Source: a virus. Taken from it: a stretch of DNA of 63,018 nt. The stretch lies in the IMG/VR virus record IMGVR_UViG_3300049075_000009, positions 1 to 63,018 of that record. One strand, given 5' to 3'. Positions 1 to 63,018 of the stretch are shown here, piece by piece. Every line of letters begins with the position of its first letter. Positions within the stretch are counted from its first letter, which is position 1. The position numbers and the translations under genes are program-made. The notes under the pieces were generated by a model. It was not told where the DNA came from. It worked only from the letters and a program-made list of their open reading frames with translations, and did not search any database.

Positions 1-127
1 GTCAGAATGATGAATAGTGCCTCTGACATATCGGGGCCGTTTGATACCTTTTATTTCAGAAATGCCGGGAGTGGCGGCGGCAATTATATGTCGATTTGGA
101 AGGGACAGATAAATTTCACAGTCGCTT
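1..127. repeat. Terminal direct repeat, copy 1 (identical to 62892..63018); circular-assembly overlap or true terminal redundancy
   Basis: Bases 1-127 (gtcagaatgatgaatagtgcc...cacagtcgctt) match 62892-63018 base for base when read by eye. A 127-nt end overlap is typical of a circular contig closed by one assembler k-mer. Confidence 0.9.
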
Positions 128-372
128 CCAATGCCGAGAATGGGATTGATTTGGGAATTGGCAGGAATGCGGCTGACGTGGCGGAAATCAACAACGGTAC
201 GCCGGGAACCATTAGAGATTTGAGATTGAGAAAGTTATTTGACGCCAACGGTGTGCAGGTTGTGACAGCACAGGGAGCCGCCGTAGCAGATGCGACGGGT
301 GCAGGTGATGTGGTTGCGCAACTAAATACATTGCTGGCGAGATGCAGAGCGCACGGTTTAATTGCAACCTGA
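1..372 (+). CDS. Tail fibre-like protein, C-terminal part (continues 61866..63018 across the junction)
   Basis: Position 1 corresponds to 62892 and both are codon-phase starts of the frame opened at ATG 61866. Stop is TGA 370-372. The joined product is 465 aa. Confidence 0.8.
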   Translation, partial: VRMMNSASDISGPFDTFYFRNAGSGGGNYMSIWKGQINFTVASNAENGIDLGIGRNAADVAEINNGTPGTIRDLRLRKLFDANGVQVVTAQGAAVADATGAGDVVAQLNTLLARCRAHGLIAT

Positions 373-373
373 T

Positions 374-1030
374 TTACTTCTCAATCACTACCCCTATTGA
401 AAGGTAGGACGAGAACTGAACGCCGCGCCCAAATGTGTTGAAGGTTTTATGTACGATGCGGGAAAACAAGTTTCCCCATTTGCTCTTTGAAGGATTAGGG
501 AAAGCGTAGGGGGATGAGGCGGTTGCTGCGCCCTTATTGCCAACGTAATCAAAGAGGTTGGGGATGATTTTGTATCCTCTTCTCTTCGCATACTGCTCAT
601 AAAAATTCGGCAGTATCCTATAGCAGTCCATAGGCCAGTCGTGTAGGGGCCATACGGCAGGTACGATGATGATGCAGGTGCCAGTAGGGGCAAGCAAGGC
701 AAAACACTTGTCCAGTATCTTGATGGGCTCAAAGGTGTGTTCAAGGACGTTGAGGATGAGGATGCTGGAGAAGGTAAGGTTATTGGTCGCGGCGCGGATT
801 GATTCTATTGGCTCTTCTAAGTCAAAGACAAAATCCGTCTCTTCGTGAGCATTCATATCTGCGCCAAAGTATTGAATACCTTTTGGCTCAAGCAGCCAGC
901 GCAGGCCCGCACCGTCAACGCCAACGCCTAATTCAAGACAGGGTGATTTGATGGCTTTGAGTTGAAGGCACTTTCTTATAAAGCTTTCATCTTCAAGATT
1001 CATAATTGAGGACAGGGATTTTAGTAGCAA
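374..1030 (-). CDS. Class I SAM-dependent methyltransferase (moron-like, opposite strand)
   Basis: 218-aa ORF with motif I-like CLELGVGVDGAG, acidic FGADM and ILNVLEH, a Methyltransf_11/23-like pattern. Start uncertain (TTG 1030 or ATG 1003). It converges on the tail fibre stop with a 1-nt gap. Confidence 0.7.
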   Translation of the reverse strand: MLLKSLSSIMNLEDESFIRKCLQLKAIKSPCLELGVGVDGAGLRWLLEPKGIQYFGADMNAHEETDFVFDLEEPIESIRAATNNLTFSSILILNVLEHTFEPIKILDKCFALLAPTGTCIIIVPAVWPLHDWPMDCYRILPNFYEQYAKRRGYKIIPNLFDYVGNKGAATASSPYAFPNPSKSKWGNLFSRIVHKTFNTFGRGVQFSSYLSIGVVIEK

Positions 1031-1106
1031 TTATCGAACTATCGCAAGGGGATAAGGGGAAGGAATTTAATTGATAACTTAACCACAAAGGGAAAGGACT
1101 TTAGCA

Positions 1107-1436
1107 ATGATTGAATTTAAGCAGGCAGATTTGAACGGCGCAACGCCAAAGAAGATTGTGTTCAGTCCAAAAGACAATGACGGCACGCCAACGACACTGG
1201 AAAACCCGACAGCGCATTCAAGCAATGACTTGGTGTTTGGTGTTGGCCCTATCGAGATTGACGGGTTGAAAATCAAGTGTCCACTGTTGCCCGGCGAACA
1301 GCATACGGTAGGGATTGCGCAACTCGTATTGCAGGGCGATGCCGATCTTGGCGCGGGCGTCGAGCCCCTGACTTGGAATGTGGATATAAAAGTGAAGCCG
1401 GATAACGCAACGGATTTTGACATCACGGTTGAGTAA
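1107..1436 (+). CDS. Hypothetical protein (109 aa), probably structural
   Basis: ATG ORF in the structural gene direction. Composition is beta-rich (VFGVGPIEIDGLKIKC, LTWNVDIKVKP). No family recognised. Confidence 0.5.
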   Translation: MIEFKQADLNGATPKKIVFSPKDNDGTPTTLENPTAHSSNDLVFGVGPIEIDGLKIKCPLLPGEQHTVGIAQLVLQGDADLGAGVEPLTWNVDIKVKPDNATDFDITVE

Positions 1437-1483
1437 AGAAGAGATGGCCGGGGCTGAGAAATACTCCGGCCAAAAGAAAGAAT

Positions 1484-1651
1484 ATGGCAGAACTGAACGC
1501 GAAAATACCAATCAAAAGCGTACTGAAAGAGACAGTGATGCACGTCGAAGTAACCGGCGTGAAGGGGTTTTCTGTTCGTCTTCATGTTGCCAGGGTGCTG
1601 ATTTGGCTTGCGGCTAAGGTTGCTGGTGTTGGTATCGAAATCAAACAGTGA
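1484..1651 (+). CDS. Small hypothetical protein (55 aa)
   Basis: ATG 1484 to TGA 1649-1651 (MAELNAKIPIKSVLKETVMHVEVTGVKGFSVRLHVARV...). Fills the gap before 1664. Weak RBS. Confidence 0.3.
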   Translation: MAELNAKIPIKSVLKETVMHVEVTGVKGFSVRLHVARVLIWLAAKVAGVGIEIKQ

Positions 1652-1663
1652 CGGGGGATTGAA

Positions 1664-2002
1664 TTGGCGGGATTGAGGATAACAAAAAAACGCGATGGTT
1701 TCCCGGCGCTAGTCGCCAAAGCCCCAGCAAAGGCCCGCGAGTTGGAAGCCAAACACGCAATGCGGTGGGCAAGTGTGATGATTCAGATAATGCCCGAAGA
1801 TACGGGCGCGATGAAAGAATCCACGGCGGCGGTGACGGGGAGTAGCGGAGCGACGGGGGTGGTGATCGGTGTGGATTACTGGCGTTTTCCGAACGATGGC
1901 ACGGTTTATCAGAGCGGACAATTTTTCGTTGAGGAAAGCCGCGAGTTCGTAAGACCGGATTTTGTTAAGGATGTAAAAAGCTTTGTGAGGCATTTGAGAT
2001 GA
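1664..2002 (+). CDS. HK97 gp10-like head-tail/neck protein
   Basis: 112 aa with a TTG start 5 nt after GGGGGA. MPEDTGAMKEST resembles the P-x-D-T-G motif of the HK97 gp10 family. Lies just before the tail terminator-like gene. Confidence 0.6.
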   Translation: MAGLRITKKRDGFPALVAKAPAKARELEAKHAMRWASVMIQIMPEDTGAMKESTAAVTGSSGATGVVIGVDYWRFPNDGTVYQSGQFFVEESREFVRPDFVKDVKSFVRHLR

Positions 2003-2427
2003 TTGGCGACCTTCAGGCAGCCCACACAGCAATATACACGGCATTGAAGGCCGTGAGCGCCATCACGGAGGAGATTGGCGGCGCAACGAATCCCCGTATC
2101 TTTTCGGAGATTGCCGAGCAGGGGAAGGCGTTTCCTCTTATCTTAATCCAGACCTTGCCGAGCAGGGACGATTCTAAAACCGCTACGGGGATGGAGAGGA
2201 TTTTTGCCAATGCCAATTTGCGAATCGTGGGCATCAATAAGAGTCGGTTGTTTAATGCAGTCCTGAAGACTGAAATTGATGCCGCCATCGACAGGCAGAG
2301 TTTTCTCATAGGTGACAATCGCATAATGAGCATTAGCAGGGATAAGGAGTATAGGCGGATGCTGGTTGATACTGCTGGCGTCACCTATGCGTGGGCAGGC
2401 GGCGACTATTCGGTGACAATACGATGA
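1999..2427 (+). CDS. Tail terminator / tail completion-like protein
   Basis: 142 aa, with a 4-nt ATGA overlap on the upstream gene. Call rests on position between the neck protein and the major tail gene. Family assignment (DUF3168-like) is an impression only. Confidence 0.45.
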   Translation: MIGDLQAAHTAIYTALKAVSAITEEIGGATNPRIFSEIAEQGKAFPLILIQTLPSRDDSKTATGMERIFANANLRIVGINKSRLFNAVLKTEIDAAIDRQSFLIGDNRIMSISRDKEYRRMLVDTAGVTYAWAGGDYSVTIR

Positions 2428-2631
2428 GCCAAGACCCTGACAAATTCGATAGATTGATTTCCGTCCTAATACGATGGCTTGAGTTCGGGGTGTCCCTGCT
2501 CAAGAAAGAGTTTACGAAATGATTATAAGCAAACAGACCCTCTTTAATAAGTCGCTCTGCATCTGCTTCAACAATGATTCTCCTGCTTCCCTCCGCATAG
2601 GTCGTGGCAGCCATCCCAGCGGAGAATCATC

Positions 2632-3939
2632 ATGGAGAGAGAGTATAGAAGTCAGATTGCACAGATAGGGATTGAGACAACTGAAGGGACTGCGGTAGCG
2701 GCAACCAAGCGGCTTCTAAACCAGTCCTTGATGCTCCAGATAAATTTAGAAGAGCAGAAGTATAAGCCCGTGGGTTACCGACGCGGAACCCGCTTTGACC
2801 CCGGTAAAAAATGGGCATCCATTAGCGGCCCCGGCAAACCGTCTTACACAGCCTTTCCTTACATCTTCGACGCTTTATACAAACGGGTCACACCTACCAC
2901 CCCCGGCGGCTCTGCGCCCCGTGATTGGACATATGAGCAATCCAGCACTGCCAATGAAGCCATAGCAACTTTCACCCTTGAGGTTGGCGGTGACGAAGGA
3001 ATGGAACGGGCTGCGGGATGTTTCTTTACAGGCTGGTCAATGACTGGCTCGCCTACTGAAATCAATGTGGATGTTGAGGGTCTGGGCAGGGCCGTTCAGG
3101 ACTCCGTAAACGATGCCCTTTTCATGTCAACGCGGGAAATCCAGACGGTTGACTTGTCTGGTGGCGATGACCCCACAGGCGGCACTTGGACGCTGACAAT
3201 ATTGGGCTCAACCATCACAGCCCTTGCCTTTGACATTTCAGCGGCAGCACTTCAGACCGCCATTAACGCGCTATTCGCAACCGGCGCGGCTGATGTGACG
3301 GTGAGTAAGACAGGGTTTGTTTATACGATTCGATTCCCTTACTACTTGGGCAATGTCACTGCCGTTACCGCCAACGGCGCGGGCTTAACCACAGGCGGCA
3401 GCATCACAATCACCATTGCGACCACACAGGCTGGCATTGGGGCCACTGAAGTCACTGACCGGCCTATCATCCCGAAGCACGTCAAATGGTACGCGGATGC
3501 AACCAGTGGGGGATTGGGTGGGACTTTGCTGACTCGTGTTCTTGGTTATTCGGTTAAAGAATCCGCCATGCGCGATTTGCTCTTTACCGTCAATCAGGAC
3601 AATGACGGGGGCGCGGCAGCAAAGGTTGACGGGGACGAGCCGGTTTTGGAAATCACCCTGTCTGTGGAGGCTGACACGGCAGGGATGGCTTTCTATCAAC
3701 AGGCCAAAGTGGGAACGACGAAGTTTTTACGTTTTCAGGCTTTGGACGATGCCGATTCAATTGAGTCTGGATACAGATACCAGCTCACGCTCGACTTTGC
3801 GGCCAAAGTCAAATCCGTTGGAGCCTTCGACAATGACCAAGGCGTTGTGAAGATTGACTTCACTTTCGAGGCTGTCCATGACAGCGGCTGGGGCAAGGCG
3901 TTTTCCTTCGTGCCGCGCAACAACTTGACGGCGCTGTAA
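2632..3939 (+). CDS. Major tail (tube) protein with an inserted Gly/Thr/Ala-rich domain
   Basis: 435-aa ORF immediately upstream of the G/GT chaperone genes and tape measure, which is the canonical position in siphoviruses. No sheath gene is present. Confidence 0.6.
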   Translation: MEREYRSQIAQIGIETTEGTAVAATKRLLNQSLMLQINLEEQKYKPVGYRRGTRFDPGKKWASISGPGKPSYTAFPYIFDALYKRVTPTTPGGSAPRDWTYEQSSTANEAIATFTLEVGGDEGMERAAGCFFTGWSMTGSPTEINVDVEGLGRAVQDSVNDALFMSTREIQTVDLSGGDDPTGGTWTLTILGSTITALAFDISAAALQTAINALFATGAADVTVSKTGFVYTIRFPYYLGNVTAVTANGAGLTTGGSITITIATTQAGIGATEVTDRPIIPKHVKWYADATSGGLGGTLLTRVLGYSVKESAMRDLLFTVNQDNDGGAAAKVDGDEPVLEITLSVEADTAGMAFYQQAKVGTTKFLRFQALDDADSIESGYRYQLTLDFAAKVKSVGAFDNDQGVVKIDFTFEAVHDSGWGKAFSFVPRNNLTAL

Positions 3940-3995
3940 TCGGGGGCGGCTGACAACCGCTCCAAAACTTTAATTTTAGTGGAGAGAAAAACCAA

Positions 3996-4484
3996 ATGAA
4001 ATCTACGACCGAATTTCCAGACTCTAAGAGTCTAACTTTAAACCTAAAGCCCGACCTTGACCCGACGCAAATCATCTCTGATTACAATCTGCGGCTGGGT
4101 GAAATCCAAGACAAAGAAACGGCTATTGAAAAGCTGAGGAAGAAACGGACGGAAGCAGGAACTCCGCACGAAGCCAAAAAACTCACAGAGCAAATCAAGG
4201 AATGGGAAAAGGTAGGCACGTTTCTTGGAATGGCCGATGAAACCATCTTAGCCGCTGCCGATGGCTGGGATTTGATTGATGCTGAGACGAATCTACCCAA
4301 GCCTTTCAACGCCGAAGGTCTAAAAGGCGTGAGCCTCAACCGTAGGCTTCTCGTGGTGCAACAACTCATAAAAGATTTGGGTTTTGATGAGCGAGAAATG
4401 ACCGACCCAAAAGCATTATCCGACAAATCAGAACCGCAATCGTTCTCGGTGAACACGGCAGCGTCAAACTCCCAGACTGGGTAG
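3996..4484 (+). CDS. Tail assembly chaperone (G-like)
   Basis: 162-aa acidic ORF between the major tail and tape measure genes. A slippery site and an open -1 frame lie near its 3' end. Confidence 0.7.
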   Translation: MKSTTEFPDSKSLTLNLKPDLDPTQIISDYNLRLGEIQDKETAIEKLRKKRTEAGTPHEAKKLTEQIKEWEKVGTFLGMADETILAAADGWDLIDAETNLPKPFNAEGLKGVSLNRRLLVVQQLIKDLGFDEREMTDPKALSDKSEPQSFSVNTAASNSQTG

Positions 4485-4675
4485 ATGAAAAACTGACAGA
4501 CCAACTGGTTGCCGATGAGGAGAGATGTTCAGTTGAGAAGGCAAAGAAATTACGGCGCAAAAACCCTATCGAGTATAGCCGCACTGTGATGCTGGCAGAG
4601 GGGAAAAGATTGGCTCAAGAGGATATACGAAAAGGCGAAGAGCGAAAGCAGAAATCACAACAAAAGAGAGGTTAG
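3996..4675 (+). CDS. Tail assembly chaperone, -1 frameshift product (GT-like): 3996..4412 joined to 4412..4675
   Basis: The -1 frame is open from 4391 to TAG 4673-4675 and overlaps the 3' end of the G frame. Predicted fusion is about 226 aa, with a Lys/Arg/Glu-rich tail (...RKNPIEYSRTVMLAEGKRLAQEDIRKGEERKQKSQQKRG). Confidence 0.6.
4406..4412 (+). promoter_or_regulatory. -1 programmed ribosomal frameshift slippery heptamer C CCA AAA
   Basis: CCCAAAA sits in X XXY YYZ register in the zero frame (codons GAC CCA AAA = D P K of ...MTDPKAL...). Confidence 0.6.
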
Positions 4676-4681
4676 AAAGTT

Positions 4682-4981
4682 ATGGAAGAATTCGCAGGCA
4701 AAAGTATCAATCACTGGTTTCAGTTTATTAAACGCAACCACTCTGCGCCCGATTGGGATGTACCAAAGCTCGTCTTGGACGAAGAGGCGTTGCTTGGGCA
4801 GGAAGGCTTGAATGAGGTGCAGGTTGGGCAGTTGCGGGAGGAGTTGATAGCGCGTGGCTTATTACCAGCGCCAGCACTTGAGGGAGCCGCAATGCCAACC
4901 TTAGCCGACATCCCTGTGGGCAAGACGTTTTCAGTCAAGCCAGAAGGGAAGAAGGCGAAAGAACCTCCCCCTACGGATTAA
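4682..4981 (+). CDS. Hypothetical protein (99 aa)
   Basis: ATG ORF following the chaperone frames. No family recognised. Confidence 0.45.
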   Translation: MEEFAGKSINHWFQFIKRNHSAPDWDVPKLVLDEEALLGQEGLNEVQVGQLREELIARGLLPAPALEGAAMPTLADIPVGKTFSVKPEGKKAKEPPPTD

Positions 4982-5204
4982 AGCTTGGCAATGAATTGCC
5001 GATTTGAGCAGCCATTGTTTCGGAGAGGTAGATGAAGAATCCTGCGGCCAGTACTGCGATGATTACCAACGCAATCCCAGTGTTGATGCCTTTCTTTCTC
5101 GCCTCGCTTTCATTGCTCACATAGGCGATTTGATAAATCTCAACGCCTTTGTAGATGAGGTACAGGCAAAGAATATAGATGACGATTTGAATCATTCCGA
5201 CCAT
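4971..5204 (-). CDS. Small two-TM membrane protein (77 aa) on the opposite strand inside the tail operon
   Basis: Internal ATG at 5204 is preceded by GGAGG 5 nt upstream on the minus strand. Two hydrophobic helices (MVGMIQIVIYILCLYLIY and GIALVIIAVLAAGFFIYL). It fits the gap between 4981 and 5258. Confidence 0.5.
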   Translation of the reverse strand: MVGMIQIVIYILCLYLIYKGVEIYQIAYVSNESEARKKGINTGIALVIIAVLAAGFFIYLSETMAAQIGNSLPSFNP

Positions 5205-5257
5205 AAACGCCTCCAGATAAGTTTTCGGCAGTTTAGAGAGTAAGACAGGAATAGTCA

Positions 5258-8200
5258 ATGGCAACAGATGCAGAATTAGCCGGTGAAATATCCATAGACG
5301 AAAAGCCTTTCGTTGACTCCATGAAAAAGGCTGAGGACGCCTGGAATAAATTTGGCGACACCTTGAAGCGTGGGGATGGAGCGTTTCAGGATGCGGCAGG
5401 TAGATGGCGCGCTGCAAATGGTCAGTTTATGACGGACGCCGAAAAAGCCGCTGCGGGTATTGATACGTCATTCAAAAAAATCTCTGGTTCTGCATCTGCA
5501 ATGAGTGAGGCTGTCGGTACGGTGGTAGCCAACATTGCCATGAAATTCGCAAGCATGGCCGCCGGAATCGTACAAGCGGGCTTCGCTTTCAACGGACTGA
5601 AAGAACAAGCAACGGTAGCTTTTACAAACTTGCTTGGTTCCGGTGAAAAGGCAAAAGCTTTTCTTGATGAGTTGCAAGCTTTCGCTGCCCGCACACCATT
5701 TGAGTTCAAAGAACTCACCCAATCCGCTCAAAAACTAACGGCTATGGGTTTTGCCGCTCGTGACGTTATTCCGATGCTCACGGCGGTAGGCAATGCTGTC
5801 GCCGCGATGGGCGGGAGTGCAGAGCAGGTCAACAGGGTCACCACGGCGCTGACGCAAATGAAGGCTAAAGGCAAAGTCAGTGCTGAAGAGATGATGCAGT
5901 TGGCGGAAGCGGGTATACCTGCGTGGCAGATATTAGCCGACAAGATAGGAAAGTCCATACCTGAAGCGATGAAGTTGGCGGAAAAAGGAGCGATAAGCGC
6001 AGACGTAGCAATCGCGGGCCTTATTGAAGGGATGCAGAGCAAATTCGGCGGCATGATGGAGGCGCAGAGCCAATCTTGGCAAGGCTTACTTTCAACCCTG
6101 AGTGATAACACGGCGCAAATGGCAGGGCAAATAATGGAGCCGTTGTTTGTCGCCAGTAAAGATGCATTGAAACGCATCCTTGATGGCTTGCCTGAATTTC
6201 AAACCCAATTCATCGCCCATTGGAAAAACATAGTTAGTGAGGTTGGTAGTAGTATTTCCCAATTGAAACCCACAGTAGAGGTTGCCTTAAACGATGTAAA
6301 AACCGTTTGGCAAAACCAGCACAGTGAAATCGTCAACATCACAAAGACCGCATGGAGTCTTGTTCATTTCGGCTTCATCAAACCCGCCGTTGAAGGTGTG
6401 AGTCGTCTCATCTCTATCTCCTCATCAGCTTTTGCTGGCGATTGGGAAGGCGCTATGAAGCGGATTGTGGGCAGCACGGATAAGGCTAGCAGTTCTGTGT
6501 TGGGTACGGTTGGGCGGTGGATGCAGGCGCTTGCGCGAGTCAACGGCATTATTACCGGGCTTGGAACTGCCGTGAATGCCGCCTCAAGTCTTGGCGGGCC
6601 ACGGTTGGCGGTTTCAGCTTCAGTTCCCCTCAAGTTCGACACGGCAAAGCTTGAACAGGATGCCAAAGATGCAGGCAAAAAGATAAACACCGCTCTTGGT
6701 GCTGGCTTAAAAGGTGGCGGCGGAAAGGGAGGGGGTGCAAATGAGGCTGAGAAGGCTGCGCGTGAACTACTGGCCTCCATCAATGAATATGTGACGGCAT
6801 CAGGGAAGGGCGCGCAGGTAACAGCAGCAGCATGGGCCAACACCAGCGAATCAGTACGGCAATCTTTAATCAAACAAAAGGATGAGTTTGTCGCAAATCG
6901 TGATGCCACCTCACAGCTCGTTCTCGAACTTCGTGGCGGATTACTGACTACGTATCCTCAACTTGGCGCTGCCATCGCAAATTACGTCCAGCATCTTGAA
7001 AAATCTACAATCGCCGTTGAGCGCGCGGCCGTTTCAACCCTTGATTTTATCCAGCCTAGCAAAGCGATGCAGAAGGCCGTTGATGACGCCGCGAAGGGTA
7101 TTGAGGATGCGAGTAAAAAGATAGAGAAAGCCAGTGCGGAGATGGCGAAAGAGATTGATAAAAATACCCGCGAAGCCAACCAAAAGATAATAGACAACTA
7201 CAACGAAACTTACAGCAAGTTGCAAAACATTGTCGGTGACGGTATGGCCGATATTCTCGTCAAGATTGCTGCCGCCTCTGGTCAGTCTCTGGGAAGAATA
7301 ACCGAAGTGACGGATGGGATTTTGGATGTGGTTGGCGGCTTACCTGGCAAAATTGGCGACAAATTAAGAGGCGCTACCAACAAATTCTTAGACTTCGTGA
7401 ACGGCGTAGACAGGGTTTTCAAAGGATTACATAAAATCTTCAACCAAGTGCCAGACGGTATCAGCGGGATGCTTTCTAAGGTTATTGACCTATTCAAAAA
7501 GAATTCTGCCACGGTGGGTGGGGGCGGCGGTTTGTTTGGTGCCATTGGTGGATTCTTCGGCAAACTCTTTGGTGGCGGTGGAGGCGGTACAGGAGCTGCG
7601 GGAACCGGATTATCAGAGGGCGCAGCAAGCAACGCTTCTGGTGGCATCCTGAAAAGTCTTGGTGGTGCCTTAGGTATTGCGGGTATAGGGGCTTCTTTGC
7701 TGCCTTCCATCATCGGCTTATTCAAAGGTAAAAGTCAGATTGAAAAGGACACTGAAAAGGTTCAACTTGACCAGTTAAAAGCCAACCTTGCTAAGACCTA
7801 CGAAGATGTAAAAGCCGGGATGATTCAGACAATGCAGGAGGGGGCAAAGTTACTTGAGTCCCTTTCTGGTTTCGTTGAGGTACCGCGAAAGGCCATCAAG
7901 CGTTTCTTGAATCAATTGGAATTGGTATTAACCGAATTCATGGAGATGAGCAAAGGCTTCAAGACCGATGGAATTGAAGCGGGCAAAATCGTCATTGAAA
8001 ATTTGGGTGAAGGTTTCAACTTCCTTTTAACAGGTTCACAACTTATCAACGCCATCAAAGACGTGGCGACAATCACCGACCAAAATATAAAAGATTTCGT
8101 CGCCACCACGATGAAGATTTTGAATCAGTGGGTTGAAGCGGTGAATGGCATTGAATTACAGACCGCAAAGTTTAACGCCAAGATAAGTGAGAAATTAAAA

Positions 8201-8878
8201 ACAAGCTTCGAGTTTTTAGGGCTTGTTCCCGAAGTCATCAAGGGCTTTGCGGAATCCAAGCCGCTAGATGCCTCCGCCCTTGATTCCGTCTTTGCCTCCA
8301 TTCAATTGATTGTCCAAAAGATGAAGATGGTCTCAGAAGCCGAACGTGGCCTTGAGCTGAACAAAGCGGGCGCAAGCGCAGGGGTTTTCACCGCCATATT
8401 CGATTCATTGAAATCAGTCATTGAGGCTTTGACAGCCTTTTCTACTTACAAACCTATAGGTGATGCGATATTTGGTGCCATCACAAATGATTTGCAAAAG
8501 TTACTCACTTGGATGGATGAGACAACGAGCTTGGTTTTGGCTGGCATAGATAAGTCAATAACCCTGGAGGAAGCCCTGACCAAACTAGCGGGCTCGTTAT
8601 CTGGCGTCAAAGCCTCTCTCTCCTCGGTCACGGGCGCATTTTCAAGCAGTGGCGGTAGTGGCATCACCGCATCCATAACAAGCGGCAGCGGGGCGCAATT
8701 TGTACAAAGACAGGGGGGAGGTAGTAGTCAATCGGTAACAGACCAACGCTCATACACTTTTCAAATAAATCTACCTCCAGGCAGTGATGCTGAGCAGGTG
8801 AGAAGAGTAGAGGCTGTGGTCAGAAAGGTTCTGAACGAGCGCGATAGAGGTCATTTTACCACATCAGTTTCGATTTAA
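5258..8878 (+). CDS. Tape measure protein
   Basis: 1206-aa ORF directly after the chaperone genes. Long Ala-rich helical sequence with Gly tracts (GGGGKGGG, GGGGGTGAAGTG). Size and position are canonical. Confidence 0.9.
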   Translation: MATDAELAGEISIDEKPFVDSMKKAEDAWNKFGDTLKRGDGAFQDAAGRWRAANGQFMTDAEKAAAGIDTSFKKISGSASAMSEAVGTVVANIAMKFASMAAGIVQAGFAFNGLKEQATVAFTNLLGSGEKAKAFLDELQAFAARTPFEFKELTQSAQKLTAMGFAARDVIPMLTAVGNAVAAMGGSAEQVNRVTTALTQMKAKGKVSAEEMMQLAEAGIPAWQILADKIGKSIPEAMKLAEKGAISADVAIAGLIEGMQSKFGGMMEAQSQSWQGLLSTLSDNTAQMAGQIMEPLFVASKDALKRILDGLPEFQTQFIAHWKNIVSEVGSSISQLKPTVEVALNDVKTVWQNQHSEIVNITKTAWSLVHFGFIKPAVEGVSRLISISSSAFAGDWEGAMKRIVGSTDKASSSVLGTVGRWMQALARVNGIITGLGTAVNAASSLGGPRLAVSASVPLKFDTAKLEQDAKDAGKKINTALGAGLKGGGGKGGGANEAEKAARELLASINEYVTASGKGAQVTAAAWANTSESVRQSLIKQKDEFVANRDATSQLVLELRGGLLTTYPQLGAAIANYVQHLEKSTIAVERAAVSTLDFIQPSKAMQKAVDDAAKGIEDASKKIEKASAEMAKEIDKNTREANQKIIDNYNETYSKLQNIVGDGMADILVKIAAASGQSLGRITEVTDGILDVVGGLPGKIGDKLRGATNKFLDFVNGVDRVFKGLHKIFNQVPDGISGMLSKVIDLFKKNSATVGGGGGLFGAIGGFFGKLFGGGGGGTGAAGTGLSEGAASNASGGILKSLGGALGIAGIGASLLPSIIGLFKGKSQIEKDTEKVQLDQLKANLAKTYEDVKAGMIQTMQEGAKLLESLSGFVEVPRKAIKRFLNQLELVLTEFMEMSKGFKTDGIEAGKIVIENLGEGFNFLLTGSQLINAIKDVATITDQNIKDFVATTMKILNQWVEAVNGIELQTAKFNAKISEKLKTSFEFLGLVPEVIKGFAESKPLDASALDSVFASIQLIVQKMKMVSEAERGLELNKAGASAGVFTAIFDSLKSVIEALTAFSTYKPIGDAIFGAITNDLQKLLTWMDETTSLVLAGIDKSITLEEALTKLAGSLSGVKASLSSVTGAFSSSGGSGITASITSGSGAQFVQRQGGGSSQSVTDQRSYTFQINLPPGSDAEQVRRVEAVVRKVLNERDRGHFTTSVSI

Positions 8879-8880
8879 TT

Positions 8881-11172
8881 ATGGGCATAGAATTCGATTG
8901 GGCAAACTCAAAAACTTCTGAAGGCAATGCTACTTCCTTCGGCGGTTGTGACTTGCCTCTAAGCCCATCAAATAGTTTGGCAAATGACAAGACTTTAGTA
9001 ATTATCTTTAAGTGGGAGCCGCCATTTGGGGGGACGCCAACAGTAGGAACGCCAGTTGCAAGCGGTGTCACTGCCGATGTAGCGCCCTCTGTTGGCTCTG
9101 TGTCTGTCTTCTCTTTTCCTGCTGGCACGGCGGGGAATGCCTCTTTTACTTTCTCAAGCCCTTGCTCATTCTTCGCCGTCGCTGTTGCTGTTACGGGAAT
9201 AAAATCCTCATCGCCATTCTCCGCTGGCACATCGGGTACACAAACCGGATTCAGCCACAACATTATTGCTTCAACCACTGCGCCGGCAGCGGGCGCTGTA
9301 TTGTTAGGATTTGCAGGGCTAACTTCCGTAGGCGCGACGAGTCTGCAATTTCAATCTGCCGATAACATCATTGCTGGCATTTATCAGAACTATGTCAATC
9401 TAAGCGGAGCCATCTTTCAATGCGGTGGCAGTGTGGCGGTCAGATACGCGGAGGAGGCGAGCGATGTCGGGGCTCACTCTTGGTCATCTAGCGGCGGCGG
9501 TGGTGCTTTCGGCGGCGGTGCTTCGCCCCAAAGCGTCACATCGTCAATGCTGGTCTTTTGGATTAGTCCACTTTTGGCACCATCCGCGCCAATCGTTTTA
9601 ACCCCAAGAGTAAATGATAAATTCACTATCGGCTCAACTCAGGACGTGACCTATACAAGCGCGACAGACCCTGTGGTTGATACTGAGGATTTAACCTATG
9701 ACATTTATTACAGTGACAATAATGGCATCACCTACAACCTAATTGACACGACCGCCCCGGGCATTCTCACTTATGCGTGGGACACAACTGGCCTTCCCGC
9801 AGGCACCTATAAGATAAAGGTCGTAGCCAACAACGGCACGGATGACGGACAGCCAGGGTTTAGTGGTTCATTCCAACTTTTTGCAGATGTTCCGCCCGGC
9901 GCACCAACAAATCTTTCCCCCACGGGCTATATAAGCCAAGCGGCCCAGACCTTTACATGGTTGCCGGTCAACCCAGATTTCGATACCCAATCCCATTATG
10001 AATTGGAGTGGGACAATGACCAAGCTTTTGGTAGTTCATCTACGACCGGCACAGTGGCATCTACAGCACCCTCTCACGCATTCTCAGCTTCTACCGACAT
10101 ACTTTCAACCGTTGGTACTTTCTATTGGCGTGTAAGGACGAAGGGCGCGGTTGATGGCACCTTTGGCCCGTGGTCTGCCGCTGTGACCGTGATAGTTTCG
10201 GCTGCCCCTGCCACGCCAACCATAACAAGCAGCAATACAGCCACAACTGCTCTGTGGCCGATTACCTTCACGGCAATAGCGCATACTCAGTTCCGAATCC
10301 GCCTTGTCCTTAGCGGCGACCCTCGATTGAATACGATTGTTCAATCTTCTGCCTTTTCGTTCACGACACCTTTCCCCTTAGCAAATGGCGAAGTGTGGAG
10401 TGTGTTTGTTTCTGTGTTCGACCCCATAACGGGACTAGAAAGTGCAGAAGCAACCCAGACATTAACTGTCTCATACATAGGGCCGACGAAGCCGACGATT
10501 GCAGTAATAGCCTTGAGCGAGGAAGGCGCTTTTCAGATTATTATAGGCAACGCCACCCCAGCCGACATTGACCACAGTAGGATATATCGAAGCTTGAACG
10601 GCGCTGACTTTGAGTTGATAAGTCCAAGATTAGGGGCCAATGCCCTCTATTTAGACTACCATGTAGCCAATGACCTCTATTCCGACTACAACGAGTATAC
10701 CTACATGGCGAGAAGCTACAAAGTTTCCACTTTGGGCTTCACGGACTCAGACCCCAGCAGCAATGTTGGCATCATTTTAGGCAGTCTGCACCTTCACGTG
10801 GTTGATAAGACGAGCACGACAAGTAATGCAAGCTTAAAAGTAAAACTCTCCATTACCGACCCAATCATCAAGCGGTTTATTAAGAAGCAAAGAAATGTTG
10901 CGATGAAAGGCCGCACCCAATTCATCACTTATGCAGGACAGGCTAAACATACTGAGTTGGTTTATCAGGTTGTTATTCCGAGAGGTGACACTACTACCTA
11001 TGCTGCGTTAGAAGCCGTGTTTAATGCCGACGCGACCTTGTGTATTAGAGACACGGATAAAAACAAAATCTTCGGGCGCTTTTTAGAATTACCAAGACAA
11101 GACGATTTGGCCGCAAACCGATTCACCTTATCTTTTACCGAATCTGACTTCAGGGAGGTTTACACAAGGTAA
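8881..11172 (+). CDS. Minor/distal tail protein with FN3/Ig-like repeats
   Basis: 763 aa, starting 3 nt after the tape measure stop. Contains FN3-like segments (VPPGAPTNLSPTG...YELEWDND...WRVRT and AAPATPTITS...). Confidence 0.65.
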   Translation: MGIEFDWANSKTSEGNATSFGGCDLPLSPSNSLANDKTLVIIFKWEPPFGGTPTVGTPVASGVTADVAPSVGSVSVFSFPAGTAGNASFTFSSPCSFFAVAVAVTGIKSSSPFSAGTSGTQTGFSHNIIASTTAPAAGAVLLGFAGLTSVGATSLQFQSADNIIAGIYQNYVNLSGAIFQCGGSVAVRYAEEASDVGAHSWSSSGGGGAFGGGASPQSVTSSMLVFWISPLLAPSAPIVLTPRVNDKFTIGSTQDVTYTSATDPVVDTEDLTYDIYYSDNNGITYNLIDTTAPGILTYAWDTTGLPAGTYKIKVVANNGTDDGQPGFSGSFQLFADVPPGAPTNLSPTGYISQAAQTFTWLPVNPDFDTQSHYELEWDNDQAFGSSSTTGTVASTAPSHAFSASTDILSTVGTFYWRVRTKGAVDGTFGPWSAAVTVIVSAAPATPTITSSNTATTALWPITFTAIAHTQFRIRLVLSGDPRLNTIVQSSAFSFTTPFPLANGEVWSVFVSVFDPITGLESAEATQTLTVSYIGPTKPTIAVIALSEEGAFQIIIGNATPADIDHSRIYRSLNGADFELISPRLGANALYLDYHVANDLYSDYNEYTYMARSYKVSTLGFTDSDPSSNVGIILGSLHLHVVDKTSTTSNASLKVKLSITDPIIKRFIKKQRNVAMKGRTQFITYAGQAKHTELVYQVVIPRGDTTTYAALEAVFNADATLCIRDTDKNKIFGRFLELPRQDDLAANRFTLSFTESDFREVYTR

Positions 11173-11173
11173 G

Positions 11174-11854
11174 ATGCCGATAACGACACCTACAATTACT
11201 CCCATCGTAAATACCGCAAGCGGAAACATCGCTGTGAATTTCAGCAATGGCGGCGCAACATTATATAACCGCCTCAGACGCAACGGCATTTTGATTGGCG
11301 CGACCATTCCCGACGATGACCCCGACCCCGATGTGGCTGTTTTTTTGGACTACCAAACCAGAAGCGGAGAGCAGGTCAGTTATATAGGCAGTTCAATTGA
11401 CGCCAGCGGCAACGAGTCTTTCCCGACAGCACCAATCACCGCAACCTTGAATCTTTCTTCCGCTTGGCTTCATCAGGTGGCGAAGAATACGAATGGAAAT
11501 ATTGGCAATGATTTTGTCGCCTTGGAGTTGTTCAACCTTGAAGGTCAATCTCAGAAAAGAGCAAGGGAAGGCAACGTATTACGCTTGGCGGCAGTTGAAA
11601 AGCCCCGTATTAAAACCGCCCCCCAAATTGCCAGAACAATCGAATGCCCTATCTTGATTCGCAACGAAGACAGAACGGCGGTAATGCCCATCTTAGAGGC
11701 AATCCTTTGGAGCAATGACCTCTTTTGTTTCAGAAATCAAGACGGCGAATTGATGTTTTGCACAATAGATTCACCGCAGGAAACCTCTACGAATTTGAAT
11801 GTCGAAATGGTCTTGAAACTGACAGAGAGTGCATACAGCGAGGCGATTTTATGA
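11174..11854 (+). CDS. Minor tail protein (226 aa)
   Basis: Starts 2 nt after the upstream stop, within the tail module. No family recognised. Confidence 0.5.
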   Translation: MPITTPTITPIVNTASGNIAVNFSNGGATLYNRLRRNGILIGATIPDDDPDPDVAVFLDYQTRSGEQVSYIGSSIDASGNESFPTAPITATLNLSSAWLHQVAKNTNGNIGNDFVALELFNLEGQSQKRAREGNVLRLAAVEKPRIKTAPQIARTIECPILIRNEDRTAVMPILEAILWSNDLFCFRNQDGELMFCTIDSPQETSTNLNVEMVLKLTESAYSEAIL

Positions 11855-12033
11855 CAACCAAAAAGCAAGCCGTAAAGCGTGGCGGTCAAATTCAATTAGA
11901 TAGCAACTTGATTACACCGACCAGCGAATATCGCGGCTCCGCTGAATTTACTGGTGATGCTGTTTTGGTAGATGTGAATTTTAATGCCGATGCCATAACT
12001 ATTTGCGAGTGGATACAGATGCCGAAGGGATAG
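11851..12033 (+). CDS. Small hypothetical tail-module protein (60 aa)
   Basis: ATG 11851 overlaps the upstream stop (ATGA). MTTKKQAVKRGGQIQLDSNLITP... Confidence 0.4.
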   Translation: MTTKKQAVKRGGQIQLDSNLITPTSEYRGSAEFTGDAVLVDVNFNADAITICEWIQMPKG

Positions 12034-12037
12034 AACC

Positions 12038-13948
12038 ATGCTGGCGAGAGCGACAAACGGATTCACGGCGGCAGAAGTTGAAGCCGCAATGCTGGGCGCA
12101 AGTGGCGTCATAGAGCGGCGTGTAAGGTTCGACTTACATGACCGTTTTGGCACCTACATCCGCCCATTGCGCTCGGTGAAAGAAGGCGGCGGAATAAAGT
12201 ATGATGAGAAGAATAGTATAAGAAGGGCCGGTAACATTGGTATTGAAGAACGCACCTTTACCCTGGTTGACGGTGACCACTTTGACCCAAACGCAGACAC
12301 GAATTATGACCTCGAAATGCCAACGCTGTATGAGCAAATCACACATCAATCCGCTTTAGGCTTTTGGCGATTTGGTGAGGGGAGCGGCACAAGTGCAGTA
12401 GACTCTTCTGGTAATTCAAGGACAGGCACATATACTGGCGGCGTCACCCTCAACTCCCGTTCCCTTTGCGAAGCGGCTTTACTGAACGGCTCCGCGTCCT
12501 TTGACGGAATAGACAACTATGTTGCGATAGCCGATGCTGCCGCGTGGGATGTTGCCAATATCTCTATTGAATTCTGGATTCAGACCAGCAGTGCAATTGC
12601 AGCTCAAAGAATTGTTGAACGGGATGACAATACAAATCACGCCTGGGTTGTGTTTATGGCGAGTGGGGAATTGCGATTCAGAATCTATATCGGTGCCGCA
12701 CCTTTTCTTCTCTCTACTGGCGTCTTTATCAATGACGGCAATCCCCATCACATAGTCTGCGCCTACGATGGTATTTATATGCGCGCCTATATAGATGGCG
12801 TTGAAGTGAAGAGACAGGCGCAGACTGGCAACATTGATAGCGTTACTTCCACAATAAACATCGGCGGCTCTCCCGGCACGGGCGCTTACACCAACGCCAT
12901 TATTGACGAGGTTGCTATCTATGGCTACGCGTTAAGTGCCGCGCAAGTCCGTAACCGTTTTCAAGCCGGTAGCGGCCAGCTTTACGAGATTGATTTCCTG
13001 CACGACCAGGTTATGCCGTGGTTTGGAATTAAGATGAGTACGGCTGGCGACGATGGAACATTTTTCGCTTGGTTCCCTCGCGGTTTATATTCCTTCTCAT
13101 TCCCTGATGTAGATGAGGACTCGACAGGCTCCTATTTTGAAGGCGTCATTCAAGACGTTGTTGCGAAGTTAGAGAATACGACTGTCAGGAGTAGCAAATA
13201 TACAATTGCCATCACTAAGAAATATAGAGAGGCGCTGACAGACCTCTTTACATATGCAGGGTTTGTGGTTGGTCAGTACGCTATAGCGACCAGCACCGTA
13301 GCGGAAGCGGTTTTGCCAGTCAGCAAAGACTACCCCATAGGCACAACCATCCTTTTCATAATGAATGAGTTATTGAAAGAGATGAATTATCGTCTAGCGC
13401 GGGCAGATTCATACGGGATTGTAAGGCTTGATTCGTGGGTGAGTGCCGGGAATCGCGCCACTGAATTAACGCTGACTGCGGATGAGAATTCGATAATCAG
13501 AACGGAGTTAAAGAAAAGCGCCAACTTAAAAGACGTATACAACGAAGTGGTTTTAAAAAGACAAGGGGATAAGGGCGTTGCGGAGTTGAATACCACTCGA
13601 CAAATCACCAACGCCAGCCACCCGATGAGTATTGGCAGGGTTGGATATAAGACGTTTACTAATTTAAGTGCATCTGCTGCTTCACAGACGGAGCTTGACT
13701 CACAAGGCGACAAAATTATTGAGGAGAAGGGCAGGATAGCCTATAAACTGCAATTGGCGACTCCACATCTTTGCGTATTGGACAACGACGATTTGGCGCG
13801 CTTGGTAGGCATACAGCCGCCACCACTCTTCAGCGCAGCATTCCATACTTTTCCCGATAAATTTCAAATCACTTCCTATGAAGAAGGTTTTGATGACACT
13901 GCGGATTGTTCTATGACCGCAGAATTCTACATTGAGGCAGCGGCATAA
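12038..13948 (+). CDS. Tail/baseplate protein with LamG (concanavalin A-like lectin) domain
   Basis: 636 aa. The pattern GTSAVDSSGN..GTYTGGV, FDGIDNYV, SIEFWI, IDEVAIYGYALSAAQV is the Laminin_G_3 signature common in phage tail adhesins. Confidence 0.75.
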   Translation: MLARATNGFTAAEVEAAMLGASGVIERRVRFDLHDRFGTYIRPLRSVKEGGGIKYDEKNSIRRAGNIGIEERTFTLVDGDHFDPNADTNYDLEMPTLYEQITHQSALGFWRFGEGSGTSAVDSSGNSRTGTYTGGVTLNSRSLCEAALLNGSASFDGIDNYVAIADAAAWDVANISIEFWIQTSSAIAAQRIVERDDNTNHAWVVFMASGELRFRIYIGAAPFLLSTGVFINDGNPHHIVCAYDGIYMRAYIDGVEVKRQAQTGNIDSVTSTINIGGSPGTGAYTNAIIDEVAIYGYALSAAQVRNRFQAGSGQLYEIDFLHDQVMPWFGIKMSTAGDDGTFFAWFPRGLYSFSFPDVDEDSTGSYFEGVIQDVVAKLENTTVRSSKYTIAITKKYREALTDLFTYAGFVVGQYAIATSTVAEAVLPVSKDYPIGTTILFIMNELLKEMNYRLARADSYGIVRLDSWVSAGNRATELTLTADENSIIRTELKKSANLKDVYNEVVLKRQGDKGVAELNTTRQITNASHPMSIGRVGYKTFTNLSASAASQTELDSQGDKIIEEKGRIAYKLQLATPHLCVLDNDDLARLVGIQPPPLFSAAFHTFPDKFQITSYEEGFDDTADCSMTAEFYIEAAA

Positions 13949-13951
13949 CAG

Positions 13952-14686
13952 ATGACACCTGAAGCTGTACAAAACTTCATAGAAGATAAGATGAAAAGGC
14001 TGCGCTCTGCCTATCAGACGATTATTGACCAGCTCTACATCGGAGGCCCGCCGAAGACTGATGATACTGGCGCTGGGAGTGCTGGGATTGAACAGCATTT
14101 CCTTATCTTCCCATCATCAATAAAGCCATTGGTAGCAAGCGATGCAGCGGTTGTTTTACCACATGGCAATGGCAAATCAGTTATCGGCGTTCCTGTATCG
14201 CCTCATCTTGGCAAGCCTCTTCACGACTCCTACTGGTGCGTACCAGAAGAAAGTCCGACTGTTGAAGTGACGCTGGCAACCGGGGCGAGAGTGAGAAGGT
14301 TGACCGCGCCAAAGTCTATGCCCATTACCGTTGCAACATTCAACGTGGTGGCAGCGCAGCCAGGTTCGGCAGCAACTATAAAAATCTATGCCGACGATGG
14401 CACCACAACGCCTGTTCAATTGTGGACTTCCGGCAGCATTGCAACCACAGGAACAGGGATTAAGAAAAATAGCGCAACCGCTCCCTTCTGGGTCTATATG
14501 GGATTTGAATATATTATTGAGTATTCAAACACCGACGCGACCGTAGGAGTAACGGCGCACGAAATGTCAGCCAACGCCGATAATATATTGAATGATGGCA
14601 ATGCGCAGATAGCGACTAGCGCGACAAATTTAGTAAGCAACACGGGTCAGAACGTGCCGCAATTTCCAATTATCAAATTTACTTAA
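13952..14686 (+). CDS. Hypothetical tail protein (244 aa)
   Basis: ORF in the tail module, 3 nt after the upstream stop. Confidence 0.5.
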   Translation: MTPEAVQNFIEDKMKRLRSAYQTIIDQLYIGGPPKTDDTGAGSAGIEQHFLIFPSSIKPLVASDAAVVLPHGNGKSVIGVPVSPHLGKPLHDSYWCVPEESPTVEVTLATGARVRRLTAPKSMPITVATFNVVAAQPGSAATIKIYADDGTTTPVQLWTSGSIATTGTGIKKNSATAPFWVYMGFEYIIEYSNTDATVGVTAHEMSANADNILNDGNAQIATSATNLVSNTGQNVPQFPIIKFT

Positions 14687-14770
14687 CAGGGATGGTCAGA
14701 TATGAGGTATGGTATCGTCAAAGCAAATCTACGGGGTGCGATAGCAGATGGGTATAGGAGAAAGATTCTT

Positions 14771-15121
14771 ATGCTCAAGAAGATGATTTGTGTACTGTTC
14801 ACCCTTTTGGTCACTTTGACCATTCCCACTTATCCACAGACCTTTGTGCCAAATTTGGTGCGCTTATCTGACGACAGCAACCCAAGCCACATATTGATTG
14901 TGAAAACGGATGGCTCGTATCTGCTCTTGATGGGGCTTGATTCTCTCCGCATTGAATCTTTTGCGACCCTCAACCGCAAGGGCGATTACCTTTCGTTTGA
15001 GGAAACAACTCCTTGGTACAGAGTTGTTGTGGTGGCGAATATCGCAAATCGTACCGGAAAAGTAGTTGTTAATTATTTTAACGTCGGCACGTTTACTATT
15101 GTTGACAGAACCGTTGATTGA
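14771..15121 (+). CDS. Secreted hypothetical protein (signal peptide)
   Basis: ATG 14771 is preceded by AGGAGA. N-terminus MLKKMICVLFTLLVTLTIPTYPQ looks like a signal peptide. Confidence 0.5.
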   Translation: MLKKMICVLFTLLVTLTIPTYPQTFVPNLVRLSDDSNPSHILIVKTDGSYLLLMGLDSLRIESFATLNRKGDYLSFEETTPWYRVVVVANIANRTGKVVVNYFNVGTFTIVDRTVD

Positions 15122-15257
15122 GAATAGGGTGAAGGTACAAACTACAGTTTACATCTCCGGTGTAACTGCGGTTGTGCTAGGGTGGCGGTCTGGAACACTG
15201 CCACCCACTAACCTACCCAAATTCTTTAATCAATTTTTGAACAATTTAATAGGGGTA

Positions 15258-15282
15258 GGGCATAGGCTACCAACCTATGCCC
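15258..15282. terminator. GC-rich hairpin after the tail module (GGGCATAGG-7 nt-CCTATGCCC)
   Basis: Perfect 9-bp stem read in the sequence. No U-tract follows, so terminator function is uncertain. Confidence 0.25.
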
Positions 15283-15464
15283 CGCGATTACCGAAGTAAA
15301 CGCACCACGAGCAAAAGGGCTGCCCGTGATGGCGCGCATGAAATCAGACAGGTGAGCGCCTGTCAAATTGAATCACCATCACAAGCCCAACCAAACGAAC
15401 AAGCCGGGGTAAGGGAATTGCATCGTTAATCCTCACACAATTCAATTTGTAGGAGGATAAGGAA

Positions 15465-15896
15465 ATGAGAATGGAAAACATACGGACTAGGGCGGAACTG
15501 GGGCAATCGGAGAGTAGGAATTACTTTGCGAGGGTGATGGCGATGGTAAAAAAGGTTGAAGATAACAAGACGAGAGCGCAATTTTGGGTAACAATCGCGC
15601 TTTCAATTTCTATGGCGTTTGTGCCGTGGCTGGGTTTACAGCTTGTTGAAATGGGGCGCAATCAGGTTCGGCAAGAGCAATACAAAAAAGATATTGACCT
15701 ACTGAAGCAAACAGTTGAAGACAAGCAAAAAGAGATTGAAGCTTTGAAGTTGCGGCAGCAAGCGCCTGAGAGTGTCAGCATAAAACCCGTACCGAAAGCA
15801 AAGCCACGGCAGCAGCAAGCAAAGAAGCGCCAGAACCTGAATGGGCAAAATCAAACCTATTCAAACGGTTATGGGCTGAGGAAGGTGAATCTATGA
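15465..15896 (+). CDS. Single-pass membrane protein with coiled-coil/Lys-Gln-rich tail
   Basis: AGGAGG lies 8 nt upstream. One TM helix (FWVTIALSISMAFVPWLGLQLV), then QEQYKKDIDLLKQTVEDKQKEIEALKLRQQ. First gene of a coupled three-gene operon. Confidence 0.6.
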   Translation: MRMENIRTRAELGQSESRNYFARVMAMVKKVEDNKTRAQFWVTIALSISMAFVPWLGLQLVEMGRNQVRQEQYKKDIDLLKQTVEDKQKEIEALKLRQQAPESVSIKPVPKAKPRQQQAKKRQNLNGQNQTYSNGYGLRKVNL

Positions 15897-16300
15897 AACG
15901 TTCAGGCTGTAGATGCGGGCCGCTTAATGATTGCGGCGAACCGGGCGGCCCCGGCGATATGTGCGAATGTGACGGACAGGGGAACTGCACTCATTGGATT
16001 GTCGGGGATTTCAATTTGTTTAATAAGACCGCTGCGGAAATCGAAGCATCAACCACCAGGTTTCTATTAGATGAAAACTTCGCCTTTGTTGAGGTAGGGT
16101 TATTTGCCGCTGCCGGTCTACAAATTGGCGACACGTTATCCGCCGTGGTTGATGCTCATTTGTCATTACGCCCCGCTGATTCAGATGAAAGATTTGACAT
16201 CCTCAATTGTCGTTTCACCGATGATGTCGTGAAGGTTATTTATGAGCGTGGCGGTAAGACTAGAATCGGGGAGTTAAAGAACCCGAAGGCAAGGCCATAA
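15893..16300 (+). CDS. Cys-rich hypothetical protein (135 aa)
   Basis: ATGA overlap with the upstream gene. The N-terminus has 7 Cys in 32 residues (CRCGPLNDCGEPGGPGDMCECDGQGNC). Confidence 0.55.
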   Translation: MKRSGCRCGPLNDCGEPGGPGDMCECDGQGNCTHWIVGDFNLFNKTAAEIEASTTRFLLDENFAFVEVGLFAAAGLQIGDTLSAVVDAHLSLRPADSDERFDILNCRFTDDVVKVIYERGGKTRIGELKNPKARP

Positions 16301-16879
16301 ATGGAACTATGCCGAGTCATCCTCATAGAAGACGACCCTACGCAATGCGAATTGCTGGGCGAGTTCCTTGAAAGGTCGCACGAAATTCGCTGTGAGTTCA
16401 TCCACACTGACCGCTTGCAGGCCGGTATAGGCATTCTACGCGATGCCCTTAATAAGCCTGAAGACATTGTAGTGATTGTGGATTTGGGCTTACCAGATGG
16501 CGAAGCCATGCGATTGCAGGCTATTTCAATGCTGAGGGCGATTAGTGAGAAGCCGGGGATTTTGGTTTTAAGCGGCGCTATTTCTGTTCAAGAATCTTTA
16601 CAAGCTATCAAGATGGGTGCGGACGGGGTGAGGCAGAAACCGCCTGAGAGTCCTGAAAGATTCGTCTGGTCTATTCTGGAGGTGGTCGAGAGGCGAAAGG
16701 CGCTTCTGTCCGCGTTGAAAATACAAGCGGAAAACTTCAAGCCAGAGACCGTGCGCACAAAGTTATTAGATAAGAAAAGCAAAATAGCGATTCTGACGGC
16801 GGCAACCGTGGCGGCTATCACAACTCTCATTGCAGGCTTTTGGGAAGCGATAAAGAGCTTATTTACAAAGGCTCATTGA
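16301..16879 (+). CDS. Response-regulator receiver (REC/CheY-like) domain protein with a C-terminal TM anchor
   Basis: VILIEDDP (acidic pocket), IVVIVDLGLPDG (phospho-acceptor Asp, D61), ILVLSG (S91), GVRQKPP (K113). C-terminal helix IAILTAATVAAITTLIAGFW. ATG abuts the upstream TAA. Confidence 0.8.
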   Translation: MELCRVILIEDDPTQCELLGEFLERSHEIRCEFIHTDRLQAGIGILRDALNKPEDIVVIVDLGLPDGEAMRLQAISMLRAISEKPGILVLSGAISVQESLQAIKMGADGVRQKPPESPERFVWSILEVVERRKALLSALKIQAENFKPETVRTKLLDKKSKIAILTAATVAAITTLIAGFWEAIKSLFTKAH

Positions 16880-17210
16880 AGGAAAGCCAGCGGCAACCAG
16901 CTAGGGGATTTGGGTTGAAAAAGAGACTTTATGGGAAGAAATCTCTTTTATCCGCTGGGCGATTTTTGAAAAAGATTCAGGGGCGAGCAGGGGAGAAAGC
17001 CGTAGCCTGTAAATTGACGGCGAAGAAAATTCGTTGAGGCAAATATTGCCACACAAAACGGGGAGGCTCTGCATGAGCCTGTATTTGAATCAGCTTGCTC
17101 CTGAGTGATATGCACAAATAAACGGACAAGAATAGGACAACAATTAAAAAGCATCAATCCAATCAGCGAAAAATCGCAGACTGACTTTTATACTTGAGGA
17201 GAGAAAACCA

Positions 17211-18335
17211 ATGAACATAAACCGCGAACGATTCTTCAAACGCTACAGGGAGGAGTTTGGCAGGCTGTCACAGGCTCAGGTTGCGGCGCTTGGTGATTTA
17301 CTCACCGCCATTGAAAATGACCCGCAAATCGAAGATATGCGCGATGTGAGCTATATTCTAGCGACGATTAAGCACGAAACGGCCCACACGTTTGAGCCCA
17401 TTGAAGAATACGGAAAAGGAAGAGGTCACAAGTATGGCATTGCCGACAAAGAGACAGGGCAAAAATACTACGGGCGCGGATATGTCCAGCTCACCTGGAG
17501 AAAAAATTACCAGACCTTTGCTGACTTGCTCTCTATTGATTTGGTGAATAAACCAAAACTAGCCCTTGACCCGAATGTGGCGTGGCAAATTACCAGCATC
17601 GGAATGAGAAAAGGGCTTTTCACTGGCAAGAAACTTAGCGACTTCATCAACGACAAAAAGACGGACTATCTAGGAGCTCGCAAAATCATCAATGGCACCG
17701 ACAAGGCTCAACTTATTGCTGGCTATGCGGAGCAGTTTGAAGAGATTTTATCCTCCTCTGAATTGACGGCTGACGAGAACCTTAATGTTATACAACAAGG
17801 TGCGGCATTGGTTGACCGCTCTCCCTCGCAGCCGTCAATTGAGGCTCAAGCCGCTACCGGCAACCTAAGCTCTCAGCCCGGGCAAGCCAGCGCGCAGGAA
17901 ACGCCATCACAGACGAAGTTGGAGCTAAAAGACGGCAACCTAAAACTCGAAACATCCGAAAGCCCCGCACCGCCTGAAAATGTGGCGATAGAGAAGCCCC
18001 CTGTAAAATCTTTTGGTGCTGAAATCAAAAAGGATTTGGGAGCCGTGGGACTTGGGGAAGTCGGCTTGCAAGGCGTGAGAGAAGCCGCAGAGGGCGCAAA
18101 GTTCTTAGGGCTTTCGGCGCGCTTCTGGGTATGGGTTTCAATTATTGCCATTGTTGCTGGCGCTGCCTATTTGATTGCGAAAGTCTACAAGCATTGGACA
18201 GAGACAAGGCGAGATTTAGAAATAACCAATCAGTTGATAAGTGCAAACAGCACCGATTCCAACAAGGTTGTACTTATGGACTCTGACAAAGCGGCGGAAT
18301 TTGCGAAGGCTGGCTACAAGATTATTCACAGGTAA
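17211..18335 (+). CDS. GH19 (chitinase-like) endolysin with Ser/Pro/Gln linker and C-terminal TM helix
   Basis: ATIKHETAHTFEPIEE (catalytic Glu pair) and YYGRGYVQLTWRKNY (GH19 signature). TM at about residues 305-325 (FWVWVSIIAIVAGAAYLIAKV). No N-terminal signal. Confidence 0.85.
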   Translation: MNINRERFFKRYREEFGRLSQAQVAALGDLLTAIENDPQIEDMRDVSYILATIKHETAHTFEPIEEYGKGRGHKYGIADKETGQKYYGRGYVQLTWRKNYQTFADLLSIDLVNKPKLALDPNVAWQITSIGMRKGLFTGKKLSDFINDKKTDYLGARKIINGTDKAQLIAGYAEQFEEILSSSELTADENLNVIQQGAALVDRSPSQPSIEAQAATGNLSSQPGQASAQETPSQTKLELKDGNLKLETSESPAPPENVAIEKPPVKSFGAEIKKDLGAVGLGEVGLQGVREAAEGAKFLGLSARFWVWVSIIAIVAGAAYLIAKVYKHWTETRRDLEITNQLISANSTDSNKVVLMDSDKAAEFAKAGYKIIHR

Positions 18336-18347
18336 AGGAGGCGAATA

Positions 18348-18674
18348 ATGTCTGAAAGATTCGTAACGAGAACGCTGACTGTGCGGGAATATCTCTACTG
18401 GCTTAAAGCTATTGCTGGCGATTTCGAGGCCGCTGTAAATCTAGTGGAGTTGCGCCGCGTTGACTCCACTCTTGACCTAAGAGACACGCCCTTAAATGAA
18501 TGGGCGGATGTGTTCAAGGAAATGTGCGAAGCGGCAGAAATAGGCTTGGCGTTGAATGAGATTGAGCAGGCCACGCCGCCGGAAACTTTGCATATCACGA
18601 TTAACCGAAATCAATCACCTGAAGAACTCCAGCAAGCGATAAGATTTCTGGCTAACAAAAAGGATGAACAGTGA
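18348..18674 (+). CDS. Hypothetical protein (108 aa) in lysis cluster
   Basis: ATG ORF 12 nt after the endolysin stop. Soluble and acidic. Confidence 0.5.
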   Translation: MSERFVTRTLTVREYLYWLKAIAGDFEAAVNLVELRRVDSTLDLRDTPLNEWADVFKEMCEAAEIGLALNEIEQATPPETLHITINRNQSPEELQQAIRFLANKKDEQ

Positions 18675-19078
18675 ATCTACCAACCATCAAGCCCGAATAT
18701 AAATTCATCGCAGGCGGCATTCTTTTATTGCTGGCAATTGTTTTCGCCGTCAATCGCGCTACGAGTTGGTACGACGATTACCGGCACAGCAAGGTTGTGG
18801 AAGATTTGAAAATAGAGCGCCAAAAGGATATTGAGCGCGGGGATTTTTTCGAGACAAAAGCAACCAAGGCCGAAGGTGAAAAAGTTACATACCAAATCGC
18901 TTTAGAGATTGCTGGCAAAGATGCCCAAATCGCAATGGAGAAAGTAACAAATGCAGAACAGAAATTTAATCAGGAAATTGAGTCTATTGGTGTGGCTGTG
19001 CCTGAGTGCGAACGTTACAGCCGCTTACGGGCAAAGCTCGGGTTGCGCCCCGCCCCTTGTGAAACCGCAGGACAATAA
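18671..19078 (+). CDS. i-spanin-like protein (N-terminal TM, helical periplasmic part)
   Basis: GTG start overlapping the upstream stop (GTGA). TM helix FIAGGILLLLAIVFAV, then a charged helical region. Two C-terminal Cys. Confidence 0.5.
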   Translation: MNLPTIKPEYKFIAGGILLLLAIVFAVNRATSWYDDYRHSKVVEDLKIERQKDIERGDFFETKATKAEGEKVTYQIALEIAGKDAQIAMEKVTNAEQKFNQEIESIGVAVPECERYSRLRAKLGLRPAPCETAGQ

Positions 19079-19439
19079 TCAGAAGGTGCTGGTTGATATT
19101 GAGTTCCTGAAAGCCGCAGAAATAGCGATTGCCGACCGTGACAGGCTCAAGGTTGTATCCGAAGGACAGGCGGAAGCGTTGATGGCCAAAGACCAGCAGA
19201 TAGCGGCCTTGCGAGGTCTATTGCAACTTGAGAAGCAAATCTCTACTGACTGGAAAGAGGCGGCAACCGCGCGCAAAGACGCCCTGAAGACCGATGATAA
19301 ATTGATTCTGACCTACGATAAGAGGATTGCAGAACTACAGGCGGAAAGGGATGCCAGTCGCCGTGCAAATAAACTGTGGGGATTCGCTGGCGTTGTCTTG
19401 GGTGTGCTGGCGACCATCGCTATTAAAGGCAGTAATTAG
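18951..19439 (+). CDS. o-/u-spanin-like protein: signal/lipobox-like N-terminus plus C-terminal TM
   Basis: Starts in the +1 frame inside 18671..19078 (128-nt overlap). LSLLVWLCLSANVTAAYGQSSGC-APPLVKP, then a coiled-coil region, then LWGFAGVVLGVLATIAI at the C-terminus. Confidence 0.5.
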   Translation: MQNRNLIRKLSLLVWLCLSANVTAAYGQSSGCAPPLVKPQDNNQKVLVDIEFLKAAEIAIADRDRLKVVSEGQAEALMAKDQQIAALRGLLQLEKQISTDWKEAATARKDALKTDDKLILTYDKRIAELQAERDASRRANKLWGFAGVVLGVLATIAIKGSN

Positions 19440-19693
19440 CCTTGTTTCAAATGAACTTCCACCTTGAATAAATCAGAAATGTCATTCGTATAGCTTTGGT
19501 CTATTGAATGGACAACGTTATCAATAACGAATTTACCTGAGAAGTTTTCAGCAGAGGGGAATTTTTCTTTCCCGATGGGCGTTACATTGGATGACAAGTA
19601 TACGGACTGTCCCGGTTGGTACATTGGAAACGATTCAGCCCAAGATGAAAAGATGCATTTGTCTTCAAGCCAGAATGTCACGCTGATGTTCAT
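19436..19693 (-). CDS. Hypothetical protein (85 aa)
   Basis: ATG 19693 with GAGAGG upstream; the track start at 19735 is TTG. Its stop codon overlaps the stop of 18951..19439 (TTAG). Confidence 0.45.
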   Translation of the reverse strand: MNISVTFWLEDKCIFSSWAESFPMYQPGQSVYLSSNVTPIGKEKFPSAENFSGKFVIDNVVHSIDQSYTNDISDLFKVEVHLKQG

Positions 19694-19777
19694 TGAATTC
19701 GCCTCTCTTTTGATGCTCCAATAATACCATATCAATTCCCCTGTGTGTTGGCCGGTTGGGTTGGGGGAAGGGGGAAA

Positions 19778-20206
19778 TTACGCTGCTCTATCAATTTCCG
19801 CTAGGCAGAGTTTGTATTGTGCCGGGAATCTGATGCTGCCGTCTTCATCCCAGCCTTCAAAAAGATGAATGTTGTACACGCCTTGATACCAATGAATCTG
19901 CTCTAGCCTTTCCCGTAGGCTTTCTGCATCAATAACGGCATCTCTCACCATCTTCCTGGCAATGATAGTCCTGTCGGTAAATAAGCAGGGATAGCCTATG
20001 CGACTAGATTCTTCGTGGTCAGCGAAATCCGGTTGTGTGCGTTCCTGAAATACCCACAGTTGACCCGTAGGTGCCACAGTAGAAGCCGAAAGTAAACGGT
20101 GTTGCGCTTGTTCGTTAAGTGGTCGTTTACACTCCGGACAAGCCCATGTGCGTAGAGAAACAAAGGCGTGTCCACACCATTCTTTCAGGTCAGGGTACTC
20201 ATTCAT
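19778..20206 (-). CDS. Hypothetical protein with CxxC zinc-ribbon-like motif (142 aa)
   Basis: ATGA coupling to the upstream gene. WCGH...WACPECKRPL. Confidence 0.55.
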   Translation of the reverse strand: MNEYPDLKEWCGHAFVSLRTWACPECKRPLNEQAQHRLLSASTVAPTGQLWVFQERTQPDFADHEESSRIGYPCLFTDRTIIARKMVRDAVIDAESLRERLEQIHWYQGVYNIHLFEGWDEDGSIRFPAQYKLCLAEIDRAA

Positions 20207-20415
20207 TTTTTTGCCTCATATCGTTTGGTCTTGCGGTTGTACTTCCCATATTTGATTTTAGTCGAGCAGCGAGTAGTAACCGGATTATTGCACGGCTCAT
20301 TCTTTCTCGCAGACCACCCGCAACTGCATTGCTCGAAGCAATCACAGGTGCCAGCCTTCGCGCCACACTGAGCGCATTTCCAATCCACTTGGCTGAATAG
20401 GTGTTCAATTCCCAT
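20203..20415 (-). CDS. Small Cys-rich protein (70 aa)
   Basis: GGGGGAGGG RBS. Nine Cys (WKCAQCGAKAGTCDCFEQCSCGW...PCNN...RC) and a basic tail. Confidence 0.55.
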   Translation of the reverse strand: MGIEHLFSQVDWKCAQCGAKAGTCDCFEQCSCGWSARKNEPCNNPVTTRCSTKIKYGKYNRKTKRYEAKK

Positions 20416-20462
20416 AAGTCAATCATCCCTCCCCCAATCCGCGCCCCGAAAAAAAAAGACAA

Positions 20463-20783
20463 TTACTTTTTGCGCCTATCAATTCCGATTTCGTTAGCAT
20501 CAAGTTGAAACCCTAATTTCTTGGCGGCATCCTGTAATGGTCTGTAATGATGGTAATTATCCGTATTGCGCCAAAGGGTTTTAAGTCGTTCAATGATGAC
20601 CTCTTTGGGCTCCTCTATTAACTCGACCGTTACGCGATACCTGTGGACGCTTACAACGCCATTGAAACAATCGGGTTCCTTTTGCTCCCATTGTGAGAGG
20701 TTGTAGGAATTGATTTTGCGGAAGGTTTCAAACTCCAGTTTGGTTTCTTCCACAACTACAGGTTTCGTTTTTGATTTGCTCAT
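20463..20783 (-). CDS. Hypothetical protein (106 aa)
   Basis: ATG with GAAGGGGA RBS. Confidence 0.55.
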   Translation of the reverse strand: MSKSKTKPVVVEETKLEFETFRKINSYNLSQWEQKEPDCFNGVVSVHRYRVTVELIEEPKEVIIERLKTLWRNTDNYHHYRPLQDAAKKLGFQLDANEIGIDRRKK

Positions 20784-20832
20784 TTAATTCTTTCCCCTTC
20801 CTCCCTGGTCGCCTGCCGACAAAAGAAAATGG

Positions 20833-21078
20833 CTACCTGCCTTTTCCCTGCGTGACGTGCCAGCCTGTGCAGAACATGCATTTATAGGGCTCAACTATTC
20901 CCCATTTGGCATTCGCCCTGCCCTTGCAGATTCGTTCTGCTGCGTCCTCTGATGCAAAGAAACGCTTAGTGCCACAGCCTTTCAATTTCGCCTCAGCCGC
21001 AATTATCTTCGGTGATAAGGGTTTCTTCAGCGCCCTACGCTTTAAGCCGTTTATCCTGTTCTTTATAGGATTGCCCAT
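20833..21078 (-). CDS. Small basic protein with C-terminal CxxC..WH motif (81 aa)
   Basis: Internal ATG 21078 is preceded by GGAGA. ...YKCMFCTGWHVTQ. The longer track ORF (to 21189) overlaps 21035..21337 by 155 nt. Confidence 0.4.
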   Translation of the reverse strand: MGNPIKNRINGLKRRALKKPLSPKIIAAEAKLKGCGTKRFFASEDAAERICKGRANAKWGIVEPYKCMFCTGWHVTQGKGR

Positions 21079-21337
21079 GTTTCTTTCTCCTGCTTCGGCA
21101 TCTATGATGCGTGTCGCCCGATTGCTTCCAAGTATCAACGCCAGCCTGCAAAGTCCCTGTGGCATTTTCGGCGTCCACATTGTTCGCATTCAGATAGAGC
21201 GTTGCGCCACAGAGATTGCATCGAACCGCCGTCACGATATTGAATTGCGGGACGACTTGGCCTATACGGGTGTCGGCGTTGCCTGCCTCTGCAAAGGATT
21301 GAGCCCCTTTTTGTAATGTCATTTTTTCTGCTTTCAT
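21035..21337 (-). CDS. Hypothetical protein (100 aa) with CxxC motif
   Basis: ATG 21337 overlaps the TGA of the upstream small ORF (ATGA), with GGAAGGAAAG upstream. VRCNLCGATLYL. Confidence 0.45.
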   Translation of the reverse strand: MKAEKMTLQKGAQSFAEAGNADTRIGQVVPQFNIVTAVRCNLCGATLYLNANNVDAENATGTLQAGVDTWKQSGDTHHRCRSRRKKHGQSYKEQDKRLKA

Positions 21338-21507
21338 TCAGTTATCTTTCCTTCCTCGCTCAGGCTAAGAGCCGCCAAGCAGATATTACGTGCCGAGAAG
21401 TAGCGCAGGGCTTCAGGGAATGGCACATACACGGGCTTGTTATCGCCGTCTGTGACTTGGTTGTGCAGGCGCTTCTCCAGGGCTTGCAGGTAAGCCAAAC
21501 GCTCCAT
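21334..21507 (-). CDS. Small gene (57 aa as it stands) whose original 5' end was split off by the IS insertion
   Basis: MERLAYLQALEKRLHNQV... The ATG lies 2 nt from the left target-site duplication. Removing the IS restores an in-frame 12-codon N-terminal extension from 24410. Confidence 0.5.
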   Translation of the reverse strand: MERLAYLQALEKRLHNQVTDGDNKPVYVPFPEALRYFSARNICLAALSLSEEGKITE

Positions 21508-21508
21508 C

Positions 21509-21516
21509 AATCCTTG
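21509..21516. repeat. Target-site duplication AATCCTTG (left copy)
   Basis: Identical 8-mer directly abuts the outer ends of both inverted repeats (second copy at 24376-24383). Confidence 0.85.
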
Positions 21517-21540
21517 GGCATTGATATACTTGACTCACCT
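21517..21540 (+). repeat. Left terminal inverted repeat GGCATTGATATACTTGACTCACCT
   Basis: Reverse complement of 24352-24375 is GGCATTAATATACCTGACTCACCT, a 22/24 match. Confidence 0.85.
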
Positions 21541-21558
21541 AGCCTTTTATGCGATAAT
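21530..21558 (+). promoter_or_regulatory. Sigma70-like promoter in IRL: TTGACT-17 nt-GATAAT with TG extension
   Basis: -35 at 21530-21535, -10 at 21553-21558, TG at 21550-21551. The ATG at 21566 is only 7 nt past the -10, so the transposase mRNA would be leaderless or nearly so. Confidence 0.45.
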
Positions 21559-21565
21559 CTGAGGC

Positions 21566-22504
21566 ATGGAAAACCAAGTTGATAACTTTCCGAAAACATT
21601 ACAAGAAGCAATCATATACTTCTCAAATCCTGATGTTGCTTTACAGTTCATGGCGAATCTCCGCTGGGCAGATGGCGTTGCCGTTTGCCCCAATTGCGAA
21701 TCGAAAGAATCCAGCTTCATATCAACTCGTCGCGTGTGGAAGTGTAAAGCCTGTAAAAAGCAATTCACGGTTAAACTTGGAACCATCATGGAAGACTCGC
21801 CAATCGGTCTTGATAAATGGCTTTGTGCTATGTGGATGATTGCCAATTGCAAGAACGGTATAAGCTCTTACGAGATTCACCGTGCTATCGGTATCACTCA
21901 GAAATCCGCTTGGTTTTTGCTCCATCGTATCCGCCTTGCAATGCAAACGGGCACATTTGAAAAACTCTCTGGCACTGTTGAATGCGACGAAACTTTTGTT
22001 GGTGGCAAAGCCAAGAATATGCACAAGAGCAAACGCGAAGCGAAGATTCAAGGTCGCGGTGCGACTGGCAAAGCCATTGTTATGGGTGTGCTGGAACGCG
22101 CTGGCGAAGTGAGAGCGAAGGTTATACCCAACACAACGCAAGAGACATTGCACAGCCACATATACGATAGCGTAGGGAAAGGTTCTGAGGTCTTTACAGA
22201 CCAGTTTCCTGCATACAACGGTTTGGAATCCGATTTCGTTCATAAGTTCGTTAATCACGCTGTTGAGTATGTCAACGGTCAAGTTCACACAAACGGCATA
22301 GAGAACTTCTGGAGCCTGCTGAAACGCGGCCTGAAAGGTACATACATCAGTGTGATGCCTGCTCATTTATTCCGCTATGTTGATGAACAATCATTCCGAT
22401 TCAATAACCGCAAAGTAAACGACGCAAGCAGATTCCTGCTGGCCTGTGCATCAATCAAAGGTCGAAGGTTGACCTATAAGACATTAACAGGGAAAGGTGA
22501 ATAA
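21566..22504 (+). CDS. IS1595-family (ISXO2-like) DDE transposase
   Basis: Zn ribbon CPNCES...WKCKACKKQF, then ECDETFVGGK, DQFPAYNGL, HTNGIENFWSLLKRGLKGTY..SVMPAHLFRYVDEQSFRFNNRK, the typical DDE_Tnp_IS1595 pattern. Confidence 0.9.
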   Translation: MENQVDNFPKTLQEAIIYFSNPDVALQFMANLRWADGVAVCPNCESKESSFISTRRVWKCKACKKQFTVKLGTIMEDSPIGLDKWLCAMWMIANCKNGISSYEIHRAIGITQKSAWFLLHRIRLAMQTGTFEKLSGTVECDETFVGGKAKNMHKSKREAKIQGRGATGKAIVMGVLERAGEVRAKVIPNTTQETLHSHIYDSVGKGSEVFTDQFPAYNGLESDFVHKFVNHAVEYVNGQVHTNGIENFWSLLKRGLKGTYISVMPAHLFRYVDEQSFRFNNRKVNDASRFLLACASIKGRRLTYKTLTGKGE

Positions 22505-22531
22505 GCCTTTTAGTGATAGAATAGAGGTATT

Positions 22532-22729
22532 ATGAAAACGATAACAGGCTCTAAAACAAAAGACTCAGATTCGTCTATGAACGCTTCGAAGTCGAGAGAA
22601 TTTCAAGCCTTCGAAGCGTTAGCTAAAGCATTGATTATAGTGCCTAAAAAGGAAATTCTTGAAAAAGAGCGAGAGGCAAAACACGTTAAAACTAAAAGTG
22701 AACAACGAAAGAAAAGGGTATCTGGCTGA
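22532..22729 (+). CDS. Small Lys-rich passenger ORF (65 aa)
   Basis: ATG preceded by AGAGG and by a TGaTAGAAT extended -10. No family recognised. Confidence 0.4.
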   Translation: MKTITGSKTKDSDSSMNASKSREFQAFEALAKALIIVPKKEILEKEREAKHVKTKSEQRKKRVSG

Positions 22730-22749
22730 TTTGCTTCGAAGCTATAGAT

Positions 22750-24357
22750 ATGTCACCTACTAAGCCAAAAAAAGAACAACTTTCAGAAGATGAAAGATTT
22801 CCGCTTTTCGCTCTATTAAAAGCAAATCCCATCCCTCTGATACTTTTGAGCGAAGATGAAATTTATAACCTTGCAGACGCTAAATTGATTCAAGCCCTCC
22901 AAGAAGATGACCGAATTGAAAGAAAGCCTGCGGGTATTCACGCAGAGCATTTAGGTAACTATTTCAATATGTGGTCAAATACGCCTGCCAATGGCGGTTT
23001 AATCGCTGTTGGTATTGATGATGACGGCGGGCTTAGTGGATGCATCAAGGCAGATATTCAACACATAAACGATTTGCAAAGTCGTGCGGGTGGGACTTAC
23101 TGCCCAGATGCAAGATACAACTTTAAAAAAGTTCTGTTTAATCACCCTGACGGTACACCCGATTACTTGTTGTTATTTCGTGTCAAATATCATGAATCAA
23201 GAGTAATTCGTAATAATAAAGGCCAAGTTTTTGCGCGTTTCGGCGACAAAAAGAAGCAGTTAAATGCAGACCAAATCCGTGAACTGGAGATAGATAAAGG
23301 ACAACTTCTATTCGAACAAGACCCAACGACCCTTGAATATCCAGCAGATTTTGACATTCAACTAATTAAAGAATGTGCTGATAGATTCAGGAAATCTAAA
23401 GAACTTCCGTCTGATTCCTTAACCGACGAGGAAATCCTTGAATTGCTATTTTTAGGTAAAATAAAAAAAGAGAGATTTTTGCCAAACAATGCTTGCGTAA
23501 TTGTTTTTGCAAAACACCCACGAGAAGTTTTCCCCGGCTGTCGGATTCGCTTCTTTCGCTTCGAAGGTGAGGAAGAGGGGACTGGCGAGAAATTTACTCC
23601 ACAAAAAGATATATGGATAGACATGGGCAGTATTCCCTATTTAGTTCGGGAAGCAGAAAGGGTACTTGATAGCCAACTTCGGACTTTCACGAGATTAGGT
23701 AAAAATAATAGATTTCAAACGACTCCTGAATATCCTCGTACCGCTTGGTATGAAGCTTTAGTAAATGCTTGCGTTCATCGCTCATATAGCCTTCGAAACA
23801 TGAATATTTTCGTCAAAATGTTCGATGATAGAATCGAAATTGAGAGTCCAGGCGGCTTCCCACCATTGGTTACACCTGAAAATATCTACACATCACACAA
23901 CCCTCGAAATCCTAGAATTTTTGACGCCATGCAATATCTAGGTTTCGTTGTTGGCGCACGAGAGGGCACGAGGAGAATGCGCAAATCAATGCTTGATATG
24001 AAGCTACCATTGCCAGAATTTATCCAACGCTCTGAGACATACAATACAGTTCTTGTGACGCTAAGAAATGACTATAAACACAGAAAAGTTTTGCTAGATT
24101 CCGATGTGGCCGGATTCGTTGGTGAAGTGATTTTTAAAACACTTTCTCAAGATGAAAAACGCGCCATAAATTTTATCGCAGAACATGGTGAAATTAGCGT
24201 CAGTGATTTGCAGCGAATTACGAAAAGGTCTTGGCACTCTGCAAGAAACTTACTTGTAGGATTGGTTAAAAGAAGCATTCTATTAAGCACCCACCGAGTT
24301 GAAAAAGTTAAAAAGTCAGGACGTGACACCGCAGCAAGATACACCCTCAACAGGTGA
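22750..24357 (+). CDS. Passenger protein: AlbA_2 (Schlafen-like) N-domain + HATPase_c_4 (RecG-C-like) + C-terminal wHTH
   Basis: ERKPAGIHAEHLGNYFNMWSNTPANGGLIAVGIDDDGGLSGC (AlbA_2 pattern). WYEALVNACVHRSY...IEIESPGGFPPLVTPENIY..NPRNPRIFDAM (HATPase_c_4 pattern). The stop lies inside IRR. Confidence 0.7.
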   Translation: MSPTKPKKEQLSEDERFPLFALLKANPIPLILLSEDEIYNLADAKLIQALQEDDRIERKPAGIHAEHLGNYFNMWSNTPANGGLIAVGIDDDGGLSGCIKADIQHINDLQSRAGGTYCPDARYNFKKVLFNHPDGTPDYLLLFRVKYHESRVIRNNKGQVFARFGDKKKQLNADQIRELEIDKGQLLFEQDPTTLEYPADFDIQLIKECADRFRKSKELPSDSLTDEEILELLFLGKIKKERFLPNNACVIVFAKHPREVFPGCRIRFFRFEGEEEGTGEKFTPQKDIWIDMGSIPYLVREAERVLDSQLRTFTRLGKNNRFQTTPEYPRTAWYEALVNACVHRSYSLRNMNIFVKMFDDRIEIESPGGFPPLVTPENIYTSHNPRNPRIFDAMQYLGFVVGAREGTRRMRKSMLDMKLPLPEFIQRSETYNTVLVTLRNDYKHRKVLLDSDVAGFVGEVIFKTLSQDEKRAINFIAEHGEISVSDLQRITKRSWHSARNLLVGLVKRSILLSTHRVEKVKKSGRDTAARYTLNR

Positions 24358-24375
24358 GTCAGGTATATTAATGCC
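24352..24375 (-). repeat. Right terminal inverted repeat
   Basis: See IRL; 22/24 identity in inverted orientation. Confidence 0.85.
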
Positions 24376-24383
24376 AATCCTTG
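24376..24383. repeat. Target-site duplication AATCCTTG (right copy)
   Basis: Identical to 21509-21516. Confidence 0.85.
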
Positions 24384-24410
24384 CTTGCAACAGTGCTCAT
24401 GGACGGTCAT
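24376..24410 (-). pseudogene. Detached 5' fragment (ATG + 11 codons, MTVHEHCCKQGL) of the IS-split gene
   Basis: ATG 24410. The frame runs into the IS. After deleting the IS and one TSD copy it joins 21507 in frame (MTVHEHCCKQGL-MERLAYLQ...). Confidence 0.5.
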
Positions 24411-24421
24411 CGCGGCGGTTA

Positions 24422-24859
24422 CTACCCAACCTTGCCTTGATATAATCGGCATCCACACTCTACGGCATAGACGCATCTGCCGACCTGTTTCTTGGTGATG
24501 GCAATGTTATGCGTCGGGCAAATGTCTTTGCTCAATTTCTCAAGATGCTCAGCAATCTCTTTGTCCTGCCGCTCAAGGTCGCTTTCAACCTGCTCCAGCG
24601 TGGGGAACTCTGCCTTGCCGCAGGTAAAACGACATTCCAGTTGGTGTTCGCCCCAAGTCTGATTCTTAAAGCAAGCGTCGACAAAGGGCGTACCATCACG
24701 ACCTAAATCAACGTGAGCCCCCACGGTCTTATAATCAACGCCAGCGCCGCAAATCTTGTTAAAGAATCCGTTGTGATGAATGCAGGTATCAAGCCTGCGC
24801 CTGATTCGCTCCTGTCGGCGTTCATCATCGGTCATGTGCATTAGCGATTTATAACCCAT
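24422..24859 (-). CDS. Hypothetical Cys-rich protein (145 aa)
   Basis: ATG 24859 preceded by AAGGA; the track start at 24901 is GTG. Confidence 0.5.
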   Translation of the reverse strand: MGYKSLMHMTDDERRQERIRRRLDTCIHHNGFFNKICGAGVDYKTVGAHVDLGRDGTPFVDACFKNQTWGEHQLECRFTCGKAEFPTLEQVESDLERQDKEIAEHLEKLSKDICPTHNIAITKKQVGRCVYAVECGCRLYQGKVG

Positions 24860-24891
24860 AATCTTTCCTTTTTCGTCGCTCGCGGCGGCAA

Positions 24892-25149
24892 CTACCCCCA
24901 CACAGCGAACTCACAGGCATATTCGTGTAGGTAATGCGTCTTGCCTGCGTCATCCGTAATCTCTGCGTTCATCTCGTCATCGGTTAATTCGTTGCCTGTT
25001 TCGTCGTCAATAAGGACAAGCGACTCTTGAACATAGGCGTTCGTATCGCCTTCGCGGTGGCCTGTTTCTCTAATGCGAAGCACTCTGCCATCCGGTAAAG
25101 TGACCACGCCCTCCATGTCTAAATCGGTATCTGGTAATGACGGGTACAT
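24892..25149 (-). CDS. Acidic hypothetical protein (85 aa)
   Basis: ATG 25149 preceded by AAGGAGAG. Confidence 0.5.
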   Translation of the reverse strand: MYPSLPDTDLDMEGVVTLPDGRVLRIRETGHREGDTNAYVQESLVLIDDETGNELTDDEMNAEITDDAGKTHYLHEYACEFAVWG

Positions 25150-25198
25150 AATTCCAATCTCTCCTTTTCCTTTTTTGGTCGCGCCAGGGGAGGGGCAG

Positions 25199-25573
25199 CT
25201 ACAAAAGCTCACAATCCGCTGGGTGAACATTTAGGCGCCGGTTCGGGAATCTTGGCGAATCCTCATCGAACAGCACATCAAAATTGGCGCTGCTGTTATG
25301 ACCGACGATTACACCGCAGGAATTTCCGACCTTCACCCGTTGCCCACACCGAACATCAGGCAAGCCCCTATATTTAGCCATACGGATGAACTGCTCTGTA
25401 CTTTCTGGCCTGCCAATCTTGCGCGCTCTGATTGCGGTGAAAGGCACATCCGGCCACGGTTCGCGCACGTCGCGCCAATACTCAGCCTTTGCTTTGCCAG
25501 CACTTCGAGCATTGATTTGCTTCGTCCAGTTGGTGCCGATAACAGACACTTCAAAAGAATAAACTTCGTTCAT
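25199..25573 (-). CDS. Hypothetical protein (124 aa)
   Basis: ATG 25573 preceded by AAGGA. Confidence 0.5.
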   Translation of the reverse strand: MNEVYSFEVSVIGTNWTKQINARSAGKAKAEYWRDVREPWPDVPFTAIRARKIGRPESTEQFIRMAKYRGLPDVRCGQRVKVGNSCGVIVGHNSSANFDVLFDEDSPRFPNRRLNVHPADCELL

Positions 25574-25619
25574 ATTTTCCTTTCGTGCTTTTGGCTTGCC
25601 GGGTGGCAAGGGGTCGGGG

Positions 25620-25874
25620 CTACAAGCCAAGTGCAGTCTGTATTTCCTTCTGTGCGTCTTCTTTGCCCTTCTGATATTCGCGCTCGATTATCAAGCCAAT
25701 GGCTCTCGGTATTTTATATCTATGTTCAGTTCCGTCTCCTAAAACGCGACTGATGGCGTAATCCGCATTGCCCCATTTGCCATAGCTCCAGTTTGGCGTC
25801 CAATTGCTCAGACTGAAATCTACGTGTTCAGGTAATTCCGAAAGCGGTTTCTCTATCGTGTCGTTATATCCCAT
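25620..25874 (-). CDS. Hypothetical protein (84 aa)
   Basis: ATG with GGAAAGGGGG RBS. Confidence 0.5.
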   Translation of the reverse strand: MGYNDTIEKPLSELPEHVDFSLSNWTPNWSYGKWGNADYAISRVLGDGTEHRYKIPRAIGLIIEREYQKGKEDAQKEIQTALGL

Positions 25875-25958
25875 CCCCCTACCCCCTTTCCTTCGGCGTT
25901 TTCAGGGCCAACACCTATGCTGGCAGGGTTAGCCACCAGCACAGGTAAGGCCACAGGC

Positions 25959-26915
25959 TCACGCTCTGGCATAAATCGAAACAGTGATTGAATCCGGCGC
26001 GGAAGCAGGGTAATCGGTCTGTGAATGCCCTGAAAGGCTGACGCCAAACTTCTCGCCCTTCACGGCTTCTGAAGCGATGGCTTCGACGGCAAATTCTTTG
26101 GCTTTGATAAGCTGATAGCTTGCGCCCTTGTCAAGTTCGCTTGTTGATTCCAGCTTCATAATCTGGTCAACCGCATTTTCTTTCGTTACTTCTGCTGATA
26201 CACTCCAACTCATAATTCGCTCCTCTCCATCAAGCAGGTATGGTTTTGGTAAACCAGCCCGCTTGCATTCCTCGTTAATGTTTCGTTTACGCAGTTCAAC
26301 AAATTCCGCCATCGCCCTCTGAATATCAGGGTCGGTTTTAAGGTAGTTGTCAAAAAGCGCATCCAGTTCGTTTGTGTACTTGATTTGGCTTTTAGCGGCA
26401 CTGGTTTTCAGCGCCAGTAACTCATCAATAATCCCCTGAAGTGTAACTAAGCTAGCTTGTTGCATTCTGTCTTGAACGTGGCCTTTGGGCTTCAGCGCCT
26501 TGACCCGTTCTGCGTTCGTTACGATGATTGCCAGCACCTCATCAATGGTTTGGTTGCGTGAGGCGGCAGACTGACCGGCAAAAGCTACGCCAGCATTGAA
26601 AGCGGCCTCTAGTTGGTCGCGCTCCTGTTTTGTGTTTACGTGCGCATCGGATTCGGCGAACCAATCCATAAAGGCGTTCTCGGTGCTGGCCTTGTCCTGC
26701 AAAGGCAGAGGTGTGGGTTGTGGGCGATGGTTCCAGGCGGCGATGGCCTTATCTTTGTCTTTATAGGAGTAGCTACTAGGCTGTACGGCGCAACTACAGT
26801 AATCTTTACAGGTCACATACCATCCAGCATAGCCATTGAGTAATTCTGCGCTGCCCCCACAAAACGGACACGGTAACAACTCATCCTTTTGCTGCTGCGG
26901 TTTGGGATTGGTCAT
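25959..26915 (-). CDS. Lar-like (restriction alleviation) zinc-ribbon N-domain fused to a ~250-aa helical extension
   Basis: LLPCPFCGGSAELL....YVTC...C......DKDKAIAAWNHR matches the Lar family pattern. ATGA coupling upstream. Confidence 0.55.
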   Translation of the reverse strand: MTNPKPQQQKDELLPCPFCGGSAELLNGYAGWYVTCKDYCSCAVQPSSYSYKDKDKAIAAWNHRPQPTPLPLQDKASTENAFMDWFAESDAHVNTKQERDQLEAAFNAGVAFAGQSAASRNQTIDEVLAIIVTNAERVKALKPKGHVQDRMQQASLVTLQGIIDELLALKTSAAKSQIKYTNELDALFDNYLKTDPDIQRAMAEFVELRKRNINEECKRAGLPKPYLLDGEERIMSWSVSAEVTKENAVDQIMKLESTSELDKGASYQLIKAKEFAVEAIASEAVKGEKFGVSLSGHSQTDYPASAPDSITVSIYARA

Positions 26916-27097
26916 GGGGTCTCCTTTACTGGCAAGCCCAACAACAAGCTATGTAAGTCTTGCGCTTCTTCAAGCGTGGTTGTTTTGATAATGACCCTGT
27001 AGTGATTCACCGTTCCGTTTGATTCACAGGTCACAAATGAAGCGTCAACTAATTTGCGCAGCCTATCGTAGGCTATTAATATCTCATCGGTTTTCAT
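26912..27097 (-). CDS. Small hypothetical protein (61 aa)
   Basis: ATG 27097 preceded by GGGGGAGAG. It overlaps the upstream stop by 14 nt. Confidence 0.4.
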   Translation of the reverse strand: MKTDEILIAYDRLRKLVDASFVTCESNGTVNHYRVIIKTTTLEEAQDLHSLLLGLPVKETP

Positions 27098-28313
27098 CAC
27101 TCTCCCCCTTTCCCTCTTCCTTTGTCGCCACCTGCTCTTTCCAGCGATACTGGGCGTAATAGGGGTTATGCTCAAGCAAGCCGATGGAATGCAAATAATC
27201 TAAGGCGGCTGTGTGCTTCGCTATTACATCCTTGTCAGCACTCGAAAAGCCTGACATCCATCCATCATCACCTTTGGCAATCTCACCGACTATAATCTTT
27301 GCAAACCCCACCGCCTGCTCTTTGGCCTGCGCCAGTTCGGTTTGGGCAAGGGATAGTTGCTGGCGAAGTTCGGTAATAGATGTATTGTTTTCGCCAAAGA
27401 TAATATTTGATTCCACGCGGCGTTGCGCTTGATGACGTATCTCATCTTCCGTCTTACCACTGCTCCAGCCCTTACCGTAGACCAATTCAGCTAGCCATTC
27501 CCGTAGGTCGCAATACTGCTTTTGCCATTCATGGCTGTCCTGACTGGCTGTGGCTACCTGCGCGGTGAGGGAGGCAAGTTGCCGCTTTGCTTCGGTAAGC
27601 ATTACTCGCAATTTATCTTCCTTCCCTGCGATTTCATTGCCCCAATTCTCATAGCAGCCACAGTGAAGAAATGCCCCGTTTGGCAGTTTGTGAACATAAG
27701 AGAGTTGAGTGAACCCGCTATTGCATTTGACGCAGGTATAGGTGAGCCCTGTTGGCGACTGCCGAAAGGTTAGCTTTTCTGTCGGTAGCTTCTCTGCGTT
27801 TGCCTCAGCCCGTTCTGCCCGGTCGCGCAGGGCGGTGAGGGCATCTGAAACCTTTAAGCATAAATCTATCTGATTTAGTATTGGGCCATCTATCTTGAAC
27901 ATTTGCACGAGCGCAGACTTAACCCATCCGTAGGCTTCTCTTGTCTCCTCATCTTTGGCCTGCCCCCGGTTGAGAGTTTTGACGAGCCAATCAGAGAAAG
28001 CATTGCCCTCCATATTCCAAAGGAAATGGCCGTAGCAATTCACAATCTTATATTCACCGGGGCCGGTACGCTCTGCTCTGACAGGAAGAAAGGTATCAAA
28101 CCCGTTTACGGATTCTGGTTTAAGCGTTATATGTTCCAGTGGCGCTTCTCCGGTTCTGTGCCAGCAATCCTCACAAACCGTGAAGGTCACATTACCTACG
28201 GACTCTCCGCACCTGATGCACTTGTTCCGCATACAGGCGCAGTTGCCATCTGCTGGCTCTTTACAGTTCGGACAAAGTTCTTTTTCCTTGTCGTCTTTGG
28301 GTGTGGTGGTCAT
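27084..28313 (-). CDS. Hypothetical protein (409 aa) with N-terminal multi-Cys zinc-binding region and coiled coils
   Basis: ATG 28313 (TGATG coupling). CPNCKEPADGNCACMRNKCIRCGESVGNVTFTVCEDCWH, and later CVKCNSGF...LHCGC. Confidence 0.55.
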   Translation of the reverse strand: MTTTPKDDKEKELCPNCKEPADGNCACMRNKCIRCGESVGNVTFTVCEDCWHRTGEAPLEHITLKPESVNGFDTFLPVRAERTGPGEYKIVNCYGHFLWNMEGNAFSDWLVKTLNRGQAKDEETREAYGWVKSALVQMFKIDGPILNQIDLCLKVSDALTALRDRAERAEANAEKLPTEKLTFRQSPTGLTYTCVKCNSGFTQLSYVHKLPNGAFLHCGCYENWGNEIAGKEDKLRVMLTEAKRQLASLTAQVATASQDSHEWQKQYCDLREWLAELVYGKGWSSGKTEDEIRHQAQRRVESNIIFGENNTSITELRQQLSLAQTELAQAKEQAVGFAKIIVGEIAKGDDGWMSGFSSADKDVIAKHTAALDYLHSIGLLEHNPYYAQYRWKEQVATKEEGKGESDENR

Positions 28314-28591
28314 CAAATAGCCTCCCTCAATTTCGCCTCAACATTTTGCACAGAGATGTTGTAGTTGGTCGCAAGCGTGTCAACTGAGTAGCCGCTGAGG
28401 AAATCAATTAGAATCTGCGCATCTGTTAAACCCATCGGATAAACACTATCTCTGGTCATTGAGGCTAAGGGCTTTTCGCCAAAGTAATGCCCTCTGCGAC
28501 CGCATACAGGACGGCGAAGGGCAACCGTGCAGGCGCTTGCCCCACAGGTCTTGCCGTTCGCTAATATTGCATGACATTTTAATCTCATCAT
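28313..28591 (-). CDS. Small protein with Cys cluster and C-terminal HTH-like segment (92 aa)
   Basis: AGGAGAA RBS. C-terminus ...LTDAQILIDFLSGYSVDTLATNYNISVQNVEAKL resembles a sigma-70 region-4/LuxR-type HTH. Confidence 0.5.
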   Translation of the reverse strand: MMRLKCHAILANGKTCGASACTVALRRPVCGRRGHYFGEKPLASMTRDSVYPMGLTDAQILIDFLSGYSVDTLATNYNISVQNVEAKLREAI

Positions 28592-28624
28592 TTCTCCTGT
28601 GTTGGCAGGGGCAGGCCATTGCCT

Positions 28625-28807
28625 TTACAATTTCTCGACTTTAACAGACCCCCACACAGGGTCTAGGTCGCCTTGGATTGGACAATTTGACAAAACCCCA
28701 TTGTCGTTTATATTGAACCGAACCCAATCAACGGCATTCTCAAACGTGACCTTTTGACCGTTGACCTCATCCGGTATTTCCTGCTCGAAAGTAACCTTTA
28801 TTCTCAT
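28625..28807 (-). CDS. Small hypothetical protein (60 aa)
   Basis: ATG 28807 preceded by GAGGAG. Confidence 0.45.
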   Translation of the reverse strand: MRIKVTFEQEIPDEVNGQKVTFENAVDWVRFNINDNGVLSNCPIQGDLDPVWGSVKVEKL

Positions 28808-28894
28808 AATCTCCTCATCCCCTTGCCCCGCAATCACCGTTGCCAAAAGAAAATTACTTCCTTCCTTTGTCGGCAGCCTCGCCAAGCAAATTAT

Positions 28895-29407
28895 TCACTC
28901 GCCAAATAGTCTTCCTGTTGCAGAGTCGGCTATCACAACTCTGTCGCCGGTGAAAATCATTTCGGGTTTAGATTTTTTCTTTCGTGTTTTCCTTACAGGC
29001 TGCTTGGTAGGTTGAATGGGTAAGCTTCCAGGTGGCCTGCCTGTAGCCTGATGGTAAACCCTTTCAAGAAGTATTTTGGTTTTGCGTACGCCCAAACATC
29101 CAGATGCGGAATGCGCCTCAATTTGAAACCAACCTCGTTCGATTGCTTCATGGATAGAATCAATTTCGCGTTGGGTAGCCGGTCTAAAAGTGGCAGCGTT
29201 TCCGTGTTTATTAAAAATCGTTTCCTCACGAATTATTTGCCCATTGCGCCAACTATAAACGCCTTCACCTGTGATTTTCCCGACAACCAAATGGTCGCTT
29301 GTTACCGCTTGAGGCATATCGCGCCATCGCTGAAATATTTCTTTTGCCGTGTTTCCTATGCTTGGTGCCATAATCTTATTCGCTCCTCTGTCCTTTTCTT
29401 CGTCCAT
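28895..29407 (-). CDS. Hypothetical protein (170 aa)
   Basis: ATG ORF with a basic region KTRKKKSKP. Confidence 0.5.
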   Translation of the reverse strand: MDEEKDRGANKIMAPSIGNTAKEIFQRWRDMPQAVTSDHLVVGKITGEGVYSWRNGQIIREETIFNKHGNAATFRPATQREIDSIHEAIERGWFQIEAHSASGCLGVRKTKILLERVYHQATGRPPGSLPIQPTKQPVRKTRKKKSKPEMIFTGDRVVIADSATGRLFGE

Positions 29408-29414
29408 CCCCTAA

Positions 29415-29720
29415 TCAATAAGCCCTACTCCCGCCCCTCTTAACCCTGCCTCTTTCGGTCTGTATCCCCTTCTGCTCAGCGTTCTTTTGCTCCCCATATG
29501 TCCAGTGAATCGAGCAATGAACAGAGATAGTGAAATACTCTTTGCTGCCAATCTTTTCCTTATGGCACTTGCAGCTTGCGTAGGCTTTAGGCAATGGTGG
29601 CCCGTAGGCTTCGCCTTCAGATTGGCGCAATTTGGCTAAGCCATTTCTGCCGTTCTGATAGCCACTCTTCTTGCGTCCGTTGTTGGCGTTGTGCTGTTGC
29701 TGTTTGGTTATGTGGGCCAT
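29415..29720 (-). CDS. Basic hypothetical protein (101 aa)
   Basis: ATG preceded by GGGAGAGCGAAAGGA. Confidence 0.45.
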   Translation of the reverse strand: MAHITKQQQHNANNGRKKSGYQNGRNGLAKLRQSEGEAYGPPLPKAYASCKCHKEKIGSKEYFTISVHCSIHWTYGEQKNAEQKGIQTERGRVKRGGSRAY

Positions 29721-30061
29721 TCCTTTCGCTCTCCCTTCAAAAGACCTTCAATGGCCTGCAATTCCTCTATGGTCAGATGTGCAGGCGCTCTCCGCGCACT
29801 CCCAACTAGCGCCCATATGGAAGCCCACGTTCGCTGTCGTCCTAATTGCGCATCGTGTTCTTCTTTGCTCAGCCAGCAACAACCGGGCGACGTGAAACCC
29901 ACACCGTCAACAACGAACGATTCCTTGCTCATCCGCCGTCCGTTGCTCAGATATGCCCACTTGCGCCCGATACGAGTTACCGTGACATTGCCGCTGGGAA
30001 TCCATTGCTGACCGCTGGCAAAGTAAAGCGTCTGTCCGACTTTTAATTGCGTTTCGTCCAT
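29708..30061 (-). CDS. Hypothetical protein (117 aa)
   Basis: ATG 30061 preceded by G10-AAGGATT. I do not believe the track's longer version (to 30319); see the rejected list. Confidence 0.5.
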   Translation of the reverse strand: MDETQLKVGQTLYFASGQQWIPSGNVTVTRIGRKWAYLSNGRRMSKESFVVDGVGFTSPGCCWLSKEEHDAQLGRQRTWASIWALVGSARRAPAHLTIEELQAIEGLLKGERKEWPT

Positions 30062-30086
30062 AATCCTTCCCCCCCCCCTTACAAAT

Positions 30087-30263
30087 TCAATTGCCGCCTG
30101 GTGCAAAATCCAAAACCCCTTGCCCATTCGCTTCAACTTCAAAGCGACAAACCCCACACCTGAACCACGCCCTCGTAGTCCTCCCCTTATCATCCCAATC
30201 GGCGTAGAAGCGCATCGGGTGATTGCAGTGGACGGGGCGGGGGTCTGTGTAGGTGTCGGACAT
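30087..30263 (-). CDS. Small zinc-ribbon protein (58 aa), absent from the ORF track
   Basis: ATG 30263 preceded by GAGGA 3 nt upstream. MSDTYTDPRPVHCNHPMRFYADWDDKGRTTRAWFRCGVCRFEVEANGQGVLDFAPGGN, stop TGA 30087-30089. Confidence 0.5.
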   Translation of the reverse strand: MSDTYTDPRPVHCNHPMRFYADWDDKGRTTRAWFRCGVCRFEVEANGQGVLDFAPGGN

Positions 30264-30315
30264 AATTCCTCATTCTTACAGTGCGACCTATACCCTGCGG
30301 CCTCTCCGAGTCGGC

Positions 30316-30972
30316 TCATTTATCCTCAGTTTTTTTCGGGAATGGATAATTGCGCCCCAACTTCACATCACTGCTTCTCAAGGGCATCAAAATGACGTTA
30401 ATGAACTGTTCCGTGGCGTTATTGTAGGCATCCAGACGAAACGCTTTTTCGTCGCCATACAAACTAATCAAAACATGGGGATGGCGTTCTTCGTCTTGGG
30501 ATTTTGAGATTTGCTGCAAAATGGCAATCAGCATTGGCAGGTTAACCGCAACTTGTGCCACAGGCTCGCCTTGAGGAATTGTAATGTCAAGATTGGGGAA
30601 GTTACCTCTGCCTTCTCTGGCAACGAAAACTCTCTTTGAATCAAAACTACCACTGCGAATCTCGACGCCTTGCTCGGAAACACCCGTAATAAAAACCTTA
30701 TTCTCTGGGGAGTCACGGTGTCGGTTGGCGGGAATCAGTCTGGCAATTTCAGAAGCGACAGACGCATCAAGTAACACTTCGCCTTCATGCTCTTTTTCGC
30801 CACCAAGAAACGTAAGTGCTTCCGCGTCGGTCTGTAGGTTTGTGATTCGCATCGCAAAATGACCGTCTGTCACCTGTGTTTCATGTGGTGTAATCTTAAT
30901 GCAATTAAGGTTGTACCTTGATACTTCCTCAGTCGCTAAATTAGCGAGTCGGAGATTGTGTTTATTGAGCAT
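30316..30972 (-). CDS. DnaN (beta sliding clamp)-like protein of only ~2 domains (218 aa)
   Basis: SRYNLNCIKITPHETQVTDGHFAMR resembles the DnaN domain-II start (..RYYLNG......ATDGHRLA). GNFPNLDITIP resembles the DnaN G.FPDY..V.P motif. Confidence 0.45.
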   Translation of the reverse strand: MLNKHNLRLANLATEEVSRYNLNCIKITPHETQVTDGHFAMRITNLQTDAEALTFLGGEKEHEGEVLLDASVASEIARLIPANRHRDSPENKVFITGVSEQGVEIRSGSFDSKRVFVAREGRGNFPNLDITIPQGEPVAQVAVNLPMLIAILQQISKSQDEERHPHVLISLYGDEKAFRLDAYNNATEQFINVILMPLRSSDVKLGRNYPFPKKTEDK

Positions 30973-31063
30973 CGGAAACTTACTTTCCGCTCAGGCAGGG
31001 GTGAACTTACTCTAAGGGAACGATACCGAGATTTTACTGAGCAAGGAAATCTCGTACTCCCTT

Positions 31064-31082
31064 GCTCAAGGATGGTCTGGAC
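31064..31082 (+). repeat. 19-nt direct repeat GCTCAAGGATGGTCTGGAC (copy A; copy B at 36048..36066)
   Basis: 18/19 identical to 36048-36066 in the same orientation. Preceded in both copies by CCCTT. Confidence 0.7.
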
Positions 31083-31180
31083 GAGGGGAGAATAAGGGAT
31101 GGCGAAGAAGATTGCAAGGAATATTTTCAATCGGGCAAAAATCATCAGCGATTGGACGAGATTTGGACACCAGTAGAGAG

Positions 31181-31209
31181 ATATTAACTAACCCTATTAT
31201 TTATCTCAA
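31181..31209 (-). promoter_or_regulatory. Candidate leftward promoter TTGAGA-17 nt-TAATAT
   Basis: On the minus strand, -35 is at 31209-31204 and -10 at 31186-31181. It lies upstream of the leftward early gene block. Confidence 0.35.
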
Positions 31210-31294
31210 TTAAAAACCCGCAAAGGTATGTTGGACATATTCAAGGCTGTTGCTTGTAAAAGACTGAATTGACGCGGTAATTTGGTGGATTCCT

Positions 31295-32536
31295 TCATTT
31301 TTGCGAGGTTTTTGCTATTTTGCCGTAACGTGTGGTGTTGTGAGGTTTTTCGCCTTCAGTGTCCGGGTTGGACTCGTTTTGGACACTTGAGAATTTCTCA
31401 TCGTCTAGCACGTTCATCCCTGCTAATTCCGAATCGGCGGATGAATGCAAGTAGCGCATGGTCATGAAGGCATCACCGTGGCCCAGCATTTTACCGATGG
31501 TTTTTATATCGATGCCGGATTGGGCCATACGGGATGCGGCAGTGTGGCGCGTGTCGTGAAAGACAATGCCACCATCAAGGTCTTGGCCGAACGGCACCTT
31601 TGCCCTTTCGCAAGCCTTTCTAAATGTCCTTAAAATCCAGCGCACCGGAAACCCTTCCTTAACATCGCTGGCGAAGAGATAAGGGCTTGAGGGGGTGATT
31701 TTTTGCTTTAACGCTTCTGCCAGATTTTTCGTCATCCTCACATTGCGCACTTCTTTATTTTTCGTCATCGGGCTGATATGAGAAGCCTGCACGACTATCC
31801 AACCGTTCGGAGCGCCAGGCGCTTTATTGAAGTTTATTGATGATGTTTTTAACCCCAATATCTCCCCTATCCTCATTCCCGTTCTTAACGCTACCCAAAA
31901 TACTAAGGCGACGGTCTTGCGTTGTTGCCGTTGCAGTTCATCATTGGCGTACCAGGATGGGTCGTGTAAAGAGGCAATGATTGCTTGTTCCTCTTCTTTA
32001 CTGATTACCCTCTCCCTGTAGGCATTCACCTTCTTGACCTGCTCGTGCGCTGGCGGATTCCAGTCTTTAAGCTTTGGAAAAAGATTCTTAACCTGCTTCA
32101 AGGCTGATACTAAAAAGTGCAAATCATCCACGGCTGTGTTTGCTGAGACTGTAGGGAGGTTCAGGCGGTGCGAGTAAAAGTTGTTTAGGTGCTGGCTAGT
32201 AATAGACTCAATTAATAATTTTGGATAGAGGGTTGAAAAACTTGTCAAAACTCGCCCGTATTGCTTCAGAGTTGACTGACTCCTGTGCAGGTCAGTAAGT
32301 TTTTTCAGTATCGCCTTTTTCAAATCCTCAACGCTAATATCTATTAAATCTGACCTAAACTTGTACTTGCCTCTTTTATAATCTGTCCTGATGGCATTAA
32401 TGGCGTCCCTACATTCTTCCGCTGTTTGAAACCCCTTTTCCCTTATCCGCCTATCGTCAACTTTATATTTCCCGACCCGTATATCAAACTTCCAGGCCCA
32501 ATTCCCTTCCCTGTCTTTATACTTTTTAATCGACAA
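31295..32536 (-). CDS. int: Tyrosine recombinase / phage integrase
   Basis: 413 aa. C-terminal catalytic box ...GMRIGEILGL..., HDTRHTAASRMAQSGIDIKTIGKMLGHGDAFMTMRYLH (R..H-x-x-R..Y). TTG start. Confidence 0.9.
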   Translation of the reverse strand: MSIKKYKDREGNWAWKFDIRVGKYKVDDRRIREKGFQTAEECRDAINAIRTDYKRGKYKFRSDLIDISVEDLKKAILKKLTDLHRSQSTLKQYGRVLTSFSTLYPKLLIESITSQHLNNFYSHRLNLPTVSANTAVDDLHFLVSALKQVKNLFPKLKDWNPPAHEQVKKVNAYRERVISKEEEQAIIASLHDPSWYANDELQRQQRKTVALVFWVALRTGMRIGEILGLKTSSINFNKAPGAPNGWIVVQASHISPMTKNKEVRNVRMTKNLAEALKQKITPSSPYLFASDVKEGFPVRWILRTFRKACERAKVPFGQDLDGGIVFHDTRHTAASRMAQSGIDIKTIGKMLGHGDAFMTMRYLHSSADSELAGMNVLDDEKFSSVQNESNPDTEGEKPHNTTRYGKIAKTSQK

Positions 32537-32560
32537 TGATTTTTTTCTTTTCCTCTCTTC

Positions 32561-32683
32561 CTATTTAACCAGCCAAATGATTCCCATTACAATCACCGTT
32601 AAAAAGATGATGATGATAGCCAGCAAGTAGTAGCCGCGCAAATCCGCTTTTGCTTTTGTCGGTGGTCTGATTTTAGTTGGCAT
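32561..32683 (-). CDS. Very small TM protein (40 aa)
   Basis: ATG 32683 preceded by GGGAGGAAAAATCA. MPTKIRPPTKAKADLRGYYLLAIIIIFLTVIVMGIIWLVK. Confidence 0.45.
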   Translation of the reverse strand: MPTKIRPPTKAKADLRGYYLLAIIIIFLTVIVMGIIWLVK

Positions 32684-32726
32684 TGATTTTTCCTCCCTTC
32701 TCTCATTTATTTGGCGGTGTGGCCTT

Positions 32727-33116
32727 CTACTCAAGACCGAATTGACTCTTGCTGGTCAGCTTGCCGCCTTGGAAACTGCAACTGACGGACTTGAACGTGC
32801 CAGCATCCCAATTGTAAATTTCAAATTTGTTTTTCCCATTACCGGAAGATGAGCTCAACTTACCTCTCTCCCCAAGCGTCGTTTCGACTTGGCTTAGCGT
32901 CATGCCGTCACTTAGGTTATTAAAGCGCGTGAGGGTGATAGGGCTTGTTTGTGATGGCGTATTTACTGATGAGTTGGTATTTATCCCCTGAAAAATGACC
33001 CCACAGGCAACACATCCACCTATACCAATGACAGCTAATGCCAAACATCCCCCAATGACCAATTTAAACCCCGTTCCTATGCCGGGCTGTTTAGGTTGCG
33101 GCGGATTTTGCTCCAT
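32727..33116 (-). CDS. Membrane-anchored DUF3862-like protein (moron)
   Basis: TM helix FKLVIGGCLALAVIGIGGCVACGVIF, then ITLTRFNNLSDGMTLSQVETTLGERG....EIYNW......VSCSFQGGKLTSKSQFGL, the DUF3862/BLIP-like pattern. Confidence 0.55.
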   Translation of the reverse strand: MEQNPPQPKQPGIGTGFKLVIGGCLALAVIGIGGCVACGVIFQGINTNSSVNTPSQTSPITLTRFNNLSDGMTLSQVETTLGERGKLSSSSGNGKNKFEIYNWDAGTFKSVSCSFQGGKLTSKSQFGLE

Positions 33117-33134
33117 GTCGATTTCTTTCCTTTC

Positions 33135-34034
33135 TTACTTGGCGTTGTTCTCTAAGCCCAAACCTTGCTTCGCTGAATCATCAATCCATTGGCAGAGGTC
33201 TGTCAACTTTTCAACCTCCATAGGTCGCACATGATAGTCTTTAGAATTGTAACGATAGATGACTTCGCCAAGGTGAATAGCCTTCTGCTTGATTGGAAAT
33301 TGCAGGACATTGTTTTTGTTCACCGTTACAAATGAGCGCGATGCTGATTTATTAACATAGATTTCCCTGAATGTGGCTTGCCATTCAGGGTATGCCGCGA
33401 TATAAGGTGACCTCAAAACATATGAGGCAAATCCCCTAGCCGCCTCTGTTTTTCCTAGTAGATTTAGTTCGTGAGCAACACTATTCTGATAATCGGCTTT
33501 TATAACATTATATGATTCGTCCAATCTTCTTATGATCGGCTGTAGTCCCCTTAATAACTGCAAGCTTTCTTTGTGATTACCGTCGATACTGCATAGTAAA
33601 GAAAGTTGGCTTTGCGCCTGAATAAAGCTAACAAAATCATGGTTGTTCTTGGACAGGGCGGATGCCTGTAACAACAATGCCCACGTCGAATCCGATACTT
33701 TACCAGAAGCAATATCGGTTCCAGCAAGGGCGGTGATAGCCATAGGGCGAATTACCGAAGGTGAATTTTCAGATAGGTATTGAAGTTCCGTTTTTACCTC
33801 ACTGGCTTGTTCGGGGGACTGGCATCCCACGGCAAGCGCTGAATAGTATCGCCCTAAGTGTTCAGACTTTGGCGATAAATCAATCAATCTTTCCCCGAAG
33901 TGCTTCAAACGGGCGTGGTTCCTTAAAAAATAAGCCTGCCTTGCCTCACGAGACAGGTAATTGGTTAACCCTTCAATTGAAAGCGAGGAGAATATGAGAA
34001 GGTTTGCACGATGTTTTGTTTTAGCTCTACTCAT
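33135..34034 (-). CDS. Hypothetical, predicted all-helical (TPR-like?) protein in lysogeny module (299 aa)
   Basis: ATG ORF. The helical-repeat call is my impression from composition only. Its 5' end overlaps the divergent ORF 33994..34278 by 41 nt. Confidence 0.55.
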   Translation of the reverse strand: MSRAKTKHRANLLIFSSLSIEGLTNYLSREARQAYFLRNHARLKHFGERLIDLSPKSEHLGRYYSALAVGCQSPEQASEVKTELQYLSENSPSVIRPMAITALAGTDIASGKVSDSTWALLLQASALSKNNHDFVSFIQAQSQLSLLCSIDGNHKESLQLLRGLQPIIRRLDESYNVIKADYQNSVAHELNLLGKTEAARGFASYVLRSPYIAAYPEWQATFREIYVNKSASRSFVTVNKNNVLQFPIKQKAIHLGEVIYRYNSKDYHVRPMEVEKLTDLCQWIDDSAKQGLGLENNAK

Positions 34035-34278
34035 AGGGCTATGTTCCTTTCCTGCACAAGCTGGTAGAACAATCCCGGGTTTCGGTCAAGGCGTAGAGTG
34101 CGCTTGTAACCAGCCCGCGCCACCCATTTGCTATGACGAATGGACGTTTGAAGTCTGCTCCGGTATTGGTGAACGGGCCGCAGAGCAAACTCCACCTAAA
34201 CCGACCAATCAAAATGACGTTGGCTCATTTGGTCTTCTGCTACTGACCGCGCTGCTACTCTTGAAGCGCCTGTTTTAA
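33994..34278 (+). CDS. Small secreted Cys-rich protein with C-terminal hydrophobic anchor + basic tail (94 aa)
   Basis: ATG 33994 preceded by GAGGAG. Signal peptide MRRFARCFVLALLIGLCSFPAQA. Five Cys in the mature part. C-terminus GSFGLLLLTALLLLKRLF resembles a sorting signal. Confidence 0.5.
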   Translation: MRRFARCFVLALLIGLCSFPAQAGRTIPGFGQGVECACNQPAPPICYDEWTFEVCSGIGERAAEQTPPKPTNQNDVGSFGLLLLTALLLLKRLF

Positions 34279-34298
34279 GTTGTGTACCCGGTTCGTTC

Positions 34299-34332
34299 GG
34301 TAGGTGGTTCGGCTGGAGATGAGCCGCCTACC
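34299..34332. terminator. Imperfect hairpin between convergent genes (GGTAGG..CGGCT-7 nt-AGCCG-CCTACC)
   Basis: Nested 6-bp and 5-bp stems read in the sequence. Overlaps the repressor stop codon. Confidence 0.3.
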
Positions 34333-34783
34333 TCTTATAGCTCTTGCTGCTACCTGCGGGTTTTACTTCGCTGGTCGCCTCTTGTACGTTATCTGCAAGT
34401 ACCTGTTCGGATAGGTCGCCCTGCGGGAAATGAATGGTTTGGGCGGCTTGTTGGGCTTCTAATACTTCCAGCCTGTTAAATATTTCTGTAAAAATCTCCG
34501 GCAATGATGCCTCTAATAATAATCGCTCCACTTGAGATTGTTTTTGCATTTCCTGGGTTGCTCCAATCTCTTTTGAACCCTCACCAGTTAATAACCAGTG
34601 AAGTGAAGTTCTGGTTACGTTGCTGATTTCAATTATCTTATCCAATTCCGGTAAATTTTTCCCATCGCGCCACCCGTAGACAGCTTGACGGGTTATATTC
34701 AGCTTTTCGGCTAGGTTTGCTGCTGTTCGGCTTTCCGATGCCTCCATTATCCGGCTGAATAATTTCTCCCTATCAATACTCAT
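34328..34783 (-). CDS. CI-like repressor (XRE-family HTH), 151 aa
   Basis: Internal ATG 34783. TAANLAEKLNITRQAVYGWRDGKNLP is an HTH_XRE pattern. Divergent from the cro-like gene. No S24 peptidase-like C-domain visible. Confidence 0.75.
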   Translation of the reverse strand: MSIDREKLFSRIMEASESRTAANLAEKLNITRQAVYGWRDGKNLPELDKIIEISNVTRTSLHWLLTGEGSKEIGATQEMQKQSQVERLLLEASLPEIFTEIFNRLEVLEAQQAAQTIHFPQGDLSEQVLADNVQEATSEVKPAGSSKSYKR

Positions 34784-34793
34784 CTTAGAAAAA

Positions 34794-34860
34794 GTAAGCA
34801 ATGCTTCACTTTTTTGTTGACTTACCGTAAGCGGTGCTTTACACTCCCGCTTGTTAACAA
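34794..34860. promoter_or_regulatory. Operator-like repeats in the switch region
   Basis: GTAAGCAATGCTTCAC (34794-34809) and GTAAGCGGTGCTTTAC (34827-34842) match 13/16. Also a perfect palindrome TTGTTAACAA (34851-34860) and CTTACcGTAAG (34821-34831). Confidence 0.5.
34817..34845 (+). promoter_or_regulatory. Rightward promoter TTGACT-17 nt-TACACT (PR-like)
   Basis: -35 at 34817-34822 and -10 at 34840-34845. The second operator-like repeat overlaps the spacer and -10. Confidence 0.5.
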
Positions 34861-34883
34861 ATAAACGCGGAGCAAACTTTAAC

Positions 34884-35117
34884 ATGACGCCATCCTTAAT
34901 AAAAGTGCTAATTGAGCCACACGGCGGCATCAAGGCCGCAGCCAAGGCGCTTAACACCACGAAACAACAAATATCTATGGTCATCAATGGACACCGCGTT
35001 GACGAGCCTCTGCGGGAGAAGCTTGCTGCCTTTTTGGGTATGACCAAAGAAAAACTTTTTGATGATGAGTTTGAGGCGGTCATTGCCTACATGAACAACA
35101 AAAGGAAAGCCGCCTAG
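34884..35117 (+). CDS. Cro-like HTH regulator (77 aa)
   Basis: Internal ATG 34884. GGIKAAAKALNTTKQQISMVINGHR is an HTH pattern. Divergent from the repressor. Confidence 0.65.
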   Translation: MTPSLIKVLIEPHGGIKAAAKALNTTKQQISMVINGHRVDEPLREKLAAFLGMTKEKLFDDEFEAVIAYMNNKRKAA

Positions 35118-35134
35118 GCAAAGGAATCCACCCA

Positions 35135-35389
35135 ATGAAACTATCAAGCGAAGCAAGGAACGTCTTAAACGCTGAAGCCAGCCGTCAATTATTGGCTGAG
35201 GTGACGGAGAGCAAAGAGCACGAAGCGATTGTCCAGTCAATTGTGGCGGCAAAAGAATCTGAAACAGCAATTTTGCACAAGCCGCAGACAACCCCCGGTC
35301 AATACCAGACCAAAACGAACGGGCGCAATCAAACCATTGTGAGCCGTAAAGAAACGCCCTTTTCATATAACGGAATAGACATCGTTTAG
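35135..35389 (+). CDS. Hypothetical protein (84 aa)
   Basis: ATG ORF in the rightward early operon. Confidence 0.45.
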   Translation: MKLSSEARNVLNAEASRQLLAEVTESKEHEAIVQSIVAAKESETAILHKPQTTPGQYQTKTNGRNQTIVSRKETPFSYNGIDIV

Positions 35390-35399
35390 GAGCAAACTG

Positions 35400-35699
35400 A
35401 TGGCAACCGCAACTCAACTTTTCGACCAGCACATTGAAAGACGCTTTGAGGCGAGAGACAAGAGCTTTACTGAATCTGACTACAAATTCAACTGGTCTGA
35501 TGAAGAAAAGGCCATCGACCTCGCCTTGATGACTTTGGAGTTCGAGCAACATGGGCTGGATAAGAGGTTGTTTGATAGCAAGAGAGGCAGGGTGAATGCT
35601 GGGTGTAAAGAATGCGGCGCGCATTGCTTCCCTGAAGAAATCACCAGCACCAATCACCACATTGGCTGCGGGGGAGTTGTTGAATCGTTTCCATTTTAA
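35400..35699 (+). CDS. Hypothetical protein (99 aa) with CxxC...C motif
   Basis: ATG ORF. CKECGAHCFPEEITSTNHHIGCGG. Confidence 0.45.
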   Translation: MATATQLFDQHIERRFEARDKSFTESDYKFNWSDEEKAIDLALMTLEFEQHGLDKRLFDSKRGRVNAGCKECGAHCFPEEITSTNHHIGCGGVVESFPF

Positions 35700-35714
35700 G
35701 AAGGAATCAAACCT

Positions 35715-36026
35715 ATGGGATTTTTCAAAACCTACGGACAGGAATTGAGAGAGTTGCAGGAGTTGGTAAACGAATCCACGGGCAAACGCCTCAATTTCTT
35801 TGCCTCTTATTGGTCGGTCAAAGAAGTAGCTGCTTTTTTGGGCATAAGTGAAGAAACCGTTAACCATAGGCAAGCTGGCACAAAGGCAATTCCCTGCTAC
35901 CGATTTGGCGACCCTGGCAAGAGGCAGACGCTCAGGTTCAAAGCGATGGATGTCATCTCTTTTAGAGAAAAGATTGAGGCGAAGGCTAAGAAGCCAAGAT
36001 TTATAGAGCTGGCTGAGGCCAGTTGA
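35715..36026 (+). CDS. Excisionase-like HTH_17 DNA-binding protein
   Basis: WSVKEVAAFLGISEETVNHRQAGTKAIPCYRFG....RFKAMDVISF matches the excisionase/MerR-like HTH_17 pattern. Confidence 0.55.
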   Translation: MGFFKTYGQELRELQELVNESTGKRLNFFASYWSVKEVAAFLGISEETVNHRQAGTKAIPCYRFGDPGKRQTLRFKAMDVISFREKIEAKAKKPRFIELAEAS

Positions 36027-36047
36027 ACCCGATTCGCTGCCCCTTCT

Positions 36048-36066
36048 GCTCAAGGGTGGTCTGGAC
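36048..36066 (+). repeat. 19-nt direct repeat GCTCAAGGGTGGTCTGGAC (copy B)
   Basis: 18/19 identical to 31064-31082. Confidence 0.7.
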
Positions 36067-36257
36067 AACTGTCTTTGTTGTCGGTAGGGGCGGCGGAAAC
36101 TAAAAGAGGCAAGGAAATTGACGAGGCAACGAATCATTTTGGGGATTTTAATAATCCTGGCGATAGTTGCCGACTTAAGCGCTGGGAAGGTTGCATCAAG
36201 CCCCTTCATAGCTGCCGCCTTAATTTTACTGGCGCTGATGGGAAAGAGGGGAAAAGG

Positions 36258-36392
36258 ATGAAATTCAAAACTCACATCAGACAAATCGCCCACAGGGGAG
36301 ACAGTGAAAGTATCGCCACTTTCTATGCGGGTGTCAGCGCCATAGCTTTGGCTGTGGGCATAGCGGTGGTGATGTGGTTGGTTGGGTTTTAA
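36258..36392 (+). CDS. Possible small TM protein (44 aa)
   Basis: ATG 36258. ...IATFYAGVSAIALAVGIAVVMWLVGF. Weak evidence only. Confidence 0.3.
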   Translation: MKFKTHIRQIAHRGDSESIATFYAGVSAIALAVGIAVVMWLVGF

Positions 36393-36486
36393 CGGATTTA
36401 ACAACTTGTTGGCGGTCTCCCTGGGAAGCGGTTCGCACCCACTCCCCAACTCTACCGGAGACCCTGATAGATAGGAGACCTTAAAA

Positions 36487-36732
36487 ATGAGTAATGAAAA
36501 AGGATTTGAAAAATTGAACGCTGGGAAGGTTACGGTGAACTTAGCCGATGGAGATATAAGAGCATTGGATTTCATAGCTAAACAATTCTCCGAAACTTCC
36601 CCTAATCAAACCGAATTAGCCAGGGCGCTTTGTCGTGCTGGCGCTGACAGAGTAATCAGGGGCGACTTGAAGATTCAACAACTTTCAAAACATCTAAAAC
36701 AGTCGCCGGTGGTGCCGGGAGGTGTGGAATGA
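36487..36732 (+). CDS. Hypothetical protein (81 aa)
   Basis: ATG preceded by GGAGACC. Confidence 0.5.
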   Translation: MSNEKGFEKLNAGKVTVNLADGDIRALDFIAKQFSETSPNQTELARALCRAGADRVIRGDLKIQQLSKHLKQSPVVPGGVE

Positions 36733-37196
36733 AAAAGGAACAAGCAACCCTCACCTATGCTGACCACAGAGCCCTTGATGCCGAAATCGCCGTCAAGGTT
36801 ATGGGCTGGACTGTCTACCCTGAGAAGGCGCACCCAAGCGATAACCGAACCATCAATGACGTTCTCTACTGCCCCCCTGATTATCCATATGACAAAGGTT
36901 CGGCCAATGTCGTGCCTGAGTTTTCATCTGACATCGCCGCGGCGTTTACGGTAGTCGAACACTTGCGCCAGAAGTGGATTGCCGAAAAGCCCGAATACCC
37001 CAACTGCTTTGACATTGAAGACCGCGGGGCGCGTGGTTGGAAAGTCAGAATCTTCAAAGACGATGGCGAGAGATACGAAACAATCATTGCCGAGCCAGCA
37101 CCCACATTGATGCTGGCGATTTGCAAAGCGGCCTTGGCGCTGAAAGTTGAGCAAACAAATGGCGCAAATCGAGGCGAGGAGGTGAAGGGGTTATGA
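36729..37196 (+). CDS. Hypothetical protein, phage ABA-sandwich-domain-like (155 aa)
   Basis: ATGA coupling. DAEIAVKVMGW....FSSDIAAAFTVVEHL resembles the Phage_ABA_S family pattern (from memory). Confidence 0.45.
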   Translation: MKKEQATLTYADHRALDAEIAVKVMGWTVYPEKAHPSDNRTINDVLYCPPDYPYDKGSANVVPEFSSDIAAAFTVVEHLRQKWIAEKPEYPNCFDIEDRGARGWKVRIFKDDGERYETIIAEPAPTLMLAICKAALALKVEQTNGANRGEEVKGL

Positions 37197-37609
37197 GTAA
37201 TGAAATGCAAACAATCAGCGTCCCTAAAAAGTGCATCCCTGAAGGCGCTACCCTTGTCGAAGCCTACGAAACCGACAAGGAAATCATCGTCTGCGGTCAG
37301 CCCGAAGATGAACCAGATGCAACCGCTTTGACCGATGAAGAATTAACCCGATGGTACGAGACTGCTCATAACTGCGATGCAATGGGTTGCGGGAGTTTGA
37401 GTCACGTTATCTACAGGTTTCCCAAAGATATTAATGAGAAAACTCTGAACCTTGTGGATGCCTGCCACGCTGCCCTTGAGTATTTCGGAACCTGCGAGTG
37501 TCAACTTGAATCCTGTAGCAACTGTGGCTCTCGTTCAGCGCCAGCAAAACTTCGTGCAGCCCTCGCGCCATTGCAAAGCAAAGAGGAGGAGGTGAAAGGC
37601 GATGCCTAA
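37193..37609 (+). CDS. Hypothetical Cys-rich protein (138 aa)
   Basis: ATGA coupling to the upstream gene. Confidence 0.5.
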   Translation: MSNEMQTISVPKKCIPEGATLVEAYETDKEIIVCGQPEDEPDATALTDEELTRWYETAHNCDAMGCGSLSHVIYRFPKDINEKTLNLVDACHAALEYFGTCECQLESCSNCGSRSAPAKLRAALAPLQSKEEEVKGDA

Positions 37610-37886
37610 AGAAATGACCGTCAAAGAGAAAATGATTGAGAGCTTGGTCAACAAGGGGATGTGGCCTGACCAAGCCGAAGCGGTGTTTGCGGAAGCGTTA
37701 CCGAGACTGGAGCCCAAAGGTTACAAACTCACCTTGGACGCGCCTGCTTCTGATTATGGCGAGCCCGTTTATGTCGTCGCCTCTCTCGTTCTTGACGAAG
37801 TGGCGCTTGCTTATATTGACCAGCATTGCCCGCAGGCGTGGTTCCGTCCGATGTTTGCAAGGAAGGAGGAAATTGCCAATGTCTAA
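37602..37886 (+). CDS. Hypothetical protein (94 aa)
   Basis: Overlaps the upstream stop by 8 nt. Confidence 0.5.
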   Translation: MPKEMTVKEKMIESLVNKGMWPDQAEAVFAEALPRLEPKGYKLTLDAPASDYGEPVYVVASLVLDEVALAYIDQHCPQAWFRPMFARKEEIANV

Positions 37887-38253
37887 CAGCTACCCACCCG
37901 CAAAGCCCATAGGTTTCTGGAAGCGGTTCAAGCCGACGGAGTGCAGGACAAGCGACGATTGGCAGACAGCAAGGCAAGCGACCGCAATTCGCGCCATTTC
38001 TAATTCCCAATGTATAGATGCGGATTTGGCAAGCCAGCACCTATTTGAGTGCAACAGCATTGACCTGAACAGGAGCGCCAGCAACACTTTTATTGATTGG
38101 CTCAAGGCGCAACCCAGACAACTGCACCCAAGCCACGCGCTGAATTTTTGCAAAGAGCCCGAATGCTATCAACTCCTGGCGGTCAGTGGTGTTGGTGCCA
38201 GTTGCAGCAACGGCCATTTCTTTGAGGTGGTGACAGTAGGGGAGGTGGCGTAG
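37879..38253 (+). CDS. Hypothetical protein (124 aa)
   Basis: Internal ATG 37879 preceded by GGAAGGAGGA. Confidence 0.5.
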   Translation: MSNSYPPAKPIGFWKRFKPTECRTSDDWQTARQATAIRAISNSQCIDADLASQHLFECNSIDLNRSASNTFIDWLKAQPRQLHPSHALNFCKEPECYQLLAVSGVGASCSNGHFFEVVTVGEVA

Positions 38254-38700
38254 ATGGCTTCCTTATCAATCCAACCAATTAAATGGGATGAGGGCTGCGC
38301 ATTCATAGAGCAGCACCACTCACACCATAGACCGCCGCAAGGATGGCTCTTTGGGCTTGGTGTCAACGATGGCGAAAAGGTTGTAGGCGTGGCTATGGTC
38401 GGCAGGCCGGTAGCAAGAAGGCTCGATAACGGTCTGACGGCGGAGGTTACGCGCCTCTGTACGGATGGAACCAAAAACGCAGCCTCGAAACTCTACGCAG
38501 CTTGCCGCCGAGTCGTTTTGGCAATGGGCTATAAAAGGCTCATCACCTACACGCTGGCGACTGAAAGCGGTTGTAGTTTGGTGGCCGCTGGTTGGAAGCC
38601 GATTTGTTTAGCGGGTGGCGGTAGTTGGTCTGTACCTAGCAGGCCGCGAATTGATAGGCACCCTACTGAACAGAAACGATTATGGGAGGCCGCCCTATGA
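38254..38700 (+). CDS. GNAT-fold protein of the XF1762-like family (possible nucleic-acid-modifying acyltransferase)
   Basis: IEQHHSHHRPPQGWLFGLGV....VVGVAMVGRPVARRLDNGLTAEVTRLCTDGTKNAASKLYAA..R...AMGYKRLITYTL..ESG.SL.AAGW......GGGSWS.PSRPR matches my memory of this family consensus. Confidence 0.55.
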   Translation: MASLSIQPIKWDEGCAFIEQHHSHHRPPQGWLFGLGVNDGEKVVGVAMVGRPVARRLDNGLTAEVTRLCTDGTKNAASKLYAACRRVVLAMGYKRLITYTLATESGCSLVAAGWKPICLAGGGSWSVPSRPRIDRHPTEQKRLWEAAL

Positions 38701-38864
38701 CCGCCACACTCATTTTCTTAACCTTGGGCGCGGCTCTGGTTTTGGGGGCAATGATTTGGTTAAAGGGCAAGAAGAAGCCGAAGCGACCGGAGAGATTGCG
38801 TCTGGATAAAAACTTGAAGTCCATCAAAGAGATGATGGTGAAAAAAGGGATAGGTGTTAGGTGA
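38697..38864 (+). CDS. Small TM protein (55 aa)
   Basis: ATGA coupling. MTATLIFLTLGAALVLGAMIWL followed by a Lys-rich tail. Confidence 0.45.
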   Translation: MTATLIFLTLGAALVLGAMIWLKGKKKPKRPERLRLDKNLKSIKEMMVKKGIGVR

Positions 38865-39208
38865 TGATATTCACGGTTGTTATTCCTCAATGGTCAACAG
38901 GTGACGCAGGCAACACCTCGCTACTTGACCCTGTGACTCAAATGCGATGCTGCTTAGGTTTTGCGCTCAAGGATTGCGGCGTCCCTGATTCTGAGTTGGA
39001 AAACGTAGGCGACCCAGAGATGGTTGATTCACCTGAGGCTGAAAAGTTTGCCAGCATTTTCCTGAATGAGAGTGAGAACAATAACGAATTCACGAATAAA
39101 GCTATTGAGATAAACGATGCTGACCAGATAGACGATGATGAGCGCATGACTCGATTGCAAGTTCTAGCGAAGCAGTACGGTCACGAATTTGTATTCGTTG
39201 AACAATGA
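38864..39208 (+). CDS. Acidic hypothetical protein (114 aa)
   Basis: ATG 38864 (TGATG coupling). Confidence 0.5.
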   Translation: MIFTVVIPQWSTGDAGNTSLLDPVTQMRCCLGFALKDCGVPDSELENVGDPEMVDSPEAEKFASIFLNESENNNEFTNKAIEINDADQIDDDERMTRLQVLAKQYGHEFVFVEQ

Positions 39209-39286
39209 CCCAATTTTTGCGCCATCGGGTTTTGTGAGCGAGGAGAAAATTCCTGGCCGGGTGGCGCAGACGATTTTGGAGAGATT

Positions 39287-39424
39287 ATGAAAACTAAAAA
39301 GACCAATAGAAAAGCTTGGATGAAGCGCGATGCAGACCGCTTGCGCACCATCAACGCAATGTTACCTGAAGACAGAGAGGCTATTAAGGCAAGGCTTGAG
39401 AAACGTTTTCAACCCGGCAAATAA
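39287..39424 (+). CDS. Small basic protein (45 aa)
   Basis: ATG preceded by GGAGAG. MKTKKTNRKAWMKRDADRLRTINAML... Confidence 0.4.
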   Translation: MKTKKTNRKAWMKRDADRLRTINAMLPEDREAIKARLEKRFQPGK

Positions 39425-39503
39425 AGTGCCTCCACACTGATTTGCCGCCCCTCTAGTGAGGGCATCAGTTATGCATAGGTTTGGTGCCCTTGCTAGAGAT
39501 TTT

Positions 39504-39520
39504 TGATATTTGAAAATTTA
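39504..39520 (+). repeat. Motif TGATATTTGAAAATTTA (copy 1)
   Basis: Repeated as TGATATTTGAAAAGTTTA at 39717-39734. Each copy is followed 30-45 nt later by GGACAC...GCGAGGACT (39549-39557 and 39777-39785). Confidence 0.6.
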
Positions 39521-39599
39521 TGCGGCGGCGATGTGGAAGGACACATCAGCGAGGACTAATTACCCTCCCTGTATCGCGGTGAGAAACAGATGACACTCG

Positions 39600-39679
39600 C
39601 TCCGCGCCAAAAGGTCGGAGAGCCGACCCGCCGCAAAGTTGGCTGTCCTGTGACGGCCCGTATAGCCGGGGTTACGGAG
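39600..39679 (+). ncRNA. Two-hairpin element with local resemblance to a c-di-GMP-I (GEMM-I) aptamer; unverified
   Basis: CTCC...GGAG closing stem. Hairpin GGTCGG-AGAG-CCGACC, then CGCAAAG, hairpin GGCTG-8 nt-CGGCC, then TAGCCGGGGTTAC. Compare Vc2 as I recall it: ..GACGCAAAGCC..UAGCGGGGUUACC. Confidence 0.2.
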
Positions 39680-39716
39680 GCCAGAGGGTGCCCGGTACAA
39701 AAGACCTCTGGCTCAC

Positions 39717-39734
39717 TGATATTTGAAAAGTTTA
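39717..39734 (+). repeat. Motif TGATATTTGAAAAGTTTA (copy 2)
   Basis: See copy 1; 213 bp apart in the same orientation. Confidence 0.6.
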
Positions 39735-40029
39735 CTGGCTGACTCGTGGCAAACGGACACTTAGGGGTGTTAAACCGCGAGGACTTTGAACCGCAATCAA
39801 GTTGCAACAAGATTGTCTAGTAAGTGGAATCTGACGGTCAGCCGGTGCGCGCATTCCTTCGCGCTGCAAAGTCTGACATTTGCTTCCGGTGCTCACTCAT
39901 CTTGGTTGATAGGTGCTCTATCCGGCGGCGCGAGGGAAAAAGATTCGCAGAAGGTGTCAGTCGTAAGGTTCGTTCTCCTTGAGTTACCTGCACGGCATTT
40001 TCTGCGATGGATTTTGAAAAGAGGCAACT

Positions 40030-40239
40030 ATGGACACAGAAAGAATGACAAACGTGCTGGCGCTGGAGAGCAGGTACTTTGCTTTGGGCGGGGATTTGTT
40101 GGCGCTAAGAAAAGGGTTAAAAAATCAATTCGGCACTGACAAGGTGGGTGAGTTGAGTGCCAATCAATTCAAGGTCTATGAGGCGGATTTGCCAAGGTTG
40201 GTTGAGAACCAACGCTATGAGCGGTGGAAAGCTAATTGA
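40030..40239 (+). CDS. Hypothetical protein (69 aa)
   Basis: ATG ORF after the noncoding region. Confidence 0.45.
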   Translation: MDTERMTNVLALESRYFALGGDLLALRKGLKNQFGTDKVGELSANQFKVYEADLPRLVENQRYERWKAN

Positions 40240-40340
40240 GGGTTTGCCGCGCTGCTTTACTTCCCGTCACAGCGAGGGGCTATGTGTGGTGGCGCGGCAG
40301 AATATGAAAGAAGGAAAAACTAATGTTTACAGGGATTTTA

Positions 40341-40349
40341 TGCTATAAT
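40341..40349 (+). promoter_or_regulatory. Extended -10 promoter element TGcTATAAT
   Basis: Consensus TATAAT at 40344-40349 with TG at 40341-40342, 73 nt upstream of the HNH gene ATG. Confidence 0.45.
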
Positions 40350-40421
40350 GGACAAGCCGATAAGGTGTACCACCACCCTACCGGCCCTAACCAAACCATT
40401 GAACACTGGAGGTTCAAAAGC

Positions 40422-41021
40422 ATGGCTATACCTGAATTTACCACAGAAGAATTACAAACTGAAGAATGGCGCGATGTCGTAGGGTATGAAGACATTTATT
40501 CGGTCTCAAGCCTTGGCAGAGTGCGACGCGACTTAACGGTGAGAAAACATAAGGCTGGGAAGATTCTTAAACCTTGCACGTCCGGACGATATTCAAGCGT
40601 GACTCTTTGTTACCAGGGGAAGCAAAAAACATTTAACGTCCATCAACTTGTCGCTGCTGCCTTTATCGGCGAGTGCCCTGAAGGCATGGAAGTTAATCAT
40701 AAAAAACAACCTAAAACTAATAATCGCATTAGCAACCTTGAATATATTACACATATTCAGAACATTCGATTGGCCGTAAAAGAAGGCTTAACTGCTACTG
40801 GCGACCGACATTATTCAAGAACTCACCCCGAAAAATTGGCTCGCGGTGACCATCATGGGCAGTCGAAGATAAAAAACTGTGACACCCCGCGCATATTTGA
40901 ACTTAGGGCTTCAGGTTTAACGCTACATAAAATTGGTGCAATTTTTGGGGTTAGTCACACTCAAATTTGGAGAGTCTTGCGCGCTCAAAAAGCAAATCAC
41001 ATCTCACAAGGAGGCGCATGA
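40422..41021 (+). CDS. HNH homing endonuclease (NUMOD4 + HNH_3 + C-terminal HTH)
   Basis: ATG 40422 preceded by GGAGG. EEWRDVVGYEDIYSVSSLGRVRR (NUMOD4), VNHKKQPKTNNRISNLEYITH (HNH_3), LHKIGAIFGVSHTQIWRVL (HTH). Confidence 0.8.
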   Translation: MAIPEFTTEELQTEEWRDVVGYEDIYSVSSLGRVRRDLTVRKHKAGKILKPCTSGRYSSVTLCYQGKQKTFNVHQLVAAAFIGECPEGMEVNHKKQPKTNNRISNLEYITHIQNIRLAVKEGLTATGDRHYSRTHPEKLARGDHHGQSKIKNCDTPRIFELRASGLTLHKIGAIFGVSHTQIWRVLRAQKANHISQGGA

Positions 41022-42169
41022 CAAAATTATTCGCAGATTTGCTTTGTGGCGGTGGCTTGGCAACTGCCGCAGCGATTGCCGCAGGCTTGACACCTATATG
41101 GGCCGTTGAGTCTGACAATAATATAGCAGATTGTTACGAACGTAATTTTGGCAACCATGTGATTCGTGACCTTGTGCAAAATGTAGACTACTCACAATTA
41201 CCGCCTGTGTGGCTTATGCATATGAGTCCTGTCTGCACGAATGCCTCTATTGCAAATTCAAAAGGTAAAGAAACGGAATTTGATATAGACATAGCAAAAG
41301 CCTGCGTCAGAGCGATAAGACAAAATAAACCTATTAACGTGACGATTGAAAATGTTCGCGGCTATCAGAGGTTTAAGGCTTACAGGATTGTCTTAGATGG
41401 CCTCAAAGAACTTGGCTATCAAGTAGGTGCCTACATCCTTAATAGCGCCAACTACGGTGTTCCACAGACCCGCATCCGTTTGATTGTGATGGCCTCTTTG
41501 AGCAAAAGCCCGAGCAAACCATTGCCGACACATCAAAAGGCTGGGGAAGGGCAAGCAGGGCTCTTTTCTACCGATTTGCCGAAATGGGTTGGCTGGTATG
41601 AGGCGATTGAGGATTTAATTCCGGACTTGCCAGAGTCGAAGTTTGCGGATTGGCAATTGAGCAGACTGCCAGCGGAACTTTCAACGATGCTTGTTGGTGC
41701 TGGCGGCTATGACGGTACGGTGGCGCAGGCAAAAGAGGATTCGCCCTGTTTTACCATCACGGCTAACCAGAATCAGAAAGACCAGTTGCGCGCCTTCATC
41801 ATCAACGAATCATCCACAATGGAATGCAGAGCGGCGAATGAACCCTGCGCTTCTCAAGTTGCCAGCGGTCGCAATCTGAATCAACGGGCGTTCATCATTG
41901 ACGGCAAACCAGCCAATTACGCCGGCGACCTTCAGATTTGCGCAAGTCACAACCCGGTTGTGACTTTGACGGCAACGCAACCACAGCACCCTTTCAGGGC
42001 TTGGTTGGATAGTGGCAAGGTGGTCAAGATGACGCCAAGGTGCTTGGCAAGATTTCAAAGCCTTCCTGACTGGTACGAATTGCCACCCGACGATGGCCTG
42101 AGTTGCAAAATCATCGGCAACGGTGTGGCTGTACTGAAAATGCAAAGAGTATTTGAGCAGTTCAAGTAA
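41018..42169 (+). CDS. DNA (cytosine-5)-methyltransferase
   Basis: ATGA coupling to the HNH gene. Motif I FADLLCGGGL, motif IV-like SPVCTNAS, VI TIENVRG, VIII QTRIRL, X IGNGVAV. Confidence 0.75.
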   Translation: MTKLFADLLCGGGLATAAAIAAGLTPIWAVESDNNIADCYERNFGNHVIRDLVQNVDYSQLPPVWLMHMSPVCTNASIANSKGKETEFDIDIAKACVRAIRQNKPINVTIENVRGYQRFKAYRIVLDGLKELGYQVGAYILNSANYGVPQTRIRLIVMASLSKSPSKPLPTHQKAGEGQAGLFSTDLPKWVGWYEAIEDLIPDLPESKFADWQLSRLPAELSTMLVGAGGYDGTVAQAKEDSPCFTITANQNQKDQLRAFIINESSTMECRAANEPCASQVASGRNLNQRAFIIDGKPANYAGDLQICASHNPVVTLTATQPQHPFRAWLDSGKVVKMTPRCLARFQSLPDWYELPPDDGLSCKIIGNGVAVLKMQRVFEQFK

Positions 42170-42208
42170 TGTCTTTTTTGGCGGCGGGCGGGGGAGGGGT
42201 AGAGGGAT

Positions 42209-42595
42209 ATGAAGGAGCAACTTAGCTTAACATTTAGCGAACGAGACGAGCTTTACAGCCGCCTCTTCTCTGATGTGAGCAAAGAGCTGCTGGCGAAGTT
42301 CAAGGAGTTCCACGCTGACAATCCTATTATCTACGACCTGTTCAGAAAGTATGCATTAGAAGCAAAGGCGGCAGGCAGAAAGCGGTTCTCACACTGGATG
42401 ATACTGAACCGCATACGTTGGTATTCAACCGTTGAAACCACGGGGGATGATTACAAAATCTCCAACGACTACATAGCCATCTATGCGCGGTTACTGGTGT
42501 GGCAGATGCCGGAATTTGAGGGGTTCTTTTTGTTGAAGCAATGCAACCCCGACAGAAAACTTAGACAGACCAGAGAAGGAGCGGCGGCAGTATGA
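42209..42595 (+). CDS. Hypothetical protein (128 aa)
   Basis: ATG preceded by GGGGAGGGG. Confidence 0.5.
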   Translation: MKEQLSLTFSERDELYSRLFSDVSKELLAKFKEFHADNPIIYDLFRKYALEAKAAGRKRFSHWMILNRIRWYSTVETTGDDYKISNDYIAIYARLLVWQMPEFEGFFLLKQCNPDRKLRQTREGAAAV

Positions 42596-43125
42596 GCATA
42601 GGCCAAACACTACCACCCAGGAGCCCGCTGGAATTTGAGGGCCGCAACATCCGCACACCTAAGCGGTCAAGCAGTATAAACGACCTCTACTTGGTGCAAT
42701 TTGAAATCACCCGCGAGGCTTGGGAGGCACTGGAAACCATACCTAAGACTGCAATCTTAGGCGGTTATATCTGGTATTCAGATGGCGACCCTGAAGAAGA
42801 ATCGCCAATTGACCTCAAGATAAAGAAGCCTCGCAAAAAGGATTTAACACCCAAAGGCCCACACGGTGATTACTGGAACAGGATGCACGTTCGCGGAGTC
42901 TTGCACAATAACGACCTGGCGGAAGCCTTGAGACTTGAGGGCGCTGAGTTTCCAGACGGCGGCAATCATATTGAAGTCGCGTTGAGAGCGCGGTTTGAAG
43001 TTAGCTCAAAGACCTTTATCAGTCCTGATGATTTCGAGCAATTTCTTGAGCGCCATCACCTTGCGAACCTTGTCACGCTCAGCAGGCAGGAACGGGCGAA
43101 GCTAGCGGAAAAGGCGCGAGCATGA
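42592..43125 (+). CDS. Hypothetical protein (177 aa)
   Basis: ATGA coupling to the upstream gene. Confidence 0.5.
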   Translation: MSIGQTLPPRSPLEFEGRNIRTPKRSSSINDLYLVQFEITREAWEALETIPKTAILGGYIWYSDGDPEEESPIDLKIKKPRKKDLTPKGPHGDYWNRMHVRGVLHNNDLAEALRLEGAEFPDGGNHIEVALRARFEVSSKTFISPDDFEQFLERHHLANLVTLSRQERAKLAEKARA

Positions 43126-43382
43126 ACGAAATCAAATTCATTTCTACATTAGACAAACTACCGGAGCCTGCGTGGTATGACCGCCACATCGCGCTTACCG
43201 AAGAAGGCTATGTCTATATGCTGACCTACACGCCGGACGATAGAAAGAAAGGCTATTGGTCAGACAATGAGCATGACAGCGGTGCGGTTATTGGCTGGGT
43301 TGACGGTTCAGAAATTCAAGCGGCGGCGAAGGTTCAGTTCAATGAACTGCATACGCGCTTTGAAGATGACCGCGATAGTTAG
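43122..43382 (+). CDS. Hypothetical protein (86 aa)
   Basis: ATGA coupling to the upstream gene. Confidence 0.5.
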   Translation: MNEIKFISTLDKLPEPAWYDRHIALTEEGYVYMLTYTPDDRKKGYWSDNEHDSGAVIGWVDGSEIQAAAKVQFNELHTRFEDDRDS

Positions 43383-43395
43383 GCGAAGAAATATG

Positions 43396-43424
43396 TTGAT
43401 TTTACGCACTTTTTCATTTATTCT
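43396..43424 (+). promoter_or_regulatory. Candidate promoter TTGATT-17 nt-TATTCT
   Basis: -35 at 43396-43401 and -10 at 43419-43424. The predicted start near 43431 coincides with the 5' arm of the long-range stem. Confidence 0.35.
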
Positions 43425-43430
43425 GTCAGC

Positions 43431-43555
43431 GACTAGGAGCGAAGCCTTTTTTGTTGGTTCAAAAGATGGCTCGTACCACAAATTAAAATCTCACTGTAGC
43501 CTTTGTGCGCTGCCGTTTCTTTGTCGAACCGACAAAGTTGCTTCGCTTCCTAGTC
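43431..43555 (+). other. Long-range stem (GACTAGGA-GCGAAGC / GCTTCGC-T-TCCTAGTC) enclosing a perfect 8-bp hairpin; structured leader or ncRNA
   Basis: 15 bp of complementarity between 43431-43445 and 43540-43555 with one bulge. Inner hairpin CTTTGTCG-AAC-CGACAAAG at 43519-43537. Confidence 0.4.
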
Positions 43556-43652
43556 AGAACGAGCGCGGCGGCGCATCAAGGCTATTTTCTTTTTCTCCTG
43601 CCTTTTTCGCCGCAAACCATCTCGTCAAATCCAACAGAATCGAGGTAACAGC

Positions 43653-44297
43653 ATGAGCGCAAGACCGCAGCAAGCAAATGACAGGTTTAAGGACTACATT
43701 CCGGTAGCAGAGCGCGTAGAGCTATTCTACGCCGATTATCCAGAGGGCAGAATCAACACAGCCATTATGGAACACGACGCCGAGCGCGGATTTATCTTGA
43801 TGCGCGCCGAAGTCTATCGCCAGAAAGATGATGCGCTGCCATCGTCAACGGGCCACGCCTACGAAGTCAGAGGCGAGGGTCACGTAAACAAGACCTCTTA
43901 CATAGAAAATTGTGAAACCGGCGCTGTTGGGCGAGCAATTGCCCTACTTGGCTACGAAGTCAAGCGAGGCATCGCCAGCCGCGAAGAGATGCAGAAAGCT
44001 GACAGGATGCCTGAGAACGTCAAGCAGATGCCCTACACCAATCAGACGCAAAAGCAGCCACCGCCAGCGCAGGCCGCAAGTGACGACTGGAAATGCAGCG
44101 CACAGGTGAGGAGCGAAATCCTTGACCTCGAAGCGGCCCTGGATGCGGCTGGCATTAAGTCAGCGCAATTGCGTGATGCCCTCGAAAAGAACAAAGGCAC
44201 ACGCAACCCGGCAACCCTCAATCAAGATGACGCTCTGAGCTATCGGGATTATCTCAAGCAGCGGAATGATAAGGCGCAACAGAAGCAAAGCGCGTAA
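43653..44297 (+). CDS. Putative ssDNA-binding/annealing (recombination) protein
   Basis: 214 aa. The motif NCETGAVGRAIALLGY recalls phage recombinase/SSAP families, but I cannot place it. Lies at the head of the replication module. Confidence 0.3.
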   Translation: MSARPQQANDRFKDYIPVAERVELFYADYPEGRINTAIMEHDAERGFILMRAEVYRQKDDALPSSTGHAYEVRGEGHVNKTSYIENCETGAVGRAIALLGYEVKRGIASREEMQKADRMPENVKQMPYTNQTQKQPPPAQAASDDWKCSAQVRSEILDLEAALDAAGIKSAQLRDALEKNKGTRNPATLNQDDALSYRDYLKQRNDKAQQKQSA

Positions 44298-44422
44298 AGG
44301 ATTCGCCTGCGCGTAGTTTGTTTTAATTTCTATGAAAGGATTTGAGAGGGTCAACGCGCACTCTCTCATCTGCTAGGGGCGGAAAAGAACAGAAAAAAGA
44401 GGCGCGCAGGCGATATTTAAAT

Positions 44423-45142
44423 ATGGAAAAAACTACCATTTTTATCGTTGAGGAGAGAGGCGCAGGGCCAGATTCGGATGCGCTTGAGAAGTGCTGCATA
44501 TGTAATGCTCAGTTTTATTTTTCAAGTTCTTACTACATCCTCAATTATGAAGTCAGTGACGATACGAACGATGATTTTTACACGAACGAGGTTCAGGGCT
44601 TTGTCTGCTTTACCTGCGCCAACGAGTCTGAGCCTCACCTGCGGCAATTACTTGGGAACCAATCAAAAAATTTTAAGCGACATTCTTTGATGGCCGCGCA
44701 ATTTGTCGGGCAGTTCAGTTGGATGGAAAACGACAAGGTGAAGGCTATTTGCGATATAGCTAACCTGCACGACTATGACATCGTAGGCTCTTTGGTGGAG
44801 TCAGACCTTTTTGCCAGGATGAGTGAGGGGGAAATTTTCATTCAAAAACTGAGCGACGCCGAAGCTGAGTATAGAGGCTTCGTCTATCTACTTGGCTCAC
44901 CCGAAGGTTATTGCAAGATAGGCAGGACAATCAATCTTCAATCTCGACTGCATTCAATCGGTCTGCAATTGCCGTTTAAGGTCGAATTACTCCACACAAT
45001 AAAAGTATCCGACCCTGTAAAAGCAGAGAGGTTTTTGCATAAGAAATTTGCCGACTGCCGCACCAACGGCGAATGGTTCCTGCTTTCGATAGAGCAAATC
45101 AACTGGATTAAAGAGCAAGCGAGTTTGGAAGGACTGTATTAG
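44423..45142 (+). CDS. T5orf172/MUG113 (GIY-YIG superfamily) domain protein with N-terminal Cys motifs
   Basis: Internal ATG 44423. C-terminus GFVYLLGSPEGYCKIGRTINLQSRL....PFKVELLHTI...D....E..LHKKF...R..GEWF matches the T5orf172 pattern. Confidence 0.6.
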   Translation: MEKTTIFIVEERGAGPDSDALEKCCICNAQFYFSSSYYILNYEVSDDTNDDFYTNEVQGFVCFTCANESEPHLRQLLGNQSKNFKRHSLMAAQFVGQFSWMENDKVKAICDIANLHDYDIVGSLVESDLFARMSEGEIFIQKLSDAEAEYRGFVYLLGSPEGYCKIGRTINLQSRLHSIGLQLPFKVELLHTIKVSDPVKAERFLHKKFADCRTNGEWFLLSIEQINWIKEQASLEGLY

Positions 45143-45152
45143 GGTTTAATCA

Positions 45153-46001
45153 ATGGCATATGTACCGGAAGAGGCTTTAGACAGACACGACGAGGTGACA
45201 GGCAATGCTTTCAAGCTATTTGTCTATTACTGCTCGAAAGCCGATAAGGAAACCGGGGAGTCATTTTATAAATCAGAGGACATTGCTACCAAAATGAAGT
45301 GGAAGAAAAACCACATCTACGAGCACAGGAAAGCTTTAGCAGAAGCCCACTGGATAGCCATTAACGCAGACCACGTTAAGGTGCTATTTGGCTTTCCGAG
45401 GCCGAAAAGCAAGTCCGAAAACGGGACTAAAGCAAGTCCGAAAACGGGACTAGCCAAGTCCGAAAATCGTACCTCAATTGTACCCGCACAGGTACAAAAA
45501 CAGGACTCGATAAGTCCGAAAATCGTACCGGCTGAGTCCGAAAACGGGACTAGCCAAGTCCGAAAACGGGACTTCCCTATAAAGGAAGAACCAGACCAAT
45601 TAACCAGACCAATTAACCAGACCAAAGAACCATCTAGCGAACCTGACGATTCGCCCAAAGCGGATAAGGCTACCCTAGAGAAAATCTTTTTCGAGAAGTA
45701 CGAGGTTCACTATCAGGCGAAGTACCAGAGCAAGGCCGGGGATTTTGTGCAGTTGAACGCGACAATCAGGGCACAGGCTCAAATCCTCACGGTTGTGAAC
45801 TGGACATTGGCGACTGAGAACTATTTCAAGTCTGAGTTTGGCGTTCATACATTGGCGCAATTATCAACCCTTTACCCAAGCCTGATGAAATATCCGGTAG
45901 ACAGGTATAAGCAGCCGATCAAAGGAAACGGTTATGGAAACACTCAACAAAGCGGGACTGGCACTGGTCAATCAAATAAGTACGCTCAGCACAGTAAGTG
46001 A
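45153..46001 (+). CDS. Replication initiator (lambda O-like / wHTH) containing the origin iterons
   Basis: N-terminal wHTH-like region. The central part is encoded by six iterons. It is followed by a helicase-loader gene, the lambda O-P arrangement. Confidence 0.6.
   Translation: MAYVPEEALDRHDEVTGNAFKLFVYYCSKADKETGESFYKSEDIATKMKWKKNHIYEHRKALAEAHWIAINADHVKVLFGFPRPKSKSENGTKASPKTGLAKSENRTSIVPAQVQKQDSISPKIVPAESENGTSQVRKRDFPIKEEPDQLTRPINQTKEPSSEPDDSPKADKATLEKIFFEKYEVHYQAKYQSKAGDFVQLNATIRAQAQILTVVNWTLATENYFKSEFGVHTLAQLSTLYPSLMKYPVDRYKQPIKGNGYGNTQQSGTGTGQSNKYAQHSK
45411..45573 (+). repeat. Six 18-bp iterons (A/G)AGTCCGAAAA(C/T)(G/C)G(G/T)AC(T/C); putative ori
   Basis: Copies at 45411, 45434, 45456, 45512, 45534 and 45556, as two triplets with 22-23-bp spacing. 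The triplets flank the inverted repeat TTGTACC-6 nt-GGTACAA. Confidence 0.75.
45591..45629 (+). repeat. Tandem repeat CCAGACCAATTAA x ~3
   Basis: ccagaccaattaa ccagaccaattaa ccagaccaaagaa, immediately downstream of the iterons. Confidence 0.7.
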
Positions 46002-46653
46002 TTGGGCTGAGTGCCTACGGTGCCACCAATCCTACAGGCCGTCCGGTATGGGTTCGGATGGCGTTTGCAAGACCTGTGTAGGGGCTGCCGCCAAACGTCT
46101 TGAAAGATTGGAAACCATCTTGAGTAAACGAGCAATGGTTGAGCATACGGTTGAGCGGTTTGGGGTTACAAACGAAAACCGGGCAGCTTACGAGGCCGCT
46201 ATAAACTTCGACCCGTTGAGCGAATCGCTTTTCCTGTTTGGGGAGTGCGGCGTGGGGAAATCTCACCTTGCCTCTCTCATTATCCGCGATGCGGTTGAAC
46301 GCGAGCTGCGCTCCATCCTCCAGGTTGAACCGTCCGAAATGTTGCGGGTTATCAACTCGGCTCTGAACGATTCTGCGGAGGCTGAAGGGCGCGCGGTTAA
46401 TAAATTCGTCGGCGCTAGCTTGTTGGTGCTTGATGATTTGGGCGTCGAGAAGGTCACGGATTACAAGCTGGAGAAATTGTATGAAGTTATCAACGGAAGG
46501 GATAAAGCAATGCAGTCCGGTTTGGTCATAACCTCAAATTACACTCTTGATGGCATCGCTGACCGCCTGAAGGATGACCGGATTCCATCACGGATTAAAG
46601 GTATGTGCAAGGTGATTCGCGTTGGCGGCATTGACCACAGGTTGAGCAAATAA
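45934..46653 (+). CDS. DnaC/IstB-like AAA+ helicase loader
   Basis: Walker A LFGECGVGKSHLA and Walker B LLVLDDLGVEK. ATG preceded by AAGGAAA. Overlaps the initiator 3' end. Confidence 0.75.
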   Translation: METLNKAGLALVNQISTLSTVSDWAECLRCHQSYRPSGMGSDGVCKTCVGAAAKRLERLETILSKRAMVEHTVERFGVTNENRAAYEAAINFDPLSESLFLFGECGVGKSHLASLIIRDAVERELRSILQVEPSEMLRVINSALNDSAEAEGRAVNKFVGASLLVLDDLGVEKVTDYKLEKLYEVINGRDKAMQSGLVITSNYTLDGIADRLKDDRIPSRIKGMCKVIRVGGIDHRLSK

Positions 46654-46787
46654 TGGACGAAGTGCCCGACAACATCACGCCAATGGCTAAGCGGTGCGTA
46701 AGGTGCAAAATTGCCCTCGTCTTTGACGGCAGTTCAATTTGCGACATTTGCTTTGAAGATGAGTTTGACGGACACGCGGCGGATTAA
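46653..46787 (+). CDS. Small zinc-ribbon protein (44 aa)
   Basis: TAATG coupling. ...KRCVRCKIALVFDGSSICDICFEDEF... Confidence 0.4.
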   Translation: MDEVPDNITPMAKRCVRCKIALVFDGSSICDICFEDEFDGHAAD

Positions 46788-46791
46788 TGCT

Positions 46792-47289
46792 ATGCAGGAA
46801 CGAATGAGCGCAAGTGAATATTTGAAGATGATTGAGTCTGCGAAACCGACTGAACCCGCGCCGGTCAAGAAACGTTTCCTCATCGGCCTCGACCCTGGCG
46901 TACAAACCGGCATAAGCCAGTACGACAGGCGCGACAAGTGCCTCTTGGTTTGTGAGACGACGGACTTTTGGGGCGCGATAGATAGGGTGTTTAGGCTGAG
47001 TGACCCCGCTGATTGTGTTGTGTACGTTGAGGATGCCAGCCTAATTAAATTCACATTTGAGCAGAAGGGTGAAGGCACCTATCAGGACAGGATAAGCAGG
47101 AACGCGGGAAGAATACAGAGAGAAAGCGAGTTGCTTATTGAGGGGCTGCAAAGGGCTGGTTATGAGGTTGTGCGACTCAAGCCATCTGGTAAAAAGTGGG
47201 ATGCAAAGGAATTTCAAAGGATTACCGGGTGGAAAGGTCGCACCAACGCGCACCAACGCGATGCAGCTCGCTTTGTGTTTGGTCTTTGA
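46792..47289 (+). CDS. RuvC-like Holliday junction resolvase
   Basis: FLIGLDPGVQTG (Asp), VVYVEDAS (Glu), NAHQRDAARF (His/Asp), the RuvC catalytic pattern. Confidence 0.65.
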   Translation: MQERMSASEYLKMIESAKPTEPAPVKKRFLIGLDPGVQTGISQYDRRDKCLLVCETTDFWGAIDRVFRLSDPADCVVYVEDASLIKFTFEQKGEGTYQDRISRNAGRIQRESELLIEGLQRAGYEVVRLKPSGKKWDAKEFQRITGWKGRTNAHQRDAARFVFGL

Positions 47290-47331
47290 GTAATCAGCCC
47301 CTCCCCAGCCGCCAGACGAAAGGGATAAATT

Positions 47332-47526
47332 ATGAACGAACCATGTGTGACATTCATCGCGCAGTCAAAGTATTCAGGCAAGTGCGCCGTTTTCAATTGT
47401 GCGAATAGATGGCGAGCGGGCCAACAATGCTATTGGAGCCAGCGCACGAGACAGGTGTTTTGCATAGAGCACGGCGAAGATTTGCTTAGCCAGCAGGAAG
47501 CAGAGGGAAAGGCCATTGATAGGTAA
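47332..47526 (+). CDS. Small Cys-containing protein (64 aa)
   Basis: ATG ORF. Confidence 0.45.
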   Translation: MNEPCVTFIAQSKYSGKCAVFNCANRWRAGQQCYWSQRTRQVFCIEHGEDLLSQQEAEGKAIDR

Positions 47527-47554
47527 GGTTGCCCGCCGGGGCGAAGGGGGAAAT

Positions 47555-47905
47555 ATGAACCTTGAAGAAATCAGAGACTTGCTTTTACAGGTTGAATTTT
47601 CTAACTACGAATTTTTAGTAGGGGAAACCAACGGCGTGATGTATTTGCAGGCTCGATACCTCGAAGCCGACATTATCACTGGCGATGAGGAATGGCAGAC
47701 CACCCGCAAATGGCAATTGTCGCCGCATATGGTCAAGAGTGAGATTGTACAGACAGCCTTCAAATGCGCCTTGACCTCAGCCGAGCATCGCGTTAGAGAG
47801 CATTTTCTTTATAAAGGCAAACGCATCTTTGGCCCACATTTCGACGTGGATGCGCTGGTGCAGATTTGCGAGGAGAAGCGCCTGGATTACAGGAGGGACG
47901 CATGA
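47555..47905 (+). CDS. Hypothetical protein (116 aa)
   Basis: Internal ATG preceded by GGGGGAAAT. Confidence 0.5.
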   Translation: MNLEEIRDLLLQVEFSNYEFLVGETNGVMYLQARYLEADIITGDEEWQTTRKWQLSPHMVKSEIVQTAFKCALTSAEHRVREHFLYKGKRIFGPHFDVDALVQICEEKRLDYRRDA

Positions 47906-48054
47906 GCGACGGGCTTTATCGCGTAACAACCTCATACCTATGCGCAGGCTTCGTTGTTAAGGACGGCGATGTAATCCAGTGCGCGCCGATTTTGAGGAAG
48001 AAACTGAATTACTGGATGACGGTAGCGAAAAGAGTGGAGGCCACAACCCGATGA
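47902..48054 (+). CDS. Small hypothetical protein (50 aa)
   Basis: ATGA coupling to the upstream gene. Confidence 0.4.
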   Translation: MSDGLYRVTTSYLCAGFVVKDGDVIQCAPILRKKLNYWMTVAKRVEATTR

Positions 48055-48326
48055 GCCAGTACAAATTACTTATAACCTCACGCCCCTGCGGAAAGACCGA
48101 TGAGTTGTTGGCGATTGTGCCAAGGGTCAAGATGCTCTTTCCGGGACTGACTATTGAAACCGATGTGCAGGACGATAACTGCAAAGGCGAAGGCTTTCCA
48201 CAGACCCGTTTTATTTTGAATGAGCGGATTGTTGCCATCCTCTACGGTTTCAGGACTGAGGAACAGCACCTTGCATTCATCTCAACTGTTGTTGATGTCG
48301 ATTGGGTTTGCAGGTTAGCGAGTTGA
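48051..48326 (+). CDS. Hypothetical protein (91 aa)
   Basis: ATGA coupling to the upstream gene. Confidence 0.45.
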   Translation: MSQYKLLITSRPCGKTDELLAIVPRVKMLFPGLTIETDVQDDNCKGEGFPQTRFILNERIVAILYGFRTEEQHLAFISTVVDVDWVCRLAS

Positions 48327-48452
48327 AAGCGCGATTTAAAGCCCGTAGGCATGAGTTTGGCTTGCCGACCTGCCTCGGATACCTTTTCGAGATAAAAACG
48401 CAGTCAGCGGCTTACTAAAACGTTTAGCGTGGCGGCGGAAAAAGGATTAAGA

Positions 48453-48695
48453 ATGGAAAAAGACGATTTACAGAACAGAATCAAAGAGATGCTGGCTTTG
48501 AAGCCTGAGATTGGCACTATTGTTGTAATGCAAAGAACCTTGCGGGATGTGCTGGCGGAAGTGGGGCAACTGCAATGCGTGGAGATTACTGATTACTACG
48601 TGAGTAACTTTGCGGGGCTTGATGCGCTGGAGCAACCTGAGCCACCGCCTTGCAACTCTTGCATCGTCTGTGTGGCGAAAAGGATTAGAGGGTAG
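48453..48695 (+). CDS. Hypothetical protein (80 aa)
   Basis: ATG 48453; the track start at 48429 is GTG. Confidence 0.45.
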   Translation: MEKDDLQNRIKEMLALKPEIGTIVVMQRTLRDVLAEVGQLQCVEITDYYVSNFAGLDALEQPEPPPCNSCIVCVAKRIRG

Positions 48696-48701
48696 GTTAT
48701 T

Positions 48702-48836
48702 ATGAAAAAGCAAATTCAAGCCATTCTTAAACTCTTCGGGCAATACGCTTTCGCCGCACTGCTCCCCATAGCTTTTGCGTTACAGGCGCATTTATTTTGG
48801 CAACTGATGAGAGAACTGATTTTGGGGGTGAGGTGA
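48702..48836 (+). CDS. Small hydrophobic protein (44 aa)
   Basis: MKKQIQAILKLFGQYAFAALLPIAFALQAHLFWQLM... TGATG coupling to the next gene. Confidence 0.35.
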   Translation: MKKQIQAILKLFGQYAFAALLPIAFALQAHLFWQLMRELILGVR

Positions 48837-49471
48837 TGGCAGCACTAAAGAAGAATAAGATGGCGGCGGTTAAAAAGCCAGCAATCAAAAAACCCGTAGG
48901 AAAAACTAGGGGATTCCAGGGGAACCTGACCCGCTCGAAGGTTGAAACTGCCATCCTACGGGGCAAGACCAAAAAGGAAGCCGCCAAAGAAGCTGGGGTG
49001 AGTGAAAAGCGCGTTGAGCAGATAGCCGCCGAGCCCGATTTTCAGGAACGCATCAAGGCCCGCGTAGAAGCCGCTGGCAACGTTTCGGACAAAGAGGTTA
49101 TTGGCACACTGACTGAGCAGATGCGGGGGGCTGTGACCGATGTATTGCCTGATGACGGTGGGTTTATCACTGAGTTGAAGGCAAGGGGTTTGGGGCATCT
49201 GGTTAAGAAGGTCAAATTGAGGCGGGAAGTTGAGGCGGGTACGAAAAAACAATTTGAGGTTGTGGAGATTGAAGTTCATTCGTCGCAATCGGCGGCGGCG
49301 ATTTTGGGTAAATTTATGGGGCTTGAAACGATGCCGAAACAGAATCCGGTTGATACAACTCGCTACGATGCCGCCATAGTCGCTTACATGAAAGAGCGGG
49401 ATTGCAGTAGAGAAGAAGCTGAGGCCGTGTTTCAGGCCGCAGGCGAAGTGGCGAGTAAGTTTGTGAGTTGA
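48836..49471 (+). CDS. terS: Terminase small subunit-like HTH protein
   Basis: Internal ATG 48836. Basic N-terminus, HTH GKTKKEAAKEAGVSEKRVEQI. Position upstream of terL, though with several small genes between. Confidence 0.5.
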   Translation: MAALKKNKMAAVKKPAIKKPVGKTRGFQGNLTRSKVETAILRGKTKKEAAKEAGVSEKRVEQIAAEPDFQERIKARVEAAGNVSDKEVIGTLTEQMRGAVTDVLPDDGGFITELKARGLGHLVKKVKLRREVEAGTKKQFEVVEIEVHSSQSAAAILGKFMGLETMPKQNPVDTTRYDAAIVAYMKERDCSREEAEAVFQAAGEVASKFVS

Positions 49472-49483
49472 GGTAAAAATCAT

Positions 49484-49828
49484 ATGACCAGAGACGGACA
49501 AGCAATTCTAGCGGCAATTGTCATTATGGGCTTTCTGATTGCTCTTACCCTTGAACGCATCGCCAAAGCTATTGAGAAACAGAATCAAAAGCCTATAGGT
49601 AAAAGCGCGGAGGCTGAGGAGTTGAGCGATGTTGCTTTCGTTCTTAGGCAGATTCATTGCGACCTTTGCGAACTAAGGCCGAAACGGAATGAACCTGTTG
49701 ACCCTGAGAAGATAAAACGAATACACGTGGAAATGCGGCAAGGTCAGCAGGAAATAAGGCGAGTTACGATTAAACAAATGCAAAAGGCAGCGGAATTTCT
49801 TGATAATTTAGGCGAGGTGAAACTATGA
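49484..49828 (+). CDS. Membrane-anchored hypothetical protein (114 aa)
   Basis: N-terminal TM helix ILAAIVIMGFLIALTL. Confidence 0.45.
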   Translation: MTRDGQAILAAIVIMGFLIALTLERIAKAIEKQNQKPIGKSAEAEELSDVAFVLRQIHCDLCELRPKRNEPVDPEKIKRIHVEMRQGQQEIRRVTIKQMQKAAEFLDNLGEVKL

Positions 49829-50016
49829 CAATCCACTTCGGTCTTAATTTCCTCATTGCCGCCATTTCCTTGCCCCTCACGGTGCTTTTACTGTGGGTGA
49901 CGATGAAAGTGCAGACAAATAGGGGAGCGTATGTTGTGGCGGCGCTGTTGCTCGTCTTGTTGGTTTGGCTTGGGGTGGCGCAGGTGGTCGGGTGGGTGAT
50001 TGGGAGGCTGTTTTGA
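49825..50016 (+). CDS. Small two-TM protein (63 aa), holin-like topology
   Basis: ATGA coupling. LNFLIAAISLPLTVLLLWV and AYVVAALLLVLLVWLGVAQVVGWVIG. Confidence 0.45.
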   Translation: MTIHFGLNFLIAAISLPLTVLLLWVTMKVQTNRGAYVVAALLLVLLVWLGVAQVVGWVIGRLF

Positions 50017-50180
50017 AGGAAAAAGACTACATCAACGCCACCAACCTAGCGAAATTGCGAATTGCCAAGCAAATCATTGGCGACGTTACCAGCGCAGGCG
50101 GGACTATTGAGAAATACGAACTTGCCGACATCGACGAACGCATTTATCTACTGATTGAAAGGCTGGAAAGGAAGGTGTGA
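50013..50180 (+). CDS. Small hypothetical protein (55 aa, TTG start)
   Basis: TTG overlaps the upstream TGA. Weak evidence. Confidence 0.3.
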   Translation: MKEKDYINATNLAKLRIAKQIIGDVTSAGGTIEKYELADIDERIYLLIERLERKV

Positions 50181-50184
50181 GGCT

Positions 50185-50406
50185 ATGAACGACGTTGATA
50201 AAAACAGACTGAGGCAAATTAAAGCACAGGCCGATTTTCTCTATCAGTCAATCAGTGAACTGGCAGAAGACTTAGCAGAAGAGTATCCAGTTGGCACAGA
50301 TGAACGCGAAGAGGTTTTCGATAATCCGATTCGTGAAATTGCAAAGAATATACTGGAGGCCGCTGATGTTGACGATTGTGGCGCGTGTCCACTTTGCCAG
50401 TGTTAG
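50185..50406 (+). CDS. Acidic hypothetical protein (73 aa) with C-terminal CGACPLCQC
   Basis: Internal ATG 50185. Confidence 0.45.
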   Translation: MNDVDKNRLRQIKAQADFLYQSISELAEDLAEEYPVGTDEREEVFDNPIREIAKNILEAADVDDCGACPLCQC

Positions 50407-50417
50407 GAAATAACCCT

Positions 50418-50591
50418 ATGCCCCAAACCCTCTCACATCTTAGAGAAAACACACCGCCCCTGGTTGAGCAGCGGTGTCCGGTCTGTAAACGCATTCTTAT
50501 GGCTACCGACGCCCTGAGTGGTACGGTGAGGGTAAAATGCCCACGGTGCGGCGTGTTGCGGGATATTCATATCGAAAAGAAAGCGAGTTGA
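50418..50591 (+). CDS. Com-like zinc-ribbon protein (57 aa)
   Basis: RCPVCKRILMATDALSGTVRVKCPRCGVLRDI fits the Mu Com family pattern (C-x2-C ... hydrophobic-x-KCPRC). Confidence 0.55.
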   Translation: MPQTLSHLRENTPPLVEQRCPVCKRILMATDALSGTVRVKCPRCGVLRDIHIEKKAS

Positions 50592-50595
50592 GATT

Positions 50596-50775
50596 ATGAA
50601 ATTTGAACTTTACAAAGACAAAATGAGGCAGTATCGCTGGCGGTTAGTTGCTGCGAATGGCGAAACTATCGCTGATTGCGCGGAAGGGTATAAGACAAAA
50701 GCGAAGTGCAAGGCAGGGCTTGTGTCTGTGAAAGTCGAAGCCGCTGCCGCCGAAGTCGTGGAGGTTACAAAATAA
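50596..50775 (+). CDS. DUF1508 (YegP-like) domain protein (59 aa), absent from the ORF track
   Basis: MKFELYKDKMRQYRWRLVAANGETIADCAEGYKTKAKCKAGLVSVK is the typical YegP repeat pattern. Confidence 0.6.
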   Translation: MKFELYKDKMRQYRWRLVAANGETIADCAEGYKTKAKCKAGLVSVKVEAAAAEVVEVTK

Positions 50776-50933
50776 AGTTTGACCCCGACCGCGAGATAGA
50801 GTATAGTCCGAGCGGATTAAACACAATTTGAGCGCCTGAGTGCGCCACATAAATTAGAGCGCTTCTGAGTAAGCCAATTGGGATTGAGAAATCTTTCCTA
50901 GTTGGCTTTTTGCTTTTTGGGGAGAAAGTCAGT

Positions 50934-51401
50934 ATGAGCAACTATTCAGGCAATTTCAGAATAATGGACGCGGGTGGGATGACGCAATCCTGCATCGGCG
51001 CTCGCTACAACGAAGACGGTACACCTATCAGCGGCGTGGTGTTTGGCGTCAACACAGTTTCAAAGCTAGAGACCTATCACGCCAATCAACTTGTGTTACT
51101 TCCCTCCGACTGGCAATCCTGGTCACAATCCAATCTTCCCCCAACCGGATTATTGTGTGTCCACACCGAGGATTACCCATTGGGTGAAGCGGATAACGTG
51201 CTGGCTGCCGCTGACCGATTGCGCCGTCAGGTCTTAGACGAAATGCGCGGTGGTGGAAGCGTAGAGGTCGAAGTTCCCGCAGACCCCGCGCCAACCGTGC
51301 AGCAAAACACAGCGCCCCTCATTGACCCCGCCGACAAGAATCAAGATGGCGTGGTTACAAAACAAGAGCGCAAACAGCATCGGCGTGAAAGCGAAGCATA
51401 G
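50934..51401 (+). CDS. Hypothetical protein (155 aa)
   Basis: Internal ATG preceded by GGGGAGAAAG. Confidence 0.5.
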   Translation: MSNYSGNFRIMDAGGMTQSCIGARYNEDGTPISGVVFGVNTVSKLETYHANQLVLLPSDWQSWSQSNLPPTGLLCVHTEDYPLGEADNVLAAADRLRRQVLDEMRGGGSVEVEVPADPAPTVQQNTAPLIDPADKNQDGVVTKQERKQHRRESEA

Positions 51402-51481
51402 TCCTTCCCCTAACGGGCGGCAGGGGATTTGCAATGGGGCATCCAGGCCCCTGCCGATTTTTCAAACTGAGGATTTCCAAT

Positions 51482-51688
51482 ATGCCAGTCTACGAAAAAG
51501 AAAAGCCGAAGCGGAAAGTCAGATTCTTTCCAATCTACAGCAAACGCAAATTGAATCCCGAAACGGGCAAGCTTGAGGTTGACACGAACTGGACGCCGCA
51601 AACCCTCAAGGGTGCGAAAGTGAAGGGCGTTGGCAAGAAGCAGCGCAAGCGACCATCCAAGCAAAGGAAAGAGCAAATAGCAGCCTAA
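51482..51688 (+). CDS. Highly basic small protein (68 aa)
   Basis: Internal ATG preceded by GAGGA. Lys/Arg-rich. Confidence 0.45.
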   Translation: MPVYEKEKPKRKVRFFPIYSKRKLNPETGKLEVDTNWTPQTLKGAKVKGVGKKQRKRPSKQRKEQIAA

Positions 51689-51694
51689 ACCCTT

Positions 51695-53404
51695 ATGTCG
51701 ACACAACCACAACTCACCCCTGACAAGTTAGCCTCTGTAGCTCGCGCCTACCGGGTGGCTGATGTTGTGTGTGGGGTAAATTCGTTTGATTCATACCGTT
51801 TCAGGGTTCACGACTACATCGAGGAAAAACTTCGCTACAAAGCCTGGAGAGGTGAAAACGGCGCAACCGGGCAGGCTGAGGTTATTGATTATTACGAGCT
51901 GGTATTGAAGCAGTTGCATGAGCGAAGGGATTACGAGCAAGGCAAGCTGAAGATAGGCCAGTTGCGGTACTGGCGACCGGGGCAGGAGATAAAGAACTGG
52001 ATTTCTGTCGATGCTGGTCACAATGTGGGCAAGACCACGGAAGGCGCTTTCTTAGTCAATCATTTCTTCGATTGTTTCCCGGCTATCGGCTACTGCTTCG
52101 CGCCATCCTATGAGCAGATAAATGATTTACTGTTCAAAGAAATCAGGGTGCAGAGAAGAGGCAAGGGGCTGCTTGGGGAGGTGTTGGAAGAGCCCAAAAT
52201 CAAGCACACTGAAGACCATTTCGTAAAAGGCAAGGCCACCAACAATAGCAACAATACGGGAACTGAACGGGCGCAAGGCCAGCATAATGAATATTTAATC
52301 TTCGTCATTGATGAAGCTGAGGGCGTGCCGAAGTTCGTTTATGATGCTATCAAATCAATGGCTTCGGGCGGCATTGCCATTGTCATAATCCTGCGTAACC
52401 CTCGCACGACTATTTGTGAAGCCGCCAAAGTCCGCAAGCAAAGCAACGTCAAATCTTTCCGCATATCCTGCCTAGACCATCCGAATGTGGTACAGGATAG
52501 AGAAATCATACCGGGCTCTGTGCGGCGACAGTATGTTACTGAAATGCTGGAAGGGTGCGAGGTAGTGAAAGAGCATTCGGCGGATGACCATACGTTTGAG
52601 TTGCCCTGGCAAGAGAGTGTCATTTACCGCCCCTCCCTTGAATTTCTTTGGCGTGTTCTGGGTATCGCTTCCAGTAAAGGTACGGATGACACGTTCTGTT
52701 CGCCGGGGCGCTATGACGCGGCTTGCGTGAATGAAGCATATGGGGGGGATGATGAATCAGAAGCCTTCCTTGGTGTTGATGCGGCCCGCTACGGCAACGA
52801 CAAAGGCACTATTTATGTCCGGCATTCTGGCAAGGTCTGGAAGGATTCGGAAATCAGCAAACAAGATGGATTTATCTACTACCTGAAGGTCAAAGAAGCT
52901 TGTCAAAAACTGAAACAGATGGGCGTTAAAAGAATCCAAGTTCGCCTTGATGCTGGCGGCGGTTACGCTTCAACGGCTATTGACAACCTGAACAGAGACG
53001 CTGATTTGAAAGAATGGTTTGATAGTTTTGAAGTGATTGAAGTTCACAACAACGGCAAACCAAGTGACCCGGCAAAGTACGCCGATTTAGTCACTGAGAT
53101 GTACGCGGACGCCTGCCAACAATTGAAGGCGCTACGGTTAGAGTCGCCATCGTCCAATCTTGAAGTTGACTTATGTGAGCGCAAATACACCTACGTCATC
53201 AAGACCGGTTTAGTGGATGGCAAAACGCGCCTTGACCTGAAACAACTGGAAAGCAAAGAGAAGTTTAAGGATAGATTCCATCGCTCGCCTGATGACGGGG
53301 ATGGGTTTGTGTTGGCGGTGGCGAATAAGAGGCTGTTTAGAAATGGTGACATCAACATAGACGGCCTCATCAGCCTGACAGGACAAAGTAAGTGGAATGG
53401 CTAA
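51695..53404 (+). CDS. terL: Terminase large subunit
   Basis: 569 aa. Walker A-like DAGHNVGKTT, Walker B LIFVIDEAEG. Directly upstream of and overlapping the portal gene. Confidence 0.8.
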   Translation: MSTQPQLTPDKLASVARAYRVADVVCGVNSFDSYRFRVHDYIEEKLRYKAWRGENGATGQAEVIDYYELVLKQLHERRDYEQGKLKIGQLRYWRPGQEIKNWISVDAGHNVGKTTEGAFLVNHFFDCFPAIGYCFAPSYEQINDLLFKEIRVQRRGKGLLGEVLEEPKIKHTEDHFVKGKATNNSNNTGTERAQGQHNEYLIFVIDEAEGVPKFVYDAIKSMASGGIAIVIILRNPRTTICEAAKVRKQSNVKSFRISCLDHPNVVQDREIIPGSVRRQYVTEMLEGCEVVKEHSADDHTFELPWQESVIYRPSLEFLWRVLGIASSKGTDDTFCSPGRYDAACVNEAYGGDDESEAFLGVDAARYGNDKGTIYVRHSGKVWKDSEISKQDGFIYYLKVKEACQKLKQMGVKRIQVRLDAGGGYASTAIDNLNRDADLKEWFDSFEVIEVHNNGKPSDPAKYADLVTEMYADACQQLKALRLESPSSNLEVDLCERKYTYVIKTGLVDGKTRLDLKQLESKEKFKDRFHRSPDDGDGFVLAVANKRLFRNGDINIDGLISLTGQSKWNG

Positions 53405-54785
53405 GGGTAACAAGAACACTCCCACTCCTGATATGGCTGAACTTGGCGCGACCGGGTTACAGCGGCAAAGTGGCTACGTATTTGAGGAGCAGTTACGAGA
53501 GTTAAAGGGCCAATTATGGACTCGCAAAGTCCGAGAGATGGTTGACAACGATAGTACGGTTGGGGCAATCCTTTACGCGATTGAAATGCTGGCCCGCCAG
53601 ACGAATTGGGAAGTGGTTGGATTCGATGAAAGCAATGAAGCCAAAGCCGATGCTGAGTTCTTTCAGACCGCGATGTTTGACGATATGTCTCACACTTGGT
53701 CGGATATGCTGGGTGAGATGCTGACAATGCTTCCATTTGGCTGGTGCTATATGGAGGAGGTCTATAAGAGAAGAGAGGGTGATACCAACGACCCCTCTAC
53801 TCGGAGCCGATACAAAGACAACAAGATTGGCTGGCGGAAATGGTCAATTCGGGCTCAAGAGACTTTGACAAAATGGGACTTTGACGAATCGGGCGGTGTT
53901 CAAGCTATGAGGCAGAGGACAGCCCCCGATTATGTAGAGCGCGTCATCCCTATACAGAAAGCGCAGTTGCATCGGACGACCAGCAGAAAGGGTAACCCAG
54001 AGGGTAGATCAATTCTCCGCAATGCCTATAAAGATTACTACTTCAAGTCCACCATCGGGCGGATTGAAGCGATTGGAATTGAAAGAGACTTGGCGGGCTT
54101 GCCGGTTGCCCTGGTGCCGCCTGAATTGTTTAGCAGTAACGCCACGGGTGAGCAGCAGGCGATACTTGCGGAGATAAAAAAAATCGTCACAAACATTCGG
54201 CGTGATGAGCAGGAAGGCTTGGTTTTCCCGCTGAAGTATGATGGTGCCGGAAAGCCTATGTACGAGTTCAAGTTGTTATCGAGCGGTGGCAGCAGGCAAT
54301 TCGATACCGATAAGATTTACCAGCGTTACAACACAGGAATGGCGGTTTCCATACTGGCCGACTTTCTTTTCTTGGGTCACGAGGGTACGGGTTCATACGC
54401 CCTCAGTATGGACAAGACGCAGATATTCAGCACGGCCCTAAGTGGCTTCTTGGATTCGATTTGTGATGTGGTAAACAGGTATTCGATTCCCAGATTGGCC
54501 CGATTCAACGGAATGCAGACTGAGAAGCTGCCCAAACTTCAGCATGGCAAGGTTGAGGCCGTGGACTTGAAGCAGCTTGGTGATTTCATCAAGAGCGTCA
54601 GTGGTGCAGGCTTTGATTTGCCAGCCGTTGACGGACTTCTCTCAAACCTTCTTGAGCGGGCGGGCCTTCCGGTGCCGGAAGATGAAGAGGAGATGGACAG
54701 GAAAGATAACGGAGAGGATGAGGAGACGGATGCCGAGAATCGTAACAAGGAAAGTGACGAAGCCGAAGAGGAAGATGGCGCTTAA
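53397..54785 (+). CDS. Portal protein (Mu gp29/DUF935-like)
   Basis: 462 aa, 8-nt overlap with terL, acidic C-terminus. Followed by a head-morphogenesis-like gene. Confidence 0.7.
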   Translation: MAKGNKNTPTPDMAELGATGLQRQSGYVFEEQLRELKGQLWTRKVREMVDNDSTVGAILYAIEMLARQTNWEVVGFDESNEAKADAEFFQTAMFDDMSHTWSDMLGEMLTMLPFGWCYMEEVYKRREGDTNDPSTRSRYKDNKIGWRKWSIRAQETLTKWDFDESGGVQAMRQRTAPDYVERVIPIQKAQLHRTTSRKGNPEGRSILRNAYKDYYFKSTIGRIEAIGIERDLAGLPVALVPPELFSSNATGEQQAILAEIKKIVTNIRRDEQEGLVFPLKYDGAGKPMYEFKLLSSGGSRQFDTDKIYQRYNTGMAVSILADFLFLGHEGTGSYALSMDKTQIFSTALSGFLDSICDVVNRYSIPRLARFNGMQTEKLPKLQHGKVEAVDLKQLGDFIKSVSGAGFDLPAVDGLLSNLLERAGLPVPEDEEEMDRKDNGEDEETDAENRNKESDEAEEEDGA

Positions 54786-54921
54786 TCTTGTGCAGCCCAA
54801 AGATGGGGATGCTGGTGAGCAGGCAAAGGTTAGCCAGTCGGATTGGAAAGGCGCAAACAAAGACTGGAAAGCGAACGCGCCTAAAGAGTTTGTGAATTTG
54901 TTGGAGGCTAAGAAGGCATAA
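54775..54921 (+). CDS. Small hypothetical protein (48 aa)
   Basis: ATG 54775 overlapping the portal 3' end. Confidence 0.35.
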   Translation: MALNLVQPKDGDAGEQAKVSQSDWKGANKDWKANAPKEFVNLLEAKKA

Positions 54922-54924
54922 AGG

Positions 54925-55530
54925 ATGGCAACACAGCCTCGTTACTTTTGGGACTCTGATAGTCGCCGCTACAACAGCGACAGAGGGAAAATTCTCAAGC
55001 CCGAAAAGGTCAGAGAAGTTCTGGATGGCGTAGTTGATAAGAGTAGCAAGACACGGCTCATTGAATTAGGGAAAAGATTGCAGAGCGGTTCCATCTCCAT
55101 TCCTGAATGGTACACGCGCAGCATTCCCTTGATTAAGCAGGCGCATTTGCAGGCAGCAGCCACGGCAGCAGGCGGGATGAATAATCTAACGCCATCGCAG
55201 CGCGGCTATTTAGGCTCTCGCCTCCGTAGCGAATACGCCTATTTCAAGCAACTGGCGTTGGATGTTGAGGCGGGGTTGAAATTGGATGGCAAATTCCTTG
55301 ACCGTCTTGGAATGTATGCCGATGCTGCCATACCAACGCACGAAGAAATGAAAAGAAGGCTGGAGATTGATGCGGGGACGAAAGAGGAGCGTAACATTTT
55401 GGGCGCATCTGACCATTGTAGCGAGTGCGTTGAAGAAACGGGTAAGGGTTGGGTTGAGATTGGGAGTTTGAAAGCCGTAGGGAGTCGTAAGTGCCTCAGC
55501 AAGTGCCGTTGTAGATTGGAGTTTCGATAA
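54925..55530 (+). CDS. Head morphogenesis / minor capsid protein (Mu F/SPP1 gp7-like)
   Basis: Position after the portal gene. C-terminal Cys cluster CSECVEE...CLSKCRCRL. Confidence 0.5.
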   Translation: MATQPRYFWDSDSRRYNSDRGKILKPEKVREVLDGVVDKSSKTRLIELGKRLQSGSISIPEWYTRSIPLIKQAHLQAAATAAGGMNNLTPSQRGYLGSRLRSEYAYFKQLALDVEAGLKLDGKFLDRLGMYADAAIPTHEEMKRRLEIDAGTKEERNILGASDHCSECVEETGKGWVEIGSLKAVGSRKCLSKCRCRLEFR

Positions 55531-55817
55531 TGAATCAAGAAATCTTAAAAGCTCTGACCGATTACATTGATGCTGCCGTTGAATTGGGTGTTGCGCTACA
55601 CGCGGAGGCAGGTGGTCACGATTATAACGATGGCGATGATTCATCTTGTTGGGAAGAAAAGAAAAAGACCGATGAGGCAAGGACTAAACTCTTCTCTTTG
55701 CTTGCGCCAAGACCGTTCCCCGTTGAATCAGGGATGGTCTATGACTTCGCTACTAATTCCGCATCCGTTATTGAGAAGGGCAAAACCGTAGAGATTCAAA
55801 AGGACTTTTTACAATGA
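55530..55817 (+). CDS. Hypothetical protein (95 aa)
   Basis: TAATG coupling to the upstream gene. Confidence 0.45.
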   Translation: MNQEILKALTDYIDAAVELGVALHAEAGGHDYNDGDDSSCWEEKKKTDEARTKLFSLLAPRPFPVESGMVYDFATNSASVIEKGKTVEIQKDFLQ

Positions 55818-57196
55818 ATGTACTTGAAATCTTAACATCGCAAGTGTGGGCCATTCAGCCTGAGATGTTGAAAACGATGCAAGCTATCGCCAGCCGGGAA
55901 AATGCCATTTCCATAGAGGCATTGGAGGCCAAGTTGGGGAAGCCGCTGGATAATGCCCGTGTTGTTTCTGTTCGTGATGGCGTTGCTATCGTTCCCATTA
56001 ATGGCCCAATTATGCGGCGCGCAAACCTGTTCAGCGCAATCAGTGGCGCAACCTCTACGGAGATGTTCGCCAAAGATATTACGACAGCATTGGAGAATCC
56101 GAATGTGAGCAGTATATTGCTGACCTTCGATTCTCCAGGCGGTCAAGCAAGCGGCATAAGCGAACTGGCGCAGATGATACGGGATGCGGATTCGGTGAAG
56201 CCTGTTAAGGCTTATGTGAGCGGCGCTGCTGGCTCCGCTGCCTACTGGCTGGCCTCTGCTGCCTCTGAAATCGTGGTAGATAAGACAGCGGTATTGGGCT
56301 CGATTGGTGTGGTGCTGTCCATCACGAAGAAGACGGATGAGGCGGGCTCCTCTACCTATGAAGTTTACTCAACGCAATCGCCAAAGAAGAGAACAGACCC
56401 AGCTACCGACGAGGGCAAAGCAGACCTTCAAACCATTGCCGATGATATGGCAGCGGTGTTCGTTGAGTCAGTTGCGGCATTTCGCGGCGTTGATGTTGAT
56501 ACTGTTCTATCCAACTACGGGCAGGGCGGCGTAATGGTTGGAAAGGCGGCTGTAAAAGCTGGCCTTGCAGACCGTCTTGGAAGTTTTGAAGGGGTGTTGG
56601 CAGAGATGTCCAATGCCCATAAACCAATGCCTCAAAAGGGCAAAAATGGAGGTGTGAAAATGGCAGATGATAAAGATAAGGTGAAGGCCGATGCTGACGA
56701 GGTAGACCCGAAGGCGAAGATTGAACTGGATACTTCCGCCGAACTGAAAGCCCAACTTGAGGCATTGCAGTCCGAAAACCAGGGGCTGAAGAAAGCGACG
56801 GAATTGCAGGCGGCAAGCATTCAAAAGCTTGAGGCCGATGCCTTAAAGACGCGGCTTGATGCGCAGGTTAAATCATTCGGCGGAGGCGCTGAGGACTTAA
56901 CATTCCTGACTAAACTGGCGGGCGCTTTTGGTGAAGATTCGGAAGAGGTCAAAAAGTACGTCACCGATAAGAAGGCCACTGCCGAGCAGTTGAAAGCCAG
57001 TGGCTTCTTCAAAGAGTTGGGCGCGGATGCCAGTGGTGATGGTAATTCGGCGGCAGCGCAACTGGAGGCCAAAGCGAAAGCGTTACAGGCGACCGACCCG
57101 AAGTTGAGTTACGCTGCCGCATACGCTCAGGTGATGGACATAAACCCGGCTCTGTACGACCAGTACAAGGCTGAATCTCGTAAGGGGGTGAACTAA
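55814..57196 (+). CDS. S49 (SppA/ClpP-fold) prohead protease fused to a coiled-coil scaffold-like C-terminal half
   Basis: VSVRDGVAIVPINGPI, LLTFDSPGGQASG, AYVSGAAGSAAYWLASAA..IVVDKTAVLGSIGV is the S49 pattern. The C-terminal ~190 aa are Ala/Lys/Glu-rich. Confidence 0.8.
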   Translation: MNVLEILTSQVWAIQPEMLKTMQAIASRENAISIEALEAKLGKPLDNARVVSVRDGVAIVPINGPIMRRANLFSAISGATSTEMFAKDITTALENPNVSSILLTFDSPGGQASGISELAQMIRDADSVKPVKAYVSGAAGSAAYWLASAASEIVVDKTAVLGSIGVVLSITKKTDEAGSSTYEVYSTQSPKKRTDPATDEGKADLQTIADDMAAVFVESVAAFRGVDVDTVLSNYGQGGVMVGKAAVKAGLADRLGSFEGVLAEMSNAHKPMPQKGKNGGVKMADDKDKVKADADEVDPKAKIELDTSAELKAQLEALQSENQGLKKATELQAASIQKLEADALKTRLDAQVKSFGGGAEDLTFLTKLAGAFGEDSEEVKKYVTDKKATAEQLKASGFFKELGADASGDGNSAAAQLEAKAKALQATDPKLSYAAAYAQVMDINPALYDQYKAESRKGVN

Positions 57197-57197
57197 T

Positions 57198-57581
57198 ATG
57201 GCAGTTGAAGGCCCGCAACCAATTAAATGGACATTTCTGGCTGGCGGCACGATTGTGCAATACACATTCGTGAAATTGTCTGCTGCAAACACTGTCGTGG
57301 CCTGTTCTGGCACGACTGACAAACCTATCGGCGTTGCTCAGGAGGGCGCTGTCTCTGGCGGCGATGTAAGCGTGGTCATTTCTGGCATCACGAAGCTTGA
57401 AGGTGATGCGGACTTGACGAGCGGCAATGCTATCGGCACCAGCTCCGACGCGCAGGCCGCAGCCTATTCCGTTACCGACACAACCAAGTACATTGTGGGG
57501 ACGGTTTTGATTGATAATGGCGCTGCCGGCGGATTGATTACCGCTGTTGTGGATTGCGCAGCACCGAGAGTATTAGCCTAA
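57198..57581 (+). CDS. Head decoration-like protein (DUF2190-like)
   Basis: 127 aa between the protease/scaffold and capsid genes. FVKLSAANTVV....KPIGVAQE....GDVSVVISGITKLE resembles the DUF2190 pattern. Confidence 0.55.
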   Translation: MAVEGPQPIKWTFLAGGTIVQYTFVKLSAANTVVACSGTTDKPIGVAQEGAVSGGDVSVVISGITKLEGDADLTSGNAIGTSSDAQAAAYSVTDTTKYIVGTVLIDNGAAGGLITAVVDCAAPRVLA

Positions 57582-57733
57582 TGACAAAAGCGACGGAAGT
57601 TTTAATTCTGACCCTCGTTCGGCAAGCCAAAGGCGCGTTGGTTGCCGTTGAGAAATGGGTTACGGAAACACAGTCGCACGAATTGGCACCACCTGAAATG
57701 AAACTGGAATCGCGCCCGGAAATAAGGCAATGA
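57581..57733 (+). CDS. Small hypothetical protein (50 aa)
   Basis: TAATG coupling. MTKATEVLILTLVRQAKGALVAVEKW... Confidence 0.35.
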   Translation: MTKATEVLILTLVRQAKGALVAVEKWVTETQSHELAPPEMKLESRPEIRQ

Positions 57734-57812
57734 AAACAAGCTCGCTGCAAATCCCGCCTCGTGCCGCATTTGCAATACGCCACCTTGTTGAAAAACACGG
57801 AGGATATTGTAA

Positions 57813-58775
57813 ATGGGACAGCCAACGAGAAGCCAAGTTCACGCCGTAGATACGCCGCTCACAAACGTGAGCACGGCATATATTCAGAGCGCGAATAACT
57901 TTATCGCCACGAAGGTTTCGCCTATCGTGCCGGTAGATCACAAGACAGATAAATACTACACCTACACGAAAGCCGATTGGTTGAGAGACGAGGCCAAGCC
58001 TCGCGCCGACGCCACAGAGAGTGCCGGGAGCGGGTGGGGAATGTCAACGGGGTCATACTCCTGTGATGTATTCGCCCTGCACAAAGACATAGGCGATCAG
58101 GTGAGAGCTAACGCCGATGCGGGTATCAATCTGGATGCCGATGCTGCCCGATTCCTGGCCCAGCGCATGCTTCTGCGCCAAGAGATTCAGTGGGTGACGG
58201 ATATGTTCACGACCTCCGTGTGGGCAACAGACTTGACGCCCACGAATCTGTGGTCAGATTTCGCCGCCTCAGACCCGATTGAAGACATCGAGACAGGGAA
58301 AGAAACCATCATTTCAACCACAGGGCAGGAAGCCAATACCCTCGTTTTGGGCTATCAGGTGGCGCGAAAGCTGCGCAATCACCCCGACATCATTGACAGA
58401 CTGAAGGGCGTTATGGCGGTCACGGGTAATACTGTGAATGACGCGATGCTGGCGCAAATCTTCGGCGTCAAAAACGTTTATGTCGCCAAGGCCATCAAGA
58501 ATACTGCGGTTGAAGGCGAGACTGCGGCCTATTCCTTCGTGATGGGCAAGCACGCGCTGTTGTTGCACGTCGCTGAGAATCCCGGCCTGCTCATTCCTTC
58601 AGCCTCCTACACCTTTTCGTGGCGCGGCGTGAGTATGGGGCTGGGCGCGGACATCGGGACAAAGACTTTCCGCCTGGAAGCGTTGGCGGCGGATAGAGTT
58701 GAGTCGCAGATCGCATTTGACAATAAAGTTGTGGCAACCGACCTTGGATATTTTTTCAATGGCGCAGTTGCATGA
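57813..58775 (+). CDS. Major capsid protein
   Basis: 320 aa, GGAGGA RBS. Call rests on position after the protease/scaffold and decoration genes. Confidence 0.7.
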   Translation: MGQPTRSQVHAVDTPLTNVSTAYIQSANNFIATKVSPIVPVDHKTDKYYTYTKADWLRDEAKPRADATESAGSGWGMSTGSYSCDVFALHKDIGDQVRANADAGINLDADAARFLAQRMLLRQEIQWVTDMFTTSVWATDLTPTNLWSDFAASDPIEDIETGKETIISTTGQEANTLVLGYQVARKLRNHPDIIDRLKGVMAVTGNTVNDAMLAQIFGVKNVYVAKAIKNTAVEGETAAYSFVMGKHALLLHVAENPGLLIPSASYTFSWRGVSMGLGADIGTKTFRLEALAADRVESQIAFDNKVVATDLGYFFNGAVA

Positions 58776-58822
58776 TTTTTGGCTTTAACCAGGCGCATCA
58801 TCCCGGCGTCTTTGGAGGGATT

Positions 58823-59266
58823 ATGAATCAGTTACAGCTAAAGGCATACCTTGAGAATCAGGGTATCGAACACATTACAACAGGTAAGAGGCTGCGGGTT
58901 ATGGACAAGAGCCTCTTACCCCAAGCTTACCGCGATTACTTTGACGAAAGAGGTTTTCTTCTGGAGGGCAAAATGGACGAGACAAAAAAAGATGAAGAGG
59001 CGGCACTTGAAGCGGCCAAGAAATTGACCAAGAAAATTGATGCGGTTTTGCCGATGGGTGAAACGGAAAAGGAAATGACCGTTATGGGCCTATTAAACCC
59101 TGATGGCGATACGAAAGTTCCGGCGCATCTTGAGAGCCACGAGCCGAAAGGGAGCAGCCTATTGCAGAAAGAAATGGCTGCGGGTGAGGAAGAGGTGGTG
59201 GAAGAGGCGGACGAGCCGAAGGTCAAAGCGACCACCGCGCCGAAAGGTAAAGGGAAGAAGAAATGA
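58823..59266 (+). CDS. Hypothetical Lys/Glu-rich protein (147 aa)
   Basis: Internal ATG 58823 preceded by GGAGGG. Confidence 0.45.
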   Translation: MNQLQLKAYLENQGIEHITTGKRLRVMDKSLLPQAYRDYFDERGFLLEGKMDETKKDEEAALEAAKKLTKKIDAVLPMGETEKEMTVMGLLNPDGDTKVPAHLESHEPKGSSLLQKEMAAGEEEVVEEADEPKVKATTAPKGKGKKK

Positions 59267-59472
59267 GCAATGCTACACACGTTGTGGTCAAACCTTTTGA
59301 GGTTGAAGCGGGGAGGCAACTCAAGACCGGTACGGAAGTGGATGCGTCCGAGTGGCGTAACACCGACAAGCTTGTGACTCATCGCTACCTGAAGGCGTTG
59401 CCAGCGGTAGTTGTGTCGCAGCAAAAAGAAGCGCCGAGACAGCAGAGCGGCAACCATCAACAGAGAAGATAA
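59263..59472 (+). CDS. Hypothetical protein (69 aa)
   Basis: ATGA coupling to the upstream gene. Confidence 0.45.
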   Translation: MSNATHVVVKPFEVEAGRQLKTGTEVDASEWRNTDKLVTHRYLKALPAVVVSQQKEAPRQQSGNHQQRR

Positions 59473-59529
59473 CCTATTGCTCAGCAATGAGCACCAGTAC
59501 AGGAGCAATCCTGATTTAAGGGGGTTTTA

Positions 59530-60057
59530 ATGGCAAATCGTTTCACAAAAGGCACGGGGCTGTTTGGCAATCTAAAGGCCAACGCTCTTTACTTGGCAGG
59601 CACCTTACTGTCGTTCACTGCGGCCCAATTTAATCAAGTGATGGCGGCATTCGGCACCGTCACGTTTGACAGAGGGGTGAAGGTTGCGCGAGTGGCGTTG
59701 AACGGAACCACTATCCACGCGGCTGCGGGCTTTGCGGCGTGGGCGAATCCCGAAGCGGGGGATATTTATATCCTAGATGCTCACTTGGTCGCAACGACTG
59801 TTTCAACAGGCGCAGGAACTATTGATATAGGGACAACGGCAACAAGCGCCACAACCACATCCGACAATATCTTTGATGGGATTGATGCCGCCGCCGCCGT
59901 GCCTGCTTATTATTCAATGCGAGTTGCGGCCCTTGATGCGGGTGCCAACGTGGAAATGAAAGCGTTGGCGACTGGCAAGTGGGTAACTATTGATGAAAAG
60001 ACAGGGGATTTGACGGGCTTCGTCGGCGTCCTTTACATCAAGTACATCAACGCCTAG
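59530..60057 (+). CDS. Hypothetical structural protein (175 aa)
   Basis: Ala/Thr/Gly-rich ORF in the head module. Confidence 0.5.
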   Translation: MANRFTKGTGLFGNLKANALYLAGTLLSFTAAQFNQVMAAFGTVTFDRGVKVARVALNGTTIHAAAGFAAWANPEAGDIYILDAHLVATTVSTGAGTIDIGTTATSATTTSDNIFDGIDAAAAVPAYYSMRVAALDAGANVEMKALATGKWVTIDEKTGDLTGFVGVLYIKYINA

Positions 60058-60068
60058 AGGGGTTTGTA

Positions 60069-60752
60069 ATGCTTAGAACTACAAGTATTGCGCTGGCCAG
60101 ACCGGCAAATACAACTGCTTATGCCGCTGGCGATGCGGTAAGTCCTGTGTCGTTGACTATTACCGCTGCCTCAAATGCTACCCCTATCGTTGTTACCTCT
60201 GCTGCTCACGGTCTGTCAACCGGCGACCCGGTGACAGTTGCTTCTGTTGGCGGGAATACCGCAGCGAACGGTGATTTTGTAGTGACGCGCATTGATGCCA
60301 ATTCCTTTTCTCTTGATGGCTCGGTGGGGAATGGTGCTTACACTTCAGGGGGAACCGCAACCCGCCTTTTGAAGCTTGCCGATGTGGTGCCTGATAAGTA
60401 TTCGCAGGGGAAGATAATCAAGACGCGGCTGATTTGTAACTTGGCGACAATTACGAATGGCACCTTCCGTGTCTACTTCTTTACCACTCAAATCGCTCAA
60501 ATCGCCGACAACGCCGCCTGGACTTTGCTCTACGCACAACGGGCCTTATTGGTCGGTTATACAGGGGCTCTGACGCTCGTTACAGAGGGTTCAGGTAGTG
60601 ACGCAGGGGTGGCGCAGGATTTTACGAGCATCCCGTTTGTGTGCGCTGCGGGGGTGAATGACCTCTATGCTGTCATCGTTGCGGAAGGAGCTTACACCCC
60701 TTCAAGCGGTGAAACTTTTTATCTTGAGGTGACCGTAGAGGTGAATCGGTAA
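60069..60752 (+). CDS. Hypothetical structural protein (227 aa)
   Basis: ORF in the head module. Segment ATPIVVTSAAHGLSTGDPVTVASVGG...DGDFVVTRID is common in phage structural proteins. Confidence 0.5.
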   Translation: MLRTTSIALARPANTTAYAAGDAVSPVSLTITAASNATPIVVTSAAHGLSTGDPVTVASVGGNTAANGDFVVTRIDANSFSLDGSVGNGAYTSGGTATRLLKLADVVPDKYSQGKIIKTRLICNLATITNGTFRVYFFTTQIAQIADNAAWTLLYAQRALLVGYTGALTLVTEGSGSDAGVAQDFTSIPFVCAAGVNDLYAVIVAEGAYTPSSGETFYLEVTVEVNR

Positions 60753-61153
60753 TGGCCTTTACCTACACAAGTCCAAGTAACTCCGAATCGGATGCCGTGC
60801 GCTTCTATTGTGGCGACACAGAAGCGGATGAGTTTTATGCAAGCGATGAAGAGATAGCTTTTGCCCTGGATGACAAGGGGGATGTGCTCTTGGCTGCGCT
60901 GGTGGTTGCCGAATATATCTATCGCAAGCTTGCCAAACGGACGGACAAGAAAAACGGGCAATATTCGGTCAGCGCGAGTCAAAAATTTGAGCAGTACGGC
61001 AAGGTTGTGCAGGACATAAAGGACAGGATTGCTTTGGATAGTAGCGGAGTGCCGTATGCAGGCGGAATTTCTTTGGCAGACAAGTTGAGCAGGGAGAGTG
61101 ACACGGATCGCACTAAGCCTGCTTTCACTCGTTCAATGTTCGAGAATTGCTGA
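60752..61153 (+). CDS. Head-tail connector/adaptor-like protein
   Basis: TAATG coupling, 133 aa. The N-terminal pattern (..RFYCGDT......SDEEIAFAL) resembles gp6/gp15-like adaptors. Confidence 0.45.
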   Translation: MAFTYTSPSNSESDAVRFYCGDTEADEFYASDEEIAFALDDKGDVLLAALVVAEYIYRKLAKRTDKKNGQYSVSASQKFEQYGKVVQDIKDRIALDSSGVPYAGGISLADKLSRESDTDRTKPAFTRSMFENC

Positions 61154-61629
61154 TGTTTACTGCGCTTGAATTAAGAGAGATGAGAGCGGATGAGGTTACG
61201 GATAGGCCGGATGTTTGCACTATCTACGAGCCTCCCGCTTCCAGCGCAAGCGACTATGGACAGGAGCCCGATGCGATCTATCCCGATGACTGGACGGCGC
61301 TATTAACGAACGAACCTTGCCTCTTTTACGCAACGCAGGCGAAGGGGCAGGAAAGTGCGGCTGCCGGACAAGTTCAGGACATAGGGGATTTTCAGGTTGA
61401 GATTCGATACAACGCGACCCGGCCATCTAGCAGGGCAAGGGTGAAAATCAGCGGATTGAGTTATGAAATTGTCATCATCCGCGATTCCTCTTACTCGATA
61501 GCGATGATTATCGGCTTGAAGCGGGTGAGCGGGTTGGTGGAAACCAGCGACGGCGAAGCGATTCTGGACAGTAACGGCGCGGAAATTGAAGACAGTAACA
61601 ATGAACCATTTTTAGACCAGGCGGCATAG
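61153..61629 (+). CDS. Head closure/head-tail joining-like protein
   Basis: ATG 61153 (TGATG coupling). Call based on position only. Confidence 0.4.
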   Translation: MFTALELREMRADEVTDRPDVCTIYEPPASSASDYGQEPDAIYPDDWTALLTNEPCLFYATQAKGQESAAAGQVQDIGDFQVEIRYNATRPSSRARVKISGLSYEIVIIRDSSYSIAMIIGLKRVSGLVETSDGEAILDSNGAEIEDSNNEPFLDQAA

Positions 61630-61635
61630 GGAAAT

Positions 61636-61866
61636 ATGAGTGAAGAAAAGATGATTGAGGCGATAAGGCCGGAAGAGTTTAAGCATTTGCAAAAGGTGAA
61701 TGCCGAAGTGGAACAGGCAAAGGCGCTGGTCAGTCAGGCGATGGCGAATTTGAATAAGGCTCAAGGCGCACAGCAGGGGCATTGGAATTACCTTGAGGCC
61801 GCTTACAAGTTGGAAAAGCAGGATAGTGTGGATTTATCAACGGGGCAGATTAACAGGGTGAAATAA
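61636..61866 (+). CDS. Small coiled-coil protein (76 aa)
   Basis: ATG ORF; TAATG coupling to the next gene. Confidence 0.45.
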   Translation: MSEEKMIEAIRPEEFKHLQKVNAEVEQAKALVSQAMANLNKAQGAQQGHWNYLEAAYKLEKQDSVDLSTGQINRVK

Positions 61867-63018
61867 TGCCGGAATTTGGCGATTACACAGCAGCAACAAG
61901 CTTAGGCGATACGGATTTGATGGTGATCTTGCAAAGCAGCGCCACCAAGAAAATCACCGGCGCAAATATGAAAGCTTCTGTCATTGCGGCTGCTGACTTA
62001 CTCTATGCTGAGATTGACCATAATCACGCTGGCACCTATCAGCCTTTGGATGCCGATCTGACCGCCATCGCCGGACTTTCACCCAGCAATGACGATGTGC
62101 TGCAAAGAAAGGCTGGGGGTTGGACAAATAGAACAATTGCGCAACTCAAGACCGATTTGTCTTTGTCTGGCACCAACACGGGAGATCAAGATTTAAGCGG
62201 CTATGCGCTTTTGGGTCATAACCACAGCGGCACCTACGAGCCTGCTGACGCGGATTTGACGGCCATAGCCGGGTTGAGTGCAAGTAATGATGACTTCTTA
62301 CAGAGGAAGGCAGGAGCGTGGGCGAATCGGACGATTGCCCAGGTCAAAACAGATTTGGGATTGAGCGGCACCAACAGCGGTGACCAGACCATAAGTGACG
62401 CGACTATTTCAACAACCGATATAACCACCAATAATGTCAGCATAAGCAAACACGGATTCGCCCCCAAACTGCCAAATGACGCCACGAAATACCTTGATGG
62501 CACGGGCGCTTATACGGTGCCCGCGGGTGGCGGAGGTGGAACCCCAGGGGGGTCAGACACCCAACTCCAGCGCAACAATGCTGGAGCCTTCGGGGGTGTG
62601 AGTGGGGCAACCAGTGATGGAACTAATGTTGTCTATGGCTCTGGGAACCTTCGGGCAACATCGCCACGTTTCACCACCGGCATCCTCGACGCCAACGGCA
62701 ATTCAATGCTGGCATTCTCCCCAACCGCATCGGCTGTTGATAGCTTCACCTTCACCAATGCCGCCACTGGTTCTCCGCTTCTGGACATTGCCGCCACGGG
62801 CTCAGATACAAATATTGGAATAAGTTTAACGGCTAAAGGTTCGGGTGGTTCACTGCGACTGTGGAGCGGCGCTTTATACACGTCTGGTGATGTCAGAATG
62901 ATGAATAGTGCCTCTGACATATCGGGGCCGTTTGATACCTTTTATTTCAGAAATGCCGGGAGTGGCGGCGGCAATTATATGTCGATTTGGAAGGGACAGA
63001 TAAATTTCACAGTCGCTT
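61866..63018 (+). CDS. Tail fibre-like protein, N-terminal part (open to the window end, continues at 1..372)
   Basis: ATG 61866, with no stop before 63018. Contains a 66-aa tandem duplication (H-N-H-x-G-T-Y..DADLTAIAGLS.SNDD.LQRKAG.W.NRTIAQ.KTDL.LSGTN.GDQ). It has no stop inside the window, which may be why it is absent from the ORF track. Confidence 0.8.
   Translation, partial: MPEFGDYTAATSLGDTDLMVILQSSATKKITGANMKASVIAAADLLYAEIDHNHAGTYQPLDADLTAIAGLSPSNDDVLQRKAGGWTNRTIAQLKTDLSLSGTNTGDQDLSGYALLGHNHSGTYEPADADLTAIAGLSASNDDFLQRKAGAWANRTIAQVKTDLGLSGTNSGDQTISDATISTTDITTNNVSISKHGFAPKLPNDATKYLDGTGAYTVPAGGGGGTPGGSDTQLQRNNAGAFGGVSGATSDGTNVVYGSGNLRATSPRFTTGILDANGNSMLAFSPTASAVDSFTFTNAATGSPLLDIAATGSDTNIGISLTAKGSGGSLRLWSGALYTSGDVRMMNSASDISGPFDTFYFRNAGSGGGNYMSIWKGQINFTVA

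Follow-up and report, generated by a model that had tools for sequence, protein, structure and literature searches.

A 2.9-kb IS1595-family element with a Schlafen–GHKL–HTH passenger gene in a tailed phage genome

An island of plus-strand genes interrupts a minus-strand operon in the genome of a tailed phage, which raises the question of whether it is a genuine mobile element, what its arrival did to the interrupted operon, where and when it came from, and what its passenger gene offers the phage. Very probably, the island is a genuine and apparently still functional "transporter IS" of the IS1595 family, which carries passenger genes and moved by transposition into the genome of a temperate tailed phage from soil. 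It is a well-formed, slightly unusual case and no fundamentally new kind of element.

Anatomy of the element

Recomputed from the letters of the window (the whole 63,018-nucleotide stretch of DNA that was analysed), the element spans positions 21517-24375, i.e., 2,859 bp. The element and its edges comprise the following features:

21509..21516, no strand: left copy of the target-site duplication (TSD), AATCCTTG; read on the minus strand as CAAGGATT, it gives the AAGGA Shine–Dalgarno motif to ATG 21507
21517..21540, plus strand: left inverted repeat (IRL), GGCATTGATATACTTGACTCACCT; 20/22 matches to the clade consensus GGCAATAATATACTTGACTCAC; holds the -35 hexamer TTGACT
21530..21558, plus strand: predicted transposase promoter, TTGACT, 17 nt, GATAAT, with a TG-extended -10
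21566..22504, plus strand: IS1595-family transposase, 312 aa, zinc ribbon and DDE domain
22532..22729, plus strand: 65-aa open reading frame (ORF) with the motif F..FE.LAK.LI.VPK.EI and a Lys-rich tail
22750..24357, plus strand: passenger gene, 535 aa, Schlafen (AlbA_2), GHKL ATPase (HATPase_c_4) and C-terminal winged-helix/HTH
24352..24375, minus strand: right inverted repeat (IRR), reverse complement GGCATTAATATACCTGACTCACCT; 20/22 matches to the clade consensus; -35-like hexamer CTGACT
24376..24383, no strand: right copy of the TSD, AATCCTTG

The two inverted repeats, each of 24 nt, are identical at 22/24 positions, and the similarity between the ends ceases beyond 24 nt. Both AATCCTTG copies abut the repeats directly and are identical at 8/8 positions. 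The repeats and the flanking 8-mer had been reported in an earlier note on this DNA; re-reading and recomputation confirmed both coordinates and letters. When the whole 63-kb window was scanned, this was the cleanest inverted pair within 8 kb; however, a 30-nt pair at 77% elsewhere in the window reaches a similar raw match count, and hence the repeat by itself is not decisive. At a fixed position, two identical 8-mers placed exactly at the outer edges would arise by chance with a probability of approximately 1.5e-5. Furthermore, an end consensus for the clade was derived independently from 55 other elements, and the arms of the element were then scored against it. What decides for a transposon is the combination of the 8/8 duplication, the IS1595 transposase gene inside and the 20/22 matches of the arms to the consensus. 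A C precedes AATCCTTG at either side, and a 9-bp duplication is thus formally possible.

The transposase contains an N-terminal Zn_ribbon_IS1595 domain (PF12760; 1.2e-14, 54.4 bits vs a cut-off of 25.4) and a complete DDE_Tnp_IS1595 domain (PF12762; 1.3e-41, profile positions 1-153 of 153) in Pfam, and it scores 189.9 bits against the NCBIfam model NF033547 (transpos_IS1595; cut-off 75), in agreement with the family assignment of the earlier note. C41, C44 and C60 of the zinc ribbon, together with D141, D212, E246 and K253 of the DDE domain, are invariant in 78 relatives. The N-terminal zinc finger (Zn_Tnp_IS1595) is a feature of all IS1595 groups except IS1016. The catalytic signature is D-D-E-K, the element ends with GGYAATAATATAC, and annotated relatives are labelled "IS1595 family transposase" without a subgroup. 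As a lead, ends of the form GGnnAT(A/T)AT combined with D-D-E-K are presumably nearer to the ISNwi1 group than to ISPna2. The predicted promoter is the top sigma-70-like match within 19000-27500, and its layout, with the -35 inside the inverted repeat and the -10 approximately 17 nt further inward, is kept across the clade. From this promoter of its own, the IS would express the cargo independently of phage regulation.

Between the repeats lie the transposase gene, the conserved 65-aa ORF and the gene for the Schlafen, GHKL-ATPase and HTH protein, whose stop codon falls within the IRR. These three ORFs occupy the plus strand within a leftward gene run, just as the earlier note had described. 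The 65-aa ORF yields no match to known families in profile searches; an ORF of this type is found in 44/57 complete elements of the clade, irrespective of cargo. IS1595-family IS with passenger genes are called transporter IS (tIS; Siguier, Gagnevin & Chandler 2009, as cited in PMC8101967 and PMC12561309). Like these, the element combines Zn_ribbon_IS1595 and DDE_Tnp_IS1595 with repeats starting with GG, an 8-bp TSD and genes between the repeats. In a tIS, the non-transposition genes lie inside one IS and not between two IS copies, and the element conforms: the window has one transposase gene and one pair of inverted repeats, with two passenger ORFs between the transposase gene and the IRR.

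The phage and the insertion site

The phage features that bear on the insertion are as follows:

1..127, identical to 62892..63018, no strand: terminal repeat of 127 nt, overlap from circular assembly
19436..21337, minus strand: five more small ORFans downstream of the insertion, none of which matches a PHROG
21334..21507, minus strand: 57-codon phage ORFan (MERLAYLQ...), directly downstream of the insertion; JGI gene P0001
24384..24421, minus strand: 38-nt stretch from the stop of the 159-aa gene to the right duplication
24422..24901, minus strand: 159-aa phage ORFan, last gene of the leftward operon upstream of the insertion
31295..32536, minus strand: tyrosine integrase
34328-35083: CI-type repressor

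Because of the 127-nt terminal overlap, the genome is complete at approximately 62,891 bp, without host flanks; it closes into a full circle in its excised (attP) form. Genes for TerS, TerL, portal, protease, major head, tape measure and endolysin are present, with the modules in order, and the phage is temperate, since both an integrase and a CI-type repressor are encoded. The insertion lies among small ORFan genes that form a block from the integrase to the lysis/tail genes. This site is dispensable, so that the phage stayed viable. In a published survey, 92% of phages were without IS (Leclercq, Gilbert & Cordaux, PMC3429520). Like the IS that phages do carry, the element sits in a non-essential region of a temperate phage, where rare tolerated insertions are expected; unlike phage IS in general, it also brings a defence-type gene.

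According to the earlier note, a gene of 69 codons was interrupted by the insertion behind codon 12. The in-frame fusion behind this claim is reproduced: with the element and one 8-mer removed in silico, ATG 24410 joins MERLAYLQ... in frame to give 69 codons, of which codons 1-9 lie in 24384..24421, and codons 10-12 plus the first base of codon 13 in the duplicated 8-mer. The gene itself, however, finds little support. More likely, the element inserted in a 47-nt spacer just upstream of the 57-codon gene, because a search of 5.8 billion proteins with the fused protein found only its own 57-aa fragment, a Shine–Dalgarno motif is present at ATG 21507 only, and the gap of 47 nt that excision restores is like four more spacers of 46–49 nt in the same operon. 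ATG 21507 is preceded by cAAGGAttgATG, whose AAGGA lies in the duplicated 8-mer at the usual short distance, as in the neighbouring genes. In contrast, ATG 24410 has no such motif (ccgccgcgATG), which most of its neighbours possess. The JGI gene caller likewise places the start at 21507.

There is a smaller but real chance that the IS landed inside a 69-codon gene starting at ATG 24410, severing it after codon 12 and inactivating it. Excision gives an unbroken frame from ATG 24410, and from further upstream, into MERLAYLQ..., and this ATG lies just 11 nt past the preceding stop, which suits a tight operon with several overlapping genes. However, chance alone would leave twelve added codons free of stops in about half of all cases, by estimate, and no homologue shows conservation of the N-terminal 12 residues. 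With insertion into the spacer as the preferred reading, the duplication most likely regenerated the ribosome-binding site, and the 57-codon gene is probably intact behind it. The pre-insertion state is a reconstruction; an empty site and related phages were searched for and not found. Meanwhile, 2.9 kb of DNA in the opposite sense now lies between the downstream genes and the transcription that comes from upstream. From this geometry, a polar effect is plausible, by which the six distal genes would be uncoupled transcriptionally from the leftward operon.

Related elements, source and age

Among 80 relatives, 55 are complete, with the same ends (GGYAATAATATACTTGACTCAC) and 8-bp TSDs; they are chromosomal and mostly from soil Acidobacteriota. 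Relatives with matching ends are plentiful, whereas the earlier note had named their absence as a result that would refute it. The 8-bp duplication and passenger genes, which the earlier note had given as traits of IS1595 subgroups, occur both here and in these relatives. Their lengths range from 1,963 to 6,163 bp, and every complete copy examined carries cargo, much of it of defence type, including AbiU, AIPR, GmrSD, Mrr, methylases, Panacea toxin–antitoxins and DUF3800. Sister elements with these three genes also occur, among them a complete one of 2,812 bp (L087:733-3544) with the TSD TAAATTTT. For the clade, mobility is evident from the 55 elements, which lie at different sites with different duplications, and from MITE derivatives (e.g., L093:6368-6691). 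The target preference of the clade is CTAATTAG-like, and the target of the element, AATCCTTG, fits it in the 3' half only. Compared with IS1595 at large, the clade belongs mostly to uncultured soil Acidobacteriota, all of its complete copies have cargo, and most have an ORF of approximately 60 aa. Compared with known IS1595 elements, the element is a new IS: the nearest transposase match anywhere is 81% identical, the nearest in cultured plasmids is 42% identical, and a related transposase is encoded in just 2/50,697 GenBank phage records, each of which is a short fragment.

The staggered 8-bp cut of a transposition into the phage DNA would have produced the AATCCTTG duplication. Most probably, the source was the chromosome of an acidobacterial (Pyrinomonadaceae-like) host, an assignment made solely from the taxonomic affiliation of the closest transposases, and the transposition would have taken place while the phage resided there as a prophage. 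The mobility of the element itself is suggested by its apparently intact parts and by its clade. The argument of the earlier note that the perfect duplication points to a recent event finds little support: 54/55 chromosomal relatives also have a perfect 8-bp duplication, and a perfect TSD is thus a weak clock. Calculated on 16 sites, it limits the divergence since insertion to less than approximately 17% per site.

An old, fixed insertion, long in this phage lineage, by now immobile and kept as a domesticated moron whose Schlafen cargo benefits the lysogen, is unlikely. Such an insertion would fit the uninformative TSD within the clade, and also the searched collections, in which neither a donor copy nor a near-identical transposase or cargo was found and the element is known from one copy. 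Of the two mismatches between the inverted repeats, one abolishes the -35-like TTGAC of the IRR, and a comparable transposase and Schlafen pair on a viral contig (L140) is without a recognisable IRL. However, the transposase ORF, catalytic residues, zinc ribbon and promoter are all intact, and imperfect repeats (18-21/22) are common in chromosomal copies with perfect TSDs. In addition, the GC content of the element, the single IS copy in the genome, is 41.8% and has not shifted towards the 49.2% of the phage.

Beyond an apparently still functional tIS, the clade may tentatively be seen not as an ordinary IS but as a platform specialised in shuttling cargo, in which a fixed core is joined to an exchangeable, largely defensive slot and spreads among soil bacteria and temperate phages. 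The core would consist of the IRL with its built-in promoter, the transposase and the conserved accessory protein of approximately 60 aa, and the slot would hold single- or few-gene defence or conflict systems, Schlafen–GHKL included. If so, one transposition step hands a phage a ready-made superinfection-exclusion gene.

The passenger protein and the support for the junctions

By its sequence, the passenger protein is a stand-alone "Schlatpase"-HTH protein. In Pfam, the Schlafen domain (PF04326) scores 29.6 bits vs a cut-off of 25.3 and is followed by a GHKL ATPase domain (PF13749; 7.9e-18). Both the nuclease motif E52-DDRI-E57-R-K59 (E-x4-E-x-K) and the GHKL N-box residues E335/N339 are invariant in 40 homologues, the former down to 50% identity; this conservation of the nuclease motif speaks for a catalytic role and not for binding only. 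The AF2 model (pLDDT 85) matches 3LMM, SLFN5/11/13/14, the GHKL domains of PDK, BCKDK and ThkA, and a winged helix. The four nearest homologues are 70–74% identical, the closest at 74%, and all four sit after a transposase and an ORF of approximately 57 aa.

The same combination is found in Slfn-HisKinase-HTH proteins, which account for 19.2% of bacterial Schlafens, a group with the motif Ex4(E/D)xK and tRNA cleavage in defence (PMC13056530), and in the "Schlatpase", SLFN plus PF13749, in which ATP-driven tetramerisation switches the nuclease on (bioRxiv 10.64898/2026.05.29.728809). The cargo resembles both, the latter with a C-terminal HTH, in having AlbA_2 with Ex4ExK, PF13749, a short HTH and approximately 530 aa. 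The only solved full-length structural relative is the uncharacterised DIP2311 of Corynebacterium diphtheriae (PDB 3LMM), which has the same three-part architecture at approximately 20% identity. The N-terminal SLFN and GHKL module of the SLFN-pAgo of Runella zeae (RzAgo) is also homologous to the cargo. The PADLOC pAgo model PDLC02394 matches the cargo (1.8e-38) along positions 32-449 of its 1121-position profile. An identity as SLFN-pAgo was rejected: the protein ends after the HTH at residue 535, with no PAZ/MID/PIWI core and no Argonaute domain in Pfam. Unlike in RzAgo, any sensing must therefore work differently.

By analogy with characterised bacterial Schlafens and the SLFN–GHKL module of SLFN-Argonautes, the cargo most likely serves defence or abortive infection as an RNase (tRNase) that oligomerises under the control of ATP, and in a lysogen it would act as a superinfection-exclusion moron. 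Unlike chromosomal Schlafens in defence islands, it rides an IS within a phage. A role outside defence, as a DNA-binding regulator, an accessory factor for the IS or part of a host process unrelated to phages, is quite improbable. The C-terminal HTH/winged helix favours a regulator, proteins of this type are routinely annotated as transcriptional regulators or "RecG-like", and a conserved small ORF accompanies the cargo. Moreover, 30% of bacterial Schlafen genes lie away from defence genes, and protection of E. coli was seen with only 2/7 Schlafen systems tested (PMC13056530). The four architectures selected in that study included HisKinase fusions, and protection came from a DUF262-Slfn and an Ig-like-Slfn fusion; for Slfn-HisKinase-HTH proteins, a defence role is putative. 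Against this stand the invariant E-x4-E-x-K and the SLFN–GHKL module as the effector of an experimentally shown defence system (bioRxiv 10.64898/2026.05.29.728809). The same slot in sister elements holds Abi, restriction and toxin–antitoxin genes, and near-related transposases bring unrelated cargo, which is thus not required for transposition.

A misassembly that built the reads of a chromosomal IS into the phage contig by mistake is highly improbable. IS elements are a classic cause of such errors, the contigs of several relatives break off inside the transposase gene, and the two assemblies, independent in software only, were probably built on the same reads of one sample, but a chimera would not leave 8 bp of phage sequence directly repeated at the outer edges of the two repeats, the contig circularises with its phage modules in order, and two different assemblers give identical junctions, with 0 mismatches across 12.9 kb in the Logan assembly.

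Structure of the inserted element

The element occupies 21517-24375 (2,859 bp), is bounded by left and right terminal inverted repeats (IRL and IRR) and is flanked by an 8-bp target-site duplication (TSD). Its features are as follows.

21509-21516 and 24376-24383: TSD, 8-mer AATCCTTG, abutting the outer edges of both repeats
21517-21540: IRL, GGCATTGATATACTTGACTCACCT
21530-21558, + strand: promoter TTGACT-17-GATAAT, the best sigma-70-like site in 19000-27500, with the -35 within the IRL
21566-22504, + strand: transposase, 312 aa, Pfam Zn_ribbon_IS1595 (1.2e-14) and full-length DDE_Tnp_IS1595 (1.3e-41)
22532-22729, + strand: small ORF, 65 aa, no family match
22750-24357, + strand: main passenger (cargo), 535 aa, Pfam SLFN_AlbA_2 and HATPase_c_4
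24352-24375: IRR, reverse complement GGCATTAATATACCTGACTCACCT, a 22/24 match to the IRL

These repeats, their 22/24 match and the duplicated 8-mer had been reported in an earlier note on the sequence, and all were reproduced by direct reading and recomputation. The similarity between IRL and IRR ends after 24 nt. In a search of the entire window, they form the cleanest inverted pair within 8 kb; the raw match count is near background, as shown by a 30-nt pair at 77% in another part of the window. Each arm agrees with the consensus from independent elements at 20/22 positions. It is the combination of an 8/8 direct repeat in the exact place, a transposase between the arms and the 20/22 consensus match that makes the structure decisive. 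An assembly chimera is rejected, because no 8-bp duplication of phage DNA at both ends of the IS would arise from a chimeric join, the sequence across both junctions is identical in the Logan assembly, produced by a second assembler, and the contig closes as a coherent circle. The reconstructed empty site reads ...CGCTCCATCAATCCTTGCTTGCAACAG....

The three ORFs between the repeats share one orientation on the + strand and are separated by gaps of 27 and 20 nt. The transposase scores 190 bits against NCBIfam transpos_IS1595 (cut-off 75), and an alignment with 77 relatives shows no variation at C41, C44, C60, D141, D212, E246 and K253. The IS1595 family is defined by an 8-bp TSD, a zinc finger and DDE_Tnp_IS1595 (PMC8101967), all of which the element possesses. 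The promoter layout is conserved across the clade of related elements (IRL ends of 56 elements), with the -35 TTGAC in the inverted repeat and a TG-extended -10 located approximately 17 nt inward; the equivalent -35 hexamer in the IRR of the window is CTGACT. The three element genes would be expressed from the IRL promoter. An 88-aa ORF (21316-21582, + strand), called by both JGI and Logan, extends from phage DNA through the TSD and IRL into the IS; it is antisense to a 57-codon phage gene and is almost certainly spurious.

A cargo-carrying IS1595 clade and its passengers

A transposase search with one genome per species yielded 578 relatives. The best 80 (57-71% identity) were retrieved, and every one of the top 23 belongs to the Acidobacteriota, chiefly soil Pyrinomonadaceae MAGs. 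A scripted end search in the 80 loci identified 55 complete elements with ends GGYAATAATATACTTGACTCAC and arms matching at 18-22/22, and the 8-bp TSD is perfect in 54 of them. The target consensus is an AT-rich palindrome, CTAATTAG. The shortest element measures 1,963 bp and the longest 6,163 bp (median 2,740 bp), and none of the 55 has a transposase-only length. The earlier note had assigned the insertion to the IS1595 family and left the assignment to stand or fall with a search for related elements with matching ends, which this large cargo-carrying clade supplies. Hence, the element in the window is an ordinary member of a demonstrably mobile clade.

Each of the four closest homologues of the cargo (70-74% identity) sits behind an IS1595 transposase and an ORF of about 57 aa in a chromosomal context. 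A sister element of 2,812 bp, complete and with TSD TAAATTTT, is present in one locus, L087; its nucleotide identity to the element in the window is approximately 70%, and in both the stop codon of the cargo gene lies inside the IRR. By contrast, unrelated cargo accompanies the nearest transposases (81% and 77%), so turnover in the cargo slot is fast. Sequence clustering of the 119 cargo proteins encoded by 56 elements gives 82 clusters, and the proteins' Pfam and PADLOC matches are mostly to conflict systems, including DUF3800 (12), DUF7689 (4), Panacea antitoxin domains (4), GmrSD (3), AIPR (2), AbiU (2, at 1e-157), Mrr and several methylases. Across the clade, no conserved DNA was found past approximately 23 nt at the IRR end, and thus nothing to indicate that cargo is exchanged at a specific site. 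Two non-autonomous MITEs bounded by the same terminal repeat were also observed in other loci, one of 324 bp with a perfect 8-bp TSD, CTTTCAAG (L093:6368-6691), and one of about 110 bp (L092:~84-193).

The small ORF is detectable in 44/57 complete elements irrespective of the cargo, generally at 55-65 aa; it can lie on either strand and usually adjoins the transposase gene at its 3' end. It possesses the motif F..FE.LAK.LI.VPK.EI and a Lys/Arg-rich tail. Its counterparts in four other loci are located as follows.

L084:209-379
L085:623-793
L086:641-820
L087:1767-1940

No family was found for it in Pfam, NCBIfam or PADLOC, and Pfam at E-values up to 10 gave nothing consistent; phmmer against 1.8 billion representatives returned only two hits, a query of this length being too short to be informative. 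It is a possible accessory factor or regulator of transposition.

The cargo was labelled 'pAgo' by PADLOC. An Argonaute is rejected, since the match spans only positions 32-449 of the 1,121-position model, namely its N-terminal module. The matched region is the Schlafen and GHKL module, known as 'Schlatpase', the SLFN + GHKL supradomain of SLFN-Argonautes (bioRxiv 10.64898/2026.05.29.728809). The Schlafen catalytic motif is Ex4(E/D)xK (PMC13056530); in the cargo it reads E52-DDRI-E57-R-K59. Both this motif and the GHKL N-box (E335/N339) are unchanged in 40 homologues with identities as low as 50%. In structure comparison, the AlphaFold model (pLDDT 85) matches the uncharacterised DIP2311 (3LMM) over its full length; further matches comprise the nuclease domains of mammalian SLFN5/11/13/14, GHKL kinases and a winged helix. 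In several homologues, Pfam detects MarR/HTH domains at the C-terminal end. From these domains, motifs, folds and C-terminal HTH homologues, the cargo therefore has the Slfn-HisKinase-HTH architecture, which accounts for 19.2% of bacterial Schlafens in one survey (PMC13056530). RorSlfn5 cuts the anticodon arm of tRNA in a Mn2+-dependent manner, and tetramerisation of RzAgo is driven by ATP via the GHKL domain (bioRxiv 10.64898/2026.05.29.728809). By analogy with these two proteins, the cargo would be an oligomeric RNase, regulated by ATP, that serves in defence or abortive infection. In one systematic test, in which HisKinase fusions were among the architectures chosen, only DUF262-Slfn and Ig-like-Slfn fusions protected E. 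coli (PMC13056530). The class is common, and its function is a predicted one.

Site, effect and age of the insertion

The window encodes the small and large terminase, portal, head protease, major head protein, tail proteins, tape-measure and endolysin, together with a tyrosine integrase and a CI-type repressor. Positions 1-127 are identical to 62892-63018 (127 nt), indicating a circular assembly and therefore a complete genome of approximately 62,891 bp (~62.9 kb). The structural module spans the contig ends and the integrase has phage DNA on both sides, so the assembled molecule is the excised (attP) form without host flanks, and the phage with its IS has therefore probably kept the ability to excise and replicate. 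The IS sits among small ORFan genes, between the integrase and the lysis and tail genes, and a functional PHROG was assigned to none of the ten neighbours tested. The GC content is 49.2% in the phage versus 41.8% in the IS. No tRNA genes were found in the window, and no Rfam families matched in 19000-27000.

According to the earlier note, the insertion had split a 69-codon gene starting at ATG 24410. The reading frame does continue once the element is excised, as claimed, but the evidence leans against a real gene. Among 5.8 billion proteins, the fused 69-aa protein finds only its own 57-aa fragment and no other homologue; JGI calls that fragment from ATG 21507. ATG 21507 is preceded by a Shine-Dalgarno sequence (cAAGGAttg), whereas ATG 24410 is preceded by ccgccgcg; motifs of the GGAG/AAGGA type precede most neighbouring genes. 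The Shine-Dalgarno sequence of ATG 21507 is located within the duplicated 8-mer and was thus regenerated by the insertion. In addition, excision restores a spacing of 47 nt between the 159-aa gene's stop and ATG 21507, and four other spacers of the minus-strand operon (19693-25620) measure 46, 49, 49 and 47 nt, making the restored site the fifth; those spacers are pyrimidine-rich at the 5' side and purine-rich, with the Shine-Dalgarno sequence, at the 3' side. On these grounds, an insertion into the spacer that immediately precedes an intact 57-codon gene is the preferred reading and probably the correct one, with an appreciable chance left to a split 69-codon gene. Under either reading, 2.9 kb of convergently transcribed DNA now precedes the six distal genes (21507 to 19436). 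No convincing leftward promoter was found for them, and a polar effect on these six genes is likely.

The insertion had also been described as recent. The intact ORFs, catalytic residues and promoter and the foreign composition fit a fairly young element, but the perfect TSD is weak as proof of age, because 54/55 chromosomal relatives also have one; by our own calculation, the TSD, on 16 sites, excludes only a divergence above approximately 17%. Transposition would have occurred from the host chromosome into the prophage. No donor copy was found in any collection searched, exact protein look-ups returning the phage contig alone, in two assemblies. The inverted-repeat pattern had no match in viral contigs, and its matches in four metagenome contigs were unrelated elements or MITEs. 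The search for an empty site proposed in the earlier note, and searches for related phages, were run on metagenome contigs, GenBank phages and IMG/VR, and neither was found: metagenome contigs do not contain the empty site's exact 26-mer, a DNA search of GenBank phages and plasmids with the element and left flank gave nothing useful, two flanking phage proteins have no relatives in IMG/VR, and no related phage or IS-free relative emerged. The element is a real IS1595-family transporter IS, correctly recognised from the sequence, for which the claims of gene disruption and recency are to be softened.

Occurrence in phages and significance

In one survey, 92% of phages were without an IS (PMC3429520). 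A related transposase occurs in only 2/50,697 GenBank phage records, both metagenomic fragments of 4-5 kb, yet 44 IMG/VR contigs encode relatives; the case is thus uncommon but not unique. Complete cargo-bearing elements with an inverted-repeat pair and an 8-bp duplication are present in 12 of the 44, lying either in phage DNA or in host flanks. The duplication is perfect in ten and 7/8 in two, and one of the twelve is without the GG-type ends of the clade.

Three nested mobile layers are cleanly delimited here: a defence-type gene in an insertion sequence in a temperate phage. This illustrates one concrete route by which a host immune gene can enter a phage, transposition as opposed to illegitimate recombination, and adds a natural vehicle for the Schlafen-GHKL-HTH class. 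At the level of the clade, in uncultured soil bacteria, all 55 complete copies carry cargo and most share an unannotated small protein; its interest lies in the universal cargo of the examined copies, their defence flavour, the conserved small ORF and the promoter within the inverted repeat. Current understanding stands, as passenger-gene IS1595 elements, IS in dispensable phage regions and bacterial Schlafen defence have each been described already.

Another predicted viral contig in IMG/VR, L140 (IMGVR_UViG_3300036806_000054, 54.8 kb), contains at 5004-10071 an IS1595 transposase (59% identity) with a Schlafen-GHKL homologue (55%) directly after it and two further ORFs. An IRR-like end is located at 10050-10071, and the IRL is not recognisable; the locus may be a decayed relative in another phage or prophage.

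Several other phage genes were observed in the window, the first three of which constitute a counter-restriction kit.

25959-26915, - strand: 318-aa protein with a Lar_restr_allev (restriction alleviation) domain
40967-42169, + strand: C-5 cytosine DNA methylase
374-1030, - strand: weak methyltransferase-like ORF
44342-45142, + strand: 266-aa T5orf172/MUG113 protein (GIY-YIG-like nuclease superfamily), in the replication/early-right region
16301-16879, + strand: 192-aa protein, Pfam Response_reg (precomputed annotation), located between the tail and endolysin genes, which is uncommon in the late region of a phage
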